IMG/VR virus record: IMGVR_UViG_3300003877_000001
Location: 62,001-126,000 of that record
Reading direction: 5' to 3' (one strand)
Length of the DNA stretch: 64,000 nucleotides
Part shown: one piece after another, positions 1 to 64,000 of the stretch
How positions within the stretch are numbered: the stretch's first letter is position 1
How the letters are laid out: the number at the start of each line of letters is the position of its first letter
Position numbers and translations under genes: made by a program
The notes under the pieces: generated by a model
The model's input: the letters and a program-made list of their open reading frames with translations, nothing else
Told to the model about the DNA's origin: nothing
Databases searched by the model: none

Positions 1-1
1 T

Positions 2-1318
2 CCTCTTCAATCTAAAAAAATAAAAGAAAAACAAAGAAATACGATTTATAATAAATACGGAGTAAAAAATCTATCCAATTCAAAAATAATCCAAGAAAAG
101 AAAAAAGAAACTTCATTAAAAAAATATGGTGTTGAACACCCCTTCCAAAATAAAGAAATAAAAGAAAAAATAAGAGAAACAAATTTAAAAAAATATGGTG
201 TTGAATATTATGTTTCTTCAGAAAAAAATAAAATCTATTTAAAAGAAAAATTAGAATTAAATAAAAAATTAATATGGAAAAATAAACTAAACATTAGTGA
301 AAAAGATATAATAACACTAAAAGATAATTCTTTTCAAATTAAAAACAATTGTAATAATCATTTAGATGGATTTGAAATTAATAAATATAATTTATATAAT
401 AGAATAAAATATGGTGTAAAAAATATTTGTACGATCTGTAACCCAATTTCCGAACAATCATCAATTAAAGAAAATGAAATTAAGGATTGGTTGAAAAACG
501 ATTTAAAATTAAATATTATTGAAAATGATAGAGAAATCCTTAATGGTAAAGAATTAGATATTTATCTTCCTGATTTTAACTTAGCAATTGAATTTAATGG
601 TCTTTATTATCATTCAGATAAGTTTTTACCTAATAATTATCATTTAGATAAAACTGAATTATGTGAAGAAAAGGGAATACAGTTACTTCATATCTTCGAA
701 GACGAATGGATATATAAATCTGACATTGTTAAAAGTATAATTAAGGCTAAATTAGGATTAATAGGAAATAAAATATTTGGTAGGAAAACGGAATTAAAAG
801 AAATAACTTCTAAAGAAAGTAGAGAATTTCTTAATAATAATCATATACAAGGTAATGTAAATTCAAGCATTAGAATTGGTTTATTTCATGAAAATGAATT
901 AGTTAGTTTAATGACTTTTGGTAAAAAAAGGGTTATAATGAAATCTAAATCAAAAGAAGGTGAATATGAAATGTATAGATTTTGTAATAAACTAAATACT
1001 TCAGTCATTGGTGGTGCAAGTAAATTATTTAAATATTTTATTAATAATTATAAACCAGAAGAAGTAATATCATATGCAGATAGAAGATATTTTGATGGTA
1101 AAATGTACAAAAAATTGGGTTTTAATTTAGAAACTATTACCAAACCTAATTTTTGGTATGTTAAGGGGTTAAATAGATTTTATAGGTTTAACTTTAGAAA
1201 AGATAAATTAGTTTCAGAGGGCTATAACCCCAATAAAACAGCAGAAGAAATAATGATTCAAAGGAACTATTTTAAAATATATGATTCTGGAAATTTAAAA
1301 TATAGTCTTTATTTTTAA
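2..1318 (+). CDS. Hef/Vsr-like homing endonuclease with KYGV repeats (5' end outside window)
   Basis: Frame is open from base 2 ([21 protein letters not shown]...) into the listed 491 ORF; KYGV repeats, [16 protein letters not shown] motif, C-terminal SYADRR/YDSG domain. Confidence 0.75.
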
Positions 1319-1423
1319 GCTTTATTCATTCCACATGGGTATATGATACAACCAATCATAATATTAATTCTTTTTTATAAATACTCTTTACTTTTATGTT
1401 TTTTTATATTATATTTGTAAAAT

Positions 1424-1753
1424 ATGATAGTACAAACGAAAACACACACAGAAGAAGATGGAACTACGGGATATATAGAATGTATTTTTGATTCATCAAA
1501 TATCCTAATGAGTACATATTTCCCAAAAACAGAAACTCTATATATTTCATTTAATAGAGGTGGTGTCTATTCGTATGGTGGTGTTGATCAAGAAAAATAT
1601 GATCAATTCGAATCATCGGATTCACAAGGTAAATTTTTTGTAAAAGAAATAAAAGGTGGTGATCATCCATTTAGAAAAGAATTTAAACTGTTTGAATCAG
1701 AAATAACAGCAGCGAAAGATATATTAAACGAATGGAAAGAAAACCAGAAGTAG
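1424..1753 (+). CDS. KTSC domain protein
   Basis: SSNI..Y....L.I.F..G..Y.Y..V......F..SDSQGKFF pattern. Confidence 0.8.
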   Translation: MIVQTKTHTEEDGTTGYIECIFDSSNILMSTYFPKTETLYISFNRGGVYSYGGVDQEKYDQFESSDSQGKFFVKEIKGGDHPFRKEFKLFESEITAAKDILNEWKENQK

Positions 1754-2016
1754 AAGATTTATTAAGTCAAATAAAATTATTAGAAATAACATTAGATTTT
1801 TACGGAAATGAAATGAATTATCCAGAAATGGTTAATAAAGACTTGGGAAATCAAGCTAGGTTTGCATTAAAACAAATTAAAAATACAAATAAATATACTG
1901 ATGATTTAATTGTTAATTTTAATAAAGCAATTGAAGGAAGAGATGATATTGACCAAGATCAAATTGATAAGGCAATGGAAATAATTAATAAGATTAAAAT
2001 AGAATTCAATAAATAA
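1732..2016 (+). CDS. hypothetical protein
   Basis: ORF track, coupled to neighbours. Confidence 0.5.
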   Translation: MERKPEVEDLLSQIKLLEITLDFYGNEMNYPEMVNKDLGNQARFALKQIKNTNKYTDDLIVNFNKAIEGRDDIDQDQIDKAMEIINKIKIEFNK

Positions 2017-2570
2017 TGATATCTGCAACAAGAATAGAATTTAAAAAATTACATAAAGATGCTATTGAACCAACAAAAGCACATAAACCAGATGGTGGTT
2101 TTGATTTAACATGTACATCAATAAAATATACAGATAAATATATTCAATATGGTACTGGTATTGCAATGCATATACCTGAAGGTTATGTTGGTCTTATATT
2201 TCCTAGAAGTTCTGTAACAAAAAAAGATTTAATGTTAAAGAATTCTGTTGGAGTAATTGATAGTGGGTATCTAGGGGAAATATCTTTCAGATTTTGGGAA
2301 TTAAATCATGAAGGACAAAGATTTAAAATCGATATTAACACAATACCAGACGATATATCTGTTTCAGATTATATTGATAAATATATGGTGCAGGGTATTA
2401 CAATTAAAAATATTCCTGAAATGAATAGAATATATGAACAATATGAAATAGGTGATAGAATAGGTCAAATAATAATATTTAAATTACCAGATGTTTTATT
2501 TATAGAAACAGATGAATTAGTTGATTCAGATAGAGGAACAGGTGGTTATGGTTCAACAGATAAAAAATAA
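2016..2570 (+). CDS. dut: trimeric dUTPase
   Basis: GFDL, PRSS, GVIDSGYLGE, RIGQ, RGTGGYGST motifs. Confidence 0.95.
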   Translation: MISATRIEFKKLHKDAIEPTKAHKPDGGFDLTCTSIKYTDKYIQYGTGIAMHIPEGYVGLIFPRSSVTKKDLMLKNSVGVIDSGYLGEISFRFWELNHEGQRFKIDINTIPDDISVSDYIDKYMVQGITIKNIPEMNRIYEQYEIGDRIGQIIIFKLPDVLFIETDELVDSDRGTGGYGSTDKK

Positions 2571-2715
2571 AATTATGAATTCAGAAATTGAAAAAGTATA
2601 TAAGATTAACATATTTATAAAAGCGTTTCAAGATATTTGTGAGCATGATAGTCATAAAGATCACTATGAATGTAAAATTTGTACATATAAAGATGCATAC
2701 TAAATAATTAAAATT

Positions 2716-2898
2716 ATGAAAGCAGGAAGACACGAAAGAAGACAAAGTGCACTAACAAGATTAGAAGCACAACTAAAATCAGGTAAAAAACCTGAAAAGG
2801 TAAATAAGAAATCAACAGGTAAAATGGTTGAACTTAATGATAAGGATAAGACTAGAATTTCTGGTGAAATAAATGTTTTAAAAGAAAGAGTAGTATAA
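2716..2898 (+). CDS. small basic hypothetical protein
   Basis: ORF track. Confidence 0.5.
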   Translation: MKAGRHERRQSALTRLEAQLKSGKKPEKVNKKSTGKMVELNDKDKTRISGEINVLKERVV

Positions 2899-3092
2899 TG
2901 GAAGATTTTAAGAAAGAATTAGAAGTTTTAATTAATAAACATTCTATGGAGAATGACTCCAATACACCAGATTACATCCTTGCAGAATATCTTACAGATT
3001 GTTTAATGGTTTTTAATAAAACAACACAAATAAGAAACGATTGGTACGGTAAAGAAGAAAAGAATAATATTTTTTTTAAAGAAGAAATATGA
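2898..3092 (+). CDS. conserved phage hypothetical protein
   Basis: LINKHSMENDSNTPDYILAEYL motif. Confidence 0.6.
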   Translation: MEDFKKELEVLINKHSMENDSNTPDYILAEYLTDCLMVFNKTTQIRNDWYGKEEKNNIFFKEEI

Positions 3093-3272
3093 GTAGACCA
3101 TATCAAGTACAATATTACGAAATAACCAAACGATTAATTGAAAATCCAATGAAAGTTGGTGATAGTAGAATTGGTAAAATCAATTAATAATATTGATGAA
3201 ATTACTGCTGGCGATATTGAAATTATCAATTATAATCCACAAGGATTTATTAAAGCACCATTATTAACATGA
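3089..3272 (+). pseudogene. thyA: thymidylate synthase remnant (N- and C-termini joined out of frame)
   Basis: MSRPYQVQYYEITKRLIENPMKVGDSRIG, then in another frame SINNIDEITAGDIEIINYNPQGFIKAPLLT*. Confidence 0.7.
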
Positions 3273-4453
3273 TAGTAAAAAACCAAGAAATTCCTACAAC
3301 AAAAAGTAGTAAAAAAATATTACAATTTAAATGTGATGATTGTAATCTTCTTTATGAAAGAAGGTGGGATTCTAGAATCAACTCAAATCTAAAACAAGGT
3401 AAAGATTTATGTAGAAGTTGTGCAAATAAAAACAGTTTTAATATAGATATCAATAAAAATTATGATAACATAAAGATTGAAAATTCATATACAATAACAT
3501 GTAAAAAATGTCAGAAAGAATTTAAAGTACCTAAGCACGAAAAGAATAGAATTTTTTGCTCAAAAAAATGTCAAATTAGTGGTATAAAAAGATCAAAAAA
3601 TTTAAACATTACAAATTGTTTGATTTGCAATAAAGAATTTTCACATTATGGTGAAAGGATTGTTTGCTCAAGAGAATGTTTAAGTGAATATATGAGTGAA
3701 AAGAGACTTAATGAAAACAATCCTTCTTGGATTGAAAATAAAGAAACTAATGTTTGCAAAAGATGTAATGAATCTTTTGAATATACAAGAAGAAACCTAC
3801 ATAAAGGACAAAAAAGAGTATTTTGTTCGTTAGCGTGTTCACGAAATAATGGAAACAATAAAGAATTCATTGAAAATAATGATAACAACTATAAATACCC
3901 TAGAGTTTTCAATAATAAATTGAAAAATAGAATTAAAGATAGAGATGGTCATAAATGTCAATTATGTTCATCAGAGAAAAATTTGGAAATACACCATATC
4001 GATTATGATAAAAAAAATTGTGAAGATGATAATTTAATTACATTATGTAAAAAATGCCATAATATAACTAATCACAATAGGGGGTTTTGGTTACAAGTAT
4101 TTATTGGATTACAATCTAACTCAAAAATAGTTAAAAAGGGTTGGGGTTTAGAAATACATATTGTTAATCATAACGAATATTGTTTGAAATATTTAATATT
4201 CTTTAATGGTAAAAAGTTTAGTTGGCATAAACATCTGCTAAAAAAAGAATTATGGGTATGTATGTGGGGTAAATTTGAATGTGTTATAAATACAAATGAA
4301 CATTATGAATATTTAAAATTATCTAAAGGAGATAAAATAGAAATACTACCATCAACAGAACATCAAGTTCAGGCATTGACAAATTCAATACTTATGGAAG
4401 TATCCACAAAAGATTTTCTAGAAGATTCAATAAGAATAGAAAAGGGCGATTAA
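3269..4453 (+). CDS. Zn-ribbon/HNH endonuclease fused to a C-terminal cupin (sugar isomerase-like)
   Basis: CxxC/FCS repeats, RDGHKCQLC..IHHIDYDKKN..NLITLCKKCH, then VKKGWG.E...FSWHKH..KKE...EVST.D..EDSIRIEKGD. Confidence 0.75.
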   Translation: MIVKNQEIPTTKSSKKILQFKCDDCNLLYERRWDSRINSNLKQGKDLCRSCANKNSFNIDINKNYDNIKIENSYTITCKKCQKEFKVPKHEKNRIFCSKKCQISGIKRSKNLNITNCLICNKEFSHYGERIVCSRECLSEYMSEKRLNENNPSWIENKETNVCKRCNESFEYTRRNLHKGQKRVFCSLACSRNNGNNKEFIENNDNNYKYPRVFNNKLKNRIKDRDGHKCQLCSSEKNLEIHHIDYDKKNCEDDNLITLCKKCHNITNHNRGFWLQVFIGLQSNSKIVKKGWGLEIHIVNHNEYCLKYLIFFNGKKFSWHKHLLKKELWVCMWGKFECVINTNEHYEYLKLSKGDKIEILPSTEHQVQALTNSILMEVSTKDFLEDSIRIEKGD

Positions 4454-4468
4454 ATTTATAAAAAAATC

Positions 4469-4891
4469 ATGAAAAAAGTTTGGGTAAACGGTTGTTTTGA
4501 TATTTTACATTCAGGTCATATTGAATTACTTGAATATGCTAAAAGTATGGGTGACCATTTAATAGTTGGGTTAGATACTGACGAAAGAGTAAGAAAATCT
4601 AAAGGTAAATATAGACCAATAATACCTTTAAGTGATAGAAGAGTAATTATCGAAGCATTAGAATGCGTTGACCATGTTGTTTATTTTAATTCAAATGAAG
4701 AATTAAAATTTTTAATTAAACATAATTATATTAATATGATGGTAGTTGGTGAAGAATATAAAGATAAGGAAGTAATTGGTGCTGAACATGTCAATAATAT
4801 AATGTATTTTAATCTTAAAACTGGTAGATCAACAACTGGAATTATTAATAAAATATTAGGAGAACATTGTAAAGAAAAATTTCACAAATGA
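4469..4891 (+). CDS. cytidylyltransferase (TagD/RfaE-II family)
   Basis: GCFDILHSGH (HxGH), KG..RPI, RSTT. Confidence 0.9.
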   Translation: MKKVWVNGCFDILHSGHIELLEYAKSMGDHLIVGLDTDERVRKSKGKYRPIIPLSDRRVIIEALECVDHVVYFNSNEELKFLIKHNYINMMVVGEEYKDKEVIGAEHVNNIMYFNLKTGRSTTGIINKILGEHCKEKFHK

Positions 4892-5244
4892 AAGTAATTA
4901 TTGCAGGTGGAAGAAAATATGATGATTATGACACACTAAAAAAATATTGTGATTATATTCTTCAAAATTCAAATGATATTGAAATCGTTTGTGGAACTGC
5001 ATATGGTGCTGATAAATTAGGTGAACAATATGCTATTGAAAATGAATTTAAAATAAAATATTTTAAACCTGATTGGGGTAAATTTGGAAAATCTGCTGGA
5101 TATATACGTAATGATGAAATGGCTAAATATGGAGATTCTGCTATTGTTTTTTGGGATGGAAAAAGTAAAGGAAGTAAACATATGATTGATTTATCAATAA
5201 AATATAATTTAAAATTAAGAGTTTTCAATTATCAGCACCTTTAG
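4888..5244 (+). CDS. SLOG/YspA-like (DUF2493) protein
   Basis: VIIAGGR, G.A.GAD, AGYIRN..M, FWDGKSKGS.HM. Confidence 0.85.
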   Translation: MKVIIAGGRKYDDYDTLKKYCDYILQNSNDIEIVCGTAYGADKLGEQYAIENEFKIKYFKPDWGKFGKSAGYIRNDEMAKYGDSAIVFWDGKSKGSKHMIDLSIKYNLKLRVFNYQHL

Positions 5245-5447
5245 CACCACTAATAAAAAATAGATTAGGTCAGCCAACATTAAAAATAATATTAAGATTA
5301 GATATTAATGGTAGTGTTATTGATGAATGGAATAAAATTTATGAGTAGAGAATTAAAAGAATATAAATTAAATGATGCTGCTGTTGTAAGAGTTGCAAAA
5401 GGAAAACAAAATTATCACAAAGGATTTAAATTCAAATATAAAAATTA

Positions 5448-5687
5448 ATGAGTATATTTGCATGGATATTAATTATAATTCTTGCTTTAGTTATCTTATT
5501 ATTATCAATAGCATTGGTAATGGTAATAAAAAAAGCAACATATCTTTCTAATAAAGAGAAGGATATGATTAAATTTAGTATCGATATGTATGTTGACTAT
5601 GGTGAAGAAATTGGAATAACTGATGAAAAACAACATCCAATTATAGTAAATGAATTAGAAAAAATTAAAAAGAAAATCAATGTTTAG
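5448..5687 (+). CDS. membrane protein
   Basis: N-terminal hydrophobic helix. Confidence 0.6.
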   Translation: MSIFAWILIIILALVILLLSIALVMVIKKATYLSNKEKDMIKFSIDMYVDYGEEIGITDEKQHPIIVNELEKIKKKINV

Positions 5688-6402
5688 TCAAGTAGAAACA
5701 AAACAAGTTTATAGTAAATATACTGCATCAGATAAGAAAGTGTGGAAATTACTTTTTGAAAAGCAAGTTGCTAATCTAAAAGAAAACGATATGGCTGTTA
5801 TGGAGTTTTGGAATGGACTTGGTAGATTAAAATTAGATAATACAATACCAAATATTGAAGAAATCAACCAACGTTTAAAAGAATTAGATAGTGATTTTCA
5901 GTTAATACCTGTAAATGGTATAGTTCCAGATGATAAATTTTTTGAATATCTTAGACTAAGTAAATTCCCTGTTACTGTTTGGATTAGATCAATTGATTCA
6001 TTGGATTATATTGAAGAACCTGATATGTTTCATGATTTATTTGGTCACGTACCATTTCTTTTAAATAAAAACTACACACATTTTTTGAAAAAAATAGGTG
6101 AAGCATCAAAGAAAATTTTTAGATATAAAAAATATAAACATTTAAGAAACCACATGTCTAGACTATATTGGTATACAATTGAGTTTGGTCTTGTAAAAAT
6201 GAATCATAGATATAAAATTTATGGTGCAGGCATCTTATCATCATATCATGAATCAATTAAAGCATTAAGTAGTTCTTCAGAGAAAATAAGATATAATATA
6301 GGACTATTGAAAGAACAATTTGAAAAAGACGACTACCAAGAATTCTACGCTTATATTGAAAAGAATACAAAATTTTTAATTAAAATAAATGTAAACTTAT
6401 GA
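5680..6402 (+). CDS. phhA: phenylalanine 4-hydroxylase
   Basis: EEPDMFHDLFGHVP, LYWYTIEFGL, YGAGILSS (His-His-Glu iron ligands). Confidence 0.92.
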   Translation: MFSQVETKQVYSKYTASDKKVWKLLFEKQVANLKENDMAVMEFWNGLGRLKLDNTIPNIEEINQRLKELDSDFQLIPVNGIVPDDKFFEYLRLSKFPVTVWIRSIDSLDYIEEPDMFHDLFGHVPFLLNKNYTHFLKKIGEASKKIFRYKKYKHLRNHMSRLYWYTIEFGLVKMNHRYKIYGAGILSSYHESIKALSSSSEKIRYNIGLLKEQFEKDDYQEFYAYIEKNTKFLIKINVNL

Positions 6403-6938
6403 AAAATTTAGAAAAAAGGATGTACTTTTTAGTTCCGTATAATATTTCAGACATACAAAAATCGATCCAAGCAGGACATGCAGCATTAGAATATGCACAT
6501 ATACATGGTAATGATGAAGAATATATAGATTTTATTGAAAACTGGAAAACTTGGATTATATTAAATGGTGGTACAACAAATTCAAATTTAGATTCTGAAG
6601 AAATACCACGTGGCACTCTTGATAGAGATTTTCTTTCAATAATTGAATATAATGAAACAACCAAACATGGTGTTATTTCACCAAAAATTAAATATTCTAG
6701 ATTTAATGAACCAGATTTAAATAATGCATTAACAGCAGTTTGTTTAGTTGTAGACGAAAGAGTCTTCAATAGAGAAGATTATCCTGATTTTAGAGAATGG
6801 ACAAAAAAATGGGAACATGAAGCCGAATATTTTAATTGGAGTGTTGAAAAACAAATCGATGAATATATTAAGGATATTGGTATAGATTATAAAACTTACT
6901 TCCTTAAAGAATTATTAAATACTAAAAAACTAGCATAA
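6399..6938 (+). CDS. peptidyl-tRNA hydrolase II-like protein
   Basis: IQAGHAA and F.EPDLNNALTAVC motifs. Confidence 0.7.
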   Translation: MKNLEKRMYFLVPYNISDIQKSIQAGHAALEYAHIHGNDEEYIDFIENWKTWIILNGGTTNSNLDSEEIPRGTLDRDFLSIIEYNETTKHGVISPKIKYSRFNEPDLNNALTAVCLVVDERVFNREDYPDFREWTKKWEHEAEYFNWSVEKQIDEYIKDIGIDYKTYFLKELLNTKKLA

Positions 6939-7160
6939 TGAATAAAAGAGACATTCTAGCCGATATGGAAGGTGAATGGTTATTTGCAGACGGTTTTGAT
7001 GAAGCAATTATTAGTATATATGATGAAAAGGTGGTATATTCACTTAATGTATTGAAATATTAAATACTGATTTTGGTATGTCTGAAGAAGAAGCAATTGA
7101 ATATTATTATTTCAATGTTGTTGGAGCATATGTGGGTAAGAAAACACCAATATTTGTATA
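6938..7160 (+). pseudogene. frameshifted conserved small phage protein
   Basis: LFADGFDEAII... then in another frame MSEEEAIEYYYFNVVGAYVGKKTPIFV*. Confidence 0.5.
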
Positions 7161-7238
7161 AGACGAATTATTTGTTTAACAAGTAAAGTGTTAAATTTAT
7201 TCCATTTTAAATTTTCACAGTATTTATGTTAAAGAAAT

Positions 7239-8048
7239 ATGAAGAATCTAAAATGTTCTGGAATATATGTTATTGAAAATATTATTAATAATAAAAAATA
7301 TATAGGGTCTTCCAAAAATATTCATAAAAGAATTAAAAAACATTTTGAATTATTAAAAAGAAATAAACATCATTCACTTTATTTACAAAATTCATATAAT
7401 AAACACGGTAAATCTAATTTTAAATATTATCTTTTAGAAGATTGTCTAACTGAAAATTTATTAAAAACCGAACAAAAACATTTAGATAATATTAAAAATT
7501 GGAAAAATTCATTTAATATGTCAAAAATTGCAAAGGGAAATTCTTTTGATTTATCTACACACCCTAATGAAATAGAAATAAGAAAAAAAATTAGTGAAGC
7601 AAGTAAAGGTAGGGGTAGTAAACCATTTATTATTGATAATAATAAATATAAGACACTTAAAGATGCTGCAAACGAATTTAATGTTGATATTAAAACAATT
7701 TCATATAAAATAAAAAATTGGAAATATAAAAATTATTATTATGAAAATAAACCAAAGGAAGGTGAATTTATTAATAATAAATATGGGTGTTATTGGTATA
7801 AACCAAAAATTAATAAAGAGAAGAAAATAAATTATTGTGTTTGTGGGAATAAAATAACATATAAAGCAATTAATTGTCGTAAATGTGCTGGAATTAAATA
7901 TGCACATACTAAAAAAATAATAATTAATGGAATTATTTACGATAGTATATCAATTGCAGCTAAAGATTTAAACATATCAAAACCACTATTGTTTTATAGA
8001 TTAAAATCAAATACAATACAATTTAAAAAATATCAATATGTAAATTAA
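7239..8048 (+). CDS. GIY-YIG homing endonuclease
   Basis: SGIYVIENIINNKKYIGSS; NUMOD-like C-terminal repeats. Confidence 0.9.
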   Translation: MKNLKCSGIYVIENIINNKKYIGSSKNIHKRIKKHFELLKRNKHHSLYLQNSYNKHGKSNFKYYLLEDCLTENLLKTEQKHLDNIKNWKNSFNMSKIAKGNSFDLSTHPNEIEIRKKISEASKGRGSKPFIIDNNKYKTLKDAANEFNVDIKTISYKIKNWKYKNYYYENKPKEGEFINNKYGCYWYKPKINKEKKINYCVCGNKITYKAINCRKCAGIKYAHTKKIIINGIIYDSISIAAKDLNISKPLLFYRLKSNTIQFKKYQYVN

Positions 8049-8051
8049 TCA

Positions 8052-8618
8052 CTATTTTAATGAATCTCCTTGTAAAAATGGAATAGTATCCAATCTCACT
8101 GGAACACCTATGATCTGCTTCCAGTAAGGTTTAAAACCAGCAATTGTTTGTTGTGTAGAGTCAACTACATTTTGAGCAGATTCTACTTCATAATAACGTG
8201 GTTTTTCACCAGATTGATTAAATTCCATAATATCACCACGATCAATATCAAGTTTCTTTCTTTTTAATTCATTAAGATATACACTAACTCTAAGTTCACC
8301 AGTATCATCACGTGATATTCCACCTTCACCACCAGCATAATATTCACCATCCTTTTCAGCAATATTAATCATTACATTAATTTTAACAGGTGGTAAATAT
8401 TTTTTATCTTTAGCTTTAGATTGTCCATAAAGATCATGTGTTTTGGTTTCAATAATATTTATTTTATGAATTAATACAAAATAATTCACATCAACATCCA
8501 AATAATGTTCACCATACATAACATCAAGGTCAAATGATTCATCATCCATAAATAAACCATAACGTTGGTTTTCTAAATCAATATGTTTTTCTTTCTTCTT
8601 AGCCATTTTAACTATCAA
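8052..8618 (-). CDS. putative neck/head-completion protein (gp14-like)
   Basis: DLYGQS motif; lies downstream of gp13-like gene. Confidence 0.55.
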   Translation of the reverse strand: MIVKMAKKKEKHIDLENQRYGLFMDDESFDLDVMYGEHYLDVDVNYFVLIHKINIIETKTHDLYGQSKAKDKKYLPPVKINVMINIAEKDGEYYAGGEGGISRDDTGELRVSVYLNELKRKKLDIDRGDIMEFNQSGEKPRYYEVESAQNVVDSTQQTIAGFKPYWKQIIGVPVRLDTIPFLQGDSLK

Positions 8619-8814
8619 ATACTACAATTTCAATATTCTTAATTTCAAAATTATCCATAGATAACTCACAACCTTCTTGTGATTTTATATATTTTCTAAA
8701 TGCTTCTTCATTCATTGTATCTGGAAATACTTGTGGATGTGATGCTGTTGCAAATTCACCTTTACCTAAATAGTGACCATATTCACCAGTATGTTTATGT
8801 ATAAAAACTTTCAT
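8608..8814 (-). CDS. hypothetical protein
   Basis: ORF track, coupled to neighbours. Confidence 0.5.
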   Translation of the reverse strand: MKVFIHKHTGEYGHYLGKGEFATASHPQVFPDTMNEEAFRKYIKSQEGCELSMDNFEIKNIEIVVFDS

Positions 8815-9929
8815 TAATATGTCATTATTGGAAATTTAGGTGGTTGATAACCTCTTTCTCTATTTATATTTTCAGCGATTGTTGCTCTATCTGTCGTTAA
8901 TTGAACGAGTGATATTTTATTTAATGTTTCAAAAATTTTATCTTTTGTAGCTGTTTTCAATTCTTGACCTTCATCAATTAAATGGCGATAATCCATTGTT
9001 AATTGTTTTTCAGTAGCACCAACTTCACCAGAGAAGAATCCTCTCACACCACCAACATTTATTTTGGTTCTAGAAATTAATAAATCTCTTATTTGCTGAC
9101 GAGCAACAGAATTTACTTCATCGTAACTCAATTCATCAATAGGTGCATCAGAAGGTAACTTAACAACGTCTTTATTATCCTTCAAACACTCTTCTCTATT
9201 TCCTTCAGTATCATAATAGAAATACCAAACTTTACGACCAGCATAATGCTTACCCCATCTATCACGTATTTCTTCTCTACTACCCGGAATTGGATATAGA
9301 TGTAATAATTTTCTACCATCTTCTAAACCAGTAATTCTAAAGGTTAATTCAGATTGCATTATTCTCTCTTTTGTTCTTCTATCTTGTGATGCCATTAATA
9401 ATGAATATGTTGGTTGAACATACATTGCTGGACGACCCATATAAGACCAACCCATACCACCTGCTTGAAAATTACCTAAAGCAAATGGATCAACTAACCC
9501 TTGATTAATTGATGGTGATGTTTCCCATAATACTTCATTAACTTCCCTATTTGCTGGAATAATATAATGTTGTGTATTGGCTGATGTAGTAATAAAATCT
9601 CTTTTTAGTTCCCATTTGTTACCTGTAGGTGCATTAGTACCTAAACCAACTTGTTTAGAATATGCATATGTAAAAGATTGCATAAAGTCATTAGATTTTG
9701 TAGTAAATGCATTAAAAAAATCACCACCATCTATTTCTAATCCCTGTAAACCAACCCATTGTTGTTCAATTAACCACTCATTAACATAAGCGGAATAATC
9801 TTCAATAGCCATTTCAAGATAAGTATCCATCATAGGATCAGTTAATTCAAACTTTCTAAGAGGATATCCTAACTCATGTTTAACTTGTCTTAATAATTTA
9901 TTTCTTGAAACTGTTGATATTGTAGCCAT
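8814..9929 (-). CDS. neck protein (gp13-like)
   Basis: LGYP...ELT....D..LE.A N-terminus typical of T4 gp13. Confidence 0.7.
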   Translation of the reverse strand: MATISTVSRNKLLRQVKHELGYPLRKFELTDPMMDTYLEMAIEDYSAYVNEWLIEQQWVGLQGLEIDGGDFFNAFTTKSNDFMQSFTYAYSKQVGLGTNAPTGNKWELKRDFITTSANTQHYIIPANREVNEVLWETSPSINQGLVDPFALGNFQAGGMGWSYMGRPAMYVQPTYSLLMASQDRRTKERIMQSELTFRITGLEDGRKLLHLYPIPGSREEIRDRWGKHYAGRKVWYFYYDTEGNREECLKDNKDVVKLPSDAPIDELSYDEVNSVARQQIRDLLISRTKINVGGVRGFFSGEVGATEKQLTMDYRHLIDEGQELKTATKDKIFETLNKISLVQLTTDRATIAENINRERGYQPPKFPIMTY

Positions 9930-9980
9930 AATGTAATATATTTGTGAATTATAATTATAAATACTTAAAGAAATTACTTT

Positions 9981-10277
9981 ATGAAGAATTTTGAATATGA
10001 AATTAAATTAAATGATGATGGTAGACCTTATATCCACATAGATGATCCTAAGTTAGAAGTATCACATAGATTTGCATGTTTAGAATTAACTAAATACATG
10101 TTATTTGAGTTAATGAAAAATAAAGAGGAACTTCCTGAAGATTTTTTAAAAGATTTAGCAATAGCAGGTGATATGGTTAGCGGTATTTCAGATAAAATGG
10201 CTGATATATTAAAAGGTCAAATGAATGCTATGAGTGATCTTGATGATATGTTAAATACAGACACAGAAGACAAATAA
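9981..10277 (+). CDS. hypothetical protein
   Basis: ORF track. Confidence 0.5.
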   Translation: MKNFEYEIKLNDDGRPYIHIDDPKLEVSHRFACLELTKYMLFELMKNKEELPEDFLKDLAIAGDMVSGISDKMADILKGQMNAMSDLDDMLNTDTEDK

Positions 10278-12697
10278 TGGGATTTAAACCTACAAAAGAA
10301 CAAGAAAAAATATTTCACTTCATTAAAAACAGAAAAGAAAACCTATTAATTGGTGCTCTTGCAGGTTGTGGTAAAACAACTACTGTTGTTGAAGGGTCTA
10401 AATTATTACCCAAAGATTCTAAAAAAATATATCTTGCATTCAATAAACATATTCAAATGGAATTGAAACAAAGATTACCAGATGATGTATTTTGTTATAC
10501 ATTTCATGGATTGGGTATGCAAGCAATTAAAAATGTATATGGGGATTCTATTAAATTTGATGAATTTAAAGTAGATGATATTGTTAATAAAAAATCAAAA
10601 AAATGGAATCTTAGTAGTGAACTACATAATAAAGAAGATATTGGTATATATTTAGGTAGAATAAAAAAGTTTGTTAATCTATGTAGATTAACAATAACAC
10701 TAGATAAAAAATATTTACCACATCTTTCAACTAAATATGATATAGAATTAGATGAACCTAGAGATCATAAAAGAGTATTTTCTGTTTTAGAAGAAATACT
10801 TAATGATCGTAAAACATTTGATTTTACAGATATGGTATTTTTACCTGCAATTGATAATAAAATTTGGATGTATCAATATGATAATGTAATGGTTGATGAA
10901 ATTCAAGATTTAAATCGTGCACAACAATATATATTAAAGAAAATTTTAAAGAAAGATAGAATATCTAAAAAGACTACTGGTAGATTAATTGCGGTTGGGG
11001 ACGTTAATCAATGTCAACCTAAAGGTAGTAAAATATTGATGCACGATGGTAGTGAAAAAAATATTGAGGACATTAAGAAGGGTGATTTTGTTGTTTCATA
11101 TAATAGAAAAGAAAAGGGTCGGTTTGTTGGAAGATATAAAAACAAAATGAGTGATTGGTTAAAAGAAAGAGCACCAATGGTTGAAGAAGTTTCTAAAAGA
11201 AAAATATATGAAAACTTAATAAAAATTAGTTCAAATAATAAAATTTCATCATATACTGAAAACCATAAAACTATGGTTAGATTTAAAAAAGAATCATTAA
11301 ATAAACATATTTTATATTTAATGAAAAAGGATGATAAGTATAGAATTGGTATTGTTAAACTATGGAACGGAAAAAATGATTTTGGATCATTCAGAGCAAG
11401 ACAAGAATCTGCCGATTCTTTTTGGATATTAAATACATATAATAATAAATTTGAAGCATACAGTGATGAACAATATTATTCATTAAAATATAAAATACCA
11501 CAATTAATTTTTAATTATAGAGATCAAAAGGGTAATATTAATCAAAAATATATTGATAAATTTTATAATAGAATAGACCTAAATGAATTACATAGTAACA
11601 TTTTTTTATTATTAAAAAATTTTAATAAAAGCATTGATTATCCCTTTTGGGAAAAAAATAAACATCAATATTTTAGTAAAAATCATATGTTTGAATTATA
11701 TGCAGTGAATATTCTTCCTAATGATATGGAAATGATCCATTATGATGTAAATAATACAGCAATTAGAACACATGGAAAAGGTTATCCATCTAAAATAGTT
11801 AAACCAACATATAAATCTATTGATTCTTTAGAATATGTACATTACTCTGATTATGTATATTCATTAAAAATAAAAAAATATGAATTATATGTTGCTGATG
11901 GTATTTTAACACATAATAGTATTTACGGATTTTCTGGTGTATCTGATAAATCATATGATTGGTTTCTTAAATTTCCTAATACAAAAATATTACCACTCAC
12001 TACTACATTTAGATGTGCTAAGAATATTGTTATAGAAGCACAAAAGATAGTGCCTACGCTACAAGCGTTACCTAATGCGATAGATGGCATCGTAAGAGAG
12101 GGTAGTGTCTTAGACGAGCCTGAAGATGGTGATTTTGTATTGTGTAGAACTACTACTCCATTAATAAAACTATTTTTTCATTATTTATTAGATGGTAAGA
12201 AAGCTGTTATTAAAGGAAGTGATATGGGAATATCATTAATTGAAATGGTACAAGGTCATAAAACACTATCACAATTAATGGCATTTTATACAAATGAATT
12301 AAAAAAATATGAAGCAGCTTTAAGAAAAAGAGGTATTCTTAATTATAGTGATGATAGTAGATATGTTGCTTTACAAGATAATGTTATGACGTTAGATTTT
12401 ATGGCTAAACTATCTACGGATATTGCAGACTTAAAAGATAAAATTAAAATGATATTTAGTGATGATTTATTTGGTATTGTTTTAAGCACTGTACATAAAT
12501 CAAAAGGATTAGAAGCAAGTCGAGTATTTATAGCAAGACCAGATAAAATGCCTCTACCAACAAAAAAAGCATGGCAATACCAACAAGAAATGAATTTAAA
12601 ATATGTTGCAATAACAAGAGCAAAACACGAACTAGTATTTGATTATGAATGGACTGATGAAGAAGAGGGTGGTAGTTTTGATATAGAAGAAGAATAA
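10277..12697 (+). CDS. UvrD/Rep SF1 helicase, intein-containing
   Basis: ALAGCGKTT, VDEIQD, VGD..Q|SIYGF.G, TVHKSKGLE, YVAITRA. Confidence 0.92.
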   Translation: MGFKPTKEQEKIFHFIKNRKENLLIGALAGCGKTTTVVEGSKLLPKDSKKIYLAFNKHIQMELKQRLPDDVFCYTFHGLGMQAIKNVYGDSIKFDEFKVDDIVNKKSKKWNLSSELHNKEDIGIYLGRIKKFVNLCRLTITLDKKYLPHLSTKYDIELDEPRDHKRVFSVLEEILNDRKTFDFTDMVFLPAIDNKIWMYQYDNVMVDEIQDLNRAQQYILKKILKKDRISKKTTGRLIAVGDVNQCQPKGSKILMHDGSEKNIEDIKKGDFVVSYNRKEKGRFVGRYKNKMSDWLKERAPMVEEVSKRKIYENLIKISSNNKISSYTENHKTMVRFKKESLNKHILYLMKKDDKYRIGIVKLWNGKNDFGSFRARQESADSFWILNTYNNKFEAYSDEQYYSLKYKIPQLIFNYRDQKGNINQKYIDKFYNRIDLNELHSNIFLLLKNFNKSIDYPFWEKNKHQYFSKNHMFELYAVNILPNDMEMIHYDVNNTAIRTHGKGYPSKIVKPTYKSIDSLEYVHYSDYVYSLKIKKYELYVADGILTHNSIYGFSGVSDKSYDWFLKFPNTKILPLTTTFRCAKNIVIEAQKIVPTLQALPNAIDGIVREGSVLDEPEDGDFVLCRTTTPLIKLFFHYLLDGKKAVIKGSDMGISLIEMVQGHKTLSQLMAFYTNELKKYEAALRKRGILNYSDDSRYVALQDNVMTLDFMAKLSTDIADLKDKIKMIFSDDLFGIVLSTVHKSKGLEASRVFIARPDKMPLPTKKAWQYQQEMNLKYVAITRAKHELVFDYEWTDEEEGGSFDIEEE
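11012..11917 (+). mobile_element. intein (302 aa) in helicase motif III
   Basis: Starts CQPKGSKILMHDG, block B TENH, ends YVADGILTHN followed by Ser. Confidence 0.92.
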
Positions 12698-12699
12698 TT

Positions 12700-13008
12700 A
12701 TGAAGAAAAAACTAAGTATACTTGAAAAATTACCTAATGGTGAGGTAGTAGAACCTAATGTAAGATTAATGATTGATATTCATTTGGATAGGTTAACATT
12801 AATAATTCAGAAAAAATTAAAATCTATGGAAATTAGAGAAGAATTTTCTGAAACATTCCAAATTGATGAAAAAACACCAATAGATGATATTATAAATGAT
12901 TTTTATTTAAAATATCTTAAATTAAAAGATATTGAAATATATTGGGACAATACATTAAAAGATACTGAAGTTATTGAATTTGATTTATTGAATGAGGATG
13001 AAGATTAA
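12700..13008 (+). CDS. hypothetical protein
   Basis: ORF track. Confidence 0.5.
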   Translation: MKKKLSILEKLPNGEVVEPNVRLMIDIHLDRLTLIIQKKLKSMEIREEFSETFQIDEKTPIDDIINDFYLKYLKLKDIEIYWDNTLKDTEVIEFDLLNEDED

Positions 13009-13355
13009 TTACTAAAACCACCACCTTCATCGGTTCTGATATTATTTAAATCTCTAAATCTATTGTTAATACCTTCAATATTTCCATTAAGAGTACCAAT
13101 ACCCATATATAATTCTTGAAGATTACTATTCATATCATCTAATCCTGTTGAAATTTTTTCTTCAATTTTAACCATTTTAGTTTCATGATCATACAATTTG
13201 GGTACAATGAATATAGAATAAAACCCATACATAATACTTAATATCCCTAGAAGGAAACTAATTACATGTTTAAATCCTACTTCTATTTTTGTTTGTTCGT
13301 TTAGTTTTTTTGACATTTTAGTTAAATTCTTGGTTCGTAAGCTGAAGATTCCCAT
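13005..13355 (-). CDS. membrane/coiled-coil protein
   Basis: One TM helix then heptads; true start may be a downstream Met. Confidence 0.5.
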   Translation of the reverse strand: MGIFSLRTKNLTKMSKKLNEQTKIEVGFKHVISFLLGILSIMYGFYSIFIVPKLYDHETKMVKIEEKISTGLDDMNSNLQELYMGIGTLNGNIEGINNRFRDLNNIRTDEGGGFSN

Positions 13356-13792
13356 TTTAAATAAAAGACACCAATATTTTCTGCACTAGTATACCAATTA
13401 TAAATGGCTGTTGGTGATGTGTTAACATAAACAGTCACACCATTGGGATATTGATTATATGTTAATTCATTATTATCTAAAAATACTCTAGTATTATATA
13501 GCCATGTTTTAGTTGTTTGTCTATTATGTACGGATTTACTAACAGCAGTTAATACATATTCATATTTAAATTGTTTATATATTCCACTATTATTTTCTCT
13601 TTTCCATATATATGCTTCAACACTAATTAATGAACCATCTGCCATTTGCAAAGCATATGTACCTAATGTTCTATAAACATAACCTTGATTTAATAATTCA
13701 AAATTTAATAATATTTCACTATGTAAATTTTTAGTACTCAAACCAAAAGAAGTAAATATAAAAAGGATAATTATTAATATGAATTTATACAT
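13322..13792 (-). CDS. secreted hypothetical protein
   Basis: Signal-peptide-like N-terminus. Confidence 0.5.
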   Translation of the reverse strand: MYKFILIIILFIFTSFGLSTKNLHSEILLNFELLNQGYVYRTLGTYALQMADGSLISVEAYIWKRENNSGIYKQFKYEYVLTAVSKSVHNRQTTKTWLYNTRVFLDNNELTYNQYPNGVTVYVNTSPTAIYNWYTSAENIGVFYLKWESSAYEPRI

Positions 13793-13825
13793 AATATTTA
13801 TATTCTAACCATAAATACTATCAAT

Positions 13826-15463
13826 TTAAAAATTTAACTCATATTTAAATTTACCACAATCCCAAATTCTATCAAATCCCAATTCTTGCATCATTTCCCA
13901 CTCAGTTTTATTTTCGTTATAGTGACTTGGAAATTTTTTCTTAATACTATTTTTACCAAAACCAAATTTATGAAATCTTTTATCTCTAGAGTATTTAGGG
14001 TTAAAATACCAATAATCTGGTTTTAATGTTTTAGTTAATTCAAACCCTAATTTAGAATATAAATTATTATTTGAATTTGGTGTCCACCTTCTATCTGCAA
14101 ATGATATAATTTTGGTTGGTTCATATGTTTTAATAAAATATGATAATAATCTAGAGGCAATACCTGTTATAACATATTCATTTTTAATTGTAAATCTTGC
14201 TAGTTCATATACTGTGTTATTATGATTATTTGATTTATTCATATATCTTTTATTATCAAATGTCATAATTCCAACAATTTCATCATTATAATGGGCAACT
14301 ATTGAAATTTTTGATTTATCATTACCTTGTATATGATTTTCATTTAAGAATATACTTTTATCATTTTTCGCAATATTTTCAGAAATAATACATTTTCTTG
14401 CATGAATTTTTGTGGATTCATTTAAATTAAGAATATGATTAATTTTATTTATAATTAGGGTTGGGTTATTTAATAATTCATCACTAAAAATATGTATTAA
14501 ATCATAACCCTCTTTTAAAGCCAACTCAGTTTTATTTAAATGATAATTTTTATCTTTACCACCAAATAATTCAGTATGGAAAATATTACCATTAATTTCA
14601 ATACCAATTTTATTTTTTTCATCAATTAAATCAATTTCTTTACCATTTAAAATTTTTCTATTATTCTCAATAAATTTTATATTAACATTTTCTTTTATAA
14701 ATTCTTCTAATTTTGATTTCTTATTTCCAGAGTAAAATTTTAAATATTTATTATATGTTTTAATTAATTTATTTCTTGTTTTTGGTGAAATAAGATAATA
14801 TCCATATCTTAATTTATATTCTTCAGGTGTTATATTGTGTTTTTCTTTTAAATGAGTATTAGTTATTGATTTAAATTCTTCATTACAAATTTTACAAGTA
14901 ATTAAGATATTATAAATTTCTTTTTTAATAAAATCTCGATCTTCAGGATAATTTTTTAAATGTGTTTTAAGATTTATATTGTGAATATTAATTAAATGCT
15001 TTTCATATGCACCAGATTTATTATATATGTCCTTAGTCATCCAATCACAATATGAACATTTTTTTACTTTTTTTATTGGAATATAATTTATTGTAAAATA
15101 ATTATCATACCAAAATTTACCTGTTTTATACTCAATAGATTTTCTTTTATAGTTTGAGTCAATGATAATATTTGGAAATATATTTAGGATATGACTAGTA
15201 ATAACGCCAGATTGATTTTTGTAATCCACAAAAATTTTATTTGTTTTTTTACATTTTAATGTTAATTGATAATTATTTTTTAAAGGATAATTATTTTTTA
15301 TATGTTTTTCAAACTCGAATGAATGAATTTGTTTTTGTATAAATGAATATGAGTATGGAAAATTTTCACTTACTTTTCTAATTGATTTTTTTTTCTTATA
15401 ATATAACTCTTTAATTTTATTTATTTCATATTTAGTTAATTCTTTCTTATTTTTCATATCCAT
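13826..15463 (-). CDS. Hef/Vsr-like homing endonuclease with C2H2 fingers
   Basis: EIDL..IGIEINGNIFH, SFADRRW, RIWDCG; paralog of ORF at 2-1318. Confidence 0.75.
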   Translation of the reverse strand: MDMKNKKELTKYEINKIKELYYKKKKSIRKVSENFPYSYSFIQKQIHSFEFEKHIKNNYPLKNNYQLTLKCKKTNKIFVDYKNQSGVITSHILNIFPNIIIDSNYKRKSIEYKTGKFWYDNYFTINYIPIKKVKKCSYCDWMTKDIYNKSGAYEKHLINIHNINLKTHLKNYPEDRDFIKKEIYNILITCKICNEEFKSITNTHLKEKHNITPEEYKLRYGYYLISPKTRNKLIKTYNKYLKFYSGNKKSKLEEFIKENVNIKFIENNRKILNGKEIDLIDEKNKIGIEINGNIFHTELFGGKDKNYHLNKTELALKEGYDLIHIFSDELLNNPTLIINKINHILNLNESTKIHARKCIISENIAKNDKSIFLNENHIQGNDKSKISIVAHYNDEIVGIMTFDNKRYMNKSNNHNNTVYELARFTIKNEYVITGIASRLLSYFIKTYEPTKIISFADRRWTPNSNNNLYSKLGFELTKTLKPDYWYFNPKYSRDKRFHKFGFGKNSIKKKFPSHYNENKTEWEMMQELGFDRIWDCGKFKYELNF

Positions 15464-15548
15464 TAAATGGTTTACAATAATAAATACGTATAAATAAAAA
15501 AAAGGTTACATAAATGCAACCTTTTTAACTTTATAATTTATTTACGTA

Positions 15549-17201
15549 TTATTGTAAATCACCAATTCCGAATACTTCAAGACCGTCACAGTATACTCTA
15601 CCATAATATCTATTAAGTATCATTTTCTTAGCATAACGTGTCATAATACCTCTAATTGGTTTGAAATCAAAAGGATTATACATAACAGGAGTTAACTGCA
15701 TAGGTATGTATGGAGCATAGATATATCCACTTTCAAGGATTGATGAACCTTTGTGACCTATTAACATAGTGTTAGCAGGAGCATAAGGATCACGATACAC
15801 TTGGTATCTTCCTGAAAGAGTACCTATCTTCTCGATACCCATATTATACTTATCTTGTTCTGGGGCAGCATTAGAAACATGGAAATACTCCAAGTCATCA
15901 AATACAGCAGAAATTTCAGGAGAAACAACTACCCATGATGCACCACCTCTAAGAACAGCTTTATGGATTTGAGCTGAGATTTGATTAATTTTAGTAATCA
16001 AAGTTTGATTCCAATCCTTCTGTGTACCATAATATGTAGAAGTTTGTTTTCTTAAACCGTTGTAATCCCAACGTAAAGTCCAAGCAGCACCTCTTCTTAA
16101 ATCTCTCAAGATTTCTCTATCGATTTCAGCAGCCATTTGCTCTGATAATAAAGCAGTTAATTCTGCTTCGGCATCGATGTTGTGGAATGCACTAACATCT
16201 TGTGCTAATTCAGGAGTCCATTGTGCTCTCATTTTTCTTGTTTCTACTGAAACAGTTACTTCATCAAGACCAAATGTAACTTCTGCCATTTCCGAATCTT
16301 CTTCAAGATCAGAATATACTCTATATGTATAATTAAATACAGGAGTACTTGCAGCACTGAATGGTTGATACCCATCTTGACCAGCATAAGTTAAGTCAAT
16401 TATTAATACTAAATCACCAGCTTCGTTAACGATAGCTTGACCGTATTTTTGTACCTTCACACTATAAGGAACACCATCACCAGCAGTAATAGTTGCATCT
16501 GCAAAAGGTGCAGGTGCAGTTAAATCAACATTAGATGTCATTATTAGTGATGCTAAGAATGATTCAGTGTCCATTGGTACACCAGCAGGTCCTACCAATT
16601 TACCTTGTTCTGTAATTGTAAATCCGTTAACAGTAACAGTAACACTTCTATCACCAGCAATATATGCAGGTGATTGAACACTAGTACCTGTTATGAATTG
16701 GATTCTACCCTTACTTCTGTCAAATAGACCAGTACCTTCTTTATCATACTCTGTTGCGTAGAACGCATCGTATAATGATCTAGATTCGAATGGAGTACCA
16801 CCAGAAGTAGTTGCAGCATTCGAATAAGCACCATCAGGTGATGTATGCTCAGTACCGTTTACTCTTACAGATACTTTAGGGTTAATGTAATATAACTTAC
16901 CTATTGGTAAGTTTAAAGCCTGAACTGAAACTAAGTCGTTTGCTAATAATTTAGCAAATACTCTTCTAATTACAGGGAACGCAACAGTTTCGAATTGACC
17001 ACTTGATGCTGAATCTGTTGATTCATTAATCATGTGAGACAATTGATTTTCGAATAATTGTGCACAGTTCTCTCTAACGTTTCCATCAAGACCTTCTAAA
17101 AGACCGATACTATCCCATTTCTGTGTAGTTATCTCTCTTTGTTCTCTTAATTGTTTAAGACCGATGTTACCTACTTCAGCCGATTCTGTTAAAAAACTCA
17201 T
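15549..17201 (-). CDS. major capsid protein (T4 gp23-like)
   Basis: TRKMRAQWTPELAQD..A.H.IDAEAEL, EIDREI, YAPYIP, GIMTRYA. Confidence 0.97.
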   Translation of the reverse strand: MSFLTESAEVGNIGLKQLREQREITTQKWDSIGLLEGLDGNVRENCAQLFENQLSHMINESTDSASSGQFETVAFPVIRRVFAKLLANDLVSVQALNLPIGKLYYINPKVSVRVNGTEHTSPDGAYSNAATTSGGTPFESRSLYDAFYATEYDKEGTGLFDRSKGRIQFITGTSVQSPAYIAGDRSVTVTVNGFTITEQGKLVGPAGVPMDTESFLASLIMTSNVDLTAPAPFADATITAGDGVPYSVKVQKYGQAIVNEAGDLVLIIDLTYAGQDGYQPFSAASTPVFNYTYRVYSDLEEDSEMAEVTFGLDEVTVSVETRKMRAQWTPELAQDVSAFHNIDAEAELTALLSEQMAAEIDREILRDLRRGAAWTLRWDYNGLRKQTSTYYGTQKDWNQTLITKINQISAQIHKAVLRGGASWVVVSPEISAVFDDLEYFHVSNAAPEQDKYNMGIEKIGTLSGRYQVYRDPYAPANTMLIGHKGSSILESGYIYAPYIPMQLTPVMYNPFDFKPIRGIMTRYAKKMILNRYYGRVYCDGLEVFGIGDLQ

Positions 17202-17239
17202 TTTATTTATTGTTTATTTTCTTTATTATTATTATTAAT

Positions 17240-18763
17240 TTATGATAAGATTTTTTTGTTACCATGATTATCAACATATTCCATCAATTGCTTGATTTTA
17301 TCAACATGTTCATTTTTAAAAGCTGTTTGCTCGATAATTTTCTCACTTTTTACTGAAGAAGTTTCGATACTATCATTCACTTTTTCTTCAACACTTTCTT
17401 CAAGAGGTTTTTTAGTTTGCATTTCTGCAACTACTCTTTTGTAAGTTTCTTCAGATTCAGTAATAGTACTAACATCTTTAAATTGGTTAATTACGTTTTT
17501 CTTATCTTCAGCAGTTAATGCTAAACTTTCGTTTACTAAAATGTTATTCACACTAGCAAGATTAGTATTAAATACTGCCATTTCTTGTAATTGATTACGA
17601 TACTTAACTAAAGCTTCTGAAAGTTTCTTTTGATCATTAGAAAGACTTTCGAATTTCTTAGAATCATCTTTAATTACATTTAATTCTTTAGTTACTTTTT
17701 TATTTTCATTAATCAAACTTGCCATACGTTTTTCCATTATTGCTTTAGATACATTCAATTTTTCTACGCTTTCATTTGACCATTGAGGACGATTTCTACT
17801 ATGACCTTTACGATCTCTATACTCTGCACCATCGTTAGGAAGTGTACCTGCTCTTACCTTACCACTTGAGAATGATTGTCCATGAATTTCATCAACAGTT
17901 TCTTTATCATCAACAGTATCAACTTCATCAAGAACTTTTTCATTTTCTTCAGATTCACCCATTCTATATTGTTCAGGACTTTTATTTGCATTAGCAGCAG
18001 TACCTAATTGTTCTAGAGCAGCAGCAGCTTTAGGGTTTTTTTGTTTTAACCATTGCATTAATGCAGCAGCACCCCCACCAGCAACTAATACACCAACAGC
18101 ACCACCAATTGCACTAAGCATAGTAGGATCAACAGCTTCATCAATCACAACTTCATTGATTCCGTTAGGAGTTGTATTGTGTCCAGTTTCAGCAGGAGCA
18201 GTAGCACCATGTGGTACTTTCTCATGCATTTCATTAGTTTCGATGTGCTGTTCAACACCATTCATTTCATTTACCATTTCTCCAAGCATTTCGTATATTT
18301 TTTTTATTTTTTTATCATAAGGATCAGTTTCACTTTTCCCATTAAGGATAGCTTCAACTTCATTTGTTTGTCCTTCCATTTCACCTAATTCTCTACTAAC
18401 ATCATCGATGTTGATTTGGTCAGTAGAAACTTCAAATTCATCAGAAGTACTTGCATTATTATATGCTTCCTCAATATCATCGATTGACAATTCTCTTAAA
18501 TCAATTTCTTCCATCTCGTTTAGAGATTCTTTAATATTATCAGTATTTTTTTTACCCTCAATTACGGGTTCTTTAACATTATCTTCAATAGACTCTTTTA
18601 CCGATTCTTTATTCTTTAAAATTTCCTCTTTAAGAAGAGATTCAAATTTTTCAGGTAGTTCTTTTGCTATTCTATCTTTAGCAGATTTATCGGCAGCTTC
18701 AATAATTGATTGTAACTCGATTACTGCTTCTTCTAAAATAGACTTCTTTTTTTTATTTTCCAT
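17240..18763 (-). CDS. prohead scaffold/core protein
   Basis: Acidic coiled-coil gene between protease and MCP. Confidence 0.7.
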   Translation of the reverse strand: MENKKKKSILEEAVIELQSIIEAADKSAKDRIAKELPEKFESLLKEEILKNKESVKESIEDNVKEPVIEGKKNTDNIKESLNEMEEIDLRELSIDDIEEAYNNASTSDEFEVSTDQINIDDVSRELGEMEGQTNEVEAILNGKSETDPYDKKIKKIYEMLGEMVNEMNGVEQHIETNEMHEKVPHGATAPAETGHNTTPNGINEVVIDEAVDPTMLSAIGGAVGVLVAGGGAAALMQWLKQKNPKAAAALEQLGTAANANKSPEQYRMGESEENEKVLDEVDTVDDKETVDEIHGQSFSSGKVRAGTLPNDGAEYRDRKGHSRNRPQWSNESVEKLNVSKAIMEKRMASLINENKKVTKELNVIKDDSKKFESLSNDQKKLSEALVKYRNQLQEMAVFNTNLASVNNILVNESLALTAEDKKNVINQFKDVSTITESEETYKRVVAEMQTKKPLEESVEEKVNDSIETSSVKSEKIIEQTAFKNEHVDKIKQLMEYVDNHGNKKILS

Positions 18764-18911
18764 ACCTAATTATTCCATTTTTAAAAACTTAATTTATTAT
18801 AAATACATATCAAAAGATAAAAAGTACAAAATTTTATATTTTTGCTTTAAATTTCTTGATTTTTTGTATTTTTTTCGTTATTTTTACAACTTTTTTCGTT
18901 ATTTTTTATTA

Positions 18912-19619
18912 TTATAATAAAAACTGATCAATTGCATCAAGAACTTTTTTATCATTTTCATTTAAATTCACAATTCCATTTCCAGTTTTTAAGAATTTAT
19001 TCTCACCAACTTGCATTTCATTTCTATCAGGAAATAAATATGCACCCGGTGTACTTGGACTAGCAACCAAATCAAAACATATTAATTCAAAATCTTTTTG
19101 AACAATATTTTTACCGTTTGATTCTTTTAATGACCCAACACCACGTGATGATATACCTAATCTAATACCTCTCTTTAAATACTCAACAATTTTATCTCCA
19201 ACCATAGACACAATTCCTTCACGCATATATGCTGGTGATGTTATAATTTCTAATTGTCCATAAAGTATATTTTCTTTCTCTCCTTCACCCCACCATATTT
19301 TTTTTATTAAATGTGATGTATTAAGTAATGATACTACTGATGAATCAGGATGATCTGCTTCAGATATTGCAGAATTGGTATCAACCAATTTTTGATATTC
19401 TTCAACTTGTGGTATTAATACTTCCTTTGGATATATTCTATTATTCTTATTTTCTACTCCCCATTTTTGAAGAATACAATTAATTAATACTGGTTCATTC
19501 GGTTTTACTACAAAACCTTCAGTTATTAAATGTTGATTTAAATCACTCGAAATATAACCAGCATCCGTTTCTATTAATATACCGAAGCCTGTTTCGCCAC
19601 GTTCTAAAATTTTGCTCAT
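18912..19619 (-). CDS. prohead protease (gp21-like)
   Basis: N.N.RIYP, E.DHP, GISSRGVGS, FDLVASPSTPGA. Confidence 0.95.
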   Translation of the reverse strand: MSKILERGETGFGILIETDAGYISSDLNQHLITEGFVVKPNEPVLINCILQKWGVENKNNRIYPKEVLIPQVEEYQKLVDTNSAISEADHPDSSVVSLLNTSHLIKKIWWGEGEKENILYGQLEIITSPAYMREGIVSMVGDKIVEYLKRGIRLGISSRGVGSLKESNGKNIVQKDFELICFDLVASPSTPGAYLFPDRNEMQVGENKFLKTGNGIVNLNENDKKVLDAIDQFLL

Positions 19620-20053
19620 ACCTTAATTTTTTTATTATAAATAGTTTCTTGTTGTTTTATTATAAAATTCTTAGCAGTTTTCTTTGATATATATATACTT
19701 ATGAGTTCACAATCTTCAAGTGCTTCAATTATATATCTACTGTTTGGGAGTATTAATTGTGTATTTGGTGTTGTAATAATTACATCATCTTTAAATCTGA
19801 TGTATTTTATTTTTATTGATCCTTTAGTACAAACAATTCTATTAAATACATCATTCGTAATAATATTGGACTTCATACCCTTCTTTAATTTAAAAATATT
19901 GGTAGAGGTCGTATCATTTTCTCCATGATATTTTACATCAACAAGATAATCATTACTTTCATTATTTGTTGTAAGACAACTATTATTTGTTATTTCTTTA
20001 ATTCGATGTTGTATAAAATTATTTGTCTTTTTTAATTCACTAATTTTATCCAT
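19616..20053 (-). CDS. hypothetical protein (possible cupin-like fold)
   Basis: ORF track; IEALEDC C-terminal strand. Confidence 0.4.
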   Translation of the reverse strand: MDKISELKKTNNFIQHRIKEITNNSCLTTNNESNDYLVDVKYHGENDTTSTNIFKLKKGMKSNIITNDVFNRIVCTKGSIKIKYIRFKDDVIITTPNTQLILPNSRYIIEALEDCELISIYISKKTAKNFIIKQQETIYNKKIKV

Positions 20054-20450
20054 TTCTTTTTTTGTTTATTTCAATTGTTGTTTTAATAGATGTCTCTAAT
20101 GAATCAATTTTATTAATAATTTTTTCGGTATCATTTTCTTTCATTTTTTCACTCATTTCTAATACACTATTTACACCCTTTAAAACTGTTAATGTTTCCT
20201 TTTCAGATTCTCTCCAATGAAGATTTCTCTCATCTTCCTTCACAATACCATCTTTTCTAATTTCATCAATTTTTTTTAAATATGTTTCTTGTATTTTTCT
20301 AAGTTCATTAAATAAAAAAAGAATAATACCAAACAAGATTAATACTAAAGACACCAAAATCGCAAAAATTGTATTCTGTTCTGCTGCTGCCTCAAATCCC
20401 TCTAAATTAATTTGTCCTAATATTGGTAATATGGATAATATAAAATTCAT
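20046..20450 (-). CDS. membrane protein, possible holin
   Basis: TM helix followed by coiled coil. Confidence 0.4.
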   Translation of the reverse strand: MNFILSILPILGQINLEGFEAAAEQNTIFAILVSLVLILFGIILFLFNELRKIQETYLKKIDEIRKDGIVKEDERNLHWRESEKETLTVLKGVNSVLEMSEKMKENDTEKIINKIDSLETSIKTTIEINKKRNG

Positions 20451-20537
20451 ATTTATTGTTTTATATAAATAGTTTTTAATTCTCTAAACGAATAGGGTTT
20501 TTTTGAAATGACTATTTATATTAAATTATAAAACATA

Positions 20538-23500
20538 ATGGCAAACAGCGTTAAATTAATAGATCCTTTAGATTCGGTAACAAAACTACCTAATGGAACT
20601 CCTGAATATGAAAAAATGTTCATGTTCGCAGAATTATTAGGTGAAAGAAGAGAAAGAAGTATACTTACATTAAATGCTAATCAAGGCGGTGTGTCTCTTA
20701 AAACTGCATTAAGTAATACTAATGTTAATATGATGGGTGTTGATTTTAATGAAAATGTAAAAAATTCATCAAAATTTACAACAAAATGGACTGATAGTAC
20801 AAGTCAAAATGAAAAAATTCTCGATGGTTTTGGTGTATCAAAAATAAATGTTAATATTAATTCATCATTTATACCAACGGTAACTATTGAATTTGTTGAT
20901 ATTCGTGGTATGACGTTTTTTAATTTAGGTGAAAAATCACCATATTCATTAATATATGATTTTCCACCACCAATATTTAAAATGACTTTAAAAGGATATT
21001 ATGGTAGAGCATTAGATTATGATTTACATTTAGTTAAACATAAAACAAGATTTGATTCTAAAACAGGTAATTATTATATTACTGTTGATTTTGTTGCAAG
21101 AACATTTGCACCATTAGCAGATATTCCATTTAAATTTGCTGAAATAGTATCATTAATGTCAACAAACACACATCTAGAACCAGATGAAAAGGTTAATGAA
21201 TCTGCAATGCAAGATAATGTGAATCCAATTAATCCAAATCAATTAAATTCTGATCCTAGAGTAGTACCAAGAAATACATATGAATTAGTTCAAAAATTAA
21301 AAAGATTAATGGATGAATTAAAGAAATTAAAAAATACATCAAGAGAATCGAAAAAATTTGATGATGCTAAATTAGGTCTTCAGAATGGTAAAGATGTTAT
21401 TAATACTATGAATCAGTTTAGTGGAAGGGTAGATAGTATATTTCAAAAAAATGCTCATTTAATACTTAAAAATAATGGTACAATACCTGAAAATCAGACA
21501 TCTGATGATGGTGGTGATTTTAGTATTGTGCAACCTGAAAACGTAAGTGTATATGATAGTATTATAAAAGAAGCTACCGATAGTGGTAATAATAGTAAAA
21601 CAGAAGATACTAGAATGTATATGGGTATTCAATATATACCATCTAGAGATGGTAATATTAATGTTCCATTACCTGATGATGCAGCAACTAAAATGAAAGA
21701 TGCTTTACTTAGTTATAGAACAGCCTTATTAGATGAAGGTAAAATATTTTCAAGAAATAATATTGTTGATACTGATATAGGACAACCTATTTTCATTAAA
21801 GATCAAACACCACCAAACGCAACTACTGAAAATGATTATGATCAATACAATGTAATTGACGTAACTGAATTTTATATTAAATTAAGAAAAATTATTAAAG
21901 AAAAACAAGATATTGTTAAAGAATCACAACAAGAATTAGTTGGTGTTGTTAACAATAAAATCGAAGATATACTTGGTTTTAAACCATCAATATATAATAT
22001 ATTTAAAATACTTTGTGATGATATTGATAATTTCTTCAAGGTTTTGGGTGGTGTTAGTAAAAATGCAGAAACACATCATAATAAATTCTTTAATAATATT
22101 ATTGGTGAAATTCAAGAACAAAAAAGTAAAAATGTTACAAAAAAAATATATCCGTTTCCTTTATATGTTAAAGAAGATATTACTTGTGGTGTTACTAGAA
22201 AAGTTCGTAGAATGCCAGAATTTAAAATAGATGAACAATTTCCTGAAGTAGATTTTATTGAAAAATTTATAGATAAAATTATTGCAATTAAAAAAGAAGA
22301 AACAATTGCAGAAATGAGAACTCAAATAGATTCTAATGGTAATAACGAATGGATACCTATAACACCTGCTGATAGTTCTTTATATAAAGACCTTGGGGAT
22401 ATATATCCATCACCATATTCAAAATTAGAGCAAGTTCAAGGACAACCAGACTCTATAACAGCCTTTTATGATAGACTATTAAATAGATTTTATATAGCAT
22501 CACAATTTACATATGGTGATACATTCTATTCAGATGAAAGAAATGCAGCACTTGGTATTGTAGTACCAGTAGGATTAACCGTACCATCATTTGCATGGTT
22601 TGGTGGTGGTGGATTAAAAAGAGATGATTTAATTAAATATATTGCAAATGCTGAAGCAATAAATGTTGGTAATTCAATTATTAGTGATTCAGTATTAAAT
22701 AGTTTAATTGATAAAGCAAAATATGGTGGATTTAAAGGTGATGCTGATTTATTTTATGATACAATAAAAGATATTACCTCATTTAATTCAGTAAATGGTA
22801 TATTTCAAACATTAACCAACGGTGAAACAAAACTATATAGAAATACTGATGATCCAAATTTTGAAGGAATGTCAATACTTGATAACCCACCTAGTACAAA
22901 TATGAATGAAGATACTAATAATCCAATTGGTGGATTTTTAAATGATACTAAAAATACATTTATTGATTGGATGTATAATAATGATCGTTCAAATATTAAA
23001 CAATTTACAAAAGAAAATATACCATATTTTCCTGATTCAGCAGATGATTTTACTGGTAATCTTAATACAATTTATCAAAATAGAATAGATAATTCAATTA
23101 TCAATGATTATACTGATAGTGAAAATTCATTTTTATCATTTCTAGATACCGTAACATTTACAGATGATCAAGAAAAAAGAAAAGGAAATGGTAATTTTGG
23201 ATTTAATTTAGCAACATCACTTGCAAATTATGGAACAGAAATTAGAGATGTTTTAACGGGTGGTTCTTATAATATTAGAACAAATGCTTTTTTATTGTCA
23301 TCAATGTTTGGAAATTCTAGATCATATTTTAGTAAATTACAAATTGATCTAGACGATGATGCTATTACTGTTAATGATTCTTTTCTAACGCCAGCAGTTG
23401 TTGAAGTACCCAATTTTAGTGTTTTATATATGGGGTCATTAATTGAATATAATAATTCAAGTATTCCAGTAAAAAGTGAAATTAATACTCTTCTAGATCA

Positions 23501-25175
23501 AAATTGGTTTAAAGCACTTAGTTTTAATGGACATTATATTAAAATTGATACAAATACTATTAATCAATTATCAGCTAAAGATAGTGCTTCATTTTTAGAT
23601 TTTTTAGATGATTGGATTACGAGAGGGAATGGTGGATATAATGATTATCTTGACTTAATATTAGATATTATGAGTGCTGTTGATGATGCAACAGATTTAG
23701 ATAAAACCGATAATGGTGAAGTATATGATTTCATTAAGGATTATATGATTAAAAAAAATATTGATAATGAAATCACAGATAATATGTTTTTGACAAGATC
23801 AATACTTAATTTTTCTGAATATACTTTTAAAAATATCGATAGTACGCAACCAAATCCAACTAGAAGTTATCAATCTTTATTAGATTCTAATGGTAATGCA
23901 GAAAGAAAAAAAGCAAACGATACTTTTTTTGAAGCATTTTGGCTTAAATTAAGTGAAGTGTTACCAAAAAGAAAAAAAGAATTAACAGAAATAGATAGTG
24001 GGTTTAGAAGTCAAGTTGAAGACGAGGATATTAAAACACAATTATATTATTCATTTAAAAATATATCAGATAAATGGGTATCTGGTATTGATACTGAAAA
24101 AAGAGGATTCCCATTAAATATTAATGATAAAGATAGTTTAATTAGTAAATTTGCATTTGTTGATAGAGCAATGAATCCTATTGGTGATGATGTTGTAATA
24201 AATGTTGATGCAATTATTGAAATGTCACAAGATTACGATTTAAATATGTTCCAAGTATTTTCAAGAATATTATCTTTAAATGGGTTCGAATTCTTTCCAT
24301 TACAAAATTTTATGGTTTTTGATGGTAATAAAGATGATGATAAAAAAACAGGTAATGGTAATGATAGTTGGGAAAATGCATTTAGTATTTTTGAAACAGT
24401 AGAACAACCTGCAACAGCAGCATTTGTATGTATGTATATTGGTGGTACATCATCTACATTAGATAATGTTAATAGTCAATACGATAATGATGGTATACTT
24501 GATTTGGAGGAAGGTGGTTTACCTGATTTTATAAATGTTGGTGAATGTGATGATTCACTAGAAGTTAAGAATGCAGCAAAAAGACCTACAAATCCTAATG
24601 AACCCAAATTTAATTATTCTGAACCTAAAGCATTTAGAGTAAGATTTGGTGAACAAAATCAATCATTTTTTACGGATATTCAATTAGAGGGTAGAGAATT
24701 TCCAGAAACCGCAGACTCGTTAGCTATTTTATCTCGTATTGCAGGTGATGGTAAAACAACAGCACCAGTACCTAAAGGTCAAAATTTATTTAGTCTTTAT
24801 GAAAATAGGGCATATTCTGTTAAGGTAAGTATGTTGGGTAATGTAATGATACAACCAACGCAATATTTTCAATTAGAAAATATACCAATGTATTCTGGTG
24901 CATATATGATTACTGATGTTAAGCATACGGTAAAAGCAAATCATATGACAACAGAATTTGAAGGTGTTAAAATATTAAAATATCCTAATCCATTTGTAAA
25001 AAGTTTTGCAACCATAGTAGGTATTGAAACAGGTAGTGCTGAAGATTTAAGTAGTAATAATGGGAGTGATGATGTGATACTAATGTCATCATCAACATTA
25101 AAAAATGTTAAAGATGTAAACGGTGAACCAAATTATAATAACTCAATGTTTGGATTATCAATAAGCCCAAATTAA
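20538..25175 (+). CDS. large virion protein, probable baseplate hub-like
   Basis: N-terminal P.V.I.F.D.RG; C-terminal MLGN..IQP...F.L.N.PM..G.Y.I..V.H pattern. Confidence 0.55.
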   Translation: MANSVKLIDPLDSVTKLPNGTPEYEKMFMFAELLGERRERSILTLNANQGGVSLKTALSNTNVNMMGVDFNENVKNSSKFTTKWTDSTSQNEKILDGFGVSKINVNINSSFIPTVTIEFVDIRGMTFFNLGEKSPYSLIYDFPPPIFKMTLKGYYGRALDYDLHLVKHKTRFDSKTGNYYITVDFVARTFAPLADIPFKFAEIVSLMSTNTHLEPDEKVNESAMQDNVNPINPNQLNSDPRVVPRNTYELVQKLKRLMDELKKLKNTSRESKKFDDAKLGLQNGKDVINTMNQFSGRVDSIFQKNAHLILKNNGTIPENQTSDDGGDFSIVQPENVSVYDSIIKEATDSGNNSKTEDTRMYMGIQYIPSRDGNINVPLPDDAATKMKDALLSYRTALLDEGKIFSRNNIVDTDIGQPIFIKDQTPPNATTENDYDQYNVIDVTEFYIKLRKIIKEKQDIVKESQQELVGVVNNKIEDILGFKPSIYNIFKILCDDIDNFFKVLGGVSKNAETHHNKFFNNIIGEIQEQKSKNVTKKIYPFPLYVKEDITCGVTRKVRRMPEFKIDEQFPEVDFIEKFIDKIIAIKKEETIAEMRTQIDSNGNNEWIPITPADSSLYKDLGDIYPSPYSKLEQVQGQPDSITAFYDRLLNRFYIASQFTYGDTFYSDERNAALGIVVPVGLTVPSFAWFGGGGLKRDDLIKYIANAEAINVGNSIISDSVLNSLIDKAKYGGFKGDADLFYDTIKDITSFNSVNGIFQTLTNGETKLYRNTDDPNFEGMSILDNPPSTNMNEDTNNPIGGFLNDTKNTFIDWMYNNDRSNIKQFTKENIPYFPDSADDFTGNLNTIYQNRIDNSIINDYTDSENSFLSFLDTVTFTDDQEKRKGNGNFGFNLATSLANYGTEIRDVLTGGSYNIRTNAFLLSSMFGNSRSYFSKLQIDLDDDAITVNDSFLTPAVVEVPNFSVLYMGSLIEYNNSSIPVKSEINTLLDQNWFKALSFNGHYIKIDTNTINQLSAKDSASFLDFLDDWITRGNGGYNDYLDLILDIMSAVDDATDLDKTDNGEVYDFIKDYMIKKNIDNEITDNMFLTRSILNFSEYTFKNIDSTQPNPTRSYQSLLDSNGNAERKKANDTFFEAFWLKLSEVLPKRKKELTEIDSGFRSQVEDEDIKTQLYYSFKNISDKWVSGIDTEKRGFPLNINDKDSLISKFAFVDRAMNPIGDDVVINVDAIIEMSQDYDLNMFQVFSRILSLNGFEFFPLQNFMVFDGNKDDDKKTGNGNDSWENAFSIFETVEQPATAAFVCMYIGGTSSTLDNVNSQYDNDGILDLEEGGLPDFINVGECDDSLEVKNAAKRPTNPNEPKFNYSEPKAFRVRFGEQNQSFFTDIQLEGREFPETADSLAILSRIAGDGKTTAPVPKGQNLFSLYENRAYSVKVSMLGNVMIQPTQYFQLENIPMYSGAYMITDVKHTVKANHMTTEFEGVKILKYPNPFVKSFATIVGIETGSAEDLSSNNGSDDVILMSSSTLKNVKDVNGEPNYNNSMFGLSISPN

Positions 25176-25185
25176 AAAAATAAAT

Positions 25186-26526
25186 ATGCCATATAAAAAA
25201 TTAACAAATACAGGAATACAGTTTATTAAAACAATATGTAAAGGAACTAGTAATAGTTTACTTGTAGGTAAACAATCATATGGATTACCAAATAGTGGTA
25301 ATCCTTCAAGTACTATTTATACTGCTAATCCTACATTAAATGGAGAACCCATTGTTACTAATTTTCAATTAGGAGAGTCCCTAATACAATGGTTTAATTT
25401 TTATGCAGATTTATATGATTTAGATGCTAATATTATTGCAGCACAAGCATATATTGAAAGTAAATATAATTTATGGGCATACTCAAGTACTGGTGCACAA
25501 GGAATTAGTCAATTTTTAAGTGCAACATTATATGATGTTGCTATTGGTGGTTTTGGTGATGCGAGTCATATTAGTATAGAATTTACTGATGATGAAAAAG
25601 ATAAATTAATATTAAATCTAACAAACGGAAAACAACAAAATTCATACGTATATAAAGATTCAAATCCAGCATTACAAACAGCAAAAAACAATAAAATCCC
25701 ATTTTTTCAAAATATTATGGATAATCCTGATTTAATAATTAAAGCACAATGTAGACTTATGGCTGGTATTGGGTATAAAGCAGCATATAACGCAGCTAGT
25801 AGTTTATATGGTTATAATCAAGGATCAAAATATGTAAGATCAACATTTACAGGAACAGCTAAATTAGCTGAAAATAAAAAGGGGTATGATGAAGGAATTA
25901 ATTATATTAAAAGAATATTTAATGTGTTAGGTAATATTAATAAAACAGATCACAAACCACAAGGTATTTGGTTTGGATATGATATTGATTTCACATTTGA
26001 TACTTTTCAAGCAGATGTTGAAACATCTAATATTGATATAGATAATGTTGACAGAACAAAAATATTATCTAAAGATTATGTTTTAGGTGATTTAATTGTA
26101 ACTAGTACAGGAATATTAAATATTCCAAATAAAGCTGAAATTAATAATTTAGAATCATTAGCTAAAAACGTATTACAAAGAATAACAGATGATATTATTG
26201 GTGGTGAAAAGTTAACGGTGAATAGTTCGTTCAGAAATAAACAATTGAATTCTAAGGTTGGTGGGGTTGTTACCAGCCAACATCAAACAGGGGAAGCTGC
26301 TGATGTGCGTATTAGTGCAACAAATAGTAAAGACTTGTTTAAAGTATTTCAAGAAATTGTTGTATCAACAATACCCTATGATCAAATTATCTATGAAAAA
26401 AAGAGTGAAAATATTACATCGATTTGGATACATATTTCTCATAATGCCGCAGGTGTTAATAAAAAACATGCTAAATTGGCAACACTAGGTACTGACGGTA
26501 GTATGAAATATCAAAAATATGTTTAA
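25186..26526 (+). CDS. peptidoglycan hydrolase: lytic transglycosylase plus peptidase M15
   Basis: AQAYIESKYN...SSTGAQGISQF; S.FR...LN..VGG...SQH..GEAAD...WIHIS. Confidence 0.88.
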   Translation: MPYKKLTNTGIQFIKTICKGTSNSLLVGKQSYGLPNSGNPSSTIYTANPTLNGEPIVTNFQLGESLIQWFNFYADLYDLDANIIAAQAYIESKYNLWAYSSTGAQGISQFLSATLYDVAIGGFGDASHISIEFTDDEKDKLILNLTNGKQQNSYVYKDSNPALQTAKNNKIPFFQNIMDNPDLIIKAQCRLMAGIGYKAAYNAASSLYGYNQGSKYVRSTFTGTAKLAENKKGYDEGINYIKRIFNVLGNINKTDHKPQGIWFGYDIDFTFDTFQADVETSNIDIDNVDRTKILSKDYVLGDLIVTSTGILNIPNKAEINNLESLAKNVLQRITDDIIGGEKLTVNSSFRNKQLNSKVGGVVTSQHQTGEAADVRISATNSKDLFKVFQEIVVSTIPYDQIIYEKKSENITSIWIHISHNAAGVNKKHAKLATLGTDGSMKYQKYV

Positions 26527-27317
26527 ATTAAGTTTTGTTTAAGATTGTATAATAAAATAAGATTTTCATTAACAGTATCAACATTAAAATCCATTTGATT
26601 TAGTTTATCAATACCTTCATTTATTTTATCTTCTACACCGTTTTTTTCACTATGAGTTAAAATGTTTATATTTTCAGTTTTTAAAGATTCAAATAAATCT
26701 TCTTTCTTTTTTGGATCACCATAAATAATATCAATCAACATATTTTTTTCATCTTCATTAAGTGTTTCAAACTTAGTATTAAATTTTTCAATTGCTACTT
26801 CAACAACAGCATCTAAATCAATATTTTCATCAAGTAATTCAAATTTATCTTCAATTTCAGTTCCTTCATTGATGTTTTCTTTTAGATAATTTAATACATT
26901 TGAATATGCATTATGTGATTCATTAATATTATTTGATCCTTTAGCTTTTTCAAAAACCAATGTACTAATTGATTTATATAATAATTTTTTTGATTCAGAT
27001 ATATTAACAGTATCTTCATTAGTAATAAACTCATTTAATTTCTCATGTACATCAATTACTTCTTCTTGAGTAAATGCTTCAAATAATTTTACATTTTCAT
27101 CAATATATTTTGCAGCTAAAACATCATTTTCAATATGTTTATTCTCAATATTTTCTATAATTGAATATTCAAACATTAAAATTGGAGATTCTTTTACTAC
27201 ATTAATAAAATTACTTGCTAATTTTTTTGAGTTGTTAATATTCGATTCATTTAAAAATTCATTACTAACTTTATTCGCTACTATTGTTTTAGCAATACCA
27301 AAATTCTTATCTTCCAT
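26523..27317 (-). CDS. head module protein
   Basis: Downstream of portal; several LNE/INE motifs. Confidence 0.55.
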   Translation of the reverse strand: MEDKNFGIAKTIVANKVSNEFLNESNINNSKKLASNFINVVKESPILMFEYSIIENIENKHIENDVLAAKYIDENVKLFEAFTQEEVIDVHEKLNEFITNEDTVNISESKKLLYKSISTLVFEKAKGSNNINESHNAYSNVLNYLKENINEGTEIEDKFELLDENIDLDAVVEVAIEKFNTKFETLNEDEKNMLIDIIYGDPKKKEDLFESLKTENINILTHSEKNGVEDKINEGIDKLNQMDFNVDTVNENLILLYNLKQNLI

Positions 27318-27387
27318 AATACATAATTTTATATAAATACTCTCTCTATTATAAAAAAGTATTAAAAATCAATTAGTATTTATAGAT

Positions 27388-27759
27388 ATGAAATTCATAA
27401 AATTTTATACACCAAACCATTATAATTGTTTTCTAAAAAAATCAGAACAATTTATTGATGATTTCAATGATATTGATAAGTGGGTAAAAACTAGAAACGA
27501 TTCAACAATTGTTAAATGGGTTCGTCTTATTATATTATTTGAAACAAATAATACTGAATATTATGAAGAAATGTCTATATTATTAACACATATAATTAAA
27601 TTTTTTATAATAGAATTAGATATTGACAATAATCAAATCAAACTAAAAAACAGTGAAATATTAAAGATTTTCAAAAAATTTAAAAACATAATATATTTAG
27701 AATACGCATTTAGAAATGGTATTACTGAAATTAAAACACCAAAATATAGTTTATTATAG
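27388..27759 (+). CDS. hypothetical protein
   Basis: ORF track. Confidence 0.4.
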   Translation: MKFIKFYTPNHYNCFLKKSEQFIDDFNDIDKWVKTRNDSTIVKWVRLIILFETNNTEYYEEMSILLTHIIKFFIIELDIDNNQIKLKNSEILKIFKKFKNIIYLEYAFRNGITEIKTPKYSLL

Positions 27760-27760
27760 A

Positions 27761-29833
27761 TTATTTCTTTTTAATGTTTTCAACATCTTCAATATTTAAA
27801 TTCATAATATCAACACCTTCAGCAATTTTCTTTTTAGAATCTTTAGTTGGTTTATCGATATCATTTCTTTTACTTTCGAAATTTCTTGTAGATACTTCAT
27901 CTTTATTTGTATTAATAGTATCAGAATTTTCTAACAAAGCATCTATTTCACTAGTCATTTGATCAGCTTTTTCGTTAAGTTTTTTATTTTTAGAATCGTT
28001 TTCTCTTATAATTTTCTTTGTTTCAGCTTTCTTTTGGACTTTTTTATTGTCATTATTTACCATTTCTTCAATAAAATTATCGAATTTAGCACCATATTTT
28101 TTATAATTATCTTCTGAAACTATTGATGGTCGTTTACCGTAACCTATTATAGGTCTTTTATCTCCAAATCCTTGACCTTGACCAATTACTACTGGTAAAT
28201 CATTTGGAGATTGTGGTGCATCCATTCCACCACCATCTGCTGGTGGAATATTCATATCACCACCAGCATCACCAAATTCATCATCCATTCCACCAGCAGT
28301 ATCACCACTAATTGGTAATTCACCAGAACCATATTTATTATCAATATCGGTAAATAATCCAGTTTCTCTAATAACCAGAGGTGAATCTTGAAGTTCTTGA
28401 GATACTGCACGTTCCATTCTTTGCATTTTAAGATCATTAATAATCTCTTTTTCTGACATATTTAATACTAGTTTCTTAGCTTCAGTATGTGACATTGCAG
28501 CAATTCCACCTTCACTTCTAGTAAGTTCAGTATAAACTTGTGCCTTAGATTGTAATAATTCAGTTTGTAAAATATCTTGTTGTGTTGAAGGATTAGTTAA
28601 TGAAAGACTAAAATTACTTAAATCTTCTTTACTAAAACCAAGTAAATAAAGATGAATTATAGCCATTTTATTTAATTCCTGTATAACTGCTTGTTGAATA
28701 CGATTAATCTTCTTAGAGAAACGTATATCCATTTGTGCAAGATTTTTACCATCACCTGCTGATTCTTGAAATCCGAGAAATGGTTTCGGAATTCCTAAAC
28801 CTGTAAATAAATTATCTCTTAGATATTCAATATCTTGTATTTGATCTAAGTTAGAAGCACCGGGTAATGTATCTATACCTGTTTGAACATTGGCATTTCT
28901 TACTGGAATAATATAATCTTCATCATTACCTAAAATATTAAAACGGTAATCAATTTGACCTGTATCACCATGTACTTGTTGTTGCTTTTTAAATCTAGCA
29001 GCTATTTTTTGTGTGTATGATTCAATATCATCTTCATCAATATTACCAACATCAATTTTAAATACTCTTTTTTCACCTGCACGTATAATACGATATGTAA
29101 GCATAGCATCTTCAGCCATAATTAATTGACGGAAAACTCTACGTACTTTGTTTAATGTAGATGAACCATATGGTAAATATTTATCATCACCAAGCAATCT
29201 AAAATGTGCAATTTCAAATAAATTAAATTCATCATTAGTTTCTCTTTGTTTAAACTTAACTGATGCCTTACCATTATGAATACGTTCAATACGTTCCATT
29301 TCATAGTTAACCATTTGCTTCATGAAGGTAATACCTCTTTTCTTCTCACCTAACATATAAACAAAATTATCACCATATTTAACTAAATTTCTAGTCCAAA
29401 ACGGTAAGTTTACGTTTACATTTACAATATCATAAAATAATTCTTCAAGATGATTTTTTATTCTTTCTTTATCTGAATAAATTTTCAACATTTGACCATC
29501 AGAACCAATAGTAGTTGCTTCTTCCATCAATAAATCCAATGAAGATGCTATTATTGGGTAATATTCCATACCTTCATAATCTAAATATGCAGGTAAACGA
29601 GCAGCTTCATATTGCATAGCCTTTTGAAAGCCATGATCAATGGTGCTGAACATTTTATTTTTAAGTGCCTCTTGTTGCTGTAGTTCAAGACCTTTTCTTT
29701 TAATTTCGTCAGGTGAATTACCTCTAATTACAACCTTCTTGTTTTGTAAGGGTTCTACTATATCATACCCAGTCCCATCTAAATTCATCATTGAATTTAA
29801 ATTTTGATATACTGTTTTATTTTGTTTTGCCAT
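27761..29833 (-). CDS. portal protein (gp20-like)
   Basis: EDAMLTYRI.RA.EKRVF.IDVGN, IDTLPG..NL..I.DI.Y. Confidence 0.95.
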   Translation of the reverse strand: MAKQNKTVYQNLNSMMNLDGTGYDIVEPLQNKKVVIRGNSPDEIKRKGLELQQQEALKNKMFSTIDHGFQKAMQYEAARLPAYLDYEGMEYYPIIASSLDLLMEEATTIGSDGQMLKIYSDKERIKNHLEELFYDIVNVNVNLPFWTRNLVKYGDNFVYMLGEKKRGITFMKQMVNYEMERIERIHNGKASVKFKQRETNDEFNLFEIAHFRLLGDDKYLPYGSSTLNKVRRVFRQLIMAEDAMLTYRIIRAGEKRVFKIDVGNIDEDDIESYTQKIAARFKKQQQVHGDTGQIDYRFNILGNDEDYIIPVRNANVQTGIDTLPGASNLDQIQDIEYLRDNLFTGLGIPKPFLGFQESAGDGKNLAQMDIRFSKKINRIQQAVIQELNKMAIIHLYLLGFSKEDLSNFSLSLTNPSTQQDILQTELLQSKAQVYTELTRSEGGIAAMSHTEAKKLVLNMSEKEIINDLKMQRMERAVSQELQDSPLVIRETGLFTDIDNKYGSGELPISGDTAGGMDDEFGDAGGDMNIPPADGGGMDAPQSPNDLPVVIGQGQGFGDKRPIIGYGKRPSIVSEDNYKKYGAKFDNFIEEMVNNDNKKVQKKAETKKIIRENDSKNKKLNEKADQMTSEIDALLENSDTINTNKDEVSTRNFESKRNDIDKPTKDSKKKIAEGVDIMNLNIEDVENIKKK

Positions 29834-29909
29834 TATTATAAAAATTTATAATTTATTATAAATACTAATTTTTCATGAAAAATCTCAATTATAAATACAT
29901 TTATAATTC

Positions 29910-31976
29910 TTAATTTTTTAATCCATCAAATAACCAAGAATTTGCACCATTTGGGTTTGTTCTAGTAACCCTATAATCGGGTGTTCTAGTAAGAACATTA
30001 TGTTTATCTTTTTCTTTTTTTACATCTTCAACTATAACATCACTACCTAAAACTATTATTGCATCAAGCATTTTTTTTATTCTTTCTTTGCTTTCTACCA
30101 TTTTAAATAGTTCATGGAACAAAGAATATAATGCCATAGCAGTTCCCATAATAGAATCATCGTGAAACGATCTTTTATGGTCAGCAACTCGATTACCTGC
30201 AACAGTCACGAAAGTCTTTAATTCATCAAGTAAACGTACTGAGCGTATAGTTACATCACCCATGTTGATACTTCTTTGTAGTTCAATTAAAACTGAACCT
30301 CTATTACTCCCAATAAAGAAACCCGGAATTAAATCTATTTTACTTATTTTACCATCGGGCATTGTTTTTTGAGATACTTTAATATATCCATTTAATCTAT
30401 CTCTAGTTGGTTTATGAGTTATTTCACCATAATGGATATGTTCATAACCTAATTCGAATAATTTTTCTAATGTTTGTGCACCATAACCACCAGTAACATC
30501 AACAATAGTATATGCATTATTATATCTAACACCATACTCATATCCAATTTCACCTAATACACTAGGAAGGACTTTATTATAATATTCTGCAACTTGAACT
30601 GCTTTATGTCTTCTAACTTTCTTTTCTTTAGTTTTACCATTTTTGGTAAGTTTTTTAATTTCAATAGTTTCTTCTATTCTAAATATATTAACTGTTGAAT
30701 AATCTAAACCATGACCAGAAGAAACATCAATAGATTGAATGTATGTCTCATCTGGTTCAGGGTCTTCCCAAATATACATTTCATTATCTAAATATTCTTG
30801 ACGAAGAGGTGTTTGAATTTGATTATCTTCAATATATTTAATATATTCTTCAGCAATAAAGTTGTCACCAGAACCTAAGAATGAACAAAGTAACTCTTGT
30901 GCAAGTTTCTTATTATCACCATTATATTCCATAATTTGATCATCCATCCATGAAGAAACTGCTAACCAACCATCATTATGCATTTGAATTCTTTTTTCTT
31001 TAGACCAACCTTCGTCTTCTAATACAATTTCATCTTGATGTCCTCTATTTTTAACCCATTTTAAATCAAGTTCACGTGTTTCTTCATGAACAATATATCT
31101 TGGATCATTAAACCACCAAAGTTCAACAGCATTAAATTTACTTTTACCCTTTCTAGCAGCATCAAATGTTTTATAAAAAATTGGGTCAAGACCATTAGGT
31201 GTTGATACAAAAATTGCTCTACCACCAGTATTCATTACAGCAGGTCTAGTTGCAGTCCAGAACTTCTCACTATTATCTGCCCAAGCAGTTTCATCCCAAA
31301 AAAGTAATGTTGGAGTATAACCTCGAAGACCTGAAGTTGCAAATGCTTTTATTTGAGAACCATTAGAATAAATCTTATGTTTTTCATTATCTTTTTCAGT
31401 TGGTTGAGGGACTAACCAATCAGGACATGCTTCAAGAAAATCAACAACATCCTTCATCATCTCATTCATTGCAGTTTCTTGCTTATCGGCAACTATTGCA
31501 ACGTTTCTTGCAATAGTAGTAAATGCCATATACCAAGCAATATATGCGGATGTTGATGTTGAAATACCTGCCTGACGATATTTATTTGCAATATTTAACC
31601 TATTTTTTTGATAATCATGAATAAGGTCTTTTTGGAAATCAAACAATTTAAATGGTACAATACTACCATCTTCACCTTGTGTTTTATCAGTCTGATCAAA
31701 AATTGTAAAATATGTTTCAATAAAATAAATAGCATTAACAGCACATTTAGCAATTTCAATTTCTCTTTCAACTAAATCCAGTTGACTAGCTAGTTTAGGA
31801 GTTCCATCAGCAGTAACAATAACAGCTTCAAGATTTCCAGTATCTTCTCTTAATTTTTTAGCTAAAATTCTTGCTTTCTTTTTCTTCTCTTCCAACTCAA
31901 TATTCATTGGAATAACCGAAACATGCTCTACACCACTATCTTTTACTGATTCAATTTTTTTGATTTTTTTAACCAT
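29910..31976 (-). CDS. terminase large subunit (gp17-like)
   Basis: KYRQAGIST, WDETA, STPNG, DVSSG.G.DYS, HDD. Confidence 0.95.
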   Translation of the reverse strand: MVKKIKKIESVKDSGVEHVSVIPMNIELEEKKKKARILAKKLREDTGNLEAVIVTADGTPKLASQLDLVEREIEIAKCAVNAIYFIETYFTIFDQTDKTQGEDGSIVPFKLFDFQKDLIHDYQKNRLNIANKYRQAGISTSTSAYIAWYMAFTTIARNVAIVADKQETAMNEMMKDVVDFLEACPDWLVPQPTEKDNEKHKIYSNGSQIKAFATSGLRGYTPTLLFWDETAWADNSEKFWTATRPAVMNTGGRAIFVSTPNGLDPIFYKTFDAARKGKSKFNAVELWWFNDPRYIVHEETRELDLKWVKNRGHQDEIVLEDEGWSKEKRIQMHNDGWLAVSSWMDDQIMEYNGDNKKLAQELLCSFLGSGDNFIAEEYIKYIEDNQIQTPLRQEYLDNEMYIWEDPEPDETYIQSIDVSSGHGLDYSTVNIFRIEETIEIKKLTKNGKTKEKKVRRHKAVQVAEYYNKVLPSVLGEIGYEYGVRYNNAYTIVDVTGGYGAQTLEKLFELGYEHIHYGEITHKPTRDRLNGYIKVSQKTMPDGKISKIDLIPGFFIGSNRGSVLIELQRSINMGDVTIRSVRLLDELKTFVTVAGNRVADHKRSFHDDSIMGTAMALYSLFHELFKMVESKERIKKMLDAIIVLGSDVIVEDVKKEKDKHNVLTRTPDYRVTRTNPNGANSWLFDGLKN

Positions 31977-32027
31977 TTATAAATTTATATGTTTATAAAT
32001 ACTTAATTTGTGAGTTTTAGGTGTATT

Positions 32028-32525
32028 CTATTTTGTGAGTGCACTTGTGTTAATAAATTTTTCTCCTTTTAAGATAATATTTCTTTCATATAATTTATTT
32101 TCAACATCTTTTAATGTATTTCCATAATGAAAAACTAATAAAGGTAAATCATCATTATTTTCAAACATTTCATCATAATCTTTAAATTCACTTTCATATT
32201 CGGGAGAATCAATATCTTCATCTTCATATGCTAAAGCATGTATCAAATGATAACCATGAATATAGGGTCTATCAACAGCATCATGTAGACAAAACAACGT
32301 AAAATCACTTGTAGTTAATGAAAATACTTTAGAAATATATTCAGAGTCTGGGACACTATATTCTTTATGTTCTATCGCTGGTGATCTATCCCAATTCCAC
32401 ATTTCCCATATATCAGCATTAATACTATCAGGATTATCTGAAAAAATAAACTCATAGACACCCTCATTTTTGGAATTCTTACCAACTTTGAGAATATATA
32501 TGAGTTTTAGTTTATCTGTACTCAT
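32028..32525 (-). CDS. hypothetical protein
   Basis: ORF track. Confidence 0.55.
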   Translation of the reverse strand: MSTDKLKLIYILKVGKNSKNEGVYEFIFSDNPDSINADIWEMWNWDRSPAIEHKEYSVPDSEYISKVFSLTTSDFTLFCLHDAVDRPYIHGYHLIHALAYEDEDIDSPEYESEFKDYDEMFENNDDLPLLVFHYGNTLKDVENKLYERNIILKGEKFINTSALTK

Positions 32526-32535
32526 ATTAATTTAT

Positions 32536-35532
32536 TTATACACATTTTTTAACACTTTCACCAAGCATCTTCCATTGTTGTTCAATAAGTTTATCTAATT
32601 TTTTTAAATTATCTGATTTCTTACTTTCATTGATATTCATTTTCTTCTTACCTGCAAGTTCTTCTAATTTTTCTTTAACATATTTTCTAACCTTATTTTC
32701 ACCTTCGGTAACTTCAAGTTTAACAGTTCCAGCATTAACATCAACTTCAACAGATTTTGTTTTAGGAGCAAGTCCATTATCTGGTCTTGGCATTCCAGCA
32801 CCCATAACTTCAGTATCTGTTGCAAATCCCATTGCAGGTGCAACATCTACTGGTTCATCGGCAGGTTCACCTATTGAAACCGCACCAGCTTTTTCACCAC
32901 CATCTATTTCTGCATGTTCAATACCATCAACATCTTCAATTTCATCTGCAATTCCTTCTTCTTCCATTTCAATTGCAGGTAATGTTGGTTCTGTCATACC
33001 AAAACTCATTCCTTCACCTTCCATAAATGGTTTTACTTTATTAGCAAATTCACCATGACCGTATTCAATAAGTTCAGTTGCAACATTATCGTTCATATAT
33101 TTACCAATTTCTTGGTAATCAGATTCTCCTAAACCTTCACCATTTTCAGTAGCATAACCACTCATAATGCTTCCCATTTCAGAATCTGAACATTCTTCAA
33201 GATTATCTTTAGAATATCCTCTTGATTCCATATATGTTTCAAAAGTACTTCCAGCACCTTCACCATCAGGAATAGCATCATCTAATTTAGGTTCACCATT
33301 AATTTCAATAGGTGCATCTTCTTCCATTTGTGGTTCTTCAGCAGTATCCATAGCTGGTTCACCACTCATTTCTGGTGCAACTTCTTCTTCACCACTCATT
33401 TCTGGTGCAACTTCTTCTTCACCACCCATTTCTGGTGCAACATTCCCATCAGTATGACCACCCATTTGATCTGGATTTTTTATGTCTTTAGCCACTTCTT
33501 CTCTAGCATCTAAATCAATTTCAGGTAACTTATCTTTAAACGATGTGACTACTGATTTCAAGAAACCTTCAGCAGTTTCTGGTTCTAAATTAGTTGTTCT
33601 AATTTTTTCAGTAACCTTACCTACTAATTTTTCAATTTCTTGAACTGCAAGGTTTTCTGCATTTCCTTCTTCACTTTCTTCATCAGGTATTTCATCACCC
33701 ATTTCACCACCTAATTCAGCACCCATTTCAGTATCAACAGGTTCTTCACTAGTACTCATTTCTGGTGCAGTTTCTTCTGCATCGGTAGCAATATCTAAAT
33801 CATCAAGAGCACTTGCAGCAGCATCAATTTCTTCACCAGCTTCTTCTGCTTCAGCAATTGCATTATCATTCATATGAAGTGATGTTCCTTGTACTAGTTT
33901 TCCAACATTATAATCAATATCACCACCCTTATCTTGATTAGCAATAGAATCTGCAGGTTTAATATGTGAATCTTTAGTAATTAATGATTCTCCTTCTGAC
34001 ATGTCTGCTTTAGCAGCAGCTTGTGCATCACCAGCAGCAGCTTCTATATTAGCTAATTCAGCAGCATCTGCATCATCATCATCATCAATACCTTCTGCAA
34101 TTGCATCAGGTAAATTTGTTGTTGTTTTATTTGCTAATGTTTCTTTTGGATTCATATCTGAATCTGCAACAATCTCTGATTTACTTGTTTTTTTTGGTAA
34201 ATTAGTTTTTGTCATATCAGCAAGAGCATCGGCAGCTTTAATTTCAGAATCTTTAACAATTAAAGATTCACCTTCTCCAATTACTTTTTCCTTAGCAGTA
34301 TCTTTCAATGGTTCACCCTTTTCTTCTTTTTGACCTTTTTCAGGTTGATTATAATTATTATAATCAGCATCAGGGTTTTCATGTTTTGTTTCATCATCAA
34401 CTCTATCAACATCCTTTTCATCTGAATCAGCAGCTACAATATCACCACTAGTATTAAGTTTAGCTTTATCATCAAAAGGTTCACTATCTTTATGTTCATG
34501 ACCTTCAGTTACAATATCACCTTTTCCATCACCAACATTTTCTTTATCATCAAATGGATCACTTTCAGGTTGTTCTTCTACATTATTTTGAATTGCTGAA
34601 CTTGTACTTCTACTACCTGTTGCTTTATCAGCTTCTGCTTTTGCGTTAGTATCGTTGATAGGTGCTTGTGAGGGTTCATGTTTTTGATTTACTTTATCAG
34701 CAACATTATCAGCATCATTAATTTCAGAATCATCAGTCACTAAAGGACTAGCTTCTTCTTTTAATACTTTATCAGCTTGATTAACAGCTATTGAATCACC
34801 AGCAGCAGGTTTCTTATTGGCATCTTTTTTACTTGTACCTGTTGCTTTTTCAGCTTTAGCTTTAGCATTTTTATCATTGATAGGTGCTTGAGGTGCTTCT
34901 TTACCTTTTTTATCAGACATGATATCACCATCTTTAATTTCAGAATCAGCAGTAACCACTGCTTCTTCACTTACAATACCCAATGCATTCTTAACTGCTA
35001 AATCAGCAGCTTCTGGCATTAAACCTTTTGTTTTACTATTTTCTGTTTGATTTTCTGGAAGAGTAGCTTTAAATTTTTTTTCTCTACTCTGAACTATGTT
35101 TTTTTTTCCTTCTGATATGGTTCTCTTTACTAAAGTAGAAAAATTTTCTTCAGTATCTAATGAAGGTGTTTTGGATTCTTTAGTTTCGTTTACAAAATAA
35201 ACACCACCTTGATCCCATGCTTCATTAATACCATTAAGATAGAAATTTCTTTGTTTTTCTGCTTCAGCAATACTTCCGTATTGATATTTACCTTTGTTTT
35301 CTACCCCATCAATATATGTAAAATCTGTTACTTTTACGTCACCTTCTTTTACTAATGCTTTCTTTATGAAATAATTATGATTTTCTTTTACAATACCATA
35401 AGCAGTCCCATTGTCTGCTCTTTCAAATCCAATAAGAGTTTTGGTATTAGTTTCATTCTTTGACTCGGCTATTGGTGTAATACCAGATAATGTTTTAAGT
35501 CTTTTATAAAATTGTTCGTTGTTAGATGCCAT
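32536..35532 (-). CDS. large acidic low-complexity head-associated protein
   Basis: RLKTLSGI N-terminus, D/E-rich internal repeats, in head operon. Confidence 0.6.
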   Translation of the reverse strand: MASNNEQFYKRLKTLSGITPIAESKNETNTKTLIGFERADNGTAYGIVKENHNYFIKKALVKEGDVKVTDFTYIDGVENKGKYQYGSIAEAEKQRNFYLNGINEAWDQGGVYFVNETKESKTPSLDTEENFSTLVKRTISEGKKNIVQSREKKFKATLPENQTENSKTKGLMPEAADLAVKNALGIVSEEAVVTADSEIKDGDIMSDKKGKEAPQAPINDKNAKAKAEKATGTSKKDANKKPAAGDSIAVNQADKVLKEEASPLVTDDSEINDADNVADKVNQKHEPSQAPINDTNAKAEADKATGSRSTSSAIQNNVEEQPESDPFDDKENVGDGKGDIVTEGHEHKDSEPFDDKAKLNTSGDIVAADSDEKDVDRVDDETKHENPDADYNNYNQPEKGQKEEKGEPLKDTAKEKVIGEGESLIVKDSEIKAADALADMTKTNLPKKTSKSEIVADSDMNPKETLANKTTTNLPDAIAEGIDDDDDADAAELANIEAAAGDAQAAAKADMSEGESLITKDSHIKPADSIANQDKGGDIDYNVGKLVQGTSLHMNDNAIAEAEEAGEEIDAAASALDDLDIATDAEETAPEMSTSEEPVDTEMGAELGGEMGDEIPDEESEEGNAENLAVQEIEKLVGKVTEKIRTTNLEPETAEGFLKSVVTSFKDKLPEIDLDAREEVAKDIKNPDQMGGHTDGNVAPEMGGEEEVAPEMSGEEEVAPEMSGEPAMDTAEEPQMEEDAPIEINGEPKLDDAIPDGEGAGSTFETYMESRGYSKDNLEECSDSEMGSIMSGYATENGEGLGESDYQEIGKYMNDNVATELIEYGHGEFANKVKPFMEGEGMSFGMTEPTLPAIEMEEEGIADEIEDVDGIEHAEIDGGEKAGAVSIGEPADEPVDVAPAMGFATDTEVMGAGMPRPDNGLAPKTKSVEVDVNAGTVKLEVTEGENKVRKYVKEKLEELAGKKKMNINESKKSDNLKKLDKLIEQQWKMLGESVKKCV
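33358..33442 (-). repeat. 30-nt tandem repeat, about 3 copies (VAPEM[S/G]GEEE)
   Basis: TTCACCACTCATTTCTGGTGCAACTTCTTC repeated on + strand. Confidence 0.9.
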
Positions 35533-35620
35533 ATCTATATTTTTTTACTATTAATTATTAATGTTAATTTATCGTTACATTTTTTTATAAATACTATTTT
35601 TAAAGGAAAAAAACATTTTA

Positions 35621-35875
35621 TTATAATTTTATGTTTTTTAATTGTGATTCTGTTACTTTTCCTGAATTTATTAGTTGATCTTTAATGTAATTATTTATTA
35701 ATCCCTTTTTATTATAAATTTTTAATATATCACTTACAGCTTCATTTATAATAATACTTTCATTTAAATTTTTATTCACTTTATCAATTTTAGCAATAAT
35801 TTTACTTACTATTTTCTTATCTTGTTTTCTTTGGATAAGTTCATTAATTTGACTTTCTTTAATAATATATTTCAT
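35621..35875 (-). CDS. small internal head protein candidate
   Basis: IIKESQINE and LNES motifs. Confidence 0.5.
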   Translation of the reverse strand: MKYIIKESQINELIQRKQDKKIVSKIIAKIDKVNKNLNESIIINEAVSDILKIYNKKGLINNYIKDQLINSGKVTESQLKNIKL

Positions 35876-35886
35876 ATACTTTATTT

Positions 35887-36873
35887 TTAATTAAAAAAAT
35901 CACCCTCTAAAGTTAATTCTTTTGTTAAATAATCTTTCTTAATATCTACAAGGTCTTTTAAATAACCATTGTTTCTTAATACTTTAAATACTATATTTTC
36001 AGTTGAAAATTCACCCTCTTTAGATAAACCATCCTCTCTCATTAGTTTAATTTTTTCCATAAGACTATCAACTTTACCAACAACATCAACATTATTATGT
36101 GTTTCTTTAAGATCATCAATAGCATTCATAATATGTGCAGCTTTTAATTGCACATTTACAGTATCAATTGCAATCATTTTTTTTATTGGTTTAGTTAACC
36201 ATTCATTATTCATTAATGAATATACACCTGTTGATGTATGTGGTTCAGAAATATCTTGTATATAAAGTTCAACATCATGACCTTTTATTTTAGCTGGATA
36301 TGTTTCATTCCATAGATTTTTTTTATTTCTAAAATACTCACCAACAAATTCTTTATCTTCAGAAATTTGATCAAAATTCATTAATATGTGAACATCAATA
36401 TCGGAATTTTTACCATAATTATAATTTGCCATACTACCAGTAACAGTAATATCTTTAAATTTTTGATTATCAATTTTTGAATATTTAATAAATTCTAATG
36501 CATTTTTTAATAGAACTTTTCTAACTTCATCATCCATACTATCATCACACCAAATTTTAGGTGATAGTTCATCTTTTAAATGTAAATCTTTGACATCAAC
36601 AGAATCTGGTTCAATAATTTCATTTAATATATCTGTTACTGGATTTTTATCCCAATAAGGTGCTGACCAATATCTAGGATTTTTTTTGTCTTTTTTATTC
36701 TCATTACGAGATTTAAATGATTTATTTTTTTTCATAGACATTTGTGAATCTACTACATCTAATAATGCTGGTGGTAAATCCACCTCGTTAATTTGATTTG
36801 TTATTATATTTTTAGTAAAAACTTTCTTCATATTATTATAAATACTAATATATTGAATCTTTATATGATTCAA
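35887..36873 (-). CDS. pol-beta family nucleotidyltransferase
   Basis: TGSMANYNY...SDIDVH and VELY.QD; true start may be MKKVF at 36831. Confidence 0.85.
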   Translation of the reverse strand: MNHIKIQYISIYNNMKKVFTKNIITNQINEVDLPPALLDVVDSQMSMKKNKSFKSRNENKKDKKNPRYWSAPYWDKNPVTDILNEIIEPDSVDVKDLHLKDELSPKIWCDDSMDDEVRKVLLKNALEFIKYSKIDNQKFKDITVTGSMANYNYGKNSDIDVHILMNFDQISEDKEFVGEYFRNKKNLWNETYPAKIKGHDVELYIQDISEPHTSTGVYSLMNNEWLTKPIKKMIAIDTVNVQLKAAHIMNAIDDLKETHNNVDVVGKVDSLMEKIKLMREDGLSKEGEFSTENIVFKVLRNNGYLKDLVDIKKDYLTKELTLEGDFFN

Positions 36874-36943
36874 ATTTGTTTAATAGGAAAATAATATATA
36901 TATATTGATAATTTTTCCATAAAATTTTGTTTTCTATAAATAC

Positions 36944-39076
36944 TTGTTTATATTAAGAAGTATTTATAGAAAACAAAATACCAAAATGAATCTAGAATGT
37001 TATAATAATATAATTAGCGATAGACTCGCAATACACATAGATGTTAGTGATATAAATTCATGGAATTTAAACACAGCATATACATCTATTAGTTTAAATA
37101 CATGGTCTGGTGCTGTATCAGATAATATATATTTATATGATTTTGGATTAATGGGTTACGATAATGGAAGAGTTAATGATATGAAAGCCGATCTAACATT
37201 AATACCTGACGATGTGAAATTAAATTTATATAGAGTAGGGTATAATAATGCTACTGGTGGTACTTTCTATGACCTCTATTCAATGAGTGGTGTAACAACA
37301 GGTACAACAGTAGGAAACTACTTTGAATTGAATGGTGGTTATTTAAACGGATTTTTTAAATTACAAGATGAAAATTATGAAATACTTCCACCTAGATATG
37401 GTGAAGGTATTACAATTGAAAATATTATAAGAATTGATGTAAATTCTTCAGGTATCTTTTATTTAATGGGTGCAAGAGCAGAAGATAAATATAATTCATT
37501 CTTTTCTGGTGAAACAAAATTAATTACCGAAACAACCGTAGAAAAGGTAAAAACAGGTATTGTTGGAAAATATAATCAAATTTTAAATTCTACAACAGGA
37601 TTTAGTGGTGTAACCACAAGTAAAATACATTATCTAAATGCATTTTTAGAGGAAGAAGTTAGAAAAGAAGCATTCGCTGACTTTCAAGATGCATTTGAAA
37701 CTAAAGAAATAGAACAACCTAAAGATGCAACATTTGAAAATATAATTGCATTTGAAATAACAACAGATAAAAGACTTCGAATAAAAAGAATTAATGATGA
37801 AGGTGTTTTAGTAATAAAAACATCACCACAAATAATTCCAACAACTGGTTGGACAATTATAACACATGTATTTACACCAGATGATATAATTCTTGATCCT
37901 GAAGAATTAAAATGTGCAGAAAGAAGATTAGGAACATTAAAATTTTATGTTAATGGTAGATTATTCTGGACACTAAACGATTATTCTGAATATTATTTTG
38001 TAGATATTAAAAATCATGGTGAAAAAGTTATCGGTCTTCCATATAATATAAGTTGGGGTGGTGGTTCTTTTGGATTAAAACATTCATGGCATTATGATTT
38101 AGAAACATATGAATTATATACAGGGCAAACACGACAATATATTGATAACTATTTTATTGTAACAGATAATCCATTAGTTGATGATACATGTAATATAATA
38201 CCACCAATAACAACAGGAGCAACAGGTAATTCTCTTATCCTATTAGAAAATAATAATACTTTCATGATTGAAGATGATTGTGATCCAACAACTGGTACTA
38301 CAATTACAGTAATGGAAACAGCATATAGCGGTGCAACTGGAAATACTTTAAATGAATATTTTATTGAATTTTCAGAACCAATAGAATTAATAAGTAATAG
38401 GGATTACGATTTTAGTGTTGATATATATAATAATGGAATATTTCAATCAAATTTTGATAATGAAACTGTTGTAAGTTCGATTAGTTTGGTTGTGTATGGA
38501 ACTGAAGATGTATCAATTATTAGTGATGTAGTATATAAACAACCTATAACAGAAGAAGATTTGAATATTGATGCACCATTTCCTATTCATAAATCAGTAT
38601 TTGAATATGAAGATGAAGCAACAGGTTTATTAATTGACGGTACAACTGGTTATCCTATTATTAATAGTGCTAATCTAGCTATTCTTCAACAAGATTTGGA
38701 AAATTCAATTGTTACTGGTGAAGATGAATGGCATAGATTAAAAGCCAAGATAGAAACTAAAAAGAATACGAGTAATCAAATTTTTCGTGTTGGAATATTA
38801 ATTGAATCAACAGTACCAATCACTGAAGATGGTAAATTATATATCAATAATTTTAAATATATTGGTTCTGATATTCTAAATCAAGATTCAACAAAAGATA
38901 ATTTATTGGTTCAACAAAATTTTGATTCATCATATATTGGTGGTATTCAAAAATTAAGAATTTATGATATTGCATTTAATTCACAAGAAGTTTTACATAA
39001 TGCAAAATATGAATCAATTAATAATCCAGAATATGGACTCATCATTAGAGGTGGTGGTAGAATTATTTATAGTTGA
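36944..39076 (+). CDS. probable virion structural protein
   Basis: G/T-rich SG.T repeats, FYVNGRL, YIGGIQKLRIY (LamG-like); start likely MNLEC. Confidence 0.5.
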   Translation: MFILRSIYRKQNTKMNLECYNNIISDRLAIHIDVSDINSWNLNTAYTSISLNTWSGAVSDNIYLYDFGLMGYDNGRVNDMKADLTLIPDDVKLNLYRVGYNNATGGTFYDLYSMSGVTTGTTVGNYFELNGGYLNGFFKLQDENYEILPPRYGEGITIENIIRIDVNSSGIFYLMGARAEDKYNSFFSGETKLITETTVEKVKTGIVGKYNQILNSTTGFSGVTTSKIHYLNAFLEEEVRKEAFADFQDAFETKEIEQPKDATFENIIAFEITTDKRLRIKRINDEGVLVIKTSPQIIPTTGWTIITHVFTPDDIILDPEELKCAERRLGTLKFYVNGRLFWTLNDYSEYYFVDIKNHGEKVIGLPYNISWGGGSFGLKHSWHYDLETYELYTGQTRQYIDNYFIVTDNPLVDDTCNIIPPITTGATGNSLILLENNNTFMIEDDCDPTTGTTITVMETAYSGATGNTLNEYFIEFSEPIELISNRDYDFSVDIYNNGIFQSNFDNETVVSSISLVVYGTEDVSIISDVVYKQPITEEDLNIDAPFPIHKSVFEYEDEATGLLIDGTTGYPIINSANLAILQQDLENSIVTGEDEWHRLKAKIETKKNTSNQIFRVGILIESTVPITEDGKLYINNFKYIGSDILNQDSTKDNLLVQQNFDSSYIGGIQKLRIYDIAFNSQEVLHNAKYESINNPEYGLIIRGGGRIIYS

Positions 39077-39283
39077 TTATATGAAAAATTTTAATTAATT
39101 TTACAATTATGAAAAATAAAAAAATCGAAGAAAATCATCGTATTATATCTCCAAATTTATTATTAACAGATAATAAAAAAGATATTGAAATGCTTTTAAA
39201 TATAATAGCAAAAAAGTATAAAATTACAATTGATGATGCTGCTGTTGCATTATCTAAAACACTAGAAAATATATCACAATAAT

Positions 39284-39487
39284 ATGTCACAATTAAATGA
39301 AATTATTATGGGTTGGAAGAATTATATTTTTCTGAATGAAAAAGCAGAAAAATTAGCAACTAAACGTATGAAAATTTGTTTAGAATGTCCTAAATTAAAA
39401 GATAATAAAAGATGTGGTATGTGTGGTTGTTTTATGCCAGCTAAAGTTAGGTGTGAGAATGCAACTTGCCCTTTAAAAGAGTGGTGA
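39284..39487 (+). CDS. small Cys-rich Zn-binding protein
   Basis: R..IC..CP.....RC..CGCF..AK......CP...W. Confidence 0.7.
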   Translation: MSQLNEIIMGWKNYIFLNEKAEKLATKRMKICLECPKLKDNKRCGMCGCFMPAKVRCENATCPLKEW

Positions 39488-39925
39488 TTTGAACTTAATA
39501 CTAATAAGATAATTAACATCATCAAAATTTTGAATTTCTAATTTTGTTCCTTTCATAAAACTTACAACAGAAAATGGTTTCATATGTATAATCTCACCAT
39601 CAACAATAAAGTCGAAAGACCCATCAAGATTAATATAAAGAACATCATACTCTAATTCAAAACTTTTAACCTCAAAATCATTAGCAAAATACATAATAAC
39701 ATCCTCAATATTCTCTTTATTTAAAACATCAAAAACTCTTCTTTTAATACCGATTTTAGTACCATTATATACCTTAACAATATCTTCCCAATTTTCAAAA
39801 AATTGTAAAAAAATTCCAGAATCAAGATTTTGAATATCAGGTTTAATATGTGAACCAATATCATCTATTCTTAACTTAATTAGATTTTTCGCTTTTTTAA
39901 ATTCTTCTTTACAAACTGGGTTCAT
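39473..39925 (-). CDS. hypothetical protein
   Basis: ORF track. Confidence 0.45.
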   Translation of the reverse strand: MNPVCKEEFKKAKNLIKLRIDDIGSHIKPDIQNLDSGIFLQFFENWEDIVKVYNGTKIGIKRRVFDVLNKENIEDVIMYFANDFEVKSFELEYDVLYINLDGSFDFIVDGEIIHMKPFSVVSFMKGTKLEIQNFDDVNYLISIKFKSPLF

Positions 39926-40520
39926 TTCAATTATAATTTAGTGTTATATATTGCTATTATTTAAGAAATTTGATTTTATGAAAATCATGTGATTTAACAT
40001 AAATAAATATTTTTCTTGTATTTTAGATATCTTTTTATTAACTTCGCCAATAATTACCTTTTGACATTAATCAGAATAAAAATAATTACTTTATTTATAA
40101 TAAATAGTTTTTTTCTGTAAAGAAATTTAAAAAGTTATATTATTTATTTTATGAGAAAAAAAATATATAGTGGTAGAAAGTTTAAATTTGTACAAATATG
40201 TGATAGTAGGCAATGTAGAAAAGAATTTAATGGTGATATTATTAAAAACTTTTCAGAAGGAATAACAACCCCACACGAGTATGATGGTAGTAATAAAACA
40301 ATTACATGTTTATATTGTTGGAAAATATCAAAATTAAAATAATATATATATATTTGTGATTATAAGATAAAAAAACTTTTTTCATTCTAGACAAAAGTGT
40401 GATATTATTCAAATATATTTTGTAGATATAAATGATTACCCATTAAGTATTAGAATAATATAAATATTATTATGATATCGAATTTAAAGAAAAAAATAAA
40501 TATAGTAATAAAAAACAAAT

Positions 40521-42617
40521 ATGAAAATATTAAAAGAGAAAAAAAGAGAAATTCTTGAAAAAAAAGAAATTCTAAATAATGCTAAAATAAATTTAAAAAA
40601 AGAATTTGTTGGTATTGATGATGTAATAGATGAACTATTAGATGATATTCAATCTTGGTATCTATTTCCAGAAGGTCAAATAAGACCAACTATTATTAAT
40701 TTATGGGGTTTAACTGGTGTTGGTAAAACATCACTAGTTCAAGCTATGTTTAAACATATTAATTTAGACGACATTATATATAAATTTAATGTTGGTGATT
40801 ATGCTGGTCAGGGTGATGGTTCATTATCACATGTTTTCAGTAGAGATTTAAAAGATAAAGAAAATAAACCTGTTGCTGTAATGTTTGATGAATTCCAATT
40901 AGGTAGAACTATCGATGAAAATGGTGCTGAAGTTCAAAAATCAGGATTAAGGGTTATATGGGATTTACTTGATTCTGGTAAATTGGAACACATTGATTAT
41001 AGTTGGTCTGGTGGTGAAATAATGAGATTTGTTTATAAATTAGAAAAATGTGTTAATGAAGGTGTTGAAGTTGAAAATGGTATTATTACAAAAGGATTAA
41101 ATAAATTTAAAGATATTTTTGATCTTGATGATGAAGTTGAAGAAGAAGAAATAGCCGAACCTCAAACAACAGGTAGTGGTTCTAATAAAAAAATGGTAAA
41201 AAGAAGTAGCATACCTGAAAACTTCGTTATACCATCATCATATATTTATTCAATGAAGAATTGTTTTAATGATGAATATTATTCTGAAAATTTAATATAT
41301 GAAGCATTTAAAAATTTAAATGCAAAACAAACTATCGATTTATTAGAGTTAAAATTAAAAGTAGTCTTTAAACCTAGATTATATGATTATACTAAATCTT
41401 GTATATTCATTATAGGTAATTTAGATGAAGCATATCAAATGACATCACAAGTTTCACCAGATAATAATGCAGATGATTTCCATAAACATTCATTATCAAT
41501 CGGTTTAAGTGAAATTAAAGCATCATTAAAAACCAGATTTAGAGTTGAACAAATAGGTAGATTGGGAAATAATCATATTATTTACAAAGCATTTAGTTCT
41601 CAAACATATAGAGATTTAATTAATCTAGAATTAAATAGAGTAAAAAATGATATAATGGAAAGATTTGAAATTGATGTTAATTTCGATGATTCTATTAATG
41701 ACATCCTATATAAAGAAGGTGTATTTCCAACATTAGGAACAAGACCAGTATTTACAACAATCAATTCAATGATTGAATCAACAATGAGTAAAATTACATT
41801 GGATATTGCTATTTCTAGTAAAGATGTGGATCAAATAAATTGGTCTTTTGAATATGATGAAGATGCTTATCATATTATTGATTTTGTTCATAAAAATAAA
41901 ACCATATTAAATAAAAAATATGATGTTAAACTAAAATTAGAAAATAGAAGAAAATCTGATGGTAGTGAGATTCAATTATTAAATGCTGTACATGAAAGTG
42001 GACATGCAGTAACGTGTATGTTAATAATGGGTATCATTCCACAAGTTATTGTAAGTAAAACAAGTGAAAGTGATAATGCATTTACTAATTCAAAACAACC
42101 TAGTATGCATTTAAAAACTTGGTATGAAAATGATATTATTGTATCATTAAGTGGGATGATTGCTGAAAAAATGATTTTTGGTGAAGATTTCCAATCTAGT
42201 GGTTCTGAAAGTGATTTAGTAAGAGCAACTAATAATGCATTAATTGCAGCACAAAGATATGGTATGTTATCTGAAAATAGTGCATTTGGTATTCCTAATG
42301 CACCAACACAATATAATGAATTTAAAGATACTCAAGCAACAGATATTGAGGCAAAAACTTGGGTTAATGAATGTTATAAAGAAGCCGAAAAGTGTTTAAA
42401 TGAAAATAAAATATTATTAATAGAATTATCAAAATATCTATCCCAAAATTCTCAAATGAAAAAGGAACAAATAATTGAAGTTTTAGATAGATTAAATTAT
42501 AATGTTGATAATAAAGACTTAGAAAAATATTATAATTTACACGATAAATTTAATCATTTTGAAACTAAATATGAACTTGTAAGACCAAAAAGTCCTGCTC
42601 CAAGCATAATGGAATGA
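40521..42617 (+). CDS. AAA+ ATPase fused to M41 (FtsH-like) Zn peptidase
   Basis: GLTGVGKT, FDEFQ, AVHESGHA, L.G..AE...FG....G...DL..A. Confidence 0.85.
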   Translation: MKILKEKKREILEKKEILNNAKINLKKEFVGIDDVIDELLDDIQSWYLFPEGQIRPTIINLWGLTGVGKTSLVQAMFKHINLDDIIYKFNVGDYAGQGDGSLSHVFSRDLKDKENKPVAVMFDEFQLGRTIDENGAEVQKSGLRVIWDLLDSGKLEHIDYSWSGGEIMRFVYKLEKCVNEGVEVENGIITKGLNKFKDIFDLDDEVEEEEIAEPQTTGSGSNKKMVKRSSIPENFVIPSSYIYSMKNCFNDEYYSENLIYEAFKNLNAKQTIDLLELKLKVVFKPRLYDYTKSCIFIIGNLDEAYQMTSQVSPDNNADDFHKHSLSIGLSEIKASLKTRFRVEQIGRLGNNHIIYKAFSSQTYRDLINLELNRVKNDIMERFEIDVNFDDSINDILYKEGVFPTLGTRPVFTTINSMIESTMSKITLDIAISSKDVDQINWSFEYDEDAYHIIDFVHKNKTILNKKYDVKLKLENRRKSDGSEIQLLNAVHESGHAVTCMLIMGIIPQVIVSKTSESDNAFTNSKQPSMHLKTWYENDIIVSLSGMIAEKMIFGEDFQSSGSESDLVRATNNALIAAQRYGMLSENSAFGIPNAPTQYNEFKDTQATDIEAKTWVNECYKEAEKCLNENKILLIELSKYLSQNSQMKKEQIIEVLDRLNYNVDNKDLEKYYNLHDKFNHFETKYELVRPKSPAPSIME

Positions 42618-42804
42618 AAGCAATAAAAAATCCTAAGAGAATTCCTAGAAAACTAAAAAGGAAATCAAGAAAGTCTTTTTTTCAAAAGACTTCAAAAAAC
42701 ATAATGCATATCAAGAAATAATGAAAGGTAGAATGTTTATAGCACCTAAGTTAGTCAATCGTATGACTGATTTAGGATGGGTTACTGAAGATCATGGAAT
42801 GTGT

Positions 42805-43083
42805 TTATTTTTTGTTATTGATGATTCTTTTAGTACCTCTTGAATTTTTATTTTTTCCACAATGTGTATCTAATGTTGCATTACAATTTGGACATGCAAT
42901 TCTTAGGTTTTTAATCCTATTATCATTATTCGTTCCATTAATATGATCAAGAATTAGACTCATTTTTTTTCCTCTCCATTCTTCACCTTGTCCACATAAT
43001 TCACATTCACGTTTTTTTAAACCTTCTTTATATAATCTTTCTTTTAAATTGGAAGTGTGTCTATATTCTGAATTTTCAATCAA
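42805..43083 (-). CDS. HNH endonuclease, probably 5'-truncated
   Basis: CELCG, LDHING..NDNR..NLR..CPNC. Confidence 0.75.
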   Translation of the reverse strand: MIENSEYRHTSNLKERLYKEGLKKRECELCGQGEEWRGKKMSLILDHINGTNNDNRIKNLRIACPNCNATLDTHCGKNKNSRGTKRIINNKK

Positions 43084-43093
43084 TATTTATTTG

Positions 43094-43164
43094 CACCCAT
43101 AATAGGTTACGCTCCTATGGCTCAACATTCAAAGTGTTGCGAGTTACTATTACCCCATATGGGA
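43094..43164 (-). tRNA. tRNA-Gln(UUG), atypical T loop
   Basis: CAACA-CTTTGAA-TGTTG anticodon arm; T arm ATAGG-AGCGTAA-CCTAT. Confidence 0.75.
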
Positions 43165-43172
43165 ATATTTTG

Positions 43173-43245
43173 GGTGTTCGACCAGAATCGAACAGGCATT
43201 ACTTGAATCACAATCAAGCGTGTTTACCGTTATACTACGAACACC
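43173..43245 (-). tRNA. tRNA-His(GUG)
   Basis: CTTGA-TTGTGAT-TCAAG; G-1:C73 pair. Confidence 0.9.
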
Positions 43246-43250
43246 ATTTG

Positions 43251-43323
43251 CTGACCTATCTGGAATCGAACCAGAATCTCCAAATTCAAAATTTGGCGTA
43301 ATAAACCGTTATACAATAAGTCA
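43251..43323 (-). tRNA. tRNA-Gln(UUG)
   Basis: CCAAA-TTTTGAA-TTTGG; GGTTCGATTCC. Confidence 0.92.
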
Positions 43324-43328
43324 ATATG

Positions 43329-43401
43329 GGTGTTTAATGGAAATCGAATCCATACCTTCGGGGTCACGACCCGACAATGCTACCGTTACAACATAAACAC
43401 C
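43329..43401 (-). tRNA. tRNA-His(GUG), C33 variant
   Basis: TCGGG-TCGTGAC-CCCGA; G-1:C73 pair. Confidence 0.85.
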
Positions 43402-43406
43402 ATGTG

Positions 43407-43463
43407 ATAACTTTTCATATATGAAACAAAAACAATCAATATGTTTCATATATGAAAAGTTAT
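43407..43463. repeat. perfect 22-bp inverted repeat between tRNAs
   Basis: ATAACTTTTCATATATGAAACA ... TGTTTCATATATGAAAAGTTAT. Confidence 0.9.
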
Positions 43464-43466
43464 AAG

Positions 43467-43542
43467 TCGGGTAAGAGGGAATCGAACCCCCATGATGTCT
43501 TCGTCCCAAACGAAGCGACTTACCTGATTAGTCCATTACCCG
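43467..43542 (-). tRNA. tRNA-Pro(UGG)
   Basis: CTTCG-TTTGGGA-CGAAG; C1-G72, A73. Confidence 0.92.
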
Positions 43543-43568
43543 ATATTAATAAATCAAAGAACAATAAG

Positions 43569-43644
43569 TCTAAGTGACAGGAGTTGAACCTGTAAATAAT
43601 CTCGATTCCAAGTCGAGCAACCACACCTCATGGATCGCACCTAG
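43569..43644 (-). tRNA. tRNA-Pro(UGG)
   Basis: CTCGA-CTTGGAA-TCGAG; C1-G72, A73. Confidence 0.85.
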
Positions 43645-43689
43645 ATATTTAATATTAAAATTTGTAACGTTTTACAAAAGTATGAACAT

Positions 43690-43724
43690 AAAAAAACCCT
43701 GTTCATTTTGATGTGAACAGGGTT
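43690..43724 (-). terminator. intrinsic terminator of attenuator 1
   Basis: AACCCTGTTCA-CATCAAAA-TGAACAGGGTT-TTTTT on minus strand. Confidence 0.9.
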
Positions 43725-43749
43725 CTATTAATTATTATAATTACAATAG

Positions 43750-43833
43750 TTAACTAGACATATTCTCCCCGTTCAACATCTGATGTTGATGCTGCGGTTG
43801 GGGTTGACCTACTATGTTAACTAATCTTTTCAT
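43750..43833 (-). CDS. leader peptide MKRLVNIVGQPQPQHQHQMLNGENMSS
   Basis: 27 codons with CAA CCC CAA CCG CAG CAT CAA CAT CAG run, upstream of terminator and Pro/His/Gln tRNAs. Confidence 0.88.
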   Translation of the reverse strand: MKRLVNIVGQPQPQHQHQMLNGENMSS

Positions 43834-44088
43834 TGTTCTATTTTTTAATTCAACGCAATTATAATACATATAATTTAAATAAACAAGTCATTTTGCAAAA
43901 AACTTTTACCTACCCTCAGTTATTACACTAGGGAGAAGCTATTTTCTTTTCTTTTTTAAAGACTTAACTTAAACGTTTAAGCGATAACTTCGCTTTCTTG
44001 CTAATAAATACGTAGTACTTTAGGTTTTGGTTACAAAAATTTAAAATTTATTTTTATTAAACTATAATGTATTTATAATAAAGATTTT

Positions 44089-44544
44089 ATGAAAAGAAAA
44101 GAACTATATAGAGTAATCAATGAAGAACTGTCTGAATTTGATTTTTTAGGTATGACAGGTGTTAAAGACGAATTCGAACATAATAATCTTCTTAACTCAA
44201 AAGAATTCCAAACAAATTTAATTAAAGATATTATCACAAGCCTAAGTGATAAAAATAAATTCAAGAAATTTTCATCAACATTTGTAAATAAAGAAACTAA
44301 TGTTAATAATGATACTGAAAATATTGAATTAGAAATTGAATTAACATATACGTTTGATGAAAAAGATTATGATTTAATTTTATTTATTGATGGTGATCAA
44401 GAAAACGATAAAATAAATTTTGAAAATTTTGACATTAAATTATTTTCTAAAGCTGGTGATCAAATCAAAATGGGGTGGGTAGAAAAAAATAATGAGTTAT
44501 ATAAAAGACTAATTGAAAGTTTAATTCAACCATTTTTAGGATAA
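44089..44544 (+). CDS. hypothetical protein
   Basis: ORF track; L...INEEL N-terminus; TATTTATA upstream. Confidence 0.55.
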   Translation: MKRKELYRVINEELSEFDFLGMTGVKDEFEHNNLLNSKEFQTNLIKDIITSLSDKNKFKKFSSTFVNKETNVNNDTENIELEIELTYTFDEKDYDLILFIDGDQENDKINFENFDIKLFSKAGDQIKMGWVEKNNELYKRLIESLIQPFLG

Positions 44545-44582
44545 TCCTTGATATTATTAATATTATTTAATATATTTGCCGT

Positions 44583-44906
44583 ATGATATTAAATAGACTG
44601 AAGAAAGGTGATTCGACTCTTTGTACATATACTAAATGTGGTAATGAAATTAAAGAAGGTGATATTCTAGGATATGGTGATAACTATCCTTGTGTAATAC
44701 TTTACAATAAATTTGAAGCTAAATTTGATGCTATCGAATTTGGATATATGACTGATGAAAATTATGAGTATAGAGCACATGATATGTTATGTTCTACTGT
44801 TGAATGGGAAATTTTAGGTAATATTGATAACGAATTTTATCATAAACTATTAAAAGAAGTACCTAAAAATTTTGATTATATGAAAGATTTAGAAGAGTAT
44901 TATTAG
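44583..44906 (+). CDS. YopX-like protein
   Basis: G.EI.EGDIL ... EILGNI. Confidence 0.7.
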   Translation: MILNRLKKGDSTLCTYTKCGNEIKEGDILGYGDNYPCVILYNKFEAKFDAIEFGYMTDENYEYRAHDMLCSTVEWEILGNIDNEFYHKLLKEVPKNFDYMKDLEEYY

Positions 44907-45481
44907 TGGGAGTAAAGAGTAGAATTAAACGTAGTTATAAAAAAAGGAAGAAAAAAGTTCTTAAAAAGAAAGGAAAGGGTTTATCACATCAAGATGTTGT
45001 AGATTATAGTGCAAAAGTATTAAATAGATCAGGTTATAATTGGAAATGTGGTGTAATATTTAAAGAAATTTCTAGTGCTTCTGCTGAAAGACCAGATGTT
45101 ATAGGATTTGGTAGTGGAATATCATCACTTATTGAAGCAAAAGTAAGTAGAACTGATTTCTTAAAAGATAAGAAGAAACACTTTAGAAAACATCCTGAAC
45201 TAGGAATGGGTAAGTATAGATTTTATGCTTGTCCAACTAATTTAATTAAAGAAGAAGAATTACCCAAGAATTGGGGATTGATATATGTAAGTGAAAAGGG
45301 TAGATGTATAATTAAAGTTCAACCTAAAGCACAAAAAATATCGATAGAAAGCGAACATTTGTTTATGTATTCCGTATTAAGAAGAACATTAGTTTATATG
45401 GACAATGATGAATTGGACAAATTTGCTAAAAAAAGTATGGATACTACACAAAGAAATTATTATTTAAACTCAAATAGATGA
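44906..45481 (+). CDS. PD-(D/E)xK nuclease-like protein
   Basis: ERPDVIGF...LIEAKVSRTDF..DKKK, ELP.NWGL. Confidence 0.7.
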   Translation: MGVKSRIKRSYKKRKKKVLKKKGKGLSHQDVVDYSAKVLNRSGYNWKCGVIFKEISSASAERPDVIGFGSGISSLIEAKVSRTDFLKDKKKHFRKHPELGMGKYRFYACPTNLIKEEELPKNWGLIYVSEKGRCIIKVQPKAQKISIESEHLFMYSVLRRTLVYMDNDELDKFAKKSMDTTQRNYYLNSNR

Positions 45482-45903
45482 AAGGATATAGGTTATTTTT
45501 AGACGACATACGCAATCCAATTGATGCGTATGAATATACTAGTTTTACATCATATAGAGATGATCATTGGAAAATTGTACGTGATTATAATCAATTCGTA
45601 GATTATATTACACGTAATTATGAAAAACATGATGTAATGCCAACTATAATTGGTTTTGATCACGACCTTGCCGATGAACATTATGCACCAAAAGAACATT
45701 GGGATGATAAATATGATTCATGGGCAGAAAATCAAGGATTTAAAGAAAAAACAGGTATGGATTGTGCTAAGTGGTTAGTAGAATTCTGTATGGATAATAA
45801 TTTAAAATTACCTGATTGGTTTGGACATTCAATGAATCCAGCAGGTAGAGAAAATATTGATAATTATTTATTAAATTATAGAAAACATGAAGAAAACAAT
45901 TAA
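45478..45903 (+). CDS. cyclic-phosphate-processing receiver-like protein
   Basis: LFLDDIRNP, FDHDL, TG.DCAKWL, HSMNPAG. Confidence 0.8.
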   Translation: MKGYRLFLDDIRNPIDAYEYTSFTSYRDDHWKIVRDYNQFVDYITRNYEKHDVMPTIIGFDHDLADEHYAPKEHWDDKYDSWAENQGFKEKTGMDCAKWLVEFCMDNNLKLPDWFGHSMNPAGRENIDNYLLNYRKHEENN

Positions 45904-46177
45904 ATATCTAAGTAATAAATTATATTTTACATATGATTTAACTCAAGAACATCTTGAAACATTATTTTTAATTAATGCAAATGATGGGTGTGCTGAATTT
46001 GAAAATCGTGATCCTAATCACGATGAAGATATTGATGGTAATTTACTTTCATGGAAAGTTTGTGATGAATTAGTTGAACTTGATCTATTAGAGGAAGATG
46101 AAGAAGCATTTAGTATATTCTATGAACTAACGGGTGATGGTAAAGAAGTTATACGACAAATAGCGTTAGAACACTAA
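45887..46177 (+). CDS. hypothetical protein (possible wHTH)
   Basis: L.E..L.....YELT..G. Confidence 0.45.
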   Translation: MKKTIKYLSNKLYFTYDLTQEHLETLFLINANDGCAEFENRDPNHDEDIDGNLLSWKVCDELVELDLLEEDEEAFSIFYELTGDGKEVIRQIALEH

Positions 46178-46232
46178 TTTTATTCTTGAGTATTTAATTT
46201 TAGAATCATTTTATTTTTAAAATTAATACTGA

Positions 46233-46496
46233 ATGAAGAAATACTGGTTTTATGGTATTATGCCAAGAGATTCCATCGAAGAAACGGAACTAACAACAAT
46301 ACAAAAGCAAATTATAGAAGAAGAAAATAATAAGTTAACTAAAGAAAATCTTGAATTTGGTTGGCTTGGTTATTTTAGAGGTGATAAATGGGAATTTATG
46401 AGACATGGTATCGAATCTATTTTTATTAATGATACTAGGGGTAATGTTGCAAGAAAAAAATTTATTGAAATTCTAAAAGAAAAATATATAATATGA
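46233..46496 (+). CDS. hypothetical protein
   Basis: ORF track. Confidence 0.45.
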   Translation: MKKYWFYGIMPRDSIEETELTTIQKQIIEEENNKLTKENLEFGWLGYFRGDKWEFMRHGIESIFINDTRGNVARKKFIEILKEKYII

Positions 46497-46612
46497 CAAT
46501 ATTTGGCTATATGGCACTTATTTTAATAATTGCCGTTTTCTATCTTAAATTAAGAAAATGGTTATTTAAAGATTAATGTAACCTTTCATATTATTGTTGC
46601 GTATAATGTTTT

Positions 46613-47002
46613 ATGGAAGTTAGAGAAAAAATTATATTCGATTATACAAATGCAAAAGAAAATAATCATAGATTATTAAGATTTGCGTTAGAGGATTTAA
46701 TATCATTAACAAAAACTAAATTAAATCAAAGTGAACTTTTAGATGCTATTGAAACTTTAATAGATAAAAAGGGTAAAAAAATTATTAATAAAGCAAAAAA
46801 AAGAAAAAATATTGAATCTGATGTTTTTCAAATGATTATATTTAATAGCTATATTTGTAATTTTAGATTTGATGGGAAACATAGACCAATCTTATTAGAA
46901 TATATTAAAGGGCAAGATTTTGGTCATGATTGGGATAGAAAATTACAAGCACCACCAAAGACTATTTTATCTAAAAGGGGGTTTTTTAAAAATATTTTTT
47001 AA
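46613..47002 (+). CDS. hypothetical protein
   Basis: ORF track; promoter motif upstream. Confidence 0.5.
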   Translation: MEVREKIIFDYTNAKENNHRLLRFALEDLISLTKTKLNQSELLDAIETLIDKKGKKIINKAKKRKNIESDVFQMIIFNSYICNFRFDGKHRPILLEYIKGQDFGHDWDRKLQAPPKTILSKRGFFKNIF

Positions 47003-47018
47003 AAAACTTGCATCTTAA

Positions 47019-47045
47019 CTAAACCTTTTTTATATTTGCAACGTA
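47019..47045 (+). promoter_or_regulatory. overlapping Bacteroidota -7 box (TATATTTG) and ECF-like AACC-N16-CGTA promoter
   Basis: CTAAACCTTTTTTATATTTGCAACGTA upstream of leader 2. Confidence 0.6.
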
Positions 47046-47089
47046 TTTAATATAGAACAAAGTATAATAACTTTAAAATAATTAAAAAG

Positions 47090-47209
47090 ATGAAGAATTC
47101 AAGAACAATTTTAAACACCAATATGGAAGCCATGTTATGGTCAGTTGCGGAAGCAGTTGAGGTGGACGATTTGTGTCTAGGGTCTTCAGGAGAAGGTGAA
47201 TTAGTTTAA
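47090..47209 (+). CDS. leader peptide MKNSRTILNTNMEAMLWSVAEAVEVDDLCLGSSGEGELV
   Basis: 39 codons; M/E/A/L/W/S/V/D control segment; terminator follows. Confidence 0.82.
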   Translation: MKNSRTILNTNMEAMLWSVAEAVEVDDLCLGSSGEGELV

Positions 47210-47234
47210 CTACTAAAACATCCAAACGAAATTG

Positions 47235-47264
47235 AAGACCCAATCCTAACAGATTGGGTTTTTT
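47235..47264 (+). terminator. intrinsic terminator of attenuator 2
   Basis: AAGACCCAATC-CTAACA-GATTGGGTTTT-TT. Confidence 0.9.
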
Positions 47265-47286
47265 GTTTTATAAGGGTTTAGAAATT

Positions 47287-47430
47287 ATGATAAGAGTTTA
47301 TATTGAAGATAAAGAAAAGGGTGTAGTATTTGCGTACATAAAAGATGTACCAGCAATTTGCAGCCAAGGTAAAACAAAAGAAGAAGTCGATAAAAAGATT
47401 GATAAGTATTTTGAAGTGATTAAAAAGTAA
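47287..47430 (+). CDS. orphan HicB-family antitoxin-like protein (47 aa)
   Basis: MIRVYIEDKEKGVVFAYIKDVPAICSQGKTKEEVDKKIDKYFEVIKK matches the HicB N-terminal pattern (P...SQG.T.EE). Confidence 0.7.
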   Translation: MIRVYIEDKEKGVVFAYIKDVPAICSQGKTKEEVDKKIDKYFEVIKK

Positions 47431-47432
47431 AT

Positions 47433-47502
47433 GGGTCTGATGCTAAAGGCAGGTCGTTGGTTTTGCATACCAAACGTTTCGGTTCGATTCCGACAGTATC
47501 CA
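47433..47502 (+). tRNA. tRNA-Ala(UGC), irregular acceptor stem
   Basis: TTGGT-TTTGCAT-ACCAA; G3.U70. Confidence 0.7.
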
Positions 47503-47637
47503 CAATAAAGTTATTTGACGTATTGTTTATTAAAAAATTATTTGTGAAGAGAGAGCAGAGACTCTTGACGGCAGCACTATAATGGTGGCTTCGAACAAAT
47601 ACATGTCGTGTGTATTGTCCGTGATAAGCAAATATAT

Positions 47638-47709
47638 GGGGAGTTAGTATAATGGCTATTATTATTGACTTGCACTCAATGGATAAGGGTTCGACTCCCT
47701 TACTCTCCA
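47638..47709 (+). tRNA. tRNA-Ala(UGC)
   Basis: ATTGA-CTTGCAC-TCAAT; G3.U70, A73. Confidence 0.93.
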
Positions 47710-47711
47710 CT

Positions 47712-47883
47712 AATGTTGAAAGGAAGCGGTTGTTTATAGACTATCGACAGCATAAGATTAGTATCGGCTTTATGTGTAATATGACGACTCTAACATGGTC
47801 TGGCTTTTCCAACATCATATATTGAAACCGTACTCGTACTGTTAGATTACACCAATATGTGAAAGAACTATAAACTCAACATT
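47712..47883 (+). ncRNA. rod-like structured RNA candidate
   Basis: Nested pairings AATGTTGA/TCAACATT, GTTTATAG/CTATAAAC, GTGTAAT/ATTACAC, TCTAACA/TGTTAGA. Confidence 0.6.
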
Positions 47884-47888
47884 TATTT

Positions 47889-47960
47889 GCTCGGTTCGTC
47901 TAACGGTTAGGACGGGTGGTTTTCAGCCATCAGATAGGGGTTCGATTCCCCTACCGAGTA
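47889..47960 (+). tRNA. tRNA-Glu(UUC)
   Basis: GGTGG-TTTTCAG-CCATC. Confidence 0.92.
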
Positions 47961-48011
47961 CTTTTGGTCGTTTTTGTACCTTTGTAATATTTATAATTAA
48001 ACATTGTAAAT

Positions 48012-48656
48012 ATGGCAAGAAAACAAAAGAAATATCATTATTTGTATAAGACAACAAATAATTTAAACGGTAAATACTATTATGGTATGCATAGTACTGA
48101 TGATTTAAATGATGGTTATTATGGTTCAGGTAAAAGATTAAGATATTCGATTAATAAATATGGTAAAGAAAATCATAGTGTTGAAGTATTAGAGTTCTTT
48201 GAAAATAGAATTGATTTAAAAAATAAAGAAAAGGAGATTATTAATTTAAATGAAATTGCCAAAAAAGATTGTATGAATTTAGTTGTTGGTGGTGGTGGTG
48301 GATTAATAGGATTATCTGAAGACAAAAGAGAAAATATTCGTAATGGTGCATCTAAATTTTTAAAAGAAAAATGGAAAGACCCTTCATATAGAAAAATGCA
48401 AATAAAACTTTCTTCGGAAAGAATAAAAAAAACACATAAAGAAGGAAAACTTAAATATAATAATTTTAAAAATAAATATCATAATGAAGAAAGTAAAAGA
48501 AAAATGAGTGAATCTAGCAAGGGAATGGGAAAAGGGAAAAGTAACTCCCAATATGGAACATGTTGGATAACAAAAAATGATGTTAATAAAAAAATTAAAT
48601 TATTTGATTTAAATGACTATATAAAAAACGATTGGATTAAAGGTCGTATAATATAA
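48012..48656 (+). CDS. GIY-YIG (Seg-like) homing endonuclease with NUMOD3
   Basis: YLYKTTN..NGKYYYGMH..DGYYGSG; HNEESKRKMSES. Confidence 0.9.
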   Translation: MARKQKKYHYLYKTTNNLNGKYYYGMHSTDDLNDGYYGSGKRLRYSINKYGKENHSVEVLEFFENRIDLKNKEKEIINLNEIAKKDCMNLVVGGGGGLIGLSEDKRENIRNGASKFLKEKWKDPSYRKMQIKLSSERIKKTHKEGKLKYNNFKNKYHNEESKRKMSESSKGMGKGKSNSQYGTCWITKNDVNKKIKLFDLNDYIKNDWIKGRII

Positions 48657-48663
48657 ATTTTGA

Positions 48664-48727
48664 TCCTTACCTTTGGTTTGGATTCTACAAAGGTTTTCAA
48701 CGTTGAACCCGTTAATCAACGTTGTTT
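48664..48727 (+). repeat. double-hairpin spacer element, copy 1
   Basis: TACCTT..GGT.TGGATT...AAAGGTTTTCAACGTTGAACC...TCAACGTTGTTT. Confidence 0.85.
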
Positions 48728-48729
48728 AT

Positions 48730-48805
48730 GATCGGTTCGTCTAATGGAACTAGGATAGGTGGGGTCAAAAGCCACCAGATAGAGGTTTAAATCCTTTACC
48801 GATTA
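48730..48805 (+). tRNA. tRNA-Glu-like paralog with aberrant 9-nt anticodon loop
   Basis: Body similar to tRNA at 47889; GGTGG-GGTCAAAAG-CCACC; T loop TTTAAAT. Confidence 0.6.
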
Positions 48806-48806
48806 C

Positions 48807-48940
48807 TATGAATTGTTAGTGGTGGAACAGGTATACACTATCACCGTTGAAGGTGGTTTGTAGGGGTTATAGAAAACCCCTGCTGCATGGTAACATGTGG
48901 GACATCCCTTGTAGGTTCGAGTCCTACCTAGTGGTTCATA
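48807..48940 (+). ncRNA. enlarged tRNA-like RNA (Ser/Leu-type D arm, two extra hairpins)
   Basis: 13-bp terminal stem, GTGGAACAGGTATACAC, GTAGG-TTCGAGT-CCTAC. Confidence 0.75.
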
Positions 48941-48946
48941 ATTTAT

Positions 48947-49019
48947 TGGGTGTTCGTCTAGTGGCAAAGGCATCTGTTTTACATGCAGAATATCGTGGGT
49001 TCGAGTCCCACACACCCAA
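48947..49019 (+). tRNA. tRNA-Val(UAC)
   Basis: TCTGT-TTTACAT-GCAGA. Confidence 0.92.
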
Positions 49020-49023
49020 CTGG

Positions 49024-49088
49024 TCTTTACCTTATGGTCTGGATTTAAAAAAGGTTTTCAACGTTGAACCAGATATCAACGTTGTTTT
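49024..49088 (+). repeat. double-hairpin spacer element, copy 2
   Basis: Near-identical to 48664-48727. Confidence 0.85.
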
Positions 49089-49092
49089 ATAT

Positions 49093-49165
49093 TCGCTCTT
49101 GGTGATCAACGGTAACATAGCAGTCTCCAAAACTGAAGATGAAAGTTCAAATCTTTCAGGGCGAG
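49093..49165 (+). tRNA. tRNA-Trp(CCA)
   Basis: GCAGT-CTCCAAA-ACTGA; G73. Confidence 0.88.
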
Positions 49166-49199
49166 CAAAGTAGTTGAAAATCAACTAGTTATAACATAA

Positions 49200-49270
49200 C
49201 GTCCATTGGTGTAATGATAACATGATCGGTTGTCTCCCGATTGCCGAGGGTTTGATTCCCTCATGGACGG
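49200..49270 (+). tRNA. tRNA-Asp(GUC)
   Basis: ATCGG-TTGTCTC-CCGAT; G73; pyrimidine at position 37. Confidence 0.8.
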
Positions 49271-49272
49271 CA

Positions 49273-49671
49273 AAATTTTGTAGTCGTTCTTGTGTTGGTA
49301 AATATAGAGCAAATAAAGTAAAAAAATCAAATAAAGTTAGACGAAGTAAAAATGAAATCTATTTTGCGGATTTATGTATAGAATATTTTAAAAATGTTGA
49401 AACTAATGAAAAAATTTTTAATGGATGGGATGCTGATGTTATTATTCACGATATTAAAATAGCAATTTTATGGAATGGTAAATGGCATTATGAAAAAATA
49501 ATCAAAAATCATTCAGTAAAACAAGTACAAAATAGGGATAGATTGAAATTAATTGAAATTAAAAATTATGGATATGAACCGTACATAATAAAAGATATGG
49601 GTTCATATAATAAAAAGTTTGTTGAAGAACAATTCAAAGAATTTATAAATGCCGATGTCGCCAAGTGGTAA
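49273..49671 (+). pseudogene. Vsr-like endonuclease, 5' end missing
   Basis: FCSRSC, SKNEI.F, WDADVII...AILWNG.WHY, RD..K; the listed start lies inside tRNA-Asp. Confidence 0.6.
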
Positions 49672-49722
49672 GGCACATTTCTCATAAGAATGTATACGAG
49701 TGTTCGATTCACTCCATCGGTA
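49651..49722 (+). tRNA. tRNA-Met(CAU) (elongator, or Ile2)
   Basis: CATTT-CTCATAA-GAATG. Confidence 0.88.
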
Positions 49723-49740
49723 CAAAATTTTTAAATAAAT

Positions 49741-49766
49741 TGTAACCTTTTAAAAAAGTTTACGTA
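49741..49766 (+). promoter_or_regulatory. ECF-sigma-like promoter TGTAACC-N15-CGTA
   Basis: Identical copy at 50223; variants at 46577, 54617, 63075 (+) and 15510, 44035 (-). Confidence 0.65.
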
Positions 49767-49776
49767 TTATAAATAT

Positions 49777-50220
49777 ATGGTTGATAAAGAAATATGTAGA
49801 TTTAAATATGAAGATATTGAATATCAAATAAGCCATTTAATATTTCAATATGGTAATATTAAAATTTCAATGCCTAGTATATTAATTACAACCAAATCTT
49901 CTAATAGTAAAAGAAGTACATATGTAAGTAAAACTGATGGACATTATAACTTAGTTGGATTGAATAACCCAATTAAATTAATTAGAAAAATTAGTAATAT
50001 TTACAATGATGAACTTAAATCTTTTGATTATGTTTGTTTTAGTGCACATACAGATGCAACAGATAAATGTACTGAAGTATATGGTGGCATTCTTAATAAA
50101 ATGGGATTTGTTAAATTATTAAATAATAAATATTATCATTTTTATAGTAGAAAAGATAAAAAACTAAAACGTAAAGAAGTTGTTAAAATTTTTAAAGATT
50201 TTGAAATTTATTTACATTAA
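49777..50220 (+). CDS. hypothetical protein
   Basis: ORF flanked by direct repeats of the promoter motif. Confidence 0.55.
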   Translation: MVDKEICRFKYEDIEYQISHLIFQYGNIKISMPSILITTKSSNSKRSTYVSKTDGHYNLVGLNNPIKLIRKISNIYNDELKSFDYVCFSAHTDATDKCTEVYGGILNKMGFVKLLNNKYYHFYSRKDKKLKRKEVVKIFKDFEIYLH

Positions 50221-50264
50221 TATGTAACCTTTTAAAAAAGTTTACGTATATTTGAAATATAAAC

Positions 50265-50336
50265 GGAGCATTGGTCTAACGGCTAGGATATATGACTATC
50301 ACTCATAGGGTAGGGGTTCGATTCCCCTATGTTCCG
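50265..50336 (+). tRNA. tRNA-Asp(AUC)
   Basis: TATGA-CTATCAC-TCATA; GGAGCAT/ATGTTCC stem, G73. Confidence 0.88.
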
Positions 50337-50346
50337 CACTGGTCAT

Positions 50347-50465
50347 TAAAGTATGGTGTAATGTGCACGATACTTCCATGTACCGACCAACGATAGCCTA
50401 TTAGTATGGTGACAATAGGTTGGCAACAGAAGTAAAGGATTAAGGTTAAATTCCTTATTACTTGA
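50347..50465 (+). ncRNA. tRNA-like RNA with extended anticodon arm
   Basis: D arm TGGTGTAATGTGCAC, TACTTC/GAAGTA enclosing about 50 nt, T arm TAAGG-TTAAATT-CCTTA. Confidence 0.55.
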
Positions 50466-50481
50466 AGACCTAAAAAAATAT

Positions 50482-50621
50482 GCTGTAATGGAATGAAGTG
50501 AAAACGATAAAGTATAATGCATTGAAATATCGTGGAAACTATTAGTCACTAGCGATAATTGGCATTAATCATTTAACATAGGGGTAATTTCCTATTATGG
50601 GTTCGAGTCCCCAATATGGCA
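50482..50621 (+). ncRNA. enlarged tRNA-like RNA
   Basis: GCTGTA/TATGGC ends; GGG-TTCGAGT-CCC T arm. Confidence 0.55.
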
Positions 50622-50706
50622 CAAAATTATGGTATGATGGAATTGGTATACATGTGGGTGTGACCTTCGAAAGAATAGGTGCAGATCAAACGGATATGTT
50701 AACAAA

Positions 50707-50808
50707 TGAAGTAAAAGGGTTAAATGATGATTTAAATGTCTTGGCTTAAAATAGTTTCAATATTTAAATATGTAGTTTATCGTTAAGGTTCAATTCCTTA
50801 TACTTCAC
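50707..50808 (+). ncRNA. enlarged tRNA-like RNA
   Basis: TGAAGTA/TACTTCA ends; TAAGG-TTCAATT-CCTTA; ATTTAAAT long arm. Confidence 0.6.
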
Positions 50809-50909
50809 AAAAGTCTGGCAGAAGTATGCGATAGGTACGACAATACCGATAGCAGAAAATGAAGGACACATTGAACTCGAAGCATTGTCGTGTGGAGATA
50901 GTAAATGTT

Positions 50910-50981
50910 TAACTAGTGGACAAGTGGTAAAGTCGCCCCTTTTAAATGGGGAGAACGTGGGTTCGAATCCTACCTAGTTAA
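50910..50981 (+). tRNA. tRNA with UAA-containing loop, short variable region (identity uncertain)
   Basis: TAACTAG/CTAGTTA; CCCC-TTTTAAAT-GGGG; GTGGG-TTCGAAT-CCTAC. Confidence 0.7.
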
Positions 50982-51209
50982 CTAAACTTCTGTGATGTGG
51001 AAGAATTGAAGTTCATGTTTGTTTAATATTTGGGTCGCTCCTGAATACTGACAATAAAGAATAGTTTATATTTGAGGTGAGTACGTATTAACCGATATAT
51101 GAAGTTACTATTTTGAATGAACGCACTTCGCACTCGTCAAAGGGAGAGAAAGCAGGTTCGATACCTGTCTACGCTACAAATATTATATCAAACGGATATA
51201 ATTTAAAAT

Positions 51210-51364
51210 TAACTAATGGCAGAGTGGCTTAATGCGGATGTCTAGTTCTATATGATTGATAGAGGGTGAACTTCTTTATCTTTTGCTCATGAACGGAAAC
51301 AATTACCCTGATTACGAGAAGCAAATATCGAAAGGGGTCATAGGTTCGAATCCTATTTAGTTAG
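51210..51364 (+). ncRNA. enlarged tRNA-like RNA with insertion in the anticodon loop
   Basis: TAACTAA/TTAGTTA; TGGCAGAGTGGCTTAATGC; GATGT/ATATC; ATAGG-TTCGAAT-CCTAT. Confidence 0.78.
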
Positions 51365-51397
51365 CAATATTATATCAAACGGATATAATGAAAATAT

Positions 51398-51616
51398 GAG
51401 GATGTGGTGGAAAGGTAAACACGCTTGTTTTAGAATAAGTACAAAGTTCATTTGGGAATAAATAATACTGATGAAGAGATGAATACCATAATGCTTACTG
51501 CTTAGTTGAACCAAGTTACCCTTCGGGATATGTCGGTAAAATAGAAATCGAAATCTAAATGATAGTAGAGGTAAGAGAGAAAGTCTGGTTTGAGGGTTCG
51601 AGTCCTTCCATCTTCA
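51398..51616 (+). ncRNA. 219-nt tRNA-Leu(UAG)-like RNA with giant variable region
   Basis: GAGGATG/CATCTTC+A; TGGTGGAAAGGTAAACAC; CTTG-TTTTAGAA-TAAG; GAGGG-TTCGAGT-CCTTC. Confidence 0.78.
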
Positions 51617-51655
51617 CTAAATTATATCAAACGGATATAATAAAAATTGAAATAT

Positions 51656-52009
51656 GGGGGTAACAGGAATTGACAGGATACGATAGGTAGACGGTGCAAG
51701 TATGAGGAAATTGCTCTACTCATTAAAAATAGGTAATGAACGTTTAAGTGGCGAAGCACTTGCAATGGCAGCATAACCGAAAGGTTTTTGTACCATTCGA
51801 GATACCACCAACTAGGTAGGTGTTCTCATAGATACTGATCACGTAAAGAGATCAAAAAATGTTGTGGAACATAAAACCAAAAAGTCTAATGTAATAAAGT
51901 GTTTGTAAATAAAAAACATAATGACTTAAAAATAATAAACAAACTAAACTTGTGAATGACTTTTTATTTGTAATATAACTGGACAGGAGTTCAAGTCTCC
52001 TTACTTCCA
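51656..52009 (+). ncRNA. ssrA: tmRNA, tag (A)GEALAMAA
   Basis: GGGGGTA..GGAATTGAC 5' end; tag ORF 51750-51776; TAAACTTGTGAA; GGAC-AGGAG-TTCAAGT-CTCCT-TACTTCC-A with G3.U70. Confidence 0.95.
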
Positions 52010-52015
52010 CAATAT

Positions 52016-52112
52016 GGTGATCTATTGGTATCTACACGCCTTTCATCGGGAAGTAGAAGGATAACTTTAATGATGAATATGAGTTATATTGGTTCGAATC
52101 CCCTGATCGCCA
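52016..52112 (+). ncRNA. non-canonical tRNA-like RNA
   Basis: GGTGATC/GATCGCC+A; GG-TTCGAAT-CC; two internal hairpins. Confidence 0.55.
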
Positions 52113-52130
52113 CTTAAATAAAAAACTAAT

Positions 52131-52544
52131 ATGGATATTGAAAAGTTTAAAAGGGATATGAAAGAAGATATGGAAAATCCTGATGGTTTCTTTGCTAGAT
52201 TGGCAAAAAAAAATGCTAATCTTGAGAAAAGATATAATAAATTTGAAAAATGGTTAGAAACAAACGAGTTTGAACCTATTTTCCAAAAATTGCTAGAAAA
52301 AAATGGTGATGAAAGAAGTACATATTGTTTTAATAAAGGACATGAAAAAAATGGTACACCTTTAATGGAATTTCTTTGTGGCTATATAACTACTAGAATT
52401 GAAACTGTTGAAAATGAAAAATTTAGTGGTGATTTTAGTTCTGGTATTTGGTTTTTTAAAGATTATTGGTTTCAATTAATTTGTGGTCAAGGATGTTTTT
52501 GGAAAATATATAATAAAGATTTTGAATGTATTGAACACGTATAG
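52131..52544 (+). CDS. hypothetical protein
   Basis: ORF track; ..GQG.F.. motif. Confidence 0.6.
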   Translation: MDIEKFKRDMKEDMENPDGFFARLAKKNANLEKRYNKFEKWLETNEFEPIFQKLLEKNGDERSTYCFNKGHEKNGTPLMEFLCGYITTRIETVENEKFSGDFSSGIWFFKDYWFQLICGQGCFWKIYNKDFECIEHV

Positions 52545-52613
52545 TGGAGCAATACTTGAAATGGTTAGAAGCCTTAAATGAAAATAGAGAATTAAGAATA
52601 AGATTAAATAAAG

Positions 52614-52811
52614 ATGTTTAATATAGGTTTTTTAATTGATAGATATTGGTGGGATATTAAACATAATAAACCACATAATTCTTTAATTGAAGGAGATACC
52701 TCTACAACAACTAACTTAGGATATTTTAAATTAGTAGATGATGAATATAAATTAACAGAGGAAGGTATTAAAAGTTATAAAAAAATGAGAAGAAATAATG
52801 AGAAAGAATAA
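52614..52811 (+). CDS. hypothetical protein
   Basis: ORF track. Confidence 0.4.
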   Translation: MFNIGFLIDRYWWDIKHNKPHNSLIEGDTSTTTNLGYFKLVDDEYKLTEEGIKSYKKMRRNNEKE

Positions 52812-52855
52812 AATACATAGTGAACGATTATCCACCACTGAAGCAGATTTAAGAT

Positions 52856-52930
52856 GCCAGCGTGGTGGACGTGGGAATACACGACATTTTTAAGCGATGT
52901 TTTTCGAGGGTTCGAGTCCCTCCGTTGGTA
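52856..52930 (+). tRNA. tRNA-Leu(UAA) with short variable loop
   Basis: GCCAGCG/CGTTGGT+A; ACATT-TTTAAGC-GATGT; variable loop TTTTC. Confidence 0.82.
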
Positions 52931-52981
52931 CTAATTTATTTTCGAATAGGCACACATAAAAAAATAAATCTAAAAAAGAAA

Positions 52982-53239
52982 ATGAGTGCAATAAACAACA
53001 GGGAGTATCCTAAATGTATATTTTGTGGAAAATTTTGCTTTAAACATAAAAGAAAATATTGTTCAAGAGATTGTTATAATAAAGACATGGAATTAAATAT
53101 TCCTAAAGTACCTGAATTATTAAAAATGTTTAAAAAATATAAAACATTTGTTAGGGTTGGGAAAGAATTTAATGTAAGTGATAATGCTGTTAGAAAATGG
53201 TGTATTAAATATGGTATATTAGAAATGATTAATAAATAA
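52982..53239 (+). CDS. Zn-finger/HTH protein (homing endonuclease remnant)
   Basis: CIFCG..YCSRDC; VGKEFNVSDNAVRKW; start re-called to MSAIN because the listed start lies in a tRNA. Confidence 0.55.
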   Translation: MSAINNREYPKCIFCGKFCFKHKRKYCSRDCYNKDMELNIPKVPELLKMFKKYKTFVRVGKEFNVSDNAVRKWCIKYGILEMINK

Positions 53240-53245
53240 TATAAA

Positions 53246-53509
53246 ATGAATAAAACAGAAATAAAGAAAGCATTATATAAGCAAAAGCCAAAGGCTGAAT
53301 TTACACATATTAGAAGAGGTATTGCTTATTATAATACAATATTAAGAATAGAAGAAGAACCATATAGTCATTCAGTATTTTTTGAAATACCTGTTGATGA
53401 TATGGGTGATGCAGACTTTGATAAGCAAATGGATGCAAAATTACTTAATCGTTGGATTGTTGATATACTCATTTTAACAAAAAAAGAAGGTGATTTAAAA
53501 ATGCCCTAA
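53246..53509 (+). CDS. conserved phage hypothetical protein
   Basis: EIKKALYKQKPKA...F.IP..DMGDA.F...M.AKLL.RW. Confidence 0.65.
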   Translation: MNKTEIKKALYKQKPKAEFTHIRRGIAYYNTILRIEEEPYSHSVFFEIPVDDMGDADFDKQMDAKLLNRWIVDILILTKKEGDLKMP

Positions 53510-53587
53510 TGGTGAAAAGGTAGACACGGCAGGTTCAAACCCTGTTGCTAATAAACTGGCGTGTAGGTTCGAATCCTACTTAGGGTA
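53503..53587 (+). tRNA. tRNA-Leu(CAA)
   Basis: GCAGG-TTCAAAC-CCTGT; long variable arm; A73. Confidence 0.93.
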
Positions 53588-53588
53588 C

Positions 53589-53906
53589 ATGAATGGAAAA
53601 GATGATATTGTTGGTGCAAAATTTGCTTTAGTTAAAGAAGGTGATTTAGTTGTTCATATGAGTAGGGAATCTTATGATGATTTAATGCATGAAGTTATTG
53701 AAGAGTTAAGAAAACAAATTATGATTAAAGTAAAAGAAGTTACAAAGTATATGGATGGTGGAACAACTAAATATATTGATGAAAAAGGTAATGAATATTT
53801 TAAAGACAATAGATTAGGTACAAAAACTAAAGGTAAAATTTTTGATAAATATCCTAAAGAAGAAGATGCTAAAATATTAGATGTTGAACTTGAAATATTA
53901 TTGTGA
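53589..53906 (+). CDS. hypothetical protein
   Basis: ORF track; DGGT motif. Confidence 0.5.
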   Translation: MNGKDDIVGAKFALVKEGDLVVHMSRESYDDLMHEVIEELRKQIMIKVKEVTKYMDGGTTKYIDEKGNEYFKDNRLGTKTKGKIFDKYPKEEDAKILDVELEILL

Positions 53907-54096
53907 TGAACAAAGACATTTAGTGTGTGTTCCTTATTCAAAAGAGAACCTACATTTGATGGCTGATGATTTAAACATCAAAAGATGTTGGTTTCATAAA
54001 GATCATTATGATATACCTAAAAGAAGAATAAAAGAAATAAGTGCAAAGTGCACAATAATTAATAGTAAAGAAATAGTTAAAATAATAAGAAAATGA
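53881..54096 (+). CDS. DUF4031-like protein
   Basis: HL....LH.MA..L.IKR.WF...HYDI. Confidence 0.65.
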   Translation: MLNLKYYCDEQRHLVCVPYSKENLHLMADDLNIKRCWFHKDHYDIPKRRIKEISAKCTIINSKEIVKIIRK

Positions 54097-54186
54097 ACAG
54101 AATTAACAACATATTTGAAAGTGAACAAGAGATTAATTCTGCTCTAGTGATATAGTATAACGGTCACCGAGCAGACGTAAAACTAT

Positions 54187-54261
54187 GCTCGGTTGGACAA
54201 CGGTAGGTTAAGTCACCACCCTTTCAAGGTGGTATAACGGGTTCGACCCCCGTACCGAGTA
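54187..54261 (+). tRNA. tRNA-Glu(UUC)
   Basis: CCACC-CTTTCAA-GGTGG. Confidence 0.93.
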
Positions 54262-54500
54262 CAAAAATAATAAATTTAAAGAGTCATATTGATTAGTGGG
54301 TTGGGTTTGATTTCGACTGTTACTCTGATCAGGGGTGTTATTAGCGGTTTAAAACGTGAACACATTTGTAAGTATTTGGTAGGTAAGTTCGACTCTTGCT
54401 ACTTATTAACAACACTAATTAATTTAACTTTTAAAATATGATTAGTTATCATATAAAAATATACTTAACTATTAACATATTGGTAGTTATAATGAAATAT

Positions 54501-54586
54501 TGTGAGTTGGAGAAGTTGGTATCTCGCTGGTTTCATAAGCCAGAGTCCCTACGGGGTTTACGGGGGTTCGAATCCCTCACTCGCTA
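54501..54586 (+). tRNA. initiator-like tRNA(CAU) with extra variable hairpin
   Basis: 1:72 mismatch; CTGGT-TTCATAA-GCCAG; variable CCC-TACG-GGG. Confidence 0.85.
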
Positions 54587-54817
54587 CTAAAAAGAATTAA
54601 AAATAAATAAGAAAATTGTAACATATTAAAAATATTTACGTATATTTGTAATATAACAGACAACAAAAGTTCCTATAATTTATATTTGGATAAAAAATAC
54701 TTTTCGTCTGTTTTTTTATAAATTAAAACATAAAGGTAAATGATGTTCCTATAAAACTCAATAGGGGAAACCCTATTTTTACTGTAAATACATCTCACCT
54801 TTTTAAAAAATTAAATT

Positions 54818-56572
54818 ATGAAAACTTTAGAACTATTTAATGCGGTTGTAAAAAAAGATACAAAAGATAATGTTTTTGTATCAGAAGATGGATATATTAT
54901 CGAATCTGGTGCTTTATGGGCAAAAGATAGAATTGTAACCTATTATAATAGTCGTAGATTAAATGGTAATGATTTAAATAAAACATTTCATAAATCATGG
55001 TTAAAAATAAAAAATAGTTCAAGATATGAACTATTGGTTGATCAAATAAAACATTATATATCTACATATGGTAGTGGATTTAAAGATGATGTTTATATCC
55101 CTGATGAAGTATTAGATATTTCAGGATTAAAAATATCATTTAAAGTTGTTAAAGCATATACTAAAGATGAATTAATTGATAAATCATTATCATTACTTCA
55201 ATCTGGTATTGCTTTGAAAGAAGAAACAATAAATGATTTATTATCAATTCTTGTAGATGAACTTGATTATGAATTTACTGGTAAAGAAAATATTCGTAAC
55301 AAAGAAGCAATAATTAAAATTGCAGATATATATGGGGTATTACCAATAGATACTATGGAGTTTTTTAGATATATTATCTATCGTACAACAGGACAATCAT
55401 TATTAATTAAAAATTATAAAATGATTGAATTGATAAAAGATAGTAATTATAATCCATCTGCACAATTTAAGAAATTTGGATTAGAAAAACTTTCTGAAAT
55501 ATTTAATAGATTTAAGCCGTTATTTTTAGCTTTTAAACCTAAATGTAGTGGTACTATTAATAGAATTTCAAAGTTATCTAAAAAATATCATAAGCCACTT
55601 CTTAGTAATCCATTAAATGAAGTAACTTCGGTTACATTTAATGAAGGTGATGATCACTGGTTAGATAATGCAACACCATTTGCTTTATTTAAAGCATTGT
55701 CTGCTTGTTGGACAAGAATGAATGGACAAGATGCTTTTGTATATAGAATTAGAAATGGTAAATCATTTGCTAAGATGAATTCTACTGATGCAGGTATTGC
55801 AGGATATAATTATGGACATATTCTTAATTATATTAAAAATAGATTTGATCTTTCAGGTAAGAAAATATTTCTTCCAGAAGATGTAGAATATGCTTTACCA
55901 ACATCTGAAAAGATGTACGTAGGTAATGTTCCAACAGGAACAAGATTCTATGGTAATGCTCTTGCTGTTGGTATTTATTGGAAAAACTCTTGGGGTGCAA
56001 CTGACCTTGATTTATCTGGTTTGAATATCGGTGGAAAAGTCGGTTGGAATTCAGATTATAAACAAGGTGGATCATTGTATTTCTCTGGTGATATTACCAA
56101 CGCACCTAATGGTGCTGTTGAGTATCTTTATGCAAATAGAGGACTTAGTGAACCAACTTTGGTAATGAATAATGTATTTAGTGGAAACCCTGATTCAGAA
56201 TTCAAGATCATCGTAGGTAAAGGTGATAATATCAATAAGAATTATATGATGAACCCTGAAAAGTTGTTCGTGGATATTAAGACACAATCAGTTCAAACTC
56301 AAAGTGTGTTAGGTATATTTCTTCCAGTTGGTAACGAGAGACAATCTTTTGTTATTTTGAACTTCGGTTCTGGTAGAGAACATATTTCTAGTTATGGTGA
56401 AGTTGCAAATATAACAACAAAGGCACTTTATCAACAATGGAACAATGCACTTACTTTGAGAGAAGTAATTGGAAAATTAGGTGTTGAATTTGTTACTGAT
56501 CCTGAAAAGGCAGATAATGATTTAAGTTTAAATACAATTGAAAAAGATTCTATAATGAATCTTTTTATATAA
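54818..56572 (+). CDS. stress-related protein with C-terminal TerD-like motifs
   Basis: GIYW....DLDLS...GWN....FSGDITNAP.GA.EY. Confidence 0.6.
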   Translation: MKTLELFNAVVKKDTKDNVFVSEDGYIIESGALWAKDRIVTYYNSRRLNGNDLNKTFHKSWLKIKNSSRYELLVDQIKHYISTYGSGFKDDVYIPDEVLDISGLKISFKVVKAYTKDELIDKSLSLLQSGIALKEETINDLLSILVDELDYEFTGKENIRNKEAIIKIADIYGVLPIDTMEFFRYIIYRTTGQSLLIKNYKMIELIKDSNYNPSAQFKKFGLEKLSEIFNRFKPLFLAFKPKCSGTINRISKLSKKYHKPLLSNPLNEVTSVTFNEGDDHWLDNATPFALFKALSACWTRMNGQDAFVYRIRNGKSFAKMNSTDAGIAGYNYGHILNYIKNRFDLSGKKIFLPEDVEYALPTSEKMYVGNVPTGTRFYGNALAVGIYWKNSWGATDLDLSGLNIGGKVGWNSDYKQGGSLYFSGDITNAPNGAVEYLYANRGLSEPTLVMNNVFSGNPDSEFKIIVGKGDNINKNYMMNPEKLFVDIKTQSVQTQSVLGIFLPVGNERQSFVILNFGSGREHISSYGEVANITTKALYQQWNNALTLREVIGKLGVEFVTDPEKADNDLSLNTIEKDSIMNLFI

Positions 56573-56719
56573 ATATTAAAGACGATTAGTAACACGTTGG
56601 CTTCGTGTTGAAATTGTGGGATAACGTGCCTGATAGCTGAAAAGCAAAAAGAACCACCCACTGAAAGGAAAGTTCGCAACTAAACCTGCTTTTCTAGTTT
56701 GAAACGTAAACTAGTATAT

Positions 56720-56803
56720 CGTGAGTTGGAGAAGTGGCATCTCGCTGTCCTCATAAGGTAGAGTCCCTACGGGTTTACGAAGGTTCGAGTCCTTCACTCG
56801 CTA
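56720..56803 (+). tRNA. initiator-like tRNA(CAU) with extra variable hairpin, copy 2
   Basis: C1:U72; CTGTC-CTCATAA-GGTAG; variable CCC-TACG-GG. Confidence 0.85.
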
Positions 56804-57460
56804 CTAAACTATAAGAATATGAAAAATAACATACCGCTTGGAAGCGGAATACATGTTAAATACTGTTACAGGTTCGTTGAGAACTTCACGTTTTTCTATC
56901 TCGTTAATCGAACAAGGTTAATCACCTTTTGCGGATCACGAATAGAATTTATCGGTGATTCCTCTCCCCCTTTATAGTCAAGATACTAATTATACTTGTG
57001 GATGTGCATGTATTAGAATGATATTAAATCATTTTTATGCACGATCCATTTAGAGGTGCTAAATCAAATTTCCAAATAAAGAAGTTTCTTAGAAATAATT
57101 GGAACATTAATCATAAAAAATATAATGTATCAGATAGTTATTATTCCGATTTAGTATTTGATCCAAAGATGGATAGAAAACGTTATTGGTTAGCATATAA
57201 GAAGGGGGATTAATTCTTCTTTCTTTTTAAAAATTTTTAAACTATATTTGTATTATGAGAAGTTTTGATTAAAGCAAAAAAATAATGGATAATACAATTG
57301 GAATATTTTTAATAACAAAGTTGTGAAAGTATGGTTGAAATTGATGGTTAAAAACCATTTCCAGAAGTAGATAAATTTAAATGGGTTGATTTTGATGATG
57401 CATTAGAATTAATTCATGATACACAAGTAATAGCATTAAATGAATATATAAGAAAATAAA

Positions 57461-58108
57461 ATGAAAATATTATTAATTAGTGATAGTCATGGACTACACA
57501 AAGCATGGGAAAAAATCTTCCCCCTCCCTAAAGTTGATATGATAATTCATGCAGGTGATCTAACTAATGTAGGTGCAATTCATGAAATGAATGAATTTAT
57601 GTTTTGGTTTAAGAATCTTGATATTGAATATAAAATAATGATTGCAGGAAATCACGATAAAGGTCTTGATAATTTTAACAGATATACTATGCTTGATATG
57701 ATTCAAGATAGTGAAATCCATTATCTTGAAGATTCTGGAGTAGAGATTGAAGGAATTAAGTTTTGGGGTTCACCTATGACACCACCATTTTTCAATTGGG
57801 CATTTATGCGTGACGAAGAACAAATCAAAAAGCATTGGGATGCAATTCCTGATGATACTGATTTTCTAATCACTCACGGTCCTGCCAATGGTATTTTGGA
57901 TTGGGTTGATTATAAAAATGGTGGAAGTGTAGGGTGTCCTTATCTTCTTGAAACAATTCAAGAAAGAGTGAAGCCTAAATATCATGTATTTGGTCATATA
58001 CATGAGATGTATGGGACTAGAGTAGTTGGTGAGACTACACATATATGTGCATCTGTTTTAGATGGTAGATATCATCCTGTTAGATCAGGCATTATAATTA
58101 ATTTCTGA
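57461..58108 (+). CDS. calcineurin-like metallophosphoesterase
   Basis: SDSH, HAGD, AGNHD, THGP, FGHIHE. Confidence 0.93.
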   Translation: MKILLISDSHGLHKAWEKIFPLPKVDMIIHAGDLTNVGAIHEMNEFMFWFKNLDIEYKIMIAGNHDKGLDNFNRYTMLDMIQDSEIHYLEDSGVEIEGIKFWGSPMTPPFFNWAFMRDEEQIKKHWDAIPDDTDFLITHGPANGILDWVDYKNGGSVGCPYLLETIQERVKPKYHVFGHIHEMYGTRVVGETTHICASVLDGRYHPVRSGIIINF

Positions 58109-58148
58109 ATCTCTTGCAATTGTCAGGAGATTTATGTATTTTTGAATT

Positions 58149-58418
58149 ATGGTAATAGAAAATAACAAAAAAGAAATAAAATTTTTAAAATCACTAGGTT
58201 TTAAAAAAGATGGTTTTGATGATAATTTAGGGGTTTGGTATACAAAAAAAATTAAACATTTCGTTCTAGGTAAATGCCTAATAGATGTCCAAGATTTTCA
58301 AAATAAAGCAATGATTAATATTGATACTATGGACGATAATCAAAATTATGTTACTATAACAGAAAACATACCATATAATAGAGAAAATCTTTTAATGGTA
58401 ATTGGGTTTTTAACATGA
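58149..58418 (+). CDS. hypothetical protein
   Basis: ORF track. Confidence 0.5.
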   Translation: MVIENNKKEIKFLKSLGFKKDGFDDNLGVWYTKKIKHFVLGKCLIDVQDFQNKAMINIDTMDDNQNYVTITENIPYNRENLLMVIGFLT

Positions 58419-58447
58419 GTAAATTTTTAAAAGATAAAGGATGATAT

Positions 58448-58948
58448 ATGTCATTATTATTAAGACATAAACCAGAGAAAGAAGATTTAAATCTTGATTC
58501 TCAAGGTTATGTCTTAGTTGATGAATTAATAAATAAACTTGAAATCACAATTACTGATCTCAAGTGGATTATCGATAATAATGATAAAAAAAGATTTAGT
58601 TTTAATGCTGATGAAACAATGATACGTGCAGCACAAGGACATTCTATTGATGTTGATCTTAAAATGAAAAGAATATTACCACCAGATTTATTATATCATG
58701 GTACTACAATAGCTAATGCTGAAAAAATACATAAGAGTGGTTTAAATAAAATGAATAGAAATCATGTTCATTTAACAGATAATAGAGAAACTGCATATTC
58801 GGTAGGAATGAGATATGCCAAATATCAAAATAAAATTTGGATGATTACTATTGATGCAAAACAATTGAATAAAGATGGTTATGAATTTTATAAATCTGAA
58901 AATGGAATATATTTAACAGAAGAAGTACCTTCAAAATATTTTATTTAA
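58448..58948 (+). CDS. kptA: RNA 2'-phosphotransferase (Tpt1/KptA)
   Basis: LLRH.P, DKKRF, IRAAQGHS, LYHGT, RNHVHL. Confidence 0.93.
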   Translation: MSLLLRHKPEKEDLNLDSQGYVLVDELINKLEITITDLKWIIDNNDKKRFSFNADETMIRAAQGHSIDVDLKMKRILPPDLLYHGTTIANAEKIHKSGLNKMNRNHVHLTDNRETAYSVGMRYAKYQNKIWMITIDAKQLNKDGYEFYKSENGIYLTEEVPSKYFI

Positions 58949-59202
58949 TCTACAATGACAATAGGATATAAATACTTTCTATTAACTCGACCAAAGACCA
59001 TACTATCATTTCTAACTTTAGTATCCCTAATTAATATACCTTCGATAATTGAAATACGATCAATATAAACAATAATACGATGATCACCATCATCATAATA
59101 CCATGCAGAATTAATTGGATATTTATTTGTTTTCTTTAATGTAACACATGAATATGGTAATAATAATAATAATAAAAATAATATGTATTTTTTTAGTTTC
59201 AT
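58945..59202 (-). CDS. putative lipoprotein
   Basis: Signal peptide with lipobox-like YSC. Confidence 0.55.
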   Translation of the reverse strand: MKLKKYILFLLLLLLPYSCVTLKKTNKYPINSAWYYDDGDHRIIVYIDRISIIEGILIRDTKVRNDSMVFGRVNRKYLYPIVIVD

Positions 59203-59292
59203 AAGTTTAGATTATATAAAAATAAATACTTATTTTTCTTATGTAAAATTTTATAAAATGATAAAAAAATATATAATAAAATATAGAATAAA

Positions 59293-60327
59293 ATGATTAA
59301 TAAATCAGAAATCTTTAAAAACAAATCACATTGGGTGAATATGACAGAAATTGAATTATTATCATATCAAACAAAAATTTTTAAATACTATTGTGAGAAT
59401 GGATTTCCATATTATCCAACGGATGATGAATATCGTAAAAGGGAATTTAATAAACTTCAAAAATATAATTATTCTGAATTAATTGAAAATGGAATTGTTA
59501 AACAAACAATGCATGGTCTTGGTCTTGCATGGTCATACTTTCCACACTCATTTGATGTTAAATGTAATAATAAAAAAACACCCATAGAAGTATTTAATAA
59601 TGATGATTTTTTTATGGAAGTGATTAGTAAACGATTACAAATAGGAACATTTATTTCAGATGCTGGAATTCGAAAAATGTTAAAAATGTTTACCAATACA
59701 CAAGGTGTTTCTAATTTTAGACCAACAGCAGCAGCAGCAATATATGATAAATATGCAGCTAATGGTGTTGTATGGGATATGTCTGGTGGTTGGGGAGGTA
59801 GAATGCTTGGTGCTGCGATAAGTAGCGTTAAGAAATATATTACAACTGAACCATCAATAAAAACATTTCTTGGATTGGTTGATTTATCTAAATTAATATC
59901 AAAAGTTGGTGTTAATATGGAATTTGTTTTATCAGCACAAGGTAGTGAAATATTTATACCTGAAAAAAATTCATTAAATTTATGTTTTACATCTCCACCA
60001 TATTTTGATTTAGAAAAATATTCGGATGAAGATAGTCAAAGCTATATTAAATATAGTAATAAACAAGATTGGGTTAGTGGTTTTTTAAAAAACACTTTTA
60101 ATAATTGTTATTACGGTTTAAAAAATAATGGACACATGTTAATTAATATTGCTGACTCAAAGAAAAATAACAATATTTCACTAGAACAAGCAACTATCGA
60201 TACAGCAATTAGTTGTGGATTTAAACATGTTGACACATTAAAATTGGCATTATCAAATCCAAACATGAAAAATAGAACATCAGCATTTAAATATGAACCA
60301 ATATTTGTTTTTAAGAAATATGAGTAA
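59293..60327 (+). CDS. DNA methyltransferase (N4-C/N6-A type)
   Basis: D.SGGWGGR, FTSPPYFDLE.Y. Confidence 0.85.
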   Translation: MINKSEIFKNKSHWVNMTEIELLSYQTKIFKYYCENGFPYYPTDDEYRKREFNKLQKYNYSELIENGIVKQTMHGLGLAWSYFPHSFDVKCNNKKTPIEVFNNDDFFMEVISKRLQIGTFISDAGIRKMLKMFTNTQGVSNFRPTAAAAIYDKYAANGVVWDMSGGWGGRMLGAAISSVKKYITTEPSIKTFLGLVDLSKLISKVGVNMEFVLSAQGSEIFIPEKNSLNLCFTSPPYFDLEKYSDEDSQSYIKYSNKQDWVSGFLKNTFNNCYYGLKNNGHMLINIADSKKNNNISLEQATIDTAISCGFKHVDTLKLALSNPNMKNRTSAFKYEPIFVFKKYE

Positions 60328-60406
60328 ACACAATATTGGTACTGCGCATCAACATTATAGAGGAATTGAAAACAAATAACCTAACTATTTAAAGTAAATA
60401 AAATAA

Positions 60407-60901
60407 ATGAAAAAACATATTCTTAATGAAAGAATAAGAGGCTCTGAAATTAGATTAGTAGGACATCAAATTTATGAAAATAATATTATACCAACTGCCG
60501 AAGCATTAAATTTAGCAAATACAGAAGGGTTAGACTTGGTATTAATAAATCCAAACGAGTCACCTGCTATTTGTAAGATTATGGATTATAATAAATTCAC
60601 ATATAATCAAAAAAAGAATGAAAAGAAAAGTAGTTCTCCAAAACTAAAAGAAATAAAATTTACTCCAAATATTACTGACAATGATTTGAATGTAAAAGTA
60701 AAACAAGCTAGAAAATTTCTTGAAAAGGGAAGTGTAATTAACATACATGTATTCTTTAAAGGAAGAGAAATTGCACATAAAGATAGAGGTAAGGAAGTAT
60801 TATTTAAATTCTTAAACGAACTTATAGATATTGGTATATTTAATTTGGATATAGTCTTTAAAGGAAAAAGAATTATCCACCAAATAAGACCTAAAAGATA
60901 G
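60407..60901 (+). CDS. infC: translation initiation factor IF-3
   Basis: NE.IR..EIRLV, GLDLV.I.P...P..CKIMDY.KF, KEIKF.P.I...D, F.GRE. Confidence 0.95.
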   Translation: MKKHILNERIRGSEIRLVGHQIYENNIIPTAEALNLANTEGLDLVLINPNESPAICKIMDYNKFTYNQKKNEKKSSSPKLKEIKFTPNITDNDLNVKVKQARKFLEKGSVINIHVFFKGREIAHKDRGKEVLFKFLNELIDIGIFNLDIVFKGKRIIHQIRPKR

Positions 60902-60954
60902 TAACCATTTTATAATATTTTTAATTTGAAAGAGTATTTATAGGTGATAATGAT

Positions 60955-61590
60955 TTGAAATTAATTGAAATGGTTCAAAAATGGTTGGAATATGATGGTA
61001 AAATATATCACAAAAAAACAACACATGAATTAGCACATTCAATCACTATTACATCAAAAAATATGGTTACAAAATTAAATGAACATAATGTAACCCCAAA
61101 CAAAAGTTTTACGTATAAATATAATAACATTGCATTGTTTAATGAATTTTTACAGGGTTATGTTGAGGGTGATGGTTGTGTTGGAATATATAATAGTTCA
61201 ACAACTGACTATTATTATATTAGTTTTTTTGGTAATGAAGATTTTAAAGATAGTATTATAAATTTATTACCTACAAAACCTAAACTAAGAAAAGTTAATA
61301 ATAAATTTTATGAAATTAAATTTTTGGGTAAAATAGGAATTGAATTTAGTGATTGGTTATAGAATGACCCAATATATATTGATAGTCCTAAATATAAAAA
61401 ATATATTGACTTTAAAAAAAATTATTTAACTAAGACAAAATATTATAAATATGGTTTATTAAATAGAAAAATAGATAATTTATTAAATGAAAATGTAGAA
61501 CCAAAAATTATAGCAGAAAAACTTAATATTAATAAAAGGACTGTATATAATTATAAATATAATAAGAAAAATGGAAAAAATACTTACTAA
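60955..61590 (+). pseudogene. degenerate LAGLIDADG endonuclease
   Basis: FLQGYVEGDG; the frame continues past TAG at 61360 into an HTH-like tail. Confidence 0.6.
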
Positions 61591-62668
61591 AATAGAATGG
61601 AGTGTTATTAATGAATATATTGAAAAGGGTTTATTAATTACTAATAAACACCCAACTAAAGATATATGGGTTCTAAATTATTCTAAAACATGTGCATTTG
61701 AAAAGGAATGGGATTTAATTACATTATCTTGTCGTGGACTTTTTGTTGACATCGATGGTAATATTGTTGGTCGAAGCATGAAAAAATTCTTCAATTTAGA
61801 AGAACACGATCCTTCTGATATTCCAACTGATTTATCATTTGAAGCATTTGAAAAAATGGATGGTTCATTGGGTATTTTATTTAATTATGAAGGTGATTGG
61901 ATATTTGCTTCAAGAGGTTCATTTGAATCAGAACAAGCCATTAAAGGTGGTGAAATCATGCTTAATATTGAAAATTCTTATAGATTTTTAAATGGTGATA
62001 ATACATATGTATTTGAAATTATATATCCTGAAAATCGTATTGTTATTGATTATGGTAAGACTGAAGATTTGGTTCTTTTAGGTGTTATCAATACTGATGG
62101 TGGTGATGAAATGTCATATGATGATATGGTGTATAATCACTCTGATGAATTTACTATTGTTGAAAAGTATGATGTAACATCTGATATTTCTAAATTAAAG
62201 GAATTAGAAGAAGATAACAAAGAAGGATTTGTTGTACGTTATTCTAATGGCTTCCGTGTAAAAGTAAAATTCGATGAATATTGCAGATTACATAGAATCG
62301 TTACTAACGTATCTAATAAGACAATTTGGGAATCATTGAAAAATGGTGAAGGATTGGATGAAGTTATTGATAGAGTTCCTGATGAATTCTACAATTGGGT
62401 TAGACGTACTGAAAAGGGTTTAAATGATATGTATATTGAAATTGAAGTTGAAACATTACGTGAATTCGTTAGGGTAACTAATTTAGTTAGTTTGAAAAAT
62501 GGATTTGATCCTTTTGAAAGAAAGAAAGAATTTGCTTTAATAGCAAAAGAATTTAAACATTCTGGATTATTATTTTCTATGTATAATAATAAAAATTATT
62601 CTGAAGCAATTTGGAAAATGATTAAACCAGACTGGTCAACACCATTTAGAGATGGGTATGAAAATTAG
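61571..62668 (+). CDS. RNA ligase (T4 Rnl1-like)
   Basis: CRG, KFFN, EKMDGS, FE, EGFVV, RVKVK..Y..LH. Confidence 0.92.
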   Translation: MEKILTKIEWSVINEYIEKGLLITNKHPTKDIWVLNYSKTCAFEKEWDLITLSCRGLFVDIDGNIVGRSMKKFFNLEEHDPSDIPTDLSFEAFEKMDGSLGILFNYEGDWIFASRGSFESEQAIKGGEIMLNIENSYRFLNGDNTYVFEIIYPENRIVIDYGKTEDLVLLGVINTDGGDEMSYDDMVYNHSDEFTIVEKYDVTSDISKLKELEEDNKEGFVVRYSNGFRVKVKFDEYCRLHRIVTNVSNKTIWESLKNGEGLDEVIDRVPDEFYNWVRRTEKGLNDMYIEIEVETLREFVRVTNLVSLKNGFDPFERKKEFALIAKEFKHSGLLFSMYNNKNYSEAIWKMIKPDWSTPFRDGYEN

Positions 62669-62760
62669 TAAAAATAAAGGGGCGATAATTCGCTCCTTTT
62701 TCATTTTATAGTATTTTACATTAGATATAAAAGTATTTATATTTGTAGATAAATAAAAAA

Positions 62761-63069
62761 ATGGAACTAACAGAATACACTATATATAAACATAATAATA
62801 AAGCATATTTGAGATTTGAAAGTACTGAAAGATTTTTATGGTTCTTCAAAAAACAAGTATATAGATTTATACCAAGAAAGCATCTCTACAATAGTAAGGG
62901 AAAGAAAATCCGTAAGTGGACGATACATATGTTCCCAACTGAAATGAGTACATATTATGAGCATTTATTAGTGTGTGGGAATAAAAATGAAAGAGAAAAA
63001 TTTATTGAAAAATACCCACATATTCAACTATATTTAAACGAATTAAACACTTTTATTAAATTTTATTAA
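62761..63069 (+). CDS. hypothetical protein
   Basis: ORF track. Confidence 0.45.
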   Translation: MELTEYTIYKHNNKAYLRFESTERFLWFFKKQVYRFIPRKHLYNSKGKKIRKWTIHMFPTEMSTYYEHLLVCGNKNEREKFIEKYPHIQLYLNELNTFIKFY

Positions 63070-63204
63070 AAATTTGTAACCTTTTTCTTGCATGTTACGT
63101 ATTTATAAACGATTTTTGTAAACAATTAATGAAAAAAGATATTATAATAAGTAAAAAAGACATAACTGGTGGTAGTGTAATACCACCAAAATAAATTAGA
63201 AATC

Positions 63205-63288
63205 ATGACAAAAGTTAATACATATAAGAAATATAAAAACTATCCAGATACTGGATCAGGTATTCTATGTACTAACTTTGGTGGCTAA
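63205..63288 (+). CDS. leader peptide MTKVNTYKKYKNYPDTGSGILCTNFGG
   Basis: 27 codons; AAT ACA TAT AAG AAA TAT AAA AAC TAT run; terminator then tRNA-Tyr. Confidence 0.82.
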   Translation: MTKVNTYKKYKNYPDTGSGILCTNFGG

Positions 63289-63310
63289 AGCCATAAAGTT
63301 TAAAATATAG

Positions 63311-63344
63311 AAACCCTGATTCAGAAATGAGTCAGGGTTTTTTT
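63311..63344 (+). terminator. intrinsic terminator of attenuator 3
   Basis: AAACCCTGATTCA-GAAA-TGAGTCAGGGTTT-TTTT. Confidence 0.92.
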
Positions 63345-63353
63345 ATGCCATAT

Positions 63354-63434
63354 TGTACGGTTGAACAGGTGGTGAGTTCCGCACACTGTAAATGTGCTGC
63401 TTCGGCTATGGGGGTTCGATTCCCTTCCGTACAA
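63354..63434 (+). tRNA. tRNA-Tyr(GUA)
   Basis: GCACA-CTGTAAA-TGTGC; variable hairpin GC-TTCG-GC; A73. Confidence 0.93.
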
Positions 63435-63618
63435 CAATTAACATTGTTAATTGAATTAGACTATATTAAAAAGTAATATAGTTCAAAAAACAATATTAAA
63501 ATTGTCATAGAATGGTACATGAAGGACTTATTGATAAAAATAATATAATTCCATTATCAGAATATTTACCTGATAATTGGAAAATTTATTATTATGGATA
63601 ATTTAAAATGATAAAATA

Positions 63619-63966
63619 ATGGTAAGGTTAAGTGAAATATTGCATGGAAGTGGTGTCTTTTCAAAAGACTTCAAAACTAGGATTGCCCAAAAGCAAATCA
63701 GAGTTAATGGAGAAACTATTGAAGGTGACATAGAGATTGACATAGATTTCATTCATAAGGATTTCTTTATGGATATTGGAGATTTAATGTTTAGCTTAAT
63801 GGATAGAGATATTTGGCAATTGCAGTTACAGATTTTCGGTATAGAAAATTTAGCAACATCAAATATTACCAATAGTTTAACTGAAGAATTAAGGAAGTTT
63901 CTAATGGTGAGAACTTCAAAGAAAAATGTTTTTGTAATTAAATTAAATGAAAAGCTGCTGAATTAG
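63619..63966 (+). CDS. hypothetical protein, possible S4-like RNA-binding N-terminus
   Basis: RLSEIL...G..S......I....IRVNG. Confidence 0.45.
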   Translation: MVRLSEILHGSGVFSKDFKTRIAQKQIRVNGETIEGDIEIDIDFIHKDFFMDIGDLMFSLMDRDIWQLQLQIFGIENLATSNITNSLTEELRKFLMVRTSKKNVFVIKLNEKLLN

Positions 63967-64000
63967 TTTGGATGTCCAAAGTAAAAACAAATGAATGGAT

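What the first reader, a model, noticed from the sequence alone, without database searches (positions are those of the whole stretch)
50265..50336. tRNA-Asp with AUC anticodon
The cloverleaf is otherwise canonical for Asp (G73, C38) but has A34. Bacteria decode GAU/GAC with a G(Q)UC tRNA, and A34 in a split codon box is normally avoided because I34 would also read GAA. It fits the phage's GAT bias and would escape queuosine/GUC-specific nucleases. Leader 2 contains adjacent GAC GAT codons.
Basis: partly seen in the sequence, partly recalled or inferred. Interest (0 to 1): 0.6.

Follow-up and report, generated by a model that had tools for sequence, protein, structure and literature searches.

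The report
Phage aspartate tRNA with AUC anticodon
A giant uncultured phage carries a real, evolutionarily maintained aspartate tRNA whose anticodon starts with A instead of the usual G; this rare design was shown to work once in Streptomyces and most likely reads only GAU, the phage's strongly preferred aspartate codon.

Summary
Window 50265-50336 (+) is a high-scoring tRNA with anticodon loop CUAUCAC (A34 at 50298), G73, C38, G2-C71 and G10.

It is not an assembly error. The same base is present in two separately assembled sister samples, and a third assembly (about 19x) shows no difference.

It is not a singleton. A diverged relative from another sample (L129, 77% nt identity) has the orthologous AUC tRNA. 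Of 21 stem pairs, 5 show compensatory and 2 wobble-compatible changes, none is broken, and the loop is identical. A third family member (G027) also has an Asp-type AUC tRNA. Its sister G001 has GUC in the same slot, and 13 near-complete relatives have none.

The genome is 27.5% GC and uses GAT 11-fold more than GAC. It encodes no TGT, AspRS or TadA-like deaminase.

Published work shows a Streptomyces tRNA-Asp-AUC stays A34 and decodes GAU, and that an AUC anticodon in E. coli reads only GAU without detectable inosine.

Best reading: an unmodified-A34, GAU-specific Asp tRNA matching codon demand. This is a new (phage) member of a known rare kind. The window copy is also a mosaic with Glu-like D and T arms. 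Nuclease escape remains untested.

The parts
50265..50336 (+). tRNA-Asp(AUC), 72 nt to the discriminator G73, no encoded CCA
   Evidence: ARAGORN, Rfam 59 bits, cloverleaf; ortholog comparison shows 5 compensatory and 0 broken pairs
50298..50300 (+). Anticodon A34-U35-C36 within loop CUAUCAC (50296-50302)
   Evidence: loop identical in L129 and G027 AUC tRNAs
50240..50264 (+). Conserved upstream motif (gtttacgtata..aaatataaac) that abuts the tRNA 5' end; possible promoter or processing signal (inferred only)
   Evidence: Same motif upstream of the L129 ortholog; the sigma-70 scan finds nothing above background
49200..49270 (+). Companion tRNA-Asp(GUC), loop UUGUCUC with U37 and a D-loop without GG; the only other Asp tRNA in the genome
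   Evidence: (50.9 bits); ortholog L129:2278-2349 also has U37
47889..47960 (+). tRNA-Glu(UUC) whose D-arm (14/16), T-arm (17/17) and 4-nt variable loop match those of the AUC tRNA (mosaic partner)
50338..50622 (+). Non-coding element that directly follows the AUC tRNA and ends in a T-arm/acceptor-like sequence; shared 3' part in L129; function unknown
   Evidence: no Rfam or ARAGORN call
58448..58948 (+). Context: Tpt1/KptA RNA 2'-phosphotransferase
   Evidence: Pfam PF01885, 159 bits
61571..62668 (+). Context: T4 Rnl1-type RNA ligase (tRNA repair)
   Evidence: Pfam PF09511, 71.7 bits
57461..58108 (+). Context: calcineurin-like metallophosphoesterase next to the repair genes
   Evidence: Pfam PF00149, 64.9 bits

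Best explanation
This is a functional phage tRNA that the host AspRS charges with aspartate. Its wobble base stays an unmodified adenosine, so it reads GAU by a full Watson-Crick match and essentially nothing else. It supplements a single, atypical GUC tRNA in a 27.5% GC, 326 kb T4-like jumbo phage in which GAU makes up 92% of Asp codons and about 6% of all codons. Its decoding does not depend on queuosine. The gene has been kept under purifying selection in at least two diverged phages, and the same anticodon occurs in a third member of the subclade.

Shown: the gene, its fold, conservation with covariation, Asp identity nucleotides, the codon bias, and the absence of phage TGT, TadA and AspRS.

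Inferred: charging with Asp, lack of A-to-I editing, GAU-only reading, and codon supply as the selective reason.
For: It is a real tRNA. The same base is present in the two JGI sister-sample assemblies, and a Logan contig of the region shows no difference.

The ortholog in L129 (Logan ERR14788039) is syntenic, at 77% mean nt identity over the alignable half. It shares the upstream motif and has an identical 7-nt loop. Of 21 stem pairs, 14 are the same, 2 changed on one side, 5 are compensatory and 0 are broken.

G027 (capsid 82% identical) has an Asp-type AUC tRNA in the slot where its sister G001 (capsid 88% identical to G027) has GUC.

Asp identity elements G73, C38, U35, C36, G2-C71 and G10 are present. 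All family Glu tRNAs have A73. With base 34 masked, profile scores are L129 53.4 Asp vs 19.9 Glu and G027 46.6 vs 17.5; leave-one-out gives 39/40 correct.

GAT 4248 vs GAC 393. The genome sits at the AT-rich end of its family.

There is no TGT and no class II AspRS, and the only deaminase is of ComEB/dCMP type.

Literature: the Streptomyces tRNA-Asp-AUC is 97% A at position 34 and decodes GAU (PMC9262613). An AUC anticodon in E. coli read GAU only, with GAC, GAA and GAG below detection and no inosine; TadA is very specific for the ACG loop (PMC11066159).
Against: There is no expression, aminoacylation or modification data for this tRNA, because no RNA run holds it. G34 is an AspRS identity element, so charging may be reduced. 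The window copy has Glu-like D and T arms and scores equally on Asp and Glu profiles. Other U-rich split boxes (AAT 72 per 1000, TAT 42 per 1000) did not acquire A34 tRNAs, so codon supply alone does not explain why only Asp did. Thirteen near-complete relatives with similar composition manage with GUC only.
Confidence: 0.65

Rival explanations
1. Counter-defence is the main driver. Replacing G34 removes the G/Q34-U35 dinucleotide that colicin E5-type anticodon nucleases (or an unknown host tRNase or modifier specific for tRNA-Asp) recognise. This would give the phage an Asp decoder that survives host tRNA depletion; decoding of GAU is then a by-product.
For: [quoted passage not shown] Colicin E5 cleaves between Q34 and U35 of Tyr, His, Asn and Asp tRNAs (PMC1635277, PMC1669751). 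The tRNA array sits beside a T4 Rnl1 ligase, Tpt1 and a phosphoesterase, which is a tRNA repair set (also in relatives). The only other Asp tRNA carries an unusual U37 loop change, unique among 45 tRNAs.
Against: His(GUG x2), Asn(GUU x2) and Tyr(GUA) tRNAs of the same phage keep G34-U35, so a general GU-specific nuclease is not being avoided. No Asp-specific anticodon nuclease is known to me. The host is unknown. Nothing here tests cleavage.
Confidence: 0.15
2. A34 is deaminated to inosine by host TadA or an unrecognised phage enzyme, so the tRNA reads GAU and GAC, with some risk of reading GAA.
For: In most organisms, encoded A34 is converted to I34. The same phage family also carries Leu(AAG), an anticodon that is I-modified in some bacteria (PMC8266599 abstract).
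Against: The loop is CU-AUC-AC, which differs from the TadA substrate loop (ACG, A38) at positions 35, 36 and 38. AUC was not modified in E. coli even in an ideal loop, and changes at 32, 37 or 38 blocked TadA (PMC11066159). Streptomyces tRNA-Asp-AUC is 97% A. The phage deaminase is of dCMP type: ComEB 72.5 bits vs TadA 28.9. The phage uses Arg(GCG) rather than Arg(ACG). I34 would misread the very frequent GAA codon, 62 per 1000.
Confidence: 0.06
3. It is a neutral or decaying variant: a redundant Asp tRNA copy that picked up G34A and is poorly charged or unused.
For: The family carries 2-3 Asp tRNA genes per genome, so copies are redundant. Most relatives lack AUC. G34 is an AspRS identity element.
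Against: Five compensatory and no disruptive stem changes between orthologs at 77% genome identity show continued selection on the fold. The loop is invariant in three phages. In the window's genome this is the only Asp tRNA with a canonical loop (A37) and D-loop GG.
Confidence: 0.07
4. The tRNA has Glu or dual identity. The window copy, with its Glu-like core, would be charged by GluRS and insert Glu at GAU.
For: The D-arm (U11-A24, U13-G22), the 4-nt variable loop and the T-arm equal those of the phage tRNA-Glu. Profile scores are equal. A separate viral contig (L195) has a clearly Glu-type body (A73) with an AUC anticodon.
Against: The acceptor stem, G73, G2-C71 and C38 follow the Asp class. 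All family Glu tRNAs have A73 and C2-G71. The orthologs are unambiguously Asp. GluRS depends strongly on modified U34 (established knowledge, not tested here). Glu at 6% of all codons would be highly damaging.
Confidence: 0.03

Closest known systems
Streptomyces tRNA-Asp-AUC (strain SPC6; Chen et al., NAR 2022, PMC9262613)
   Same: An Asp tRNA with an AUC anticodon that coexists with GUC copies. A34 remains unmodified, and the tRNA gives cognate decoding of GAU independently of queuosine.
   Different: The Streptomyces tRNA is bacterial and chromosomal, lies in a high-GC genome where GAU is rare and regulatory, and has a non-canonical loop (purine 32, C33) and a weak anticodon stem (Cove score 29). 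The phage tRNA has a canonical C32-U33 loop, scores 59 bits, and sits in a 27.5% GC genome where GAU is the dominant codon. The paper calls the other predicted cases non-homologous. Sequence homology to the phage tRNA was not tested here.
Engineered A34 tRNAs in E. coli (M. jannaschii tRNA with AUC anticodon, PMC11066159)
   Same: The same anticodon, which reads GAU only and shows no inosine.
   Different: It is an artificial orthogonal tRNA charged with Tyr, not a natural Asp acceptor.
Bacterial tRNA-Arg(ACG)/TadA I34 system, and Leu(AAG) I34 in some Firmicutes
   Same: A34 is encoded in the gene.
   Different: Those lie in four-codon boxes and are deaminated. The loop here lacks the TadA determinants, and the codon box is split.
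Phage tRNAs with anticodon-loop mutations proposed to evade anticodon nucleases (PMC10264068)
   Same: A phage-encoded tRNA with a change inside the anticodon loop, located next to tRNA repair genes.
   Different: Those changes leave the anticodon intact. Here the wobble base itself is changed and the decoding range is narrowed. No nuclease link is shown.
Mycoplasma tRNA-Thr(AGU) with unmodified A34 (cited in PMC11066159)
   Same: A natural tRNA with unmodified A34.
   Different: It is in a four-codon box and reads several codons; it is not in a split box.

Membership tests
tRNA (RF00005) | Cloverleaf with conserved D and T loop elements, scoring above the Rfam gathering threshold | tested here: met
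   59 bits against a cut-off of 29; ARAGORN 7/4/5/5 cloverleaf with U8, A14, GG in the D-loop, TTCGA in the T-loop and U33
Bacterial tRNA-Asp (AspRS identity set) | Discriminator G73 | tested here: met
   G at 50336. All 20 family Asp tRNAs end in G73, while the Glu tRNAs have A73
Bacterial tRNA-Asp (AspRS identity set) | U35, C36, C38 | tested here: met
   Loop CUAUCAC
Bacterial tRNA-Asp (AspRS identity set) | G34 (normally modified to Q34) | tested here: not met
   A at 50298. This is the finding itself. AspRS tolerance of A34 is shown only by the Streptomyces precedent (PMC9262613)
Bacterial tRNA-Asp (AspRS identity set) | G2-C71 and G10 | tested here: met
   Cloverleaf
Bacterial tRNA-Asp (AspRS identity set) | Overall body resembles the family's Asp tRNAs rather than its Glu tRNAs (base 34 masked) | tested here: inconclusive
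   Window copy 46.5 (Asp) vs 45.6 (Glu) bits. Orthologs are clearly Asp: L129 53.4 vs 19.9, G027 46.6 vs 17.5. Mosaic arms shown
Bacterial tRNA-Asp (AspRS identity set) | Aminoacylation with aspartate | not testable with these tools
   Needs biochemistry. The phage encodes no AspRS
TadA substrates (I34 tRNAs) | Anticodon loop of tRNA-Arg(ACG) type (C35, G36, A38) | tested here: not met
   The loop has U35, C36 and C38. AUC was unmodified in E. coli (PMC11066159)
tRNA-Asp-AUC kind (unmodified A34, GAU decoder; PMC9262613) | AUC anticodon on an Asp-type acceptor that coexists with GUC isoacceptors | tested here: met
tRNA-Asp-AUC kind (unmodified A34, GAU decoder; PMC9262613) | A34 remains unmodified and GAU is decoded | not testable with these tools
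   No RNA data; inferred from the literature
tRNA-Glu of this phage family | A73, C2-G71, YUUUCAN loop | tested here: not met
   The window tRNA has G73, G2-C71 and C38

The most novel reading that the evidence does not exclude
The wobble G-to-A change is a counter-defence adaptation. Together with the U37 variant of the companion GUC tRNA and the adjacent Rnl1/Tpt1/phosphoesterase repair genes, the phage would field Asp decoders that cannot be recognised by a host nuclease or modifier keyed on G/Q34-U35 of tRNA-Asp. That would be the first natural case of defence escape by rewriting the anticodon's first base. A linked possibility is that tRNA arms are exchanged as modules between tRNA genes: the window copy carries Glu-type D and T arms.
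Probability: 0.15. Interest if true: 0.7.

Novelty: new member of a known kind. Interest (0 to 1): 0.45.

Why it matters
A34 in a split codon box is one of the most strongly avoided tRNA designs, and natural tRNAs with unmodified A34 are very rare.

This example has a canonical fold and is evolutionarily maintained. It sits in a phage where the cognate codon is about 6% of all codons, which is the opposite codon-usage context from the single characterised bacterial case.

It offers a natural system for three questions: how well AspRS tolerates A34, how strictly unmodified A34 discriminates U from C on a native tRNA body, and whether phages tune decoding (or evade tRNA-targeting defences) by editing the wobble base itself.

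It also cautions annotators not to dismiss such calls as errors.

Tried and rejected
(1) My first degenerate pattern had one N too many and found nothing; it was corrected.

(2) The single metagenome scan, with D-arm and T-arm fixed and the anticodon free, returned 21 contigs. All were unrelated cellular tRNA-Glu(UUC) genes sharing those arms. This gave no relatives but prompted the Asp-versus-Glu test.

(3) BLAST of the 73-nt tRNA against 26 family records gave only weak hits, mostly to tRNA-Glu.

(4) A generic viral scan with the wrong loop-to-T-loop spacing gave 48 hits and no tRNA. It serves only as a background estimate.

(5) Run X2, another sample of the same study, holds a related-strain contig over 50218-50583. 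The difference table was truncated, so base 34 in that strain is unknown. Attempts to fetch that contig through exact protein look-ups returned only the two JGI records. Short contigs of P0002 cluster members and the P0003/P0004 contigs did not reach the Asp tRNA locus.

Among 120 loci there were three predicted AUC tRNAs, all with A73, so no frequency estimate is possible.

(7) The 17/17 identity between the G027 and L129 anticodon arms is not claimed as recombination, because 13 of those positions are shared by many family Asp tRNAs.

(8) ARAGORN with introns allowed finds no tRNA in the element downstream of the AUC tRNA.

(9) The phage is not a Lak phage. The Lak-C1 match is a 260-nt stretch only, and the best deposited-phage capsid identity is 33%.

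(10) The sigma-70 promoter scan upstream gave nothing above shuffled background.

Full report
**What is there**

Window 50265-50336 (+) is a tRNA gene. ARAGORN calls tRNA-Asp(atc). Rfam's tRNA model scores it at 59 bits, E 1e-10, among the best of about two dozen tRNAs in this part of the window.

ARAGORN's cloverleaf is fully canonical, with 7/4/5/5 stems and no mismatches:
- U8, A14, GG in the D-loop and TTCGA in the T-loop.
- Anticodon loop C32-U33-A34-U35-C36-A37-C38.
- A 4-nt variable loop, discriminator G and no encoded CCA.

A34 is base 50298.

**The genome**

The window is bases 62001-126000 of a 325,854-bp IMG/VR virus record from a hydrothermal-vent metagenome.
- GC content is 27.5%.
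- The capsid, portal and terminase are T4-like.
- There is no close deposited relative; the best capsid identity is 33%. The Lak-C1 hit is only a 260-nt patch.
- The genome has 46 tRNA genes.

**Not an error**

The same base is present in two separately assembled sister samples, JGI 3300003877 and 3300003876. These are 100% identical apart from a few 30-60-bp indels. A Logan assembly at depth about 19 also shows no difference over the region. These represent one phage population, so they exclude an assembly slip but say nothing about evolution.

**Not a singleton**

The 584-aa gene downstream led to contig L129 (Logan ERR14788039, 14.8 kb).
- L129 is syntenic with window 47-62 kb.
- It is only 77% identical over the 54% that aligns.
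- It has a tRNA-Asp(AUC) at the same place, behind the same upstream motif.

Comparing the two cloverleaves pair by pair gives 14 identical pairs, 2 one-sided wobble-compatible changes, 5 compensatory double changes and no broken pair. The 7-nt anticodon loop is identical. This is the signature of a tRNA kept functional in both lineages.

A corrected IMG/VR-wide scan for a CUAUCAC loop at the right distance from a T-loop gave 58 hits, of which only six are tRNAs. One is the window's own population.

Another hit is G027, a 178-kb contig of the same family.
- Its capsid is 82% identical to the window's.
- It has an Asp-type, G73, AUC tRNA at the head of a three-gene Asp cluster.

G027's sister phage G001 (capsid 88% identical) has a GUC tRNA in the orthologous slot.

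Fourteen large relatives, 13 of them at least 90% complete, have two or three Asp(GUC) genes and no AUC tRNA.

A34 therefore characterises a subclade and has changed state at least twice there. A single origin cannot be separated from repeated origins with these data.

**Identity**

AUC is one substitution from both GUC (Asp) and UUC (Glu). The tRNA's best BLAST matches in relatives were tRNA-Glu, and the metagenome pattern hits were cellular tRNA-Glu genes with the same D and T arms. I therefore tested identity.

In this family the two classes separate cleanly:
- Asp tRNAs have G73 and mostly CUGUCAC loops.
- Glu tRNAs have A73, C2-G71 and YUUUCAN loops.

The AUC tRNA has G73, G2-C71, G10, U35, C36 and C38. 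That is the full classical AspRS identity set except G34.

I built profile HMMs from 20 Asp and 20 Glu family tRNAs with base 34 masked. Leave-one-out classification was correct for 39 of 40.

| tRNA | Asp score (bits) | Glu score (bits) |
|---|---|---|
| L129 AUC | 53.4 | 19.9 |
| G027 AUC | 46.6 | 17.5 |
| Window AUC | 46.5 | 45.6 |

The window copy ties because it is a mosaic:
- The acceptor stem (13/14), discriminator and loop (7/7) follow the L129 ortholog.
- The D-arm (14/16), T-arm (17/17) and 4-nt variable loop equal those of the phage's own tRNA-Glu at 47889-47960.

Asp identity remains the most likely reading, because the known AspRS determinants lie in the parts that are Asp-like. 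The Glu-like core is a caveat.

**Genomic logic**

- In ORFs of at least 200 aa, GAT outnumbers GAC 4248 to 393, or 59.9 against 5.5 per 1000 codons.
- The genome is at the AT-rich, GAT-rich end of its family (a rough measure).
- The only other Asp tRNA (49200-49270, GUC) has a UUGUCUC loop. It is the only tRNA among 45 with a pyrimidine at position 37, and its D-loop lacks GG.
- Only two tRNAs have A34: Asp-AUC and Leu-AAG. There is no Arg-ACG, and Arg-GCG is present instead.
- The genome has no TGT-family gene and no class II AspRS. Its one cytidine-deaminase-fold protein is of dCMP/ComEB type, 72.5 bits against 28.9 for TadA.

**Mechanism**

Two papers bear directly on this.

Chen et al. 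2022 (PMC9262613) described a Streptomyces tRNA-Asp-AUC.
- It is 97% A at position 34 by small-RNA sequencing.
- It enhances decoding of GAU.
- They found such genes predicted in only five other bacterial genomes.

Schmitt et al. 2024 (PMC11066159) tested an AUC anticodon in E. coli.
- It read GAU only; GAC, GAA and GAG were below detection.
- It showed no inosine.
- TadA was blocked by changes at positions 32, 37 or 38.

The phage loop differs from the TadA substrate at positions 35, 36 and 38.

The best-supported model is therefore an Asp-charged tRNA with unmodified A34 that reads GAU specifically, does not depend on queuosine, and supplies the phage's dominant Asp codon. Charging, modification state and decoding are inferred, not shown.

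**Rivals**

- *Nuclease escape.* This has literature support as a concept (PMC10264068, and colicin E5 in PMC1635277 and PMC1669751). It has suggestive context here: a T4 Rnl1 ligase, Tpt1, a phosphoesterase and IF3 lie just downstream, and the companion tRNA has U37. However, the His, Asn and Tyr tRNAs keep G34-U35, and nothing here tests cleavage.
- *Inosine formation.* This is unlikely for the reasons given under Mechanism, and it would misread GAA (62 per 1000 codons).
- *Decay.* This is contradicted by the covariation between orthologs.
- *Glu charging.* This is unlikely given G73 and G2-C71 and the clearly Asp-type orthologs.

**Novelty**

The design is known from one characterised bacterial case. 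My literature searches found no report of it in phages. In IMG/VR it is very rare for this loop type. In a truncated sample of cellular genomes, the only three predicted AUC tRNAs had A73.

I file it as a new, phage-borne member of the rare tRNA-Asp-AUC kind, of apparently separate origin. It has a canonical loop and sits in the opposite codon-usage context from the Streptomyces case.

**Limits**

- Only contigs, not raw reads, could be laid.
- Base 34 in the related strain of run X2 could not be read.
- Two scans were wasted on mis-spaced patterns.
- The host is unknown. The 584-aa gene's roughly 65% identity to Flavobacteriia proteins hints at Bacteroidota.

Noticed in passing
window 49200-49270 (+); L129:2278-2349: The companion tRNA-Asp(GUC) has U at position 37 (loop UUGUCUC). 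It is the only pyrimidine-37 among the genome's 45 tRNAs with 3-nt anticodons. U37 is conserved in the L129 ortholog and in Asp(GUC) tRNAs of other relatives (L089, L094).
   Followed up: partly
window 50265-50336 vs 47889-47960: The AUC tRNA is a mosaic. Its D-arm (14/16), T-arm (17/17) and variable-loop length equal those of the neighbouring tRNA-Glu(UUC), while its acceptor and anticodon loop follow the Asp(AUC) ortholog. This suggests exchange of arms between tRNA genes, or convergence.
   Followed up: partly
window 50338-50622 (+); L129:2487-2692: A non-coding element directly follows the AUC tRNA in both phages and ends in a T-arm/acceptor-like sequence (GGTTCGA.TCC...GGCACA). A comparable 170-nt element lies in the Asp cluster of G027 and G001. 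There is no Rfam or ARAGORN call, even with introns allowed.
   Followed up: partly
window 51656-52012 (+): A tmRNA-like gene scores 43 bits on Rfam, just under the gathering score of 47. Relatives have ARAGORN-called tmRNAs with tag peptides at the equivalent place (L097, L125, L132).
   Followed up: no
window 51398-51616 (+): An Rfam tRNA match (30.4 bits) spans 219 nt, which implies a tRNA with a roughly 150-nt insertion.
   Followed up: no
window 57461-62668 (+): A translation and tRNA-repair island: metallophosphoesterase, Tpt1/KptA 2'-phosphotransferase, a DNA methylase-like ORF, IF3 and a T4 Rnl1-type RNA ligase. Relatives add an RF-1-domain protein and Mom-like genes.
   Followed up: partly
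window 54818-56572 (+): A 584-aa protein with no Pfam domain is about 65% identical to chromosomal proteins of Flavobacteriia (Tenacibaculum, Zobellia, Aquimarina). It is absent from 15 other family records searched. It is probably a host-derived gene and a hint at a Bacteroidota host.
   Followed up: partly
G000:157717-157787 (outside the window): A tRNA with a CUA anticodon, a potential TAG suppressor. The large genes in the window are intact under code 11, and I did not establish any recoding.
   Followed up: no
G000:145952-146035 (outside the window); L091, L092: tRNA-Leu(AAG), a second A34 tRNA, is present here and in at least two relatives. The genome has Arg(GCG) and no Arg(ACG).
   Followed up: no
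L195:2609-2681 (IMGVR_UViG_3300022190_001663): An unrelated viral contig carries a clearly Glu-type tRNA body (A73, G1-U72; Glu profile 49 bits against Asp 37) with an AUC anticodon.
   Followed up: no
window 49391-49650 (+): A 260-nt stretch between the Asp(GUC) and Met tRNAs is 77% identical to Prevotella phage Lak-C1. It is the only deposited-phage match in the region besides the homing-endonuclease gene.
   Followed up: no
window 48012-48656 (+): A 214-aa ORF inside the tRNA array has 68-70% nucleotide identity over about 175 nt to T4-type SegB/SegD homing endonuclease genes. L129 has a different 228-aa ORF between its Asp tRNAs.
   Followed up: no
window 10277-12697 (+): A UvrD-type helicase with a weak intein-splicing-domain hit (residues 254-547) that interrupts the helicase domains.
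   Followed up: no

What the first reader, a model, noticed from the sequence alone, without database searches (positions are those of the whole stretch)
51398..51616. 219-nt tRNA-Leu(UAG)-like RNA directly before tmRNA
It has a Leu-type D arm, a 7-bp acceptor stem, A73 and a T arm, with an irregular UAG loop and about 140 nt in the variable position (including a CC-TTCG-GG hairpin). LeuRS largely ignores the anticodon, so it could still be charged.
Basis: partly seen in the sequence, partly recalled or inferred. Interest (0 to 1): 0.6.

Follow-up and report, generated by a model that had tools for sequence, protein, structure and literature searches.

The report
Interrupted leucine tRNA gene in phage
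A giant vent-water phage carries a leucine tRNA gene whose anticodon loop is split by 135 unrelated bases with no sign of self-splicing, so it is most likely a young broken copy, though it resembles the unexplained "introns" reported in other huge phages.

Summary
The tRNA-like element at 51398-51616 is real. Rfam's tRNA model matches these exact coordinates (30.4 bits, cut-off 29). All 20 stem pairs and the universal nucleotides are intact.

The extra ~135 nt is best placed in the anticodon loop, just after UAG, and a normal class-II variable arm follows.

The insert is A-rich and less structured than shuffled sequence. It matches no Rfam ribozyme or group I intron. It is not repeated in the genome and was found in no other phage.

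Two close relatives lack the whole cassette. The genome, a 326-kb T4-like jumbo phage from a hydrothermal vent, has a second, uninterrupted tRNA-Leu(UAG).

The element lies in a variable array of tRNA and tmRNA cassettes and remnants, 39 nt upstream of a tmRNA. The array also holds a homing endonuclease gene.

At least five further tRNA-like genes, one in this phage and four in relatives, carry unrelated, lineage-specific anticodon-loop inserts.

The acceptor stem has G3·U70 plus A73, the alanine determinants.

Best reading: a young, non-decoding interrupted copy (0.45). Rivals: a protein-spliced intron (0.25), or a functional unspliced tRNA-like RNA (0.17).

The parts
51361..51389 (+). Spacer repeat (TATATCAAACGGATATAAT, a 7-bp hairpin) with a promoter-like TTAGCA-17-TATAAT that ends 8 nt before the tRNA start
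   Evidence: Repeat family D3. Promoter-like site scoring 10/12. Further copies lie at about 51179-51202 and 51621-51643.
51398..51433 (+). 5' exon: acceptor 5' strand, Leu-type D arm, 5' strand of the anticodon stem, and UUUUAG
   Evidence: Rfam alignment, ARAGORN, alignment to relatives' tRNA-Leu.
51434..51568 (+). 135-nt insert in the anticodon loop. Boundaries can slide -3/+1 nt. It is 40% A and contains the weak CC-UUCG-GG hairpin at 51520-51527.
   Evidence: ARAGORN. MFE -13.5 kcal/mol, z = +1.8 against dinucleotide shuffles. No Rfam family. Single copy in the genome.
51569..51616 (+). 3' exon: A(37)G(38), 3' strand of the anticodon stem (GUAAG), 14-16-nt variable arm, T arm, acceptor 3' strand with U70, and A73. 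No CCA is encoded.
51621..51643 (+). Next copy of the spacer repeat, between the element and the tmRNA
51656..52012 (+). tmRNA with the tag GEALAMAA*
   Evidence: Rfam RF00023, 43 bits, E 1e-14. Synteny with tmRNAs of 9 relatives.
51210..51365 (+). Neighbouring cassette: a tRNA-like gene with a 76-nt insert in its anticodon loop. The joined loop reads CUAGCAA.
   Evidence: ARAGORN. It is 96.9% identical in a relative's contig whose flanks are about 89% identical, Fisher p = 6e-4.
48012..48656 (+). Homing endonuclease gene inside the tRNA array
   Evidence: phrog_314, E 3e-34.
61571..62668 (+). T4 Rnl1-type RNA ligase, the enzyme class that seals breaks in tRNA anticodon loops. It would be needed for the protein-splicing rival.
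   Evidence: PF09511, E 1e-19. phrog_562, E 7e-68.

Best explanation
The element is a class-II tRNA-Leu(UAG)-type gene interrupted in its anticodon loop by 135 nt of unrelated, A-rich, poorly structured DNA.

Shown:
- the gene, the position of the insert and the absence of any ribozyme signature;
- the cassette-like setting, between copies of a 19-27-nt spacer;
- its absence from close relatives;
- the presence of an intact second tRNA-Leu(UAG) in the same genome.

Inferred:
- The cassette is transcribed with the tRNA/tmRNA array, perhaps from the promoter-like spacer.
- RNase P and 3' processing trim it to a roughly 219-nt RNA.
- This RNA keeps a normal acceptor/T/D half, so it could be aminoacylated. 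Leucine is possible through A73 and A14, and alanine through G3·U70.
- It has no usable 7-nt anticodon loop, so it does not decode.

On this reading it is a young, non-decoding by-product of the rapid turnover of tRNA cassettes in this phage. That turnover involves duplication, recombination at spacer repeats and endonuclease-driven exchange. The element would be on its way to becoming one of the decayed tRNA and tmRNA remnants that surround it.
For: - The insert is in the anticodon loop and the exons are intact.
- The insert folds worse than shuffled sequence (z +1.8). The whole element gives z +1.14.
- No group I intron or other ribozyme family matches in the region at E <= 10. No group I intron matches anywhere in the genome at E <= 1.
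- The insert is single-copy in the genome.
- It shows no similarity to the exons or to the spacer.
- Nothing in the phage collection resembles the region.
- Exact-word scans of IMG/VR, JGI metagenomes and GTDB genomes found only the same phage or chance hits.
- None of 24 relatives matched at the DNA level.
- Contigs of two close relatives skip the cassette, joining 51393->51691 and 51056->51616. Depth is zero over 51404-51571 in four runs.
- An intact tRNA-Leu(tag) lies at G000 145808-145891.
- The neighbourhood holds remnants: orphan T arm/acceptor ends at about 50599, 51153 and 52085, and a decayed tmRNA-like copy at about 50685-50806.
- A homing endonuclease gene lies in the array.
- T4-type tRNA regions are known to be reshuffled by the SegB endonuclease (PMC13096335).
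Against: - Every stem pair and every universal nucleotide of the exons is intact, which is not what an old pseudogene looks like.
- The insert lies exactly where all known tRNA introns lie. Removing it restores a canonical loop with U33 and A37.
- At least five more tRNA-like genes carry unrelated inserts, again in the anticodon loop of an otherwise intact cloverleaf. One is in this phage and four are in relatives.
- That placement is more frequent than random insertion into any loop would give. However, the detection methods favour intact cloverleaves.
- The neighbouring interrupted tRNA is better conserved in a relative than its flanks.
- Lak megaphage tRNAs carry conserved 'enigmatic introns' (bioRxiv 10.1101/356790).
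Confidence: 0.45

Rival explanations
1. The insert is a true intron of a non-ribozyme kind. An unidentified endonuclease, from the host or the phage, cuts both junctions. The phage's T4-type healing and sealing enzymes then rejoin the halves. The kinase/phosphatase would heal the ends and Rnl1, the ligase specialised for anticodon-loop breaks, would seal them. The product would be a working 84-nt tRNA. This would be the same kind of thing as the 'enigmatic introns' of Lak megaphage tRNAs.
For: - The insert is in the anticodon loop, and the junction is compatible with the canonical 37/38 site.
- The exons are perfect, and removal of the insert restores a canonical 7-nt loop.
- Unrelated anticodon-loop inserts recur in intact tRNA-like genes of this clade.
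- The genome encodes Rnl1 (window 61571-62668), two Rnl2-type ligases, a 306-aa P-loop kinase and a metallophosphoesterase.
- There is a precedent in Lak phages.
- The Pnk/Rnl1 tRNA repair pathway is established in T4 (PMC3014915).
Against: - No cutting enzyme is known or found. The genome has no EndA-type splicing endonuclease and no RtcB.
- There is no bulge-helix-bulge motif. The only complement to the loop (CUAAA) lies 12-16 nt from the 3' junction.
- The inserts of the different genes share no motif.
- The insert is unique to one phage lineage and the gene is redundant.
- RNA ligase and kinase genes are standard in T4-like phages, so they are not specific evidence.
- Protein-only tRNA splicing has never been shown in bacteria (my own knowledge).
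Confidence: 0.25
2. The unspliced 219-nt RNA is the functional product. Several forms of this idea are possible:
- a tRNA-shaped scaffold that carries an unstructured A-rich arm;
- a decoy for host nucleases that target tRNA anticodon or variable loops;
- a non-decoding amino-acid carrier, charged by LeuRS (which ignores the anticodon) or by AlaRS through G3·U70.

For: - The acceptor/T/D half is intact with A73 and A14 (PMC9976931).
- G3·U70 with A73 is otherwise exclusive to tRNA-Ala among 457 tRNAs of the clade.
- The unspliced RNA can form its own stem, CUUGU/AUAAG (direct reading of the sequence).
- The interrupted genes found so far are mostly of the Leu type.
- T4 itself makes two stable RNAs of unknown role from its tRNA region (PMC3014915).
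- Phage tRNAs are known to counter tRNA-cleaving defences (PMC10264068, listed; PMC13096335).
Against: - The insert is not conserved anywhere, and close relatives do without the cassette.
- The insert has no structure and no motif.
- The search model was built from tRNA-Leu, so the Leu-type bias may be an artefact.
- G3·U70 can arise by a single C-to-U change.
- The 23-codon open frame in the insert is not beyond chance in this composition.
Confidence: 0.17
3. The insert is a self-splicing group I intron, as in the tRNA-Leu(UAA) genes of cyanobacteria, or another self-cleaving ribozyme.
For: The host gene type and the anticodon-loop position are those of bacterial tRNA group I introns. The insert contains a CUGAUGA word, as in the hammerhead core.
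Against: - At 135 nt the insert is well below the 200 nt or more of known tRNA group I introns (my own knowledge).
- No Rfam Intron_gpI, hammerhead, twister, pistol or hatchet match appears at E <= 10, and no group I match appears anywhere in the genome.
- Folding energy is worse than for shuffled sequence.
- No G-C closing pair for a hammerhead stem II flanks the CUGAUGA...GAAA words.
Confidence: 0.02

Closest known systems
'Enigmatic introns' in tRNA genes of Lak megaphages (Devoto et al., bioRxiv 10.1101/356790)
   Same: These are huge-phage tRNA genes that are too long for bacterial tRNA finders and are recognised only when an intron is allowed. The inserts were not reported as belonging to any known intron class, although the authors tested them against Rfam. 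The mechanism is unknown. The authors remark that such tRNAs may be common in large phages.
   Different: Lak introns are conserved, often identical, across cohorts and hosts. The insert here is a singleton that close relatives lack. The phage clade is different (T4-like, hydrothermal vent or marine), and the genome is a jumbo phage of about 326 kb rather than about 540 kb.
Group I introns in bacterial and plastid tRNA genes, such as tRNA-Leu(UAA) (review PMC3984707)
   Same: Both involve a leucine tRNA gene interrupted in the anticodon loop.
   Different: The insert has no group I core, is too short and is poorly structured. There is no Rfam match.
Archaeal and eukaryal protein-spliced tRNA introns (bulge-helix-bulge; review PMC4090602, listed)
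   Same: The position is compatible with the canonical 37/38 site, and the intron sequence is arbitrary.
   Different: There is no bulge-helix-bulge motif, no splicing endonuclease homologue and no RtcB in the genome. The virus carries bacterial-type tmRNA and IF3, so its host is a bacterium.
T4 tRNA region: RNAC and RNAD stable RNAs, SegB endonuclease, and Pnk/Rnl1 anticodon-loop repair (PMC3014915; PMC13096335)
   Same: A T4-like phage has a tRNA array that also encodes non-tRNA stable RNAs of unknown role. A homing endonuclease sits in the array, and a ligase able to seal anticodon-loop breaks is encoded.
   Different: No sequence relation to RNAC or RNAD was tested. T4 tRNA genes are not interrupted.
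tmRNA
   Same: Both have a tRNA-like acceptor end with G3·U70 and A73 flanking a long internal segment. The element is adjacent to a true tmRNA. The insert has a 23-codon open frame that ends in UAG.
   Different: The element has a full D arm, anticodon stem and variable arm, which tmRNA lacks. It has no pseudoknots, and its only tmRNA-family match is a weak partial hit (tmRNA_permuted, 19.3 bits, E 0.89). The tag-like frame ends in MLTA, not in an (A/L)AA-type ending, and is not beyond chance.

Membership tests
tRNA (Rfam RF00005), class II leucine type | Cloverleaf that scores above the family's gathering score | tested here: met
   30.4 bits against 29, over model positions 1-71, even with a 137-nt insertion penalised. 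ARAGORN calls Leu(tag). All 20 of 20 stem pairs are standard.
tRNA (Rfam RF00005), class II leucine type | A contiguous 7-nt anticodon loop in the gene product | tested here: not met
   The loop is interrupted by 135 nt. The unspliced alternative has a 6-nt loop (direct reading).
tRNA (Rfam RF00005), class II leucine type | Leucine identity: A73, A14, and a long variable arm with a Leu-type D arm | tested here: met
   A73, A14, G18G19 and a 14-16-nt variable arm are present. The element aligns with the clade's tRNA-Leu. Identity rules come from PMC9976931. Charging itself is not testable here.
tRNA-Ala identity (AlaRS substrates, including tmRNA) | G3·U70 with A73, G4-C69, G2-C71 and G20 | tested here: inconclusive
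   G3·U70, A73 and G4-C69 are present. Pair 2:71 is A-U, and position 20 is not G. In 457 tRNAs of the clade, G3·U70 with A73 occurs only in tRNA-Ala.
Group I intron | Conserved P3-P8 core detectable by a covariance model, and a stable fold | tested here: not met
   No RF00028 match at E <= 10 in the region or at E <= 1 in the genome. The insert has MFE z = +1.8 and is 135 nt long.
Archaeal/eukaryal spliced tRNA intron | Bulge-helix-bulge at the junctions, and a splicing endonuclease | tested here: not met
   No 3-nt bulge / 4-bp helix / 3-nt bulge is possible at any allowed junction (constrained fold; direct reading). PF01974 is absent and RtcB is absent.
tmRNA (RF00023 / RF04321) | tRNA-like domain without an anticodon arm, pseudoknots, and a tag frame with a hydrophobic (A/L)AA-type end | tested here: not met
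   The only tmRNA-family match touching the element is a weak one to RF04321 at 51561-51776 (19.3 bits, E 0.89). It overlaps only the last part of the element. A full anticodon stem and D arm are present.
Lak-type 'enigmatic' phage tRNA introns | A huge-phage tRNA gene with an unclassifiable insert in the anticodon loop | tested here: met
   for the element.
Lak-type 'enigmatic' phage tRNA introns | Insert conserved among related phages | tested here: not met
   No relative holds it. The 21-nt insert of relative G006 is likewise absent from its orthologues.
Lak-type 'enigmatic' phage tRNA introns | Removal from the RNA | not testable with these tools
   No RNA run holds the region.

The most novel reading that the evidence does not exclude
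These anticodon-loop inserts may be real introns that are removed without a ribozyme. Under this reading an endonuclease cuts both junctions and the phage's own T4-type kinase/phosphatase and Rnl1 ligase reseal the anticodon loop. Six unrelated inserts were seen: two in this phage (76 and 135 nt) and four in relatives (21 to about 52 nt). That would be protein-dependent tRNA splicing in a bacterial virus. It would also give a physiological role to the phage tRNA repair enzymes beyond countering host nucleases. A variant of this reading is that the unspliced, G3·U70-bearing RNA is a non-decoding amino-acid carrier or a decoy.
Probability: 0.2. Interest if true: 0.85.

Novelty: new member of a known kind. 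Interest (0 to 1): 0.4.

Why it matters
If the insert is only a break, the element is a snapshot of how phage tRNA arrays gain and lose genes. It also warns that default tRNA finders miss such genes.

If the insert is removed, bacteria-infecting viruses would have a non-ribozyme form of tRNA splicing, which has not been shown in the bacterial world. The unexplained introns of Lak megaphages would then gain a second, independent system to study.

The G3·U70 pair on a leucine-type body also raises a question. It asks whether phages make tRNA-like molecules whose charging and decoding identities are deliberately uncoupled.

Tried and rejected
- **Group I intron, hammerhead and other ribozymes.** No Rfam match, and the fold is poor. 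The CUGAUGA...GAAA words lack a stem II.
- **Bulge-helix-bulge intron.** No such motif is possible, and there is no EndA or RtcB.
- **Insert as a decayed tandem copy** (3' half + spacer + 5' half). The alignment is no better than shuffles, z = -1.5. Local similarity to the exons or to other tRNA-Leu genes is also within chance.
- **Mobile element (MITE or IS).** The insert is single-copy in the genome and has no terminal inverted repeats. Only a 4-nt TAGA repeat marks the junctions.
- **Protein-coding insert.** The plus strand has only a 23-codon frame. The minus strand has an 86-codon open frame without an ATG, which is explained by the purine-rich plus strand. tblastx found nothing.
- **Mini-tmRNA.** Rejected; see the membership test.
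- **Shared motif among the seven interrupted loops.** Shared 7- and 8-mers are within the shuffle range.
- **Homologue searches that found nothing useful.**
  - INPHARED phages by blastn.
  - IMG/VR word scans of the insert, the spacer and both exons. These gave only the identical contig L002 or chance hits.
  - JGI metagenomes with the spacer, chance hits only.
  - GTDB genomes with the 3' exon, one chance hit inside a coding region.
  - 24 relatives by blastn.
- **RNA evidence.** No run on record as RNA holds the region.
- **Joined exons.** No external search was made with the joined exons. They were joined only inside scripts, for alignment and pair counting.
- **Read laying.** Reads were laid on 1,231 letters.

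Full report
**Setting.** The window is G000:C1:62001-126000 of a 325,854-bp virus record that CheckV rates as complete. It encodes a T4-type major capsid protein, portal and large terminase. GC content is 23-33%. The only sequencing run that holds the region in full is a hydrothermal-vent metagenome. The finding lies in a 20-kb island of translation genes:
- about two dozen tRNA genes;
- a tmRNA;
- IF3, a T4 Rnl1-type RNA ligase and a metallophosphoesterase.

More than 160 related contigs exist in IMG/VR, with capsid identity of 69-84% among the 80 kept. Many of these are genomes of 320-365 kb with the same tRNA island.

**The observation.** Default ARAGORN and the Rfam gathering scan of the whole window did not report the element. 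A more permissive Rfam scan of 50000-57000 matched the tRNA model at exactly 51398-51616. The score was 30.4 bits against a gathering score of 29. That alignment places 137 nt inside the anticodon loop and 14 nt in the variable arm.

- All 20 stem pairs of the joined exons are standard, 16 Watson-Crick and 4 G·U.
- U8, A14, G18G19, U33, A37, the T-loop GUUCGAGUC and A73 are all present.
- The joined exons align along their whole length with uninterrupted class-II tRNA-Leu genes of related phages.
- The junction is ambiguous by -3/+1 nt, because TAGA occurs at both ends.
- The insert starts with AUAAG, which mimics the true 3' stem strand GUAAG.

The better-supported anatomy is still an insert in the anticodon loop followed by a regular variable arm.

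The tmRNA claim holds. RF00023 matches 51656-52012 at 43 bits, below the cut-off of 47, with E 1e-14 and the tag GEALAMAA*. Nine relatives have tmRNAs of 68-112 bits at the syntenic place.

**What the insert is not.**
- It has no match to any Rfam family, including group I introns and the small self-cleaving ribozymes, at E <= 10.
- The whole genome has no group I intron match at E <= 1.
- Its minimum free energy (-13.5 kcal/mol for 135 nt) is worse than that of dinucleotide shuffles, z = +1.8. The whole element gives z = +1.14.
- No bulge-helix-bulge can be drawn at any allowed junction. The genome has neither a splicing endonuclease nor RtcB.
- It is single-copy in the genome and has no terminal inverted repeats.
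- It does not resemble the exons, other tRNA-Leu genes or a tandem-duplicate junction.
- It gives nothing by tblastx. Its open frames are within what this base composition gives by chance.

**Distribution.**
- The only other IMG/VR contig holding the insert is identical over the region.
- Word scans with both exons, the insert and the spacer found only that contig or chance matches. These scans covered IMG/VR, JGI metagenomes and one genome per prokaryote species.
- Blastn against 24 related genomes found only the T arm and parts of the tmRNA.
- In the relatives, tRNA-Leu(tag) genes are uninterrupted.

The most informative result came from contigs of four other public runs laid on 50900-52130. 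None covers 51404-51571.
- One 922-nt contig (run X3) matches 51060-51184, 51200-51393 and 51691-52104. It joins 51393 to 51691 with 45 other letters between.
- A 2,078-nt contig (run X5) joins 51056 to 51616 with 119 other letters between.

Close relatives therefore lack the whole cassette, and the cassette boundaries coincide with a repeated spacer. The genome also has an intact tRNA-Leu(tag) at G000 145808-145891, so this copy is redundant for decoding.

**The neighbourhood.** Three successive units end in the same spacer, TATATCAAACGGATATAAT, which forms a 7-bp hairpin. The units lie at about 51075-51172, 51210-51365 and 51398-51616. In two copies the spacer makes a promoter-like -35/-10 pair.
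- The first unit is a remnant with a T arm but no acceptor partner.
- The second is a tRNA-like gene with a 76-nt insert, again in the anticodon loop.
- Further remnants lie at about 50599-50625 and 52016-52112. The latter resembles a tRNA-Met.
- A decayed tmRNA-like copy lies at about 50685-50806.
- A homing endonuclease gene sits in the array at 48012-48656.

In T-even phages the SegB endonuclease is known to drive exchange and amplification of tRNA segments (PMC13096335). The picture is of an array in rapid birth-and-death turnover.

**Evidence that complicates the pseudogene reading.**

1. *Other interrupted genes.* A covariance model built from 20 tRNA-Leu genes of the clade and ARAGORN together found more long tRNA-like genes in relatives:
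   - G006 53909-54016, with a 21-nt insert;
   - G006 274512-274631, with a 29-nt insert;
   - G017 18292-18408, with a 39-nt insert;
   - G008 (L105 17827-17985), 159 nt long.

   ARAGORN alone added a weaker candidate, G004 (L092 17590-17702, 39-nt insert), whose joined loop lacks U33.

   For the first three of the four, the programs place the extra sequence between the two strands of an intact anticodon stem. For G008 that placement is my own reading of the sequence, because the covariance model puts the extra sequence in the variable arm. The inserts share no motif. The 21-nt insert is absent from its orthologues. Each insert is therefore a lineage-specific singleton. Their restriction to the anticodon loop of otherwise intact genes is more than random breakage would give. 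However, both detection methods favour intact cloverleaves, and the model favours Leu-type bodies.

2. *Conservation of the neighbour.* The neighbouring interrupted gene is 96.9% identical in the X3 contig, while its flanks, including the tmRNA, are about 89% identical (Fisher p = 6e-4). This fits either selection or recent cassette exchange.

3. *Repair enzymes.* The phage has the enzymes that reseal broken anticodon loops in T4. These are Rnl1, two Rnl2-type ligases, a 306-aa P-loop kinase and a metallophosphoesterase (PMC3014915). They are standard equipment in T4-like phages, so they are not specific evidence.

4. *Precedent.* Lak megaphages were reported to have tRNAs with 'enigmatic introns' that are conserved across cohorts. 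I found no later paper that explains them.

Pair 3:70 of the acceptor stem is G·U, with A73 and G4-C69. These are three of the five bacterial alanine determinants (PMC9976931). Among 457 tRNAs called in this genome and 21 related loci, G3·U70 with A73 occurs only in tRNA-Ala. No tRNA-Leu has it. The element could therefore be a substrate of AlaRS as well as LeuRS. It could equally be one C-to-U change away from an ordinary pair. The tmRNA next door also has G3·U70, as all tmRNAs do, but the element has a full D arm and anticodon stem and is not tmRNA-like in any other respect.

**Verdict.** The element is real and is correctly recognised as a tRNA-Leu(UAG)-type gene.
- **Most likely reading (0.45).** It is a recently interrupted, non-decoding copy in a fast-turning cassette array. 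It is transcribed and end-processed into a tRNA-shaped RNA that may be charged but cannot read codons.
- **A protein-spliced intron (0.25).** This would be of the same unexplained kind as in Lak phages.
- **A functional unspliced tRNA-like RNA (0.17).** It could act as a decoy, a scaffold or a non-decoding amino-acid carrier.
- **A ribozyme intron (0.02).** This is close to excluded.

None of the surviving readings can be settled without RNA data or a biochemical test. No RNA run holds this phage.

I file the element as a new member of the known but unexplained kind 'interrupted tRNA genes of huge phages', of moderate interest.

Noticed in passing
window 51210-51365: A second tRNA-like gene has a 76-nt insert in its anticodon loop. 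The joined loop reads CUAGCAA, giving the anticodon AGC, but the acceptor stem UAACUAA lacks G3·U70. In a relative's contig it is 96.9% identical, while the flanks are about 89% identical.
   Followed up: partly
window 54501-54587 and 56720-56804; relatives' loci L091-L111: The clade carries many class-II-length tRNAs (83-93 nt, with a long variable arm) whose anticodons are normally class I: Met, Gln, Pro, Lys, Trp, Glu, Thr, Asn, Cys, Gly and Phe. They often sit beside a 72-76-nt tRNA with the same anticodon. Conversely, there are 73-76-nt tRNAs with Leu anticodons at window 50910-50982 and 52856-52931.
   Followed up: no
window 48730-48806 and 50265-50337: One tRNA has a 9-nt anticodon loop (GGUCAAAAG). 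A tRNA-Asp has A at position 34 (anticodon AUC). Both are unusual for bacterial-type tRNAs.
   Followed up: no
window 48812-48937: A tRNA-like sequence has a Leu-type D arm, a 6-nt 'anticodon' loop (GUUGAA) and about 50 extra nt with two hairpins before a good T arm. ARAGORN calls it Ser(tga) with a 29-nt intron. Rfam's tRNA model does not match it.
   Followed up: partly
window ~50685-50806: This is a decayed tmRNA-like copy. A 43-nt stretch is 74% identical to the spacer plus the 5' end of the real tmRNA. The T arm and tail (TAAGGTTCAATTCCTTA TACTTCAC) resemble those of the tmRNA. It has a tag-like frame that ends in ...DLNVLA*.
   Followed up: partly
window ~50599-50625, ~51075-51172, 52016-52112: Orphan T-arm and acceptor 3' ends, and a degenerate tRNA-Met-like sequence, lie in this stretch. 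None is called as a tRNA by Rfam's tRNA model. They look like remnants of tRNA genes.
   Followed up: partly
G000:C1:157717-157787 (outside the window); L101 14501-14573; L103 10160-10234: tRNAs with the anticodon CUA (amber-suppressor type) occur in this phage and in relatives. This hints at TAG read-through or recoding. The window's ORFs were read with table 11 only.
   Followed up: no
window 10277-12697: A UvrD-type helicase gene appears to be interrupted by an intein (Intein_splicing match at residues 254-547).
   Followed up: no
window 40521-42617, 57461-58108, 60407-60901, 61571-62668: The phage encodes an FtsH-like AAA+/M41 protease, a calcineurin-type phosphoesterase, translation initiation factor IF3 and a T4 Rnl1-type RNA ligase around the tRNA island.
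   Followed up: partly
L105 17827-17985 (-), = relative G008: A 159-nt Leu-type tRNA-like gene, by my reading, has about 52 extra nt after CCAAG in the anticodon loop and an enlarged variable arm (AUCCC...GGGAU). The covariance model instead places the extra sequence in the variable arm.
   Followed up: partly

What the first reader, a model, noticed from the sequence alone, without database searches (positions are those of the whole stretch)
54655..54802. Tandem bulged-stem RNA motif upstream of the TerD-like gene
Two hairpins (54655-54712 and 54732-54802) differ in stem sequence but share the layout stem, A-rich bulge, stem ending GT, TCCTATAA, variable hairpin, AAAT, AC. This amounts to covariation within one locus. 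The first begins just after a TATATTTG box. They are candidate RNA ligands of the 584-aa protein (a Ro/Y-RNA-like RNP) or an autoregulatory leader.
Basis: partly seen in the sequence, partly recalled or inferred. Interest (0 to 1): 0.6.

Follow-up and report, generated by a model that had tools for sequence, protein, structure and literature searches.

The report
Conserved RNA handle beside repair-linked protein
The two hairpins are real copies of a widespread structured RNA that matches no family in the Rfam library; it always sits beside one unnamed protein family, among tRNA and RNA-repair genes of phages and bacteria, and probably forms an RNA-protein particle like Ro with its Y RNAs.

Summary
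Observation confirmed. Window 54656-54711 and 54732-54802 (+) are two copies of one RNA "handle": stem P1, an AAA bulge opposite a single C, a 6-bp stem P2 ending in GU, then UCCUAUA, a variable part, AWU, and the closing strands.

The handle lies beside homologues of the 584-aa protein:
- upstream in 80 of 80 Bacteroidota loci (1-5 tandem copies);
- in 28 of 35 viral loci (79 hits, all on the gene's strand);
- in three named phages, with protein identity down to about 31%.

The stems covary strongly. In four whole bacterial genomes and in this 326-kb phage genome it occurs nowhere else. Rfam 15 has no match.

In relatives the same handle carries a permuted tRNA mimic, or replaces the anticodon loop of a tRNA-like gene. 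The gene neighbours are RtcB, RlaP and a WYL regulator in bacteria. In this phage they are Rnl1, Tpt1, a phosphoesterase and many tRNAs.

The protein has a TerD-fold C-terminal domain and an N-terminal domain with no detectable relative. It is not a TROVE/Ro protein.

Best reading (0.55): a Ro/Y-RNA-like particle built from unrelated parts, with the gene-proximal copy possibly acting as an autoregulatory operator. Binding, transcript ends and function are untested.

The parts
54656..54711 (+). Handle copy 1. P1 54656-61/54706-11; AAC bulge 54662-64; P2 54665-70/54699-704; bulged C 54705; UCCUAUAA 54671-78; short variable loop.
   Evidence: 55.9 bits.
54732..54802 (+). Handle copy 2, next to the gene. 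P1 54732-37/54797-802; AAA bulge 54738-40; P2 54741-46/54790-95; bulged C 54796; UCCUAUAA 54747-54; inner GAAA-capped hairpin 54760-77. It ends 15 nt before the ATG.
   Evidence: 49.8 bits. flags the inner hairpin as terminator-like.
54818..56572 (+). Gene of the 584-aa partner protein (P0001). The N-terminal domain (about 1-372) is mostly helical and has no detectable relative. The C-terminal domain (about 378-537) has a TerD fold.
54641..54648 (+). TATATTTG, a possible Bacteroidota-type -7 promoter box 7 nt before copy 1. Weak evidence.
   Evidence: the pattern is not enriched in the window.
54501..54587 (+). Long-variable-arm tRNA with CAU anticodon, directly upstream of the handles. Context only; its role is unknown.
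56720..56804 (+). Second long-variable-arm tRNA(CAU), directly downstream of the gene. Context only.
57461..58108 (+). Calcineurin-like phosphoesterase gene (RNA-end healing type). Context.
   Evidence: PF00149, E 1.7e-17.
58448..58948 (+). Tpt1/KptA RNA 2'-phosphotransferase gene. Context.
   Evidence: PF01885, E 1.3e-46.
61571..62668 (+). T4 Rnl1-type RNA ligase gene. Context.
   Evidence: PF09511, E 1.1e-19.

Best explanation
The two hairpins are minimal copies of a portable RNA handle: P1, an AAA bulge opposite C, P2, and a UCCUAUA/AWU internal loop. I infer that the handle is the binding site for the protein encoded just downstream. Together they would form a particle that works in tRNA/RNA damage repair, as Ro60 does with Y RNA, but built from an unrelated protein and an unrelated RNA.

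In relatives the handle is joined to a tRNA elbow mimic or to a whole tRNA body. That would bring tRNA-recognising enzymes (ligase, nucleotidyltransferase, processing enzymes) or tRNA-cutting nucleases to the protein. The phage copies carry the handle alone.

The gene-proximal copy ends 10-25 nt before the start codon in most loci. It may also let the protein repress its own translation.

Shown: the motif, its covariation, its exclusive linkage to the gene, the chimeras with tRNA, and the repair context. Inferred: binding, separate stable RNAs, the function in repair, and autoregulation.
For: 1. Conservation and covariation.
- All 80 Bacteroidota loci have 1-5 tandem copies upstream.
- In alignment A2, 9 of 12 pairs show changes on both sides; covariation score 0.565 against 0.251 in shuffles (0 of 500 shuffles reach it).
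- The pair at columns 10-67 was not imposed by my selection and still reads GC 48 / AU 34.
- On 79 independent viral hits, 96% of cells pair and 11 of 12 pairs show double changes; score 0.66 against 0.25.

2. Exclusive linkage to the gene.
- Only two hits in the 326-kb phage genome.
- In four whole bacterial genomes, every hit lies at this one locus.
- All 79 viral hits are on the gene's strand and nearly all lie within 400 nt upstream, with protein identity down to 31%.
- S-CRM01, S-CBWM1 and Phass-1 also carry copies.

3. Not merely a leader.
- In Phass-1 the four copies lie about 1.3 kb downstream of the gene.
- S-CRM01 and L125 have downstream copies, and S-CBWM1 has one between tRNAs.

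4. Modular RNAs.
- 52 of 80 bacterial loci and 7 viral loci have a tRNA-like gene whose anticodon loop is replaced by the handle in permuted order.
- The Rfam tRNA model scores one of these at 47.3 bits with a 45-nt insert.
- Other copies carry a T-arm, a GNRA-capped hairpin and a GG strand, in the order seen in YrlA.

5. Repair context.
- RtcB lies next to the gene in 51 of 80 loci, Rnl1 in 4 more, RlaP in 23 and a WYL regulator in 42.
- In the window the neighbours are Rnl1, Tpt1 and a phosphoesterase inside a 20-tRNA region.

6. The protein family is large (1,492 clusters at 50% identity), conserved and rich in invariant Arg, Lys, His and Asn residues.
Against: - There is no direct evidence of binding, of separate stable RNAs or of any repair activity.
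- No RNA-seq run holds this phage.
- The protein is not TROVE and has no recognised RNA-binding domain. It could be an enzyme that acts on the RNAs rather than a scaffold.
- The near-constant position directly upstream of the ORF also fits a purely cis-acting leader.
- Two viral loci with intact upstream sequence lack the motif within 420 nt (L102, L103).
- The phage copies lack any tRNA-like module, so the "adaptor" part of the model rests on relatives.
Confidence: 0.55

Rival explanations
1. A purely cis-acting autoregulatory leader. The handles are operator sites in the 5' UTR through which the protein, or another factor, controls translation or stability of its own mRNA. They have no life as separate RNAs.
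For: - Nearly all copies lie within 400 nt upstream on the gene's strand.
- The last copy is the most conserved one and ends 10-25 nt before the ATG.
Against: - Copies lie downstream of the gene or far from it in Phass-1, S-CRM01, L125 and S-CBWM1.
- The handle is embedded in tRNA-like genes with intact, covarying acceptor, D and T arms, which suggests processing into stable RNAs.
- Up to five tandem copies is unusual for an operator.
Confidence: 0.2
2. A tandem riboswitch. Each handle would be an aptamer for a small molecule linked to RNA repair or NAD metabolism (for example NAD+, ADP-ribose derivatives or 2',3'-cyclic nucleotides) and would control the downstream gene.
For: - The internal loops are highly conserved and flanked by covarying stems.
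- Tandem bulged stems recall the nadA (NAD+-I) riboswitch layout (from memory).
- NAD-salvage genes sit nearby in Zobellia (PnuC, NadR-like) and in Phass-1 (NamPT, PRPP synthase).
- Tpt1, which lies next door in the window, uses NAD+.
Against: - No Rfam riboswitch model matches at E <= 10.
- No conserved expression platform is visible: GC-richer phages have no U-tract or sequestering helix after the last copy.
- The handle also sits inside tRNA-like genes and downstream of the ORF.
- Copy number varies from 1 to 5.
Confidence: 0.1
3. The RNAs are substrates or decoys rather than partners. The protein, or a host nuclease, would cut or modify the UCCUAUA loop or the tRNA chimeras. Alternatively, the RNAs would soak up anticodon nucleases, as has been proposed for array tRNAs.
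For: - The context of tRNA arrays and ligases.
- Published suggestions that array tRNAs act as sponges for toxin RNases and are co-regulated with rtcB (PMC8421152).
- Some chimeras keep an intact CAU or CAA anticodon stem-loop beside the handle.
Against: - Chryseobacterium chimeras have lost the anticodon loop altogether, which weakens a decoy-of-anticodon reading.
- No nuclease fold or motif was found in the protein.
- A decoy role would not explain why the handle, rather than the tRNA part, is the conserved element.
Confidence: 0.1
4. An incidental feature: terminator hairpins after the upstream tRNA, or AT-rich chance hairpins.
For: - Copy 1 is followed by a run of seven T.
- The inner hairpin of copy 2 is flagged as terminator-like.
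Against: - Conservation with compensatory changes runs across Bacteroidota, cyanophages and gut phages, including GC-richer genomes that lack the U-tracts.
- The motif is specific to one locus per genome.
Confidence: 0.02

Closest known systems
Ro60 (Rsr) with Y RNAs, especially bacterial YrlA/YrlB (Chen et al. 2014, PMC4201824)
   Same: - The ncRNA genes lie in tandem next to the protein gene, often upstream, within RtcB RNA-repair operons.
- The RNA is modular: a bulged helix formed by the two ends, plus (in relatives) a tRNA mimic with a T-arm, an acceptor-like hairpin and a D-like strand in the same order.
- Both are found in bacteria and in phages.
   Different: - The protein has no TROVE or vWA domain by Pfam or by fold. 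It has an N-terminal domain with no detectable relative plus a TerD-fold domain.
- The RNA matches no Rfam Y RNA or YrlA model.
- The conserved sequence is GUUCCUAUA with an AAA/C bulge, not the Ro-binding GGUCCGA element.
- Some members are full tRNAs with the handle in the anticodon arm.
- The window's copies have no tRNA module.
SPFH/Band-7 module with a 'novel tRNA-like molecule' in RNA-repair systems (abstract of Burroughs & Aravind 2016, recalled from memory; paper not held)
   Same: A scaffold protein and a cognate tRNA-like ncRNA encoded in ligase-centred repair operons.
   Different: No Band-7 gene was seen among the conserved neighbours here. I could not compare the RNAs because the paper and its data were not available. 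Overlap with that report cannot be excluded.
TerD family proteins (PDB 2kxt, 2qz7)
   Same: The C-terminal domain 378-537 superposes on TerD (Z 7.9 and 7.1, about 135 residues aligned). It keeps DLDLS- and SGD-type acidic motifs.
   Different: - There is no Pfam TerD hit in any of 52 diverse members.
- The domain is fused to a 370-residue domain with no detectable relative.
- The genomic context is RNA repair and tRNA arrays, not ter operons.
NAD+-I (nadA) riboswitch: tandem bulged-stem aptamers
   Same: Two similar bulged stem-loops in tandem in a 5' leader.
   Different: - No match to the Rfam model.
- The conserved nucleotides differ.
- Copy number varies.
- The handle occurs inside tRNA-like genes and downstream of the ORF.
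Long tRNA gene arrays co-regulated with rtcB (Santamaria-Gomez et al. 2021, PMC8421152)
   Same: Horizontally spread tRNA arrays with embedded hypothetical genes and RNA-repair genes. The paper links them to translational stress.
   Different: That work describes neither this RNA motif nor this protein family. Whether its array-linked hypothetical genes are homologues was not tested here.

Membership tests
Y RNA / YrlA (partner of Ro60) | Encoded next to a TROVE-domain (Ro60/Rsr) protein | tested here: not met
   - No Pfam hit in P0001 or in 52 diverse members.
- PDB profile search found nothing.
- Fold searches of the whole protein and of the N-terminal domain returned no Ro60; the best N-domain Z was 5.4, to unrelated helical fragments.
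Y RNA / YrlA (partner of Ro60) | Match to the curated covariance models | tested here: not met
   Rfam 15 at E <= 10 gave no Y RNA or YrlA hit on the window leader, on L008 (which holds a T-arm copy) or on L028.
Y RNA / YrlA (partner of Ro60) | Bulged helix formed by the 5' and 3' ends, plus a tRNA-like module (T-arm, acceptor-like hairpin, D-like element) | tested here: inconclusive
   The bulged terminal helix is present in all copies. The tRNA-like module is present in a subset of bacterial and cyanophage copies but absent from the two window copies.
Y RNA / YrlA (partner of Ro60) | Physical binding to the neighbouring protein | not testable with these tools
   Needs EMSA, RIP or CLIP. The complex predictor offered here handles protein-protein pairs only.
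TerD family (PF02342) | Match to the Pfam TerD model | tested here: not met
   No hit at E <= 1 for P0001 and none at E <= 0.01 in 52 members.
TerD family (PF02342) | TerD beta-sandwich fold | tested here: met
   VIA-align: Z 7.9 to 2kxt and Z 7.1 to 2qz7, with 135-136 residues aligned over model residues 378-537. An Atlas feature neighbour is a TerD-bearing cluster.
Riboswitch (for example nadA / NAD+-I) | Match to a known aptamer model, plus an expression platform | tested here: not met
   There is no Rfam match. No conserved terminator or sequestering helix follows the last copy in GC-richer relatives. Ligand binding itself was not testable.
tRNA | Cloverleaf recognised by the tRNA covariance model | tested here: not met
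   The window copies are not called as tRNA. In relatives, the handle-bearing chimera L028:3652-3760 does match RF00005 at 47.3 bits, with a 45-nt insert replacing the anticodon loop.
Intrinsic terminator | GC-rich hairpin followed by a U-tract, conserved as such | tested here: inconclusive
   Only the inner hairpin of copy 2 is flagged. Copy 1 is followed by a run of seven T. The U-tracts are not conserved in cyanophage copies.

The most novel reading that the evidence does not exclude
This would be a previously undescribed class of ribonucleoprotein. A large unnamed protein family (a new N-terminal domain plus a TerD fold) would recognise a compact two-bulge RNA handle that evolution has grafted, in either strand order, onto hairpins, onto permuted tRNA mimics and into the anticodon arm of tRNAs. 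The particle would tether tRNA-shaped RNAs to repair or counter-defence machinery in phages and in mobile islands of bacteria. It would be a second, independent invention of the Ro/Y-RNA principle.
Probability: 0.4. Interest if true: 0.85.

Novelty: new variant of a known kind. Interest (0 to 1): 0.74.

Why it matters
- It would add a structured RNA family that is missing from Rfam 15. The family is found in at least hundreds of Bacteroidota and phage genomes.
- It would give a first functional lead for a protein family of about 1,500 clusters at 50% identity that has no annotation.
- It would show that pairing a scaffold protein with tRNA-like RNAs in RNA repair arose more than once.
- The tRNA genes whose anticodon loop is replaced by the handle are missed by ARAGORN, and in deposited phage records handle arrays are overlapped by annotated short ORFs.
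- For phage biology, it points to an unstudied component of the tRNA-array and RNA-repair toolkit that large phages carry, presumably against host tRNA-cleaving defences.

Tried and rejected
- **Rfam.** Searches at the gathering threshold and at E <= 10 on the window, L008 and L028 gave no family for the motif.
- **Protein family scans.** Pfam, PHROGs and NCBIfam gave nothing useful.
- **PDB by sequence profile.** Nothing.
- **Fold searches.** Foldseek against PDB found nothing for the whole model or the N-domain model. VIA-wide on the N-domain found only weak helical fragments. A TROVE relationship is therefore rejected as far as these tools can see.
- **Nucleotide search.** Megablast against the phage collection found no match.
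- **Loop-loop (kissing) pairing.** UUGG-type and UUCC-type variable loops of neighbouring copies looked complementary by eye. The test gave a mean best run of 2.10 against 1.72 in shuffled pairings, which is not convincing. I dropped it as a claim.
- **Bacteroidota -7 box as a promoter.** The pattern is not enriched in the window.
- **Expression evidence.** No RNA run holds this phage; there are only DNA runs, one of them probably the source.
- **Burroughs & Aravind 2016.** The paper could not be retrieved, so prior description there cannot be excluded.
- **Intron reading of the tRNA chimeras.** In a few Flavobacteriaceae, excising the insert would restore a perfect CAU or CAA anticodon arm. 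In others, and in all Chryseobacterium copies, it would not. The intron reading is therefore not adopted.

Full report
**1. What is in the window**

The window is part of a 325,854-bp virus record that CheckV rates as complete. It has about 27% G+C and carries 20 tRNA genes in the 64 kb. Public DNA runs place it in a hydrothermal vent metagenome.

Both hairpins share the exact 10-mer GTTCCTATAA, which occurs nowhere else in the window. Read against the comparative alignment, each hairpin has this layout:
- P1 (6 bp);
- a 3-nt A-rich bulge on the 5' strand, opposite a single C on the 3' strand;
- P2 (6 bp, always ending G-C then U-A);
- UCCUAUA(A);
- a variable part;
- A-A-A-U (AWU in relatives), then the closing strands.

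The coordinates of every element are listed under parts. Copy 2 ends 15 nt before the ATG of a 584-codon ORF at 54818-56572.

**2. The motif is conserved beside homologues of that ORF**

The protein has no Pfam, PHROGs or NCBIfam family. It nevertheless has thousands of relatives:
- 2,889 or more in the word search, mostly from Bacteroidota chromosomes at 62-82% identity;
- 1,492 clusters at 50% identity in the exhaustive profile search.

I fetched 80 Bacteroidota loci. By a strict pattern-and-pairing criterion, all 80 carry one to five tandem copies of the same layout directly upstream of the gene.

An alignment of 91 short copies (A2) pairs in 99.4% of cells. That figure is partly a result of my selection. 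The alignment also shows changes on both sides at 9 of 12 pairs, and a covariation score of 0.565 against 0.251 in shuffles (0 of 500 shuffles reach it). Slid-partner controls pair in only 39-56% of cells. The pair at columns 10-67, which my selection did not impose, reads GC 48, AU 34, GU 4, other 5.

I built covariance model R1 from A2. Its results:
- Whole 326-kb phage genome: only the two window copies.
- Four complete or draft bacterial genomes of 3.4-6.6 Mb: every hit at E <= 0.01 lies at the single locus next to the homologue.
- 35 viral loci that encode a homologue: 79 hits in 28 loci, all on the gene's strand and nearly all within 400 nt upstream. This includes loci whose protein is only 31-35% identical.
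- Five of the seven viral loci without hits have almost no upstream sequence. Two (L102, L103) truly lack the motif within 420 nt.

These viral hits were not used to build the model. On them, 96% of cells pair, 11 of 12 pairs change on both sides, and the score is 0.66 against 0.25. That alignment is fitted to the model, so it leans towards the structure.

The named phages also carry copies:
- Synechococcus phage S-CRM01: four copies upstream and one downstream of g174.
- S-CBWM1: one copy just upstream of gp22 and one between two tRNA genes.
- Gut phage Phass-1: four copies about 1.3 kb downstream of its homologue.

**3. The same handle occurs in three guises**

- **(a) Plain hairpins**, as in the window. 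The "AA" two-copy architecture is shared with Pedobacter and Chitinophagales loci.
- **(b) Hairpins with a permuted tRNA mimic.** The distal part holds a T-arm look-alike (a 4-5-bp stem with a UUCGAnU loop), then a GNRA-capped hairpin, then a strand with conserved UGGUU. This matches the T / acceptor-like / D order reported for YrlA, the tRNA-mimicking bacterial Y RNA (PMC4201824).
- **(c) A tRNA-like gene at the head of the array.** It occurs in 52 of 80 bacterial loci and in 7 viral loci. It has covarying acceptor stems (19 distinct pairs), a normal D-arm and a normal T-arm. The handle replaces the anticodon loop in permuted strand order..AAUU, P2 3' strand, C, a short capped P1, AAA, P2 5' strand, UCCUAUA...

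ARAGORN misses the type (c) genes. The Rfam tRNA model scores one at 47.3 bits, with a 45-nt insert in place of the loop. Some Flavobacteriaceae versions keep a CAU or CAA anticodon hairpin beside the handle; Chryseobacterium versions have lost it.

The constant element is therefore the roughly 35-nt two-bulge handle. What it is attached to varies. Rfam 15 has no family for it.

**4. Context**

In Bacteroidota:
- RtcB lies next to the gene in 51 of 80 loci, usually directly upstream on the same strand; 11 of these are outside the Chryseobacterium group.
- An Rnl1-type ligase lies nearby in four further loci.
- RlaP (PF10127) lies nearby in 23, usually downstream.
- A divergent WYL-WCX regulator is present in 42-44.

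Several loci also have 7-19 tRNA genes within 4 kb, as do many of the viral loci and the cyanophages.

In the window, the genes that follow on the same strand are a calcineurin-like phosphoesterase, Tpt1/KptA, a methylase-like gene, IF3 and a T4 Rnl1-type ligase. The phage has no RtcB and no RlaP.

The protein is sporadic in cells: 5 of 301 sampled Flavobacteriaceae genomes have it. That fits an accessory, horizontally moved module.

The literature held here describes three related settings:
- Ro/TROVE with a tRNA-like partner as an RNA-repair platform in some jumbo phages (PMC7824862).
- Y RNAs in tandem beside rsr and rtcB (PMC4201824).
- tRNA arrays co-regulated with rtcB under translational stress (PMC8421152).

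I found none that describes this motif or this protein. I could not read Burroughs & Aravind 2016. By my memory of its abstract, it reports a tRNA-like RNA tied to Band-7 proteins.

**5. The protein**

- The full-length model is of moderate quality (pLDDT 72).
- Residues 378-537 superpose on TerD (Z 7.9 to 2kxt and 7.1 to 2qz7, about 135 residues aligned).
- The N-terminal 372 residues were folded alone with 52 diverse sequences and give a confident model (pLDDT 86.5). It has no convincing match: VIA-wide best Z is 5.4 over 70 residues, and Foldseek finds nothing. Ro60 structures do not appear among the hits.
- The ESM Atlas places the protein among viral hypothetical clusters. It also gives TM 0.75 (normalised by the query) to an actinobacterial RING-domain family, MXAN_6230/SCO0854. 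NCBIfam gives only a weak partial echo of that family over the TerD part.
- Invariant residues across 52 members at 33-59% identity to the window protein include N161, E163, R231, N248, H258, R312 and K365 in the N-domain, and the acidic DxD and SGD motifs in the TerD domain.

"TerD-like" is thus right for the C-terminal domain. "Ro-like" is not supported as homology.

**6. How it most likely works**

Shown:
- a covarying structured RNA, exclusive to the neighbourhood of one protein family;
- the RNA is portable between hairpin, tRNA-mimic and tRNA contexts;
- the locus sits among ligases, end-healing enzymes and tRNA arrays.

Inferred:
- The handle is the protein's binding site, and the RNAs are processed from the operon transcript. 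The tRNA chimeras have everything RNase P and 3' processing enzymes need.
- The particle acts in the response to tRNA/RNA cleavage, as Ro/Y RNA particles are thought to.
- The gene-proximal handle may double as a translational operator.

I give this reading 0.55. The rivals are:
- a leader-only operator, 0.2;
- a tandem riboswitch, 0.1;
- a substrate or decoy role, 0.1;
- incidental hairpins, 0.02.

Copies downstream of or away from the gene, and handles inside tRNA bodies, argue against the first two rivals. The cross-phylum covariation rules out the last.

**7. Novelty and limits**

The motif is absent from Rfam 15, and the protein family is absent from Pfam, NCBIfam and PHROGs. The working principle resembles a known one (Ro/Y RNA), so I rate the finding as a new variant of a known kind.

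Limits:
- there are no expression data;
- there is no binding test;
- the window scores with R1 are partly by construction, because the two window copies were among the 91 training rows;
- the bacterial sample is rich in Chryseobacterium (41 of 80 loci).

Noticed in passing
window 54501-54587 and 56720-56804 (+): Two paralogous tRNAs with a CAU anticodon and a long, class-II-type variable arm (85-87 nt) flank the handles and the gene. Both have a mismatched 1-72 pair. Class-II architecture with CAU is unusual. CAU also recurs in the handle-bearing tRNA chimeras of Flavobacteriaceae.
   Followed up: partly
window 57461-62668 (+): An RNA-repair and translation cluster lies in the phage's tRNA region: a calcineurin-like phosphoesterase, Tpt1/KptA, a methylase-like gene, a full-length IF3 homologue and an Rnl1-type ligase.
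   Followed up: partly
window 50265-50337 (+): ARAGORN calls a tRNA-Asp with anticodon ATC (A34), next to a normal tRNA-Asp(GTC) at 49200-49271. This may be a variant that escapes anticodon nucleases, or a miscall.
   Followed up: no
L003 (Phass-1, OQ749652.1) 6989-7453: Four handle copies overlap a CDS annotated as a hypothetical protein (locus 6995-7294). That ORF is probably a misannotation of an ncRNA array.
   Followed up: partly
L001 (S-CRM01) 3513-3965: Four handle copies, one of them with a T-arm mimic, fill the gap upstream of g174. They overlap the short minus-strand ORF g173c (3788-3934), which is probably not a gene.
   Followed up: partly
L096 (IMGVR_UViG_3300003876_000001, 138,979 bp): A second IMG/VR contig carries a protein 100% identical to the window's, the same two handles and the same flanking tRNAs. 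It is probably another assembly of the same or a very close phage.
   Followed up: no
L114 6732-6986: In one viral locus a tmRNA gene follows the homologue immediately. This is another translation-rescue element in the same neighbourhood.
   Followed up: no
L005 (Zobellia) 3854-5471; L003 (Phass-1) 1-1842: NAD-salvage genes lie just upstream of the homologue: PnuC and a NadR-like gene in Zobellia, and NamPT and PRPP synthase in Phass-1. With Tpt1 (which uses NAD+) in the window, this hints at a link to NAD/ADP-ribose chemistry.
   Followed up: no
window 54681-54688: A second TATATTTG sits inside the variable loop of handle copy 1. Many bacterial copies have UUGG or UUCC in this loop. The meaning is unknown, and the loop-loop complementarity test was not significant.
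   Followed up: partly
Bacteroidota loci L028-L086 (Chryseobacterium group): HopJ-family, histidine-phosphatase and CobT-like phosphoribosyltransferase genes recur near the locus (in 36, 17 and 16 of 80 loci). This may be lineage synteny rather than a functional link.
   Followed up: no

Follow-up and report, generated by a model that had tools for sequence, protein, structure and literature searches.

In ribosome-mediated attenuation, as known from the amino-acid biosynthesis operons (trp, his, leu, thr, ilv and pheA), a short leader ORF with a run of regulatory codons precedes an intrinsic terminator and an overlapping antiterminator, and the position of the ribosome decides which of the two structures is formed (PMC1183508, PMC3082878). 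Attenuation probably also acts on the translation apparatus itself, since the pheM leader of the E. coli pheST operon, encoding phenylalanyl-tRNA synthetase, would sense tRNA charging through cognate codons. In mycobacteria, short polycysteine ORFs act as Cys-responsive attenuators of downstream operonic protein genes (bioRxiv 10.1101/834739). T-box riboswitches perform a logically equivalent task without a ribosome or an ORF; they bind uncharged tRNA directly and switch a terminator/antiterminator in front of synthetase and amino-acid genes.

Here, we describe an element of this general design in front of phage tRNA genes. A 64,000-nt stretch of DNA (the window, positions 62001-126000 of the 325,854-bp viral contig IMGVR_UViG_3300003877_000001) carries a small Tyr/Lys-rich coding sequence and a terminator predicted to be switchable upstream of tRNA-Tyr and, beyond the end of the window, three tRNA-Lys genes. 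The arrangement is apparently such that these tRNAs are made only when ribosomes run short of them, although this reading rests on computation alone. The window is 27% G+C and contains about 21 tRNA genes next to phage-like translation and RNA-repair genes. The leaders lack Shine-Dalgarno sequences, TAnnTTTG boxes lie upstream of many related leaders (29 of 61, against 10 of 61 on the opposite strand), and the closest isolate hit is a Maribacter phage; together these point to a Bacteroidota host.

Anatomy of the Tyr/Lys element

The first-pass annotation had proposed a leader peptide, a 1:2 hairpin, a 2:3 antiterminator enclosing a stop-codon hairpin and a terminator in front of tRNA-Tyr, and all of these features are present (Table 1). 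The leader translates to MTKVNTYKKYKNYPDTGSGILCTNFGG, the first 13 codons of which hold 3 Tyr, 4 Lys, 2 Asn and 2 Thr. Six of 8 residues of the regulatory run are in {Y,K} (p=6e-4 against the leader background). Composition alone is only suggestive in such an AT-rich genome, as 4 of 471 short ORFs in the window (0.85%) reach the same density; it is rather position, structure and the comparative data that make the case. The leader stop codon lies 25 nt before the CCC core of the terminator 5′ arm, inside the 24-35 nt range seen in nearly all of the related loci.

Segments 2 and 3 pair as 9 bp, a 2x2 internal loop and 8 bp at -19.1 kcal/mol. The best duplex between the leader and segment 3 is -19.9 kcal/mol, against -7.9 +/- 2.2 in 1000 dinucleotide shuffles, none of which was as good. 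Nascent RNA up to segment 3 is predicted to fold into one long antiterminator hairpin (-33.8 kcal/mol) that encloses the stop-codon hairpin, and the region as a whole folds far better than shuffled sequences (z=-6.2). The terminator, AAACCCTGATTCA-GAAA-TGAGTCAGGGTTT followed by T7 (-15.8 kcal/mol for the CCC...GGG core), ends 9 nt before tRNA-Tyr. A simple terminator scan missed it, possibly because its A-rich 5′ flank can pair with the T tract, which would leave too few T in the tail for the rule of the scan. The 1:2 hairpin is real but looks minor; in the folding model, untranslated RNA also forms the antiterminator (P=0.73).

No Lys, Asn or Thr tRNA was found in the window by ARAGORN or Rfam, and the first-pass annotation had predicted all three beyond its end. 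This prediction is partly fulfilled. The sequence retrieved from the source contig (L001) extends 8.8 kb past the window, and tRNA-Lys(ctt), tRNA-Lys(ttt) and tRNA-Lys(ttt) lie 730-1170 nt past tRNA-Tyr. A 115-aa ORF and a 39-codon ORF occupy the intervening 730-nt stretch, where no terminator-like site and no TAnnTTTG was found, although an internal promoter cannot be excluded; the next plus-strand terminator is 2 kb further on. In contrast, no Asn or Thr tRNA lies in these 8.8 kb, even though an Asn codon (AAC) sits inside the run. Across leaders, N and T in residues 2-7 belong to a generic head, M-[K/R]-[T/N]-x-[N/T], and predict the downstream isotype in only 24 of 79 cases.

Upstream of the leader lies a promoter-like region, the function of which is inferred. 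The same TTTGTAACC-N14-TACGTATTTAT lies upstream of sister element A1 (see below) on the minus strand. The motif ACGTATTTA occurs 4 times in the window against 0.78 expected, and three of the four copies lie upstream of the three attenuators. A CGTATTTAT-plus-TAnnTTTG arrangement also lies upstream of the Tyr/Lys leaders in the unrelated contigs L044 and L065, and may represent a shared promoter or operator element. An extra ORF with a strong hairpin between promoter motif and leader remains unexplained; translational coupling or a timing device are possibilities. The Tyr/Lys relatives L019, L044 and L065 lack it. Pfam searches found nothing for the 115-aa and 102-aa ORFs flanking the element.

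Table 1. Positions of the features of the Tyr/Lys element, its sister elements and their surroundings (window coordinates unless a contig handle is given).
Feature	Position	Strand	Details
Promoter-like region	63073-63120	+	TTTGTAACC-N14-TACGTATTTAT followed by GATTTTTG, which resembles the Bacteroidota -7 box TAnnTTTG
Copies of motif ACGTATTTA	63097-63105 (+), 47041-47049 (+), 44013-44005 (-), 15489-15481 (-)
Extra ORF	63129-63194	+	21 codons (MKKDIIISKKDITGGSVIPPK); hairpin GGTGGTA-GTGTAA-TACCACC at 63166-63189; ends 10 nt before the leader ATG
Leader ORF	63205-63288	+	27 codons plus stop
Regulatory codon run	63223-63243	+	Y K K Y K N Y (TAT AAG AAA TAT AAA AAC TAT), codons 7-13
Hairpin 1:2	63242-63256	+	ATCCAG-ATA-CTGGAT; 3′ arm overlaps segment 2
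Segment 2	63252-63270	+	5′ strand of the antiterminator, inside leader codons 16-22
Stop-codon hairpin	63274-63300	+	carries the TAA stop codon
Segment 3	63305-63323	+	3′ strand of the antiterminator; overlaps the terminator 5′ arm
Intrinsic terminator (predicted)	63311-63344	+	13-bp stem, GAAA loop, T7
tRNA-Tyr(GUA)	63354-63435	+	ARAGORN; Rfam tRNA, 45.5 bits
115-aa ORF	63619-63966	+	unknown function, inside the putative transcription unit
Three tRNA-Lys genes	about 64164-64606 (window-equivalent)		beyond the window end
Sister A1 leader	43833-43750	-	MKRLVNIVGQPQPQHQHQMLNGENMSS; segment 2 at 43779-43766
Sister A1 terminator	43726-43693	-	followed by tRNA Pro, Pro, His, Gln, His and a Gln-like tRNA (43644-43094)
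Sister A2 leader	47090-47209	+	run MEAMLWSVAEAVEVDDL; segment 2 at 47179-47190
Sister A2 terminator	47234-47263	+	14 plus-strand tRNAs from 47638 to 56804
47-codon ORF and tRNA-like sequence	47288-47431 and 47436-47506	+	between the A2 terminator and the first called tRNA; GGTTCGATTCC T arm in the tRNA-like sequence, which neither ARAGORN nor Rfam called a tRNA
Three unusual tRNAs	43094-43164 (-); 50265-50337 (+); L001 3404-3487		one found by Rfam but not by ARAGORN, its anticodon loop read as Gln(TTG)-like; one tRNA-Asp with anticodon ATC; one 84-nt tRNA-Lys(ttt), unusually long for this isotype, possibly with a long variable arm
Rfam tRNA match across 219 nt	51398-51616	+	30.4 bits; suggests a tRNA gene interrupted by a large insertion or intron
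tmRNA-like gene	51656-52012	+	RF00023, 43 bits (gathering 47), E=1.4e-14
Translation and tRNA-repair genes	57461-62668	+	metallophosphoesterase, Tpt1/KptA RNA 2′-phosphotransferase, DNA methylase-like protein, IF3, T4-type RNA ligase
Loci in cellular genome assemblies	L137 5162-5320; L162 (minus strand) 3015-3145; L196 4244-4360		same design

Sister elements and related phage loci

The element is not isolated. Two sisters in the window mirror the tRNAs downstream of them. The A1 leader contains QPQPQHQHQ; eight of 8 residues are in {P,H,Q} (p=1e-7), and it is the only one of the 471 short ORFs to reach this. In A2, 16 of 17 residues of the run MEAMLWSVAEAVEVDDL are drawn from exactly the 7 isotypes of the 14 downstream tRNAs, which are all Ala, Glu, Leu, Val, Trp, Asp or Met (fifteen of 16 residues in the set, p=2.6e-6). 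Both have a segment 2 inside the leader, downstream of the run, that pairs with the terminator 5′ arm (-15.0 and -17.0 kcal/mol). The three leaders thus split the tRNAs of the window into {P,H,Q}, {A,E,L,V,W,D,M} and {Y,K}.

Blastn against isolate phages matched little more than the tRNA (plus 19 nt of upstream flank in Panino) and a ligase fragment, but it led to the Maribacter phage Panino (PP540027), which is cultured on Maribacter halichondriae and has at least three such elements. The leader MKTKGNTFSWFNYSN..., with the run FSWFNYSN, lies before Tyr, Ser, Ser, Asn, Trp, Phe; MKTQRLHQELEQP..., with QRLHQELEQP, lies before Pro, Glu, Gln, His, Leu, Leu, Arg; and MRAATGIAIIGRTKDK..., with AATGIAIIG..K.K, lies before Ala, Lys, Ile, Gly. 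Each case has a terminator, and the first two (and the operon containing the third) are preceded by a TATATTTG promoter box. Panino also carries a tmRNA inside its tRNA region. Other routes to relatives were less productive: relatives of the neighbouring RNA ligase (L005 and L006, 48% identity) have no tRNAs nearby and give no comparison, and a 21-mer from tRNA-Tyr found only the source contigs and an unrelated G+C-rich phage.

A content-blind scan of IMG/VR for GGGTTTTTT placed 45-75 nt before a tRNA T arm returned 118 loci, 100 of which have a tRNA array starting within 30 nt of the T tract. In 77 of these 100, an ORF stops 40-62 nt upstream, compared with 27 of 98 loci in the same scan of cellular genomes (Fisher 3e-12). 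Examples include KYYYGKKSYKK before Tyr, Tyr, Lys, Lys, Lys; PQPQQHPQ before Pro, His, Pro, His, Gln; WSSRRRSSSR before Ser x3, Arg x3, Trp; QQQQQ before Gln, Gln; and LLSLSLLLL before seven Leu. Five loci (three distinct leaders) carry Tyr/Lys arrays behind YYYGKKSYKK-type leaders. With leaders chosen by position only and made non-redundant (63), the match to the locus's own tRNA set sums to 105.9, whereas swapped sets give 11.8 +/- 4.6 (z=20, maximum 37.4 in 10,000 permutations). The match does not extend convincingly to the codon level, since the Leu, Arg and Ser codons of the leaders showed no significant preference for the boxes read by the phage anticodons (z=0.7) and only a marginal one by strict wobble (z=2.0). 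Suppressor-type tRNAs inside some of the arrays (anticodon cta in loci L040 and L104, tta in L064) hint at stop-codon recoding phages; no in-frame stop codon that could act as a sensor was seen in their leaders.

The cellular scan yielded only three clear matches, which suggest that the logic may reach beyond phages, unless the loci belong to prophages: an Acidobacteriota MAG with a CCCPCC leader before tRNA-Cys (L137), a Puia sp. with HQQRHLQPR before Pro, Gln, His, Arg, and a gammaproteobacterial MAG with NNNANNNHAN before tRNA-Asn, behind a promoter-like TTGACA ... TATAAT sequence. Overall, the device is a minority feature. In a small sample of viral tRNA arrays not selected for a terminator, about 3-4 convincing cases were found among 139 array starts (roughly 3%), all at 35-42% G+C, albeit with a strict detector.

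Proposed mechanism and alternative readings

The best explanation, which we hold with good confidence, is a ribosome-mediated transcription attenuator that controls a phage tRNA operon. Translation of the leader, termination at the hairpin, the polarity and the physiological signal are all inferred. In this model, transcription starts upstream and a ribosome translates the leader. If charged tRNA-Tyr or tRNA-Lys is scarce, the ribosome stalls in the regulatory run and segment 2 stays free to pair with segment 3 as soon as the latter is transcribed; the terminator 5′ arm is sequestered, RNA polymerase reads through, and the tRNAs are made. If these tRNAs are plentiful, the ribosome runs through segment 2 and the stop-codon hairpin while the terminator is being made, the antiterminator cannot form, and transcription stops before tRNA-Tyr. 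Because the products are the tRNAs that relieve the stall, the circuit is one of negative feedback on tRNA supply.

Comparative data support this geometry. Each leader pairs better with its own terminator 5′ arm than with the arms of other loci (z=-12.4 across 60 loci; own arm in the top 10% for 28 of 60), and the pairing segment lies downstream of the regulatory run in the clear-cut loci. This amounts to covariation: CCCTGATTCA with GGATCAGG in the element described here, and CCCGATTC with GAATCGGG in the Tyr/Lys relatives. When a ribosome footprint is masked and only RNA up to segment 3 is present, the modelled probability that the terminator 5′ arm is pre-sequestered is 0.71 with the A site on a regulatory codon and 0.34 four or more codons later (38 of 40 loci, Wilcoxon 2e-10). 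For this element, the values are about 0.72-0.81 at codons up to about 12 and 0.43-0.61 at codons 13-25. It is important to note that at equilibrium the terminator wins at almost every ribosome position, so that the switch must be kinetic, as in classical attenuators.

Among the alternatives, the one that survives best, though still unlikely, is that the switch gauges translation activity or transcription-translation coupling in general and times tRNA expression during infection, with codon identity being secondary. The antiterminator formed by untranslated RNA is in line with this, since loss of translation of any kind predicts readthrough, and the match at the codon/anticodon level is weak. 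However, leader residues track the isotype set of their own array across loci, and one genome carries three leaders with three disjoint residue sets that match three disjoint tRNA sets, which a general gauge would not need. It is very unlikely that an ordinary terminator of the upstream gene (62761-63069) happens to sit before a tRNA and that the short ORF is a chance product of AT-rich sequence. About 1% of short ORFs in the window do reach the same Y/K density, and terminators directly before tRNAs are common in cellular genomes and mostly lack such ORFs; nevertheless, the antiterminator complementarity, the stop-to-terminator spacing, the fulfilled Lys prediction, the two sisters and the 63 independent loci all speak against it. 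A reversed polarity, whereby stalling favours termination and the tRNAs are made only when already abundant, has no specific support and is very improbable given the position of segment 2 downstream of the run and the masked folding. Equally improbable is a pre-tRNA 5′ leader structure for processing or stability with an irrelevant ORF: readthrough transcripts would indeed carry a hairpin that must be removed, and tRNA-Lys(ctt) is preceded by a hairpin without a T tract, but a G+C-rich stem followed by T7 is the signature of an intrinsic terminator, and this reading explains neither the leader-tRNA match nor the antiterminator covariation.

More tentatively, phage tRNA arrays could be organised into regulons, each behind a composite leader that reads the charged pool of exactly those tRNAs. 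The main natural trigger would then be the loss of host tRNAs during infection, through host anticodon nucleases or other tRNA-targeting defences or through phage-induced host shut-off, and the attenuators would be on-demand counter-defence switches. The RNA ligase, Tpt1/KptA, metallophosphoesterase, IF3 and tmRNA-like genes next to the arrays fit this possibility.

Comparison with known regulatory systems

While tRNA genes are probably controlled mostly at the promoter, by growth rate and the stringent response, and phage tRNAs are usually discussed only in terms of codon usage or escape from tRNA-cleaving defences, a built-in sensor that makes a tRNA only when ribosomes wait for it would be a new regulatory logic for tRNA genes. 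It would explain why phage tRNAs are grouped as they are, and would allow the content of an array to be predicted from a 25-codon leader, as the Lys test showed. No description of leader-peptide attenuation of tRNA genes was found in the literature searched, although journals behind subscription lay outside it and earlier work cannot be excluded; the Panino genome paper (PMC11590407) does not mention it.

The element works like the trp, his, leu and pheA attenuators in its leader ORF, regulatory codons, terminator and overlapping antiterminator. What differs is that the regulated genes are tRNAs rather than enzymes, so that the product itself relieves the stall, that the leaders are composite, with 2 to 7 or more amino acids mirroring a whole tRNA array, and that the carriers are mainly phages. 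No strong 1:2 'superattenuation' state as in trp is predicted, although a 1:2 hairpin is present and its role is not settled. Compared with pheST, which probably responds to a single amino acid and controls a synthetase in a cellular genome, the target is again different. The mycobacterial polycysteine ORFs resemble the leaders, and in particular the CCCPCC leader of L137, in that short ORFs rich in one codon type act as sensors for downstream genes, but those ORFs are leaderless and their targets encode proteins. By sequence, the element belongs to no curated Rfam leader family; the best match is Thr_leader with 21.9 bits against a gathering score of 55 (E=0.68), covering only the terminator. 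T-box riboswitches likewise sense the state of a specific tRNA in front of translation-related genes, but they do so through a specifier loop and a conserved T-box sequence, and no Rfam T-box hit was obtained here at the gathering threshold or at E<=1.
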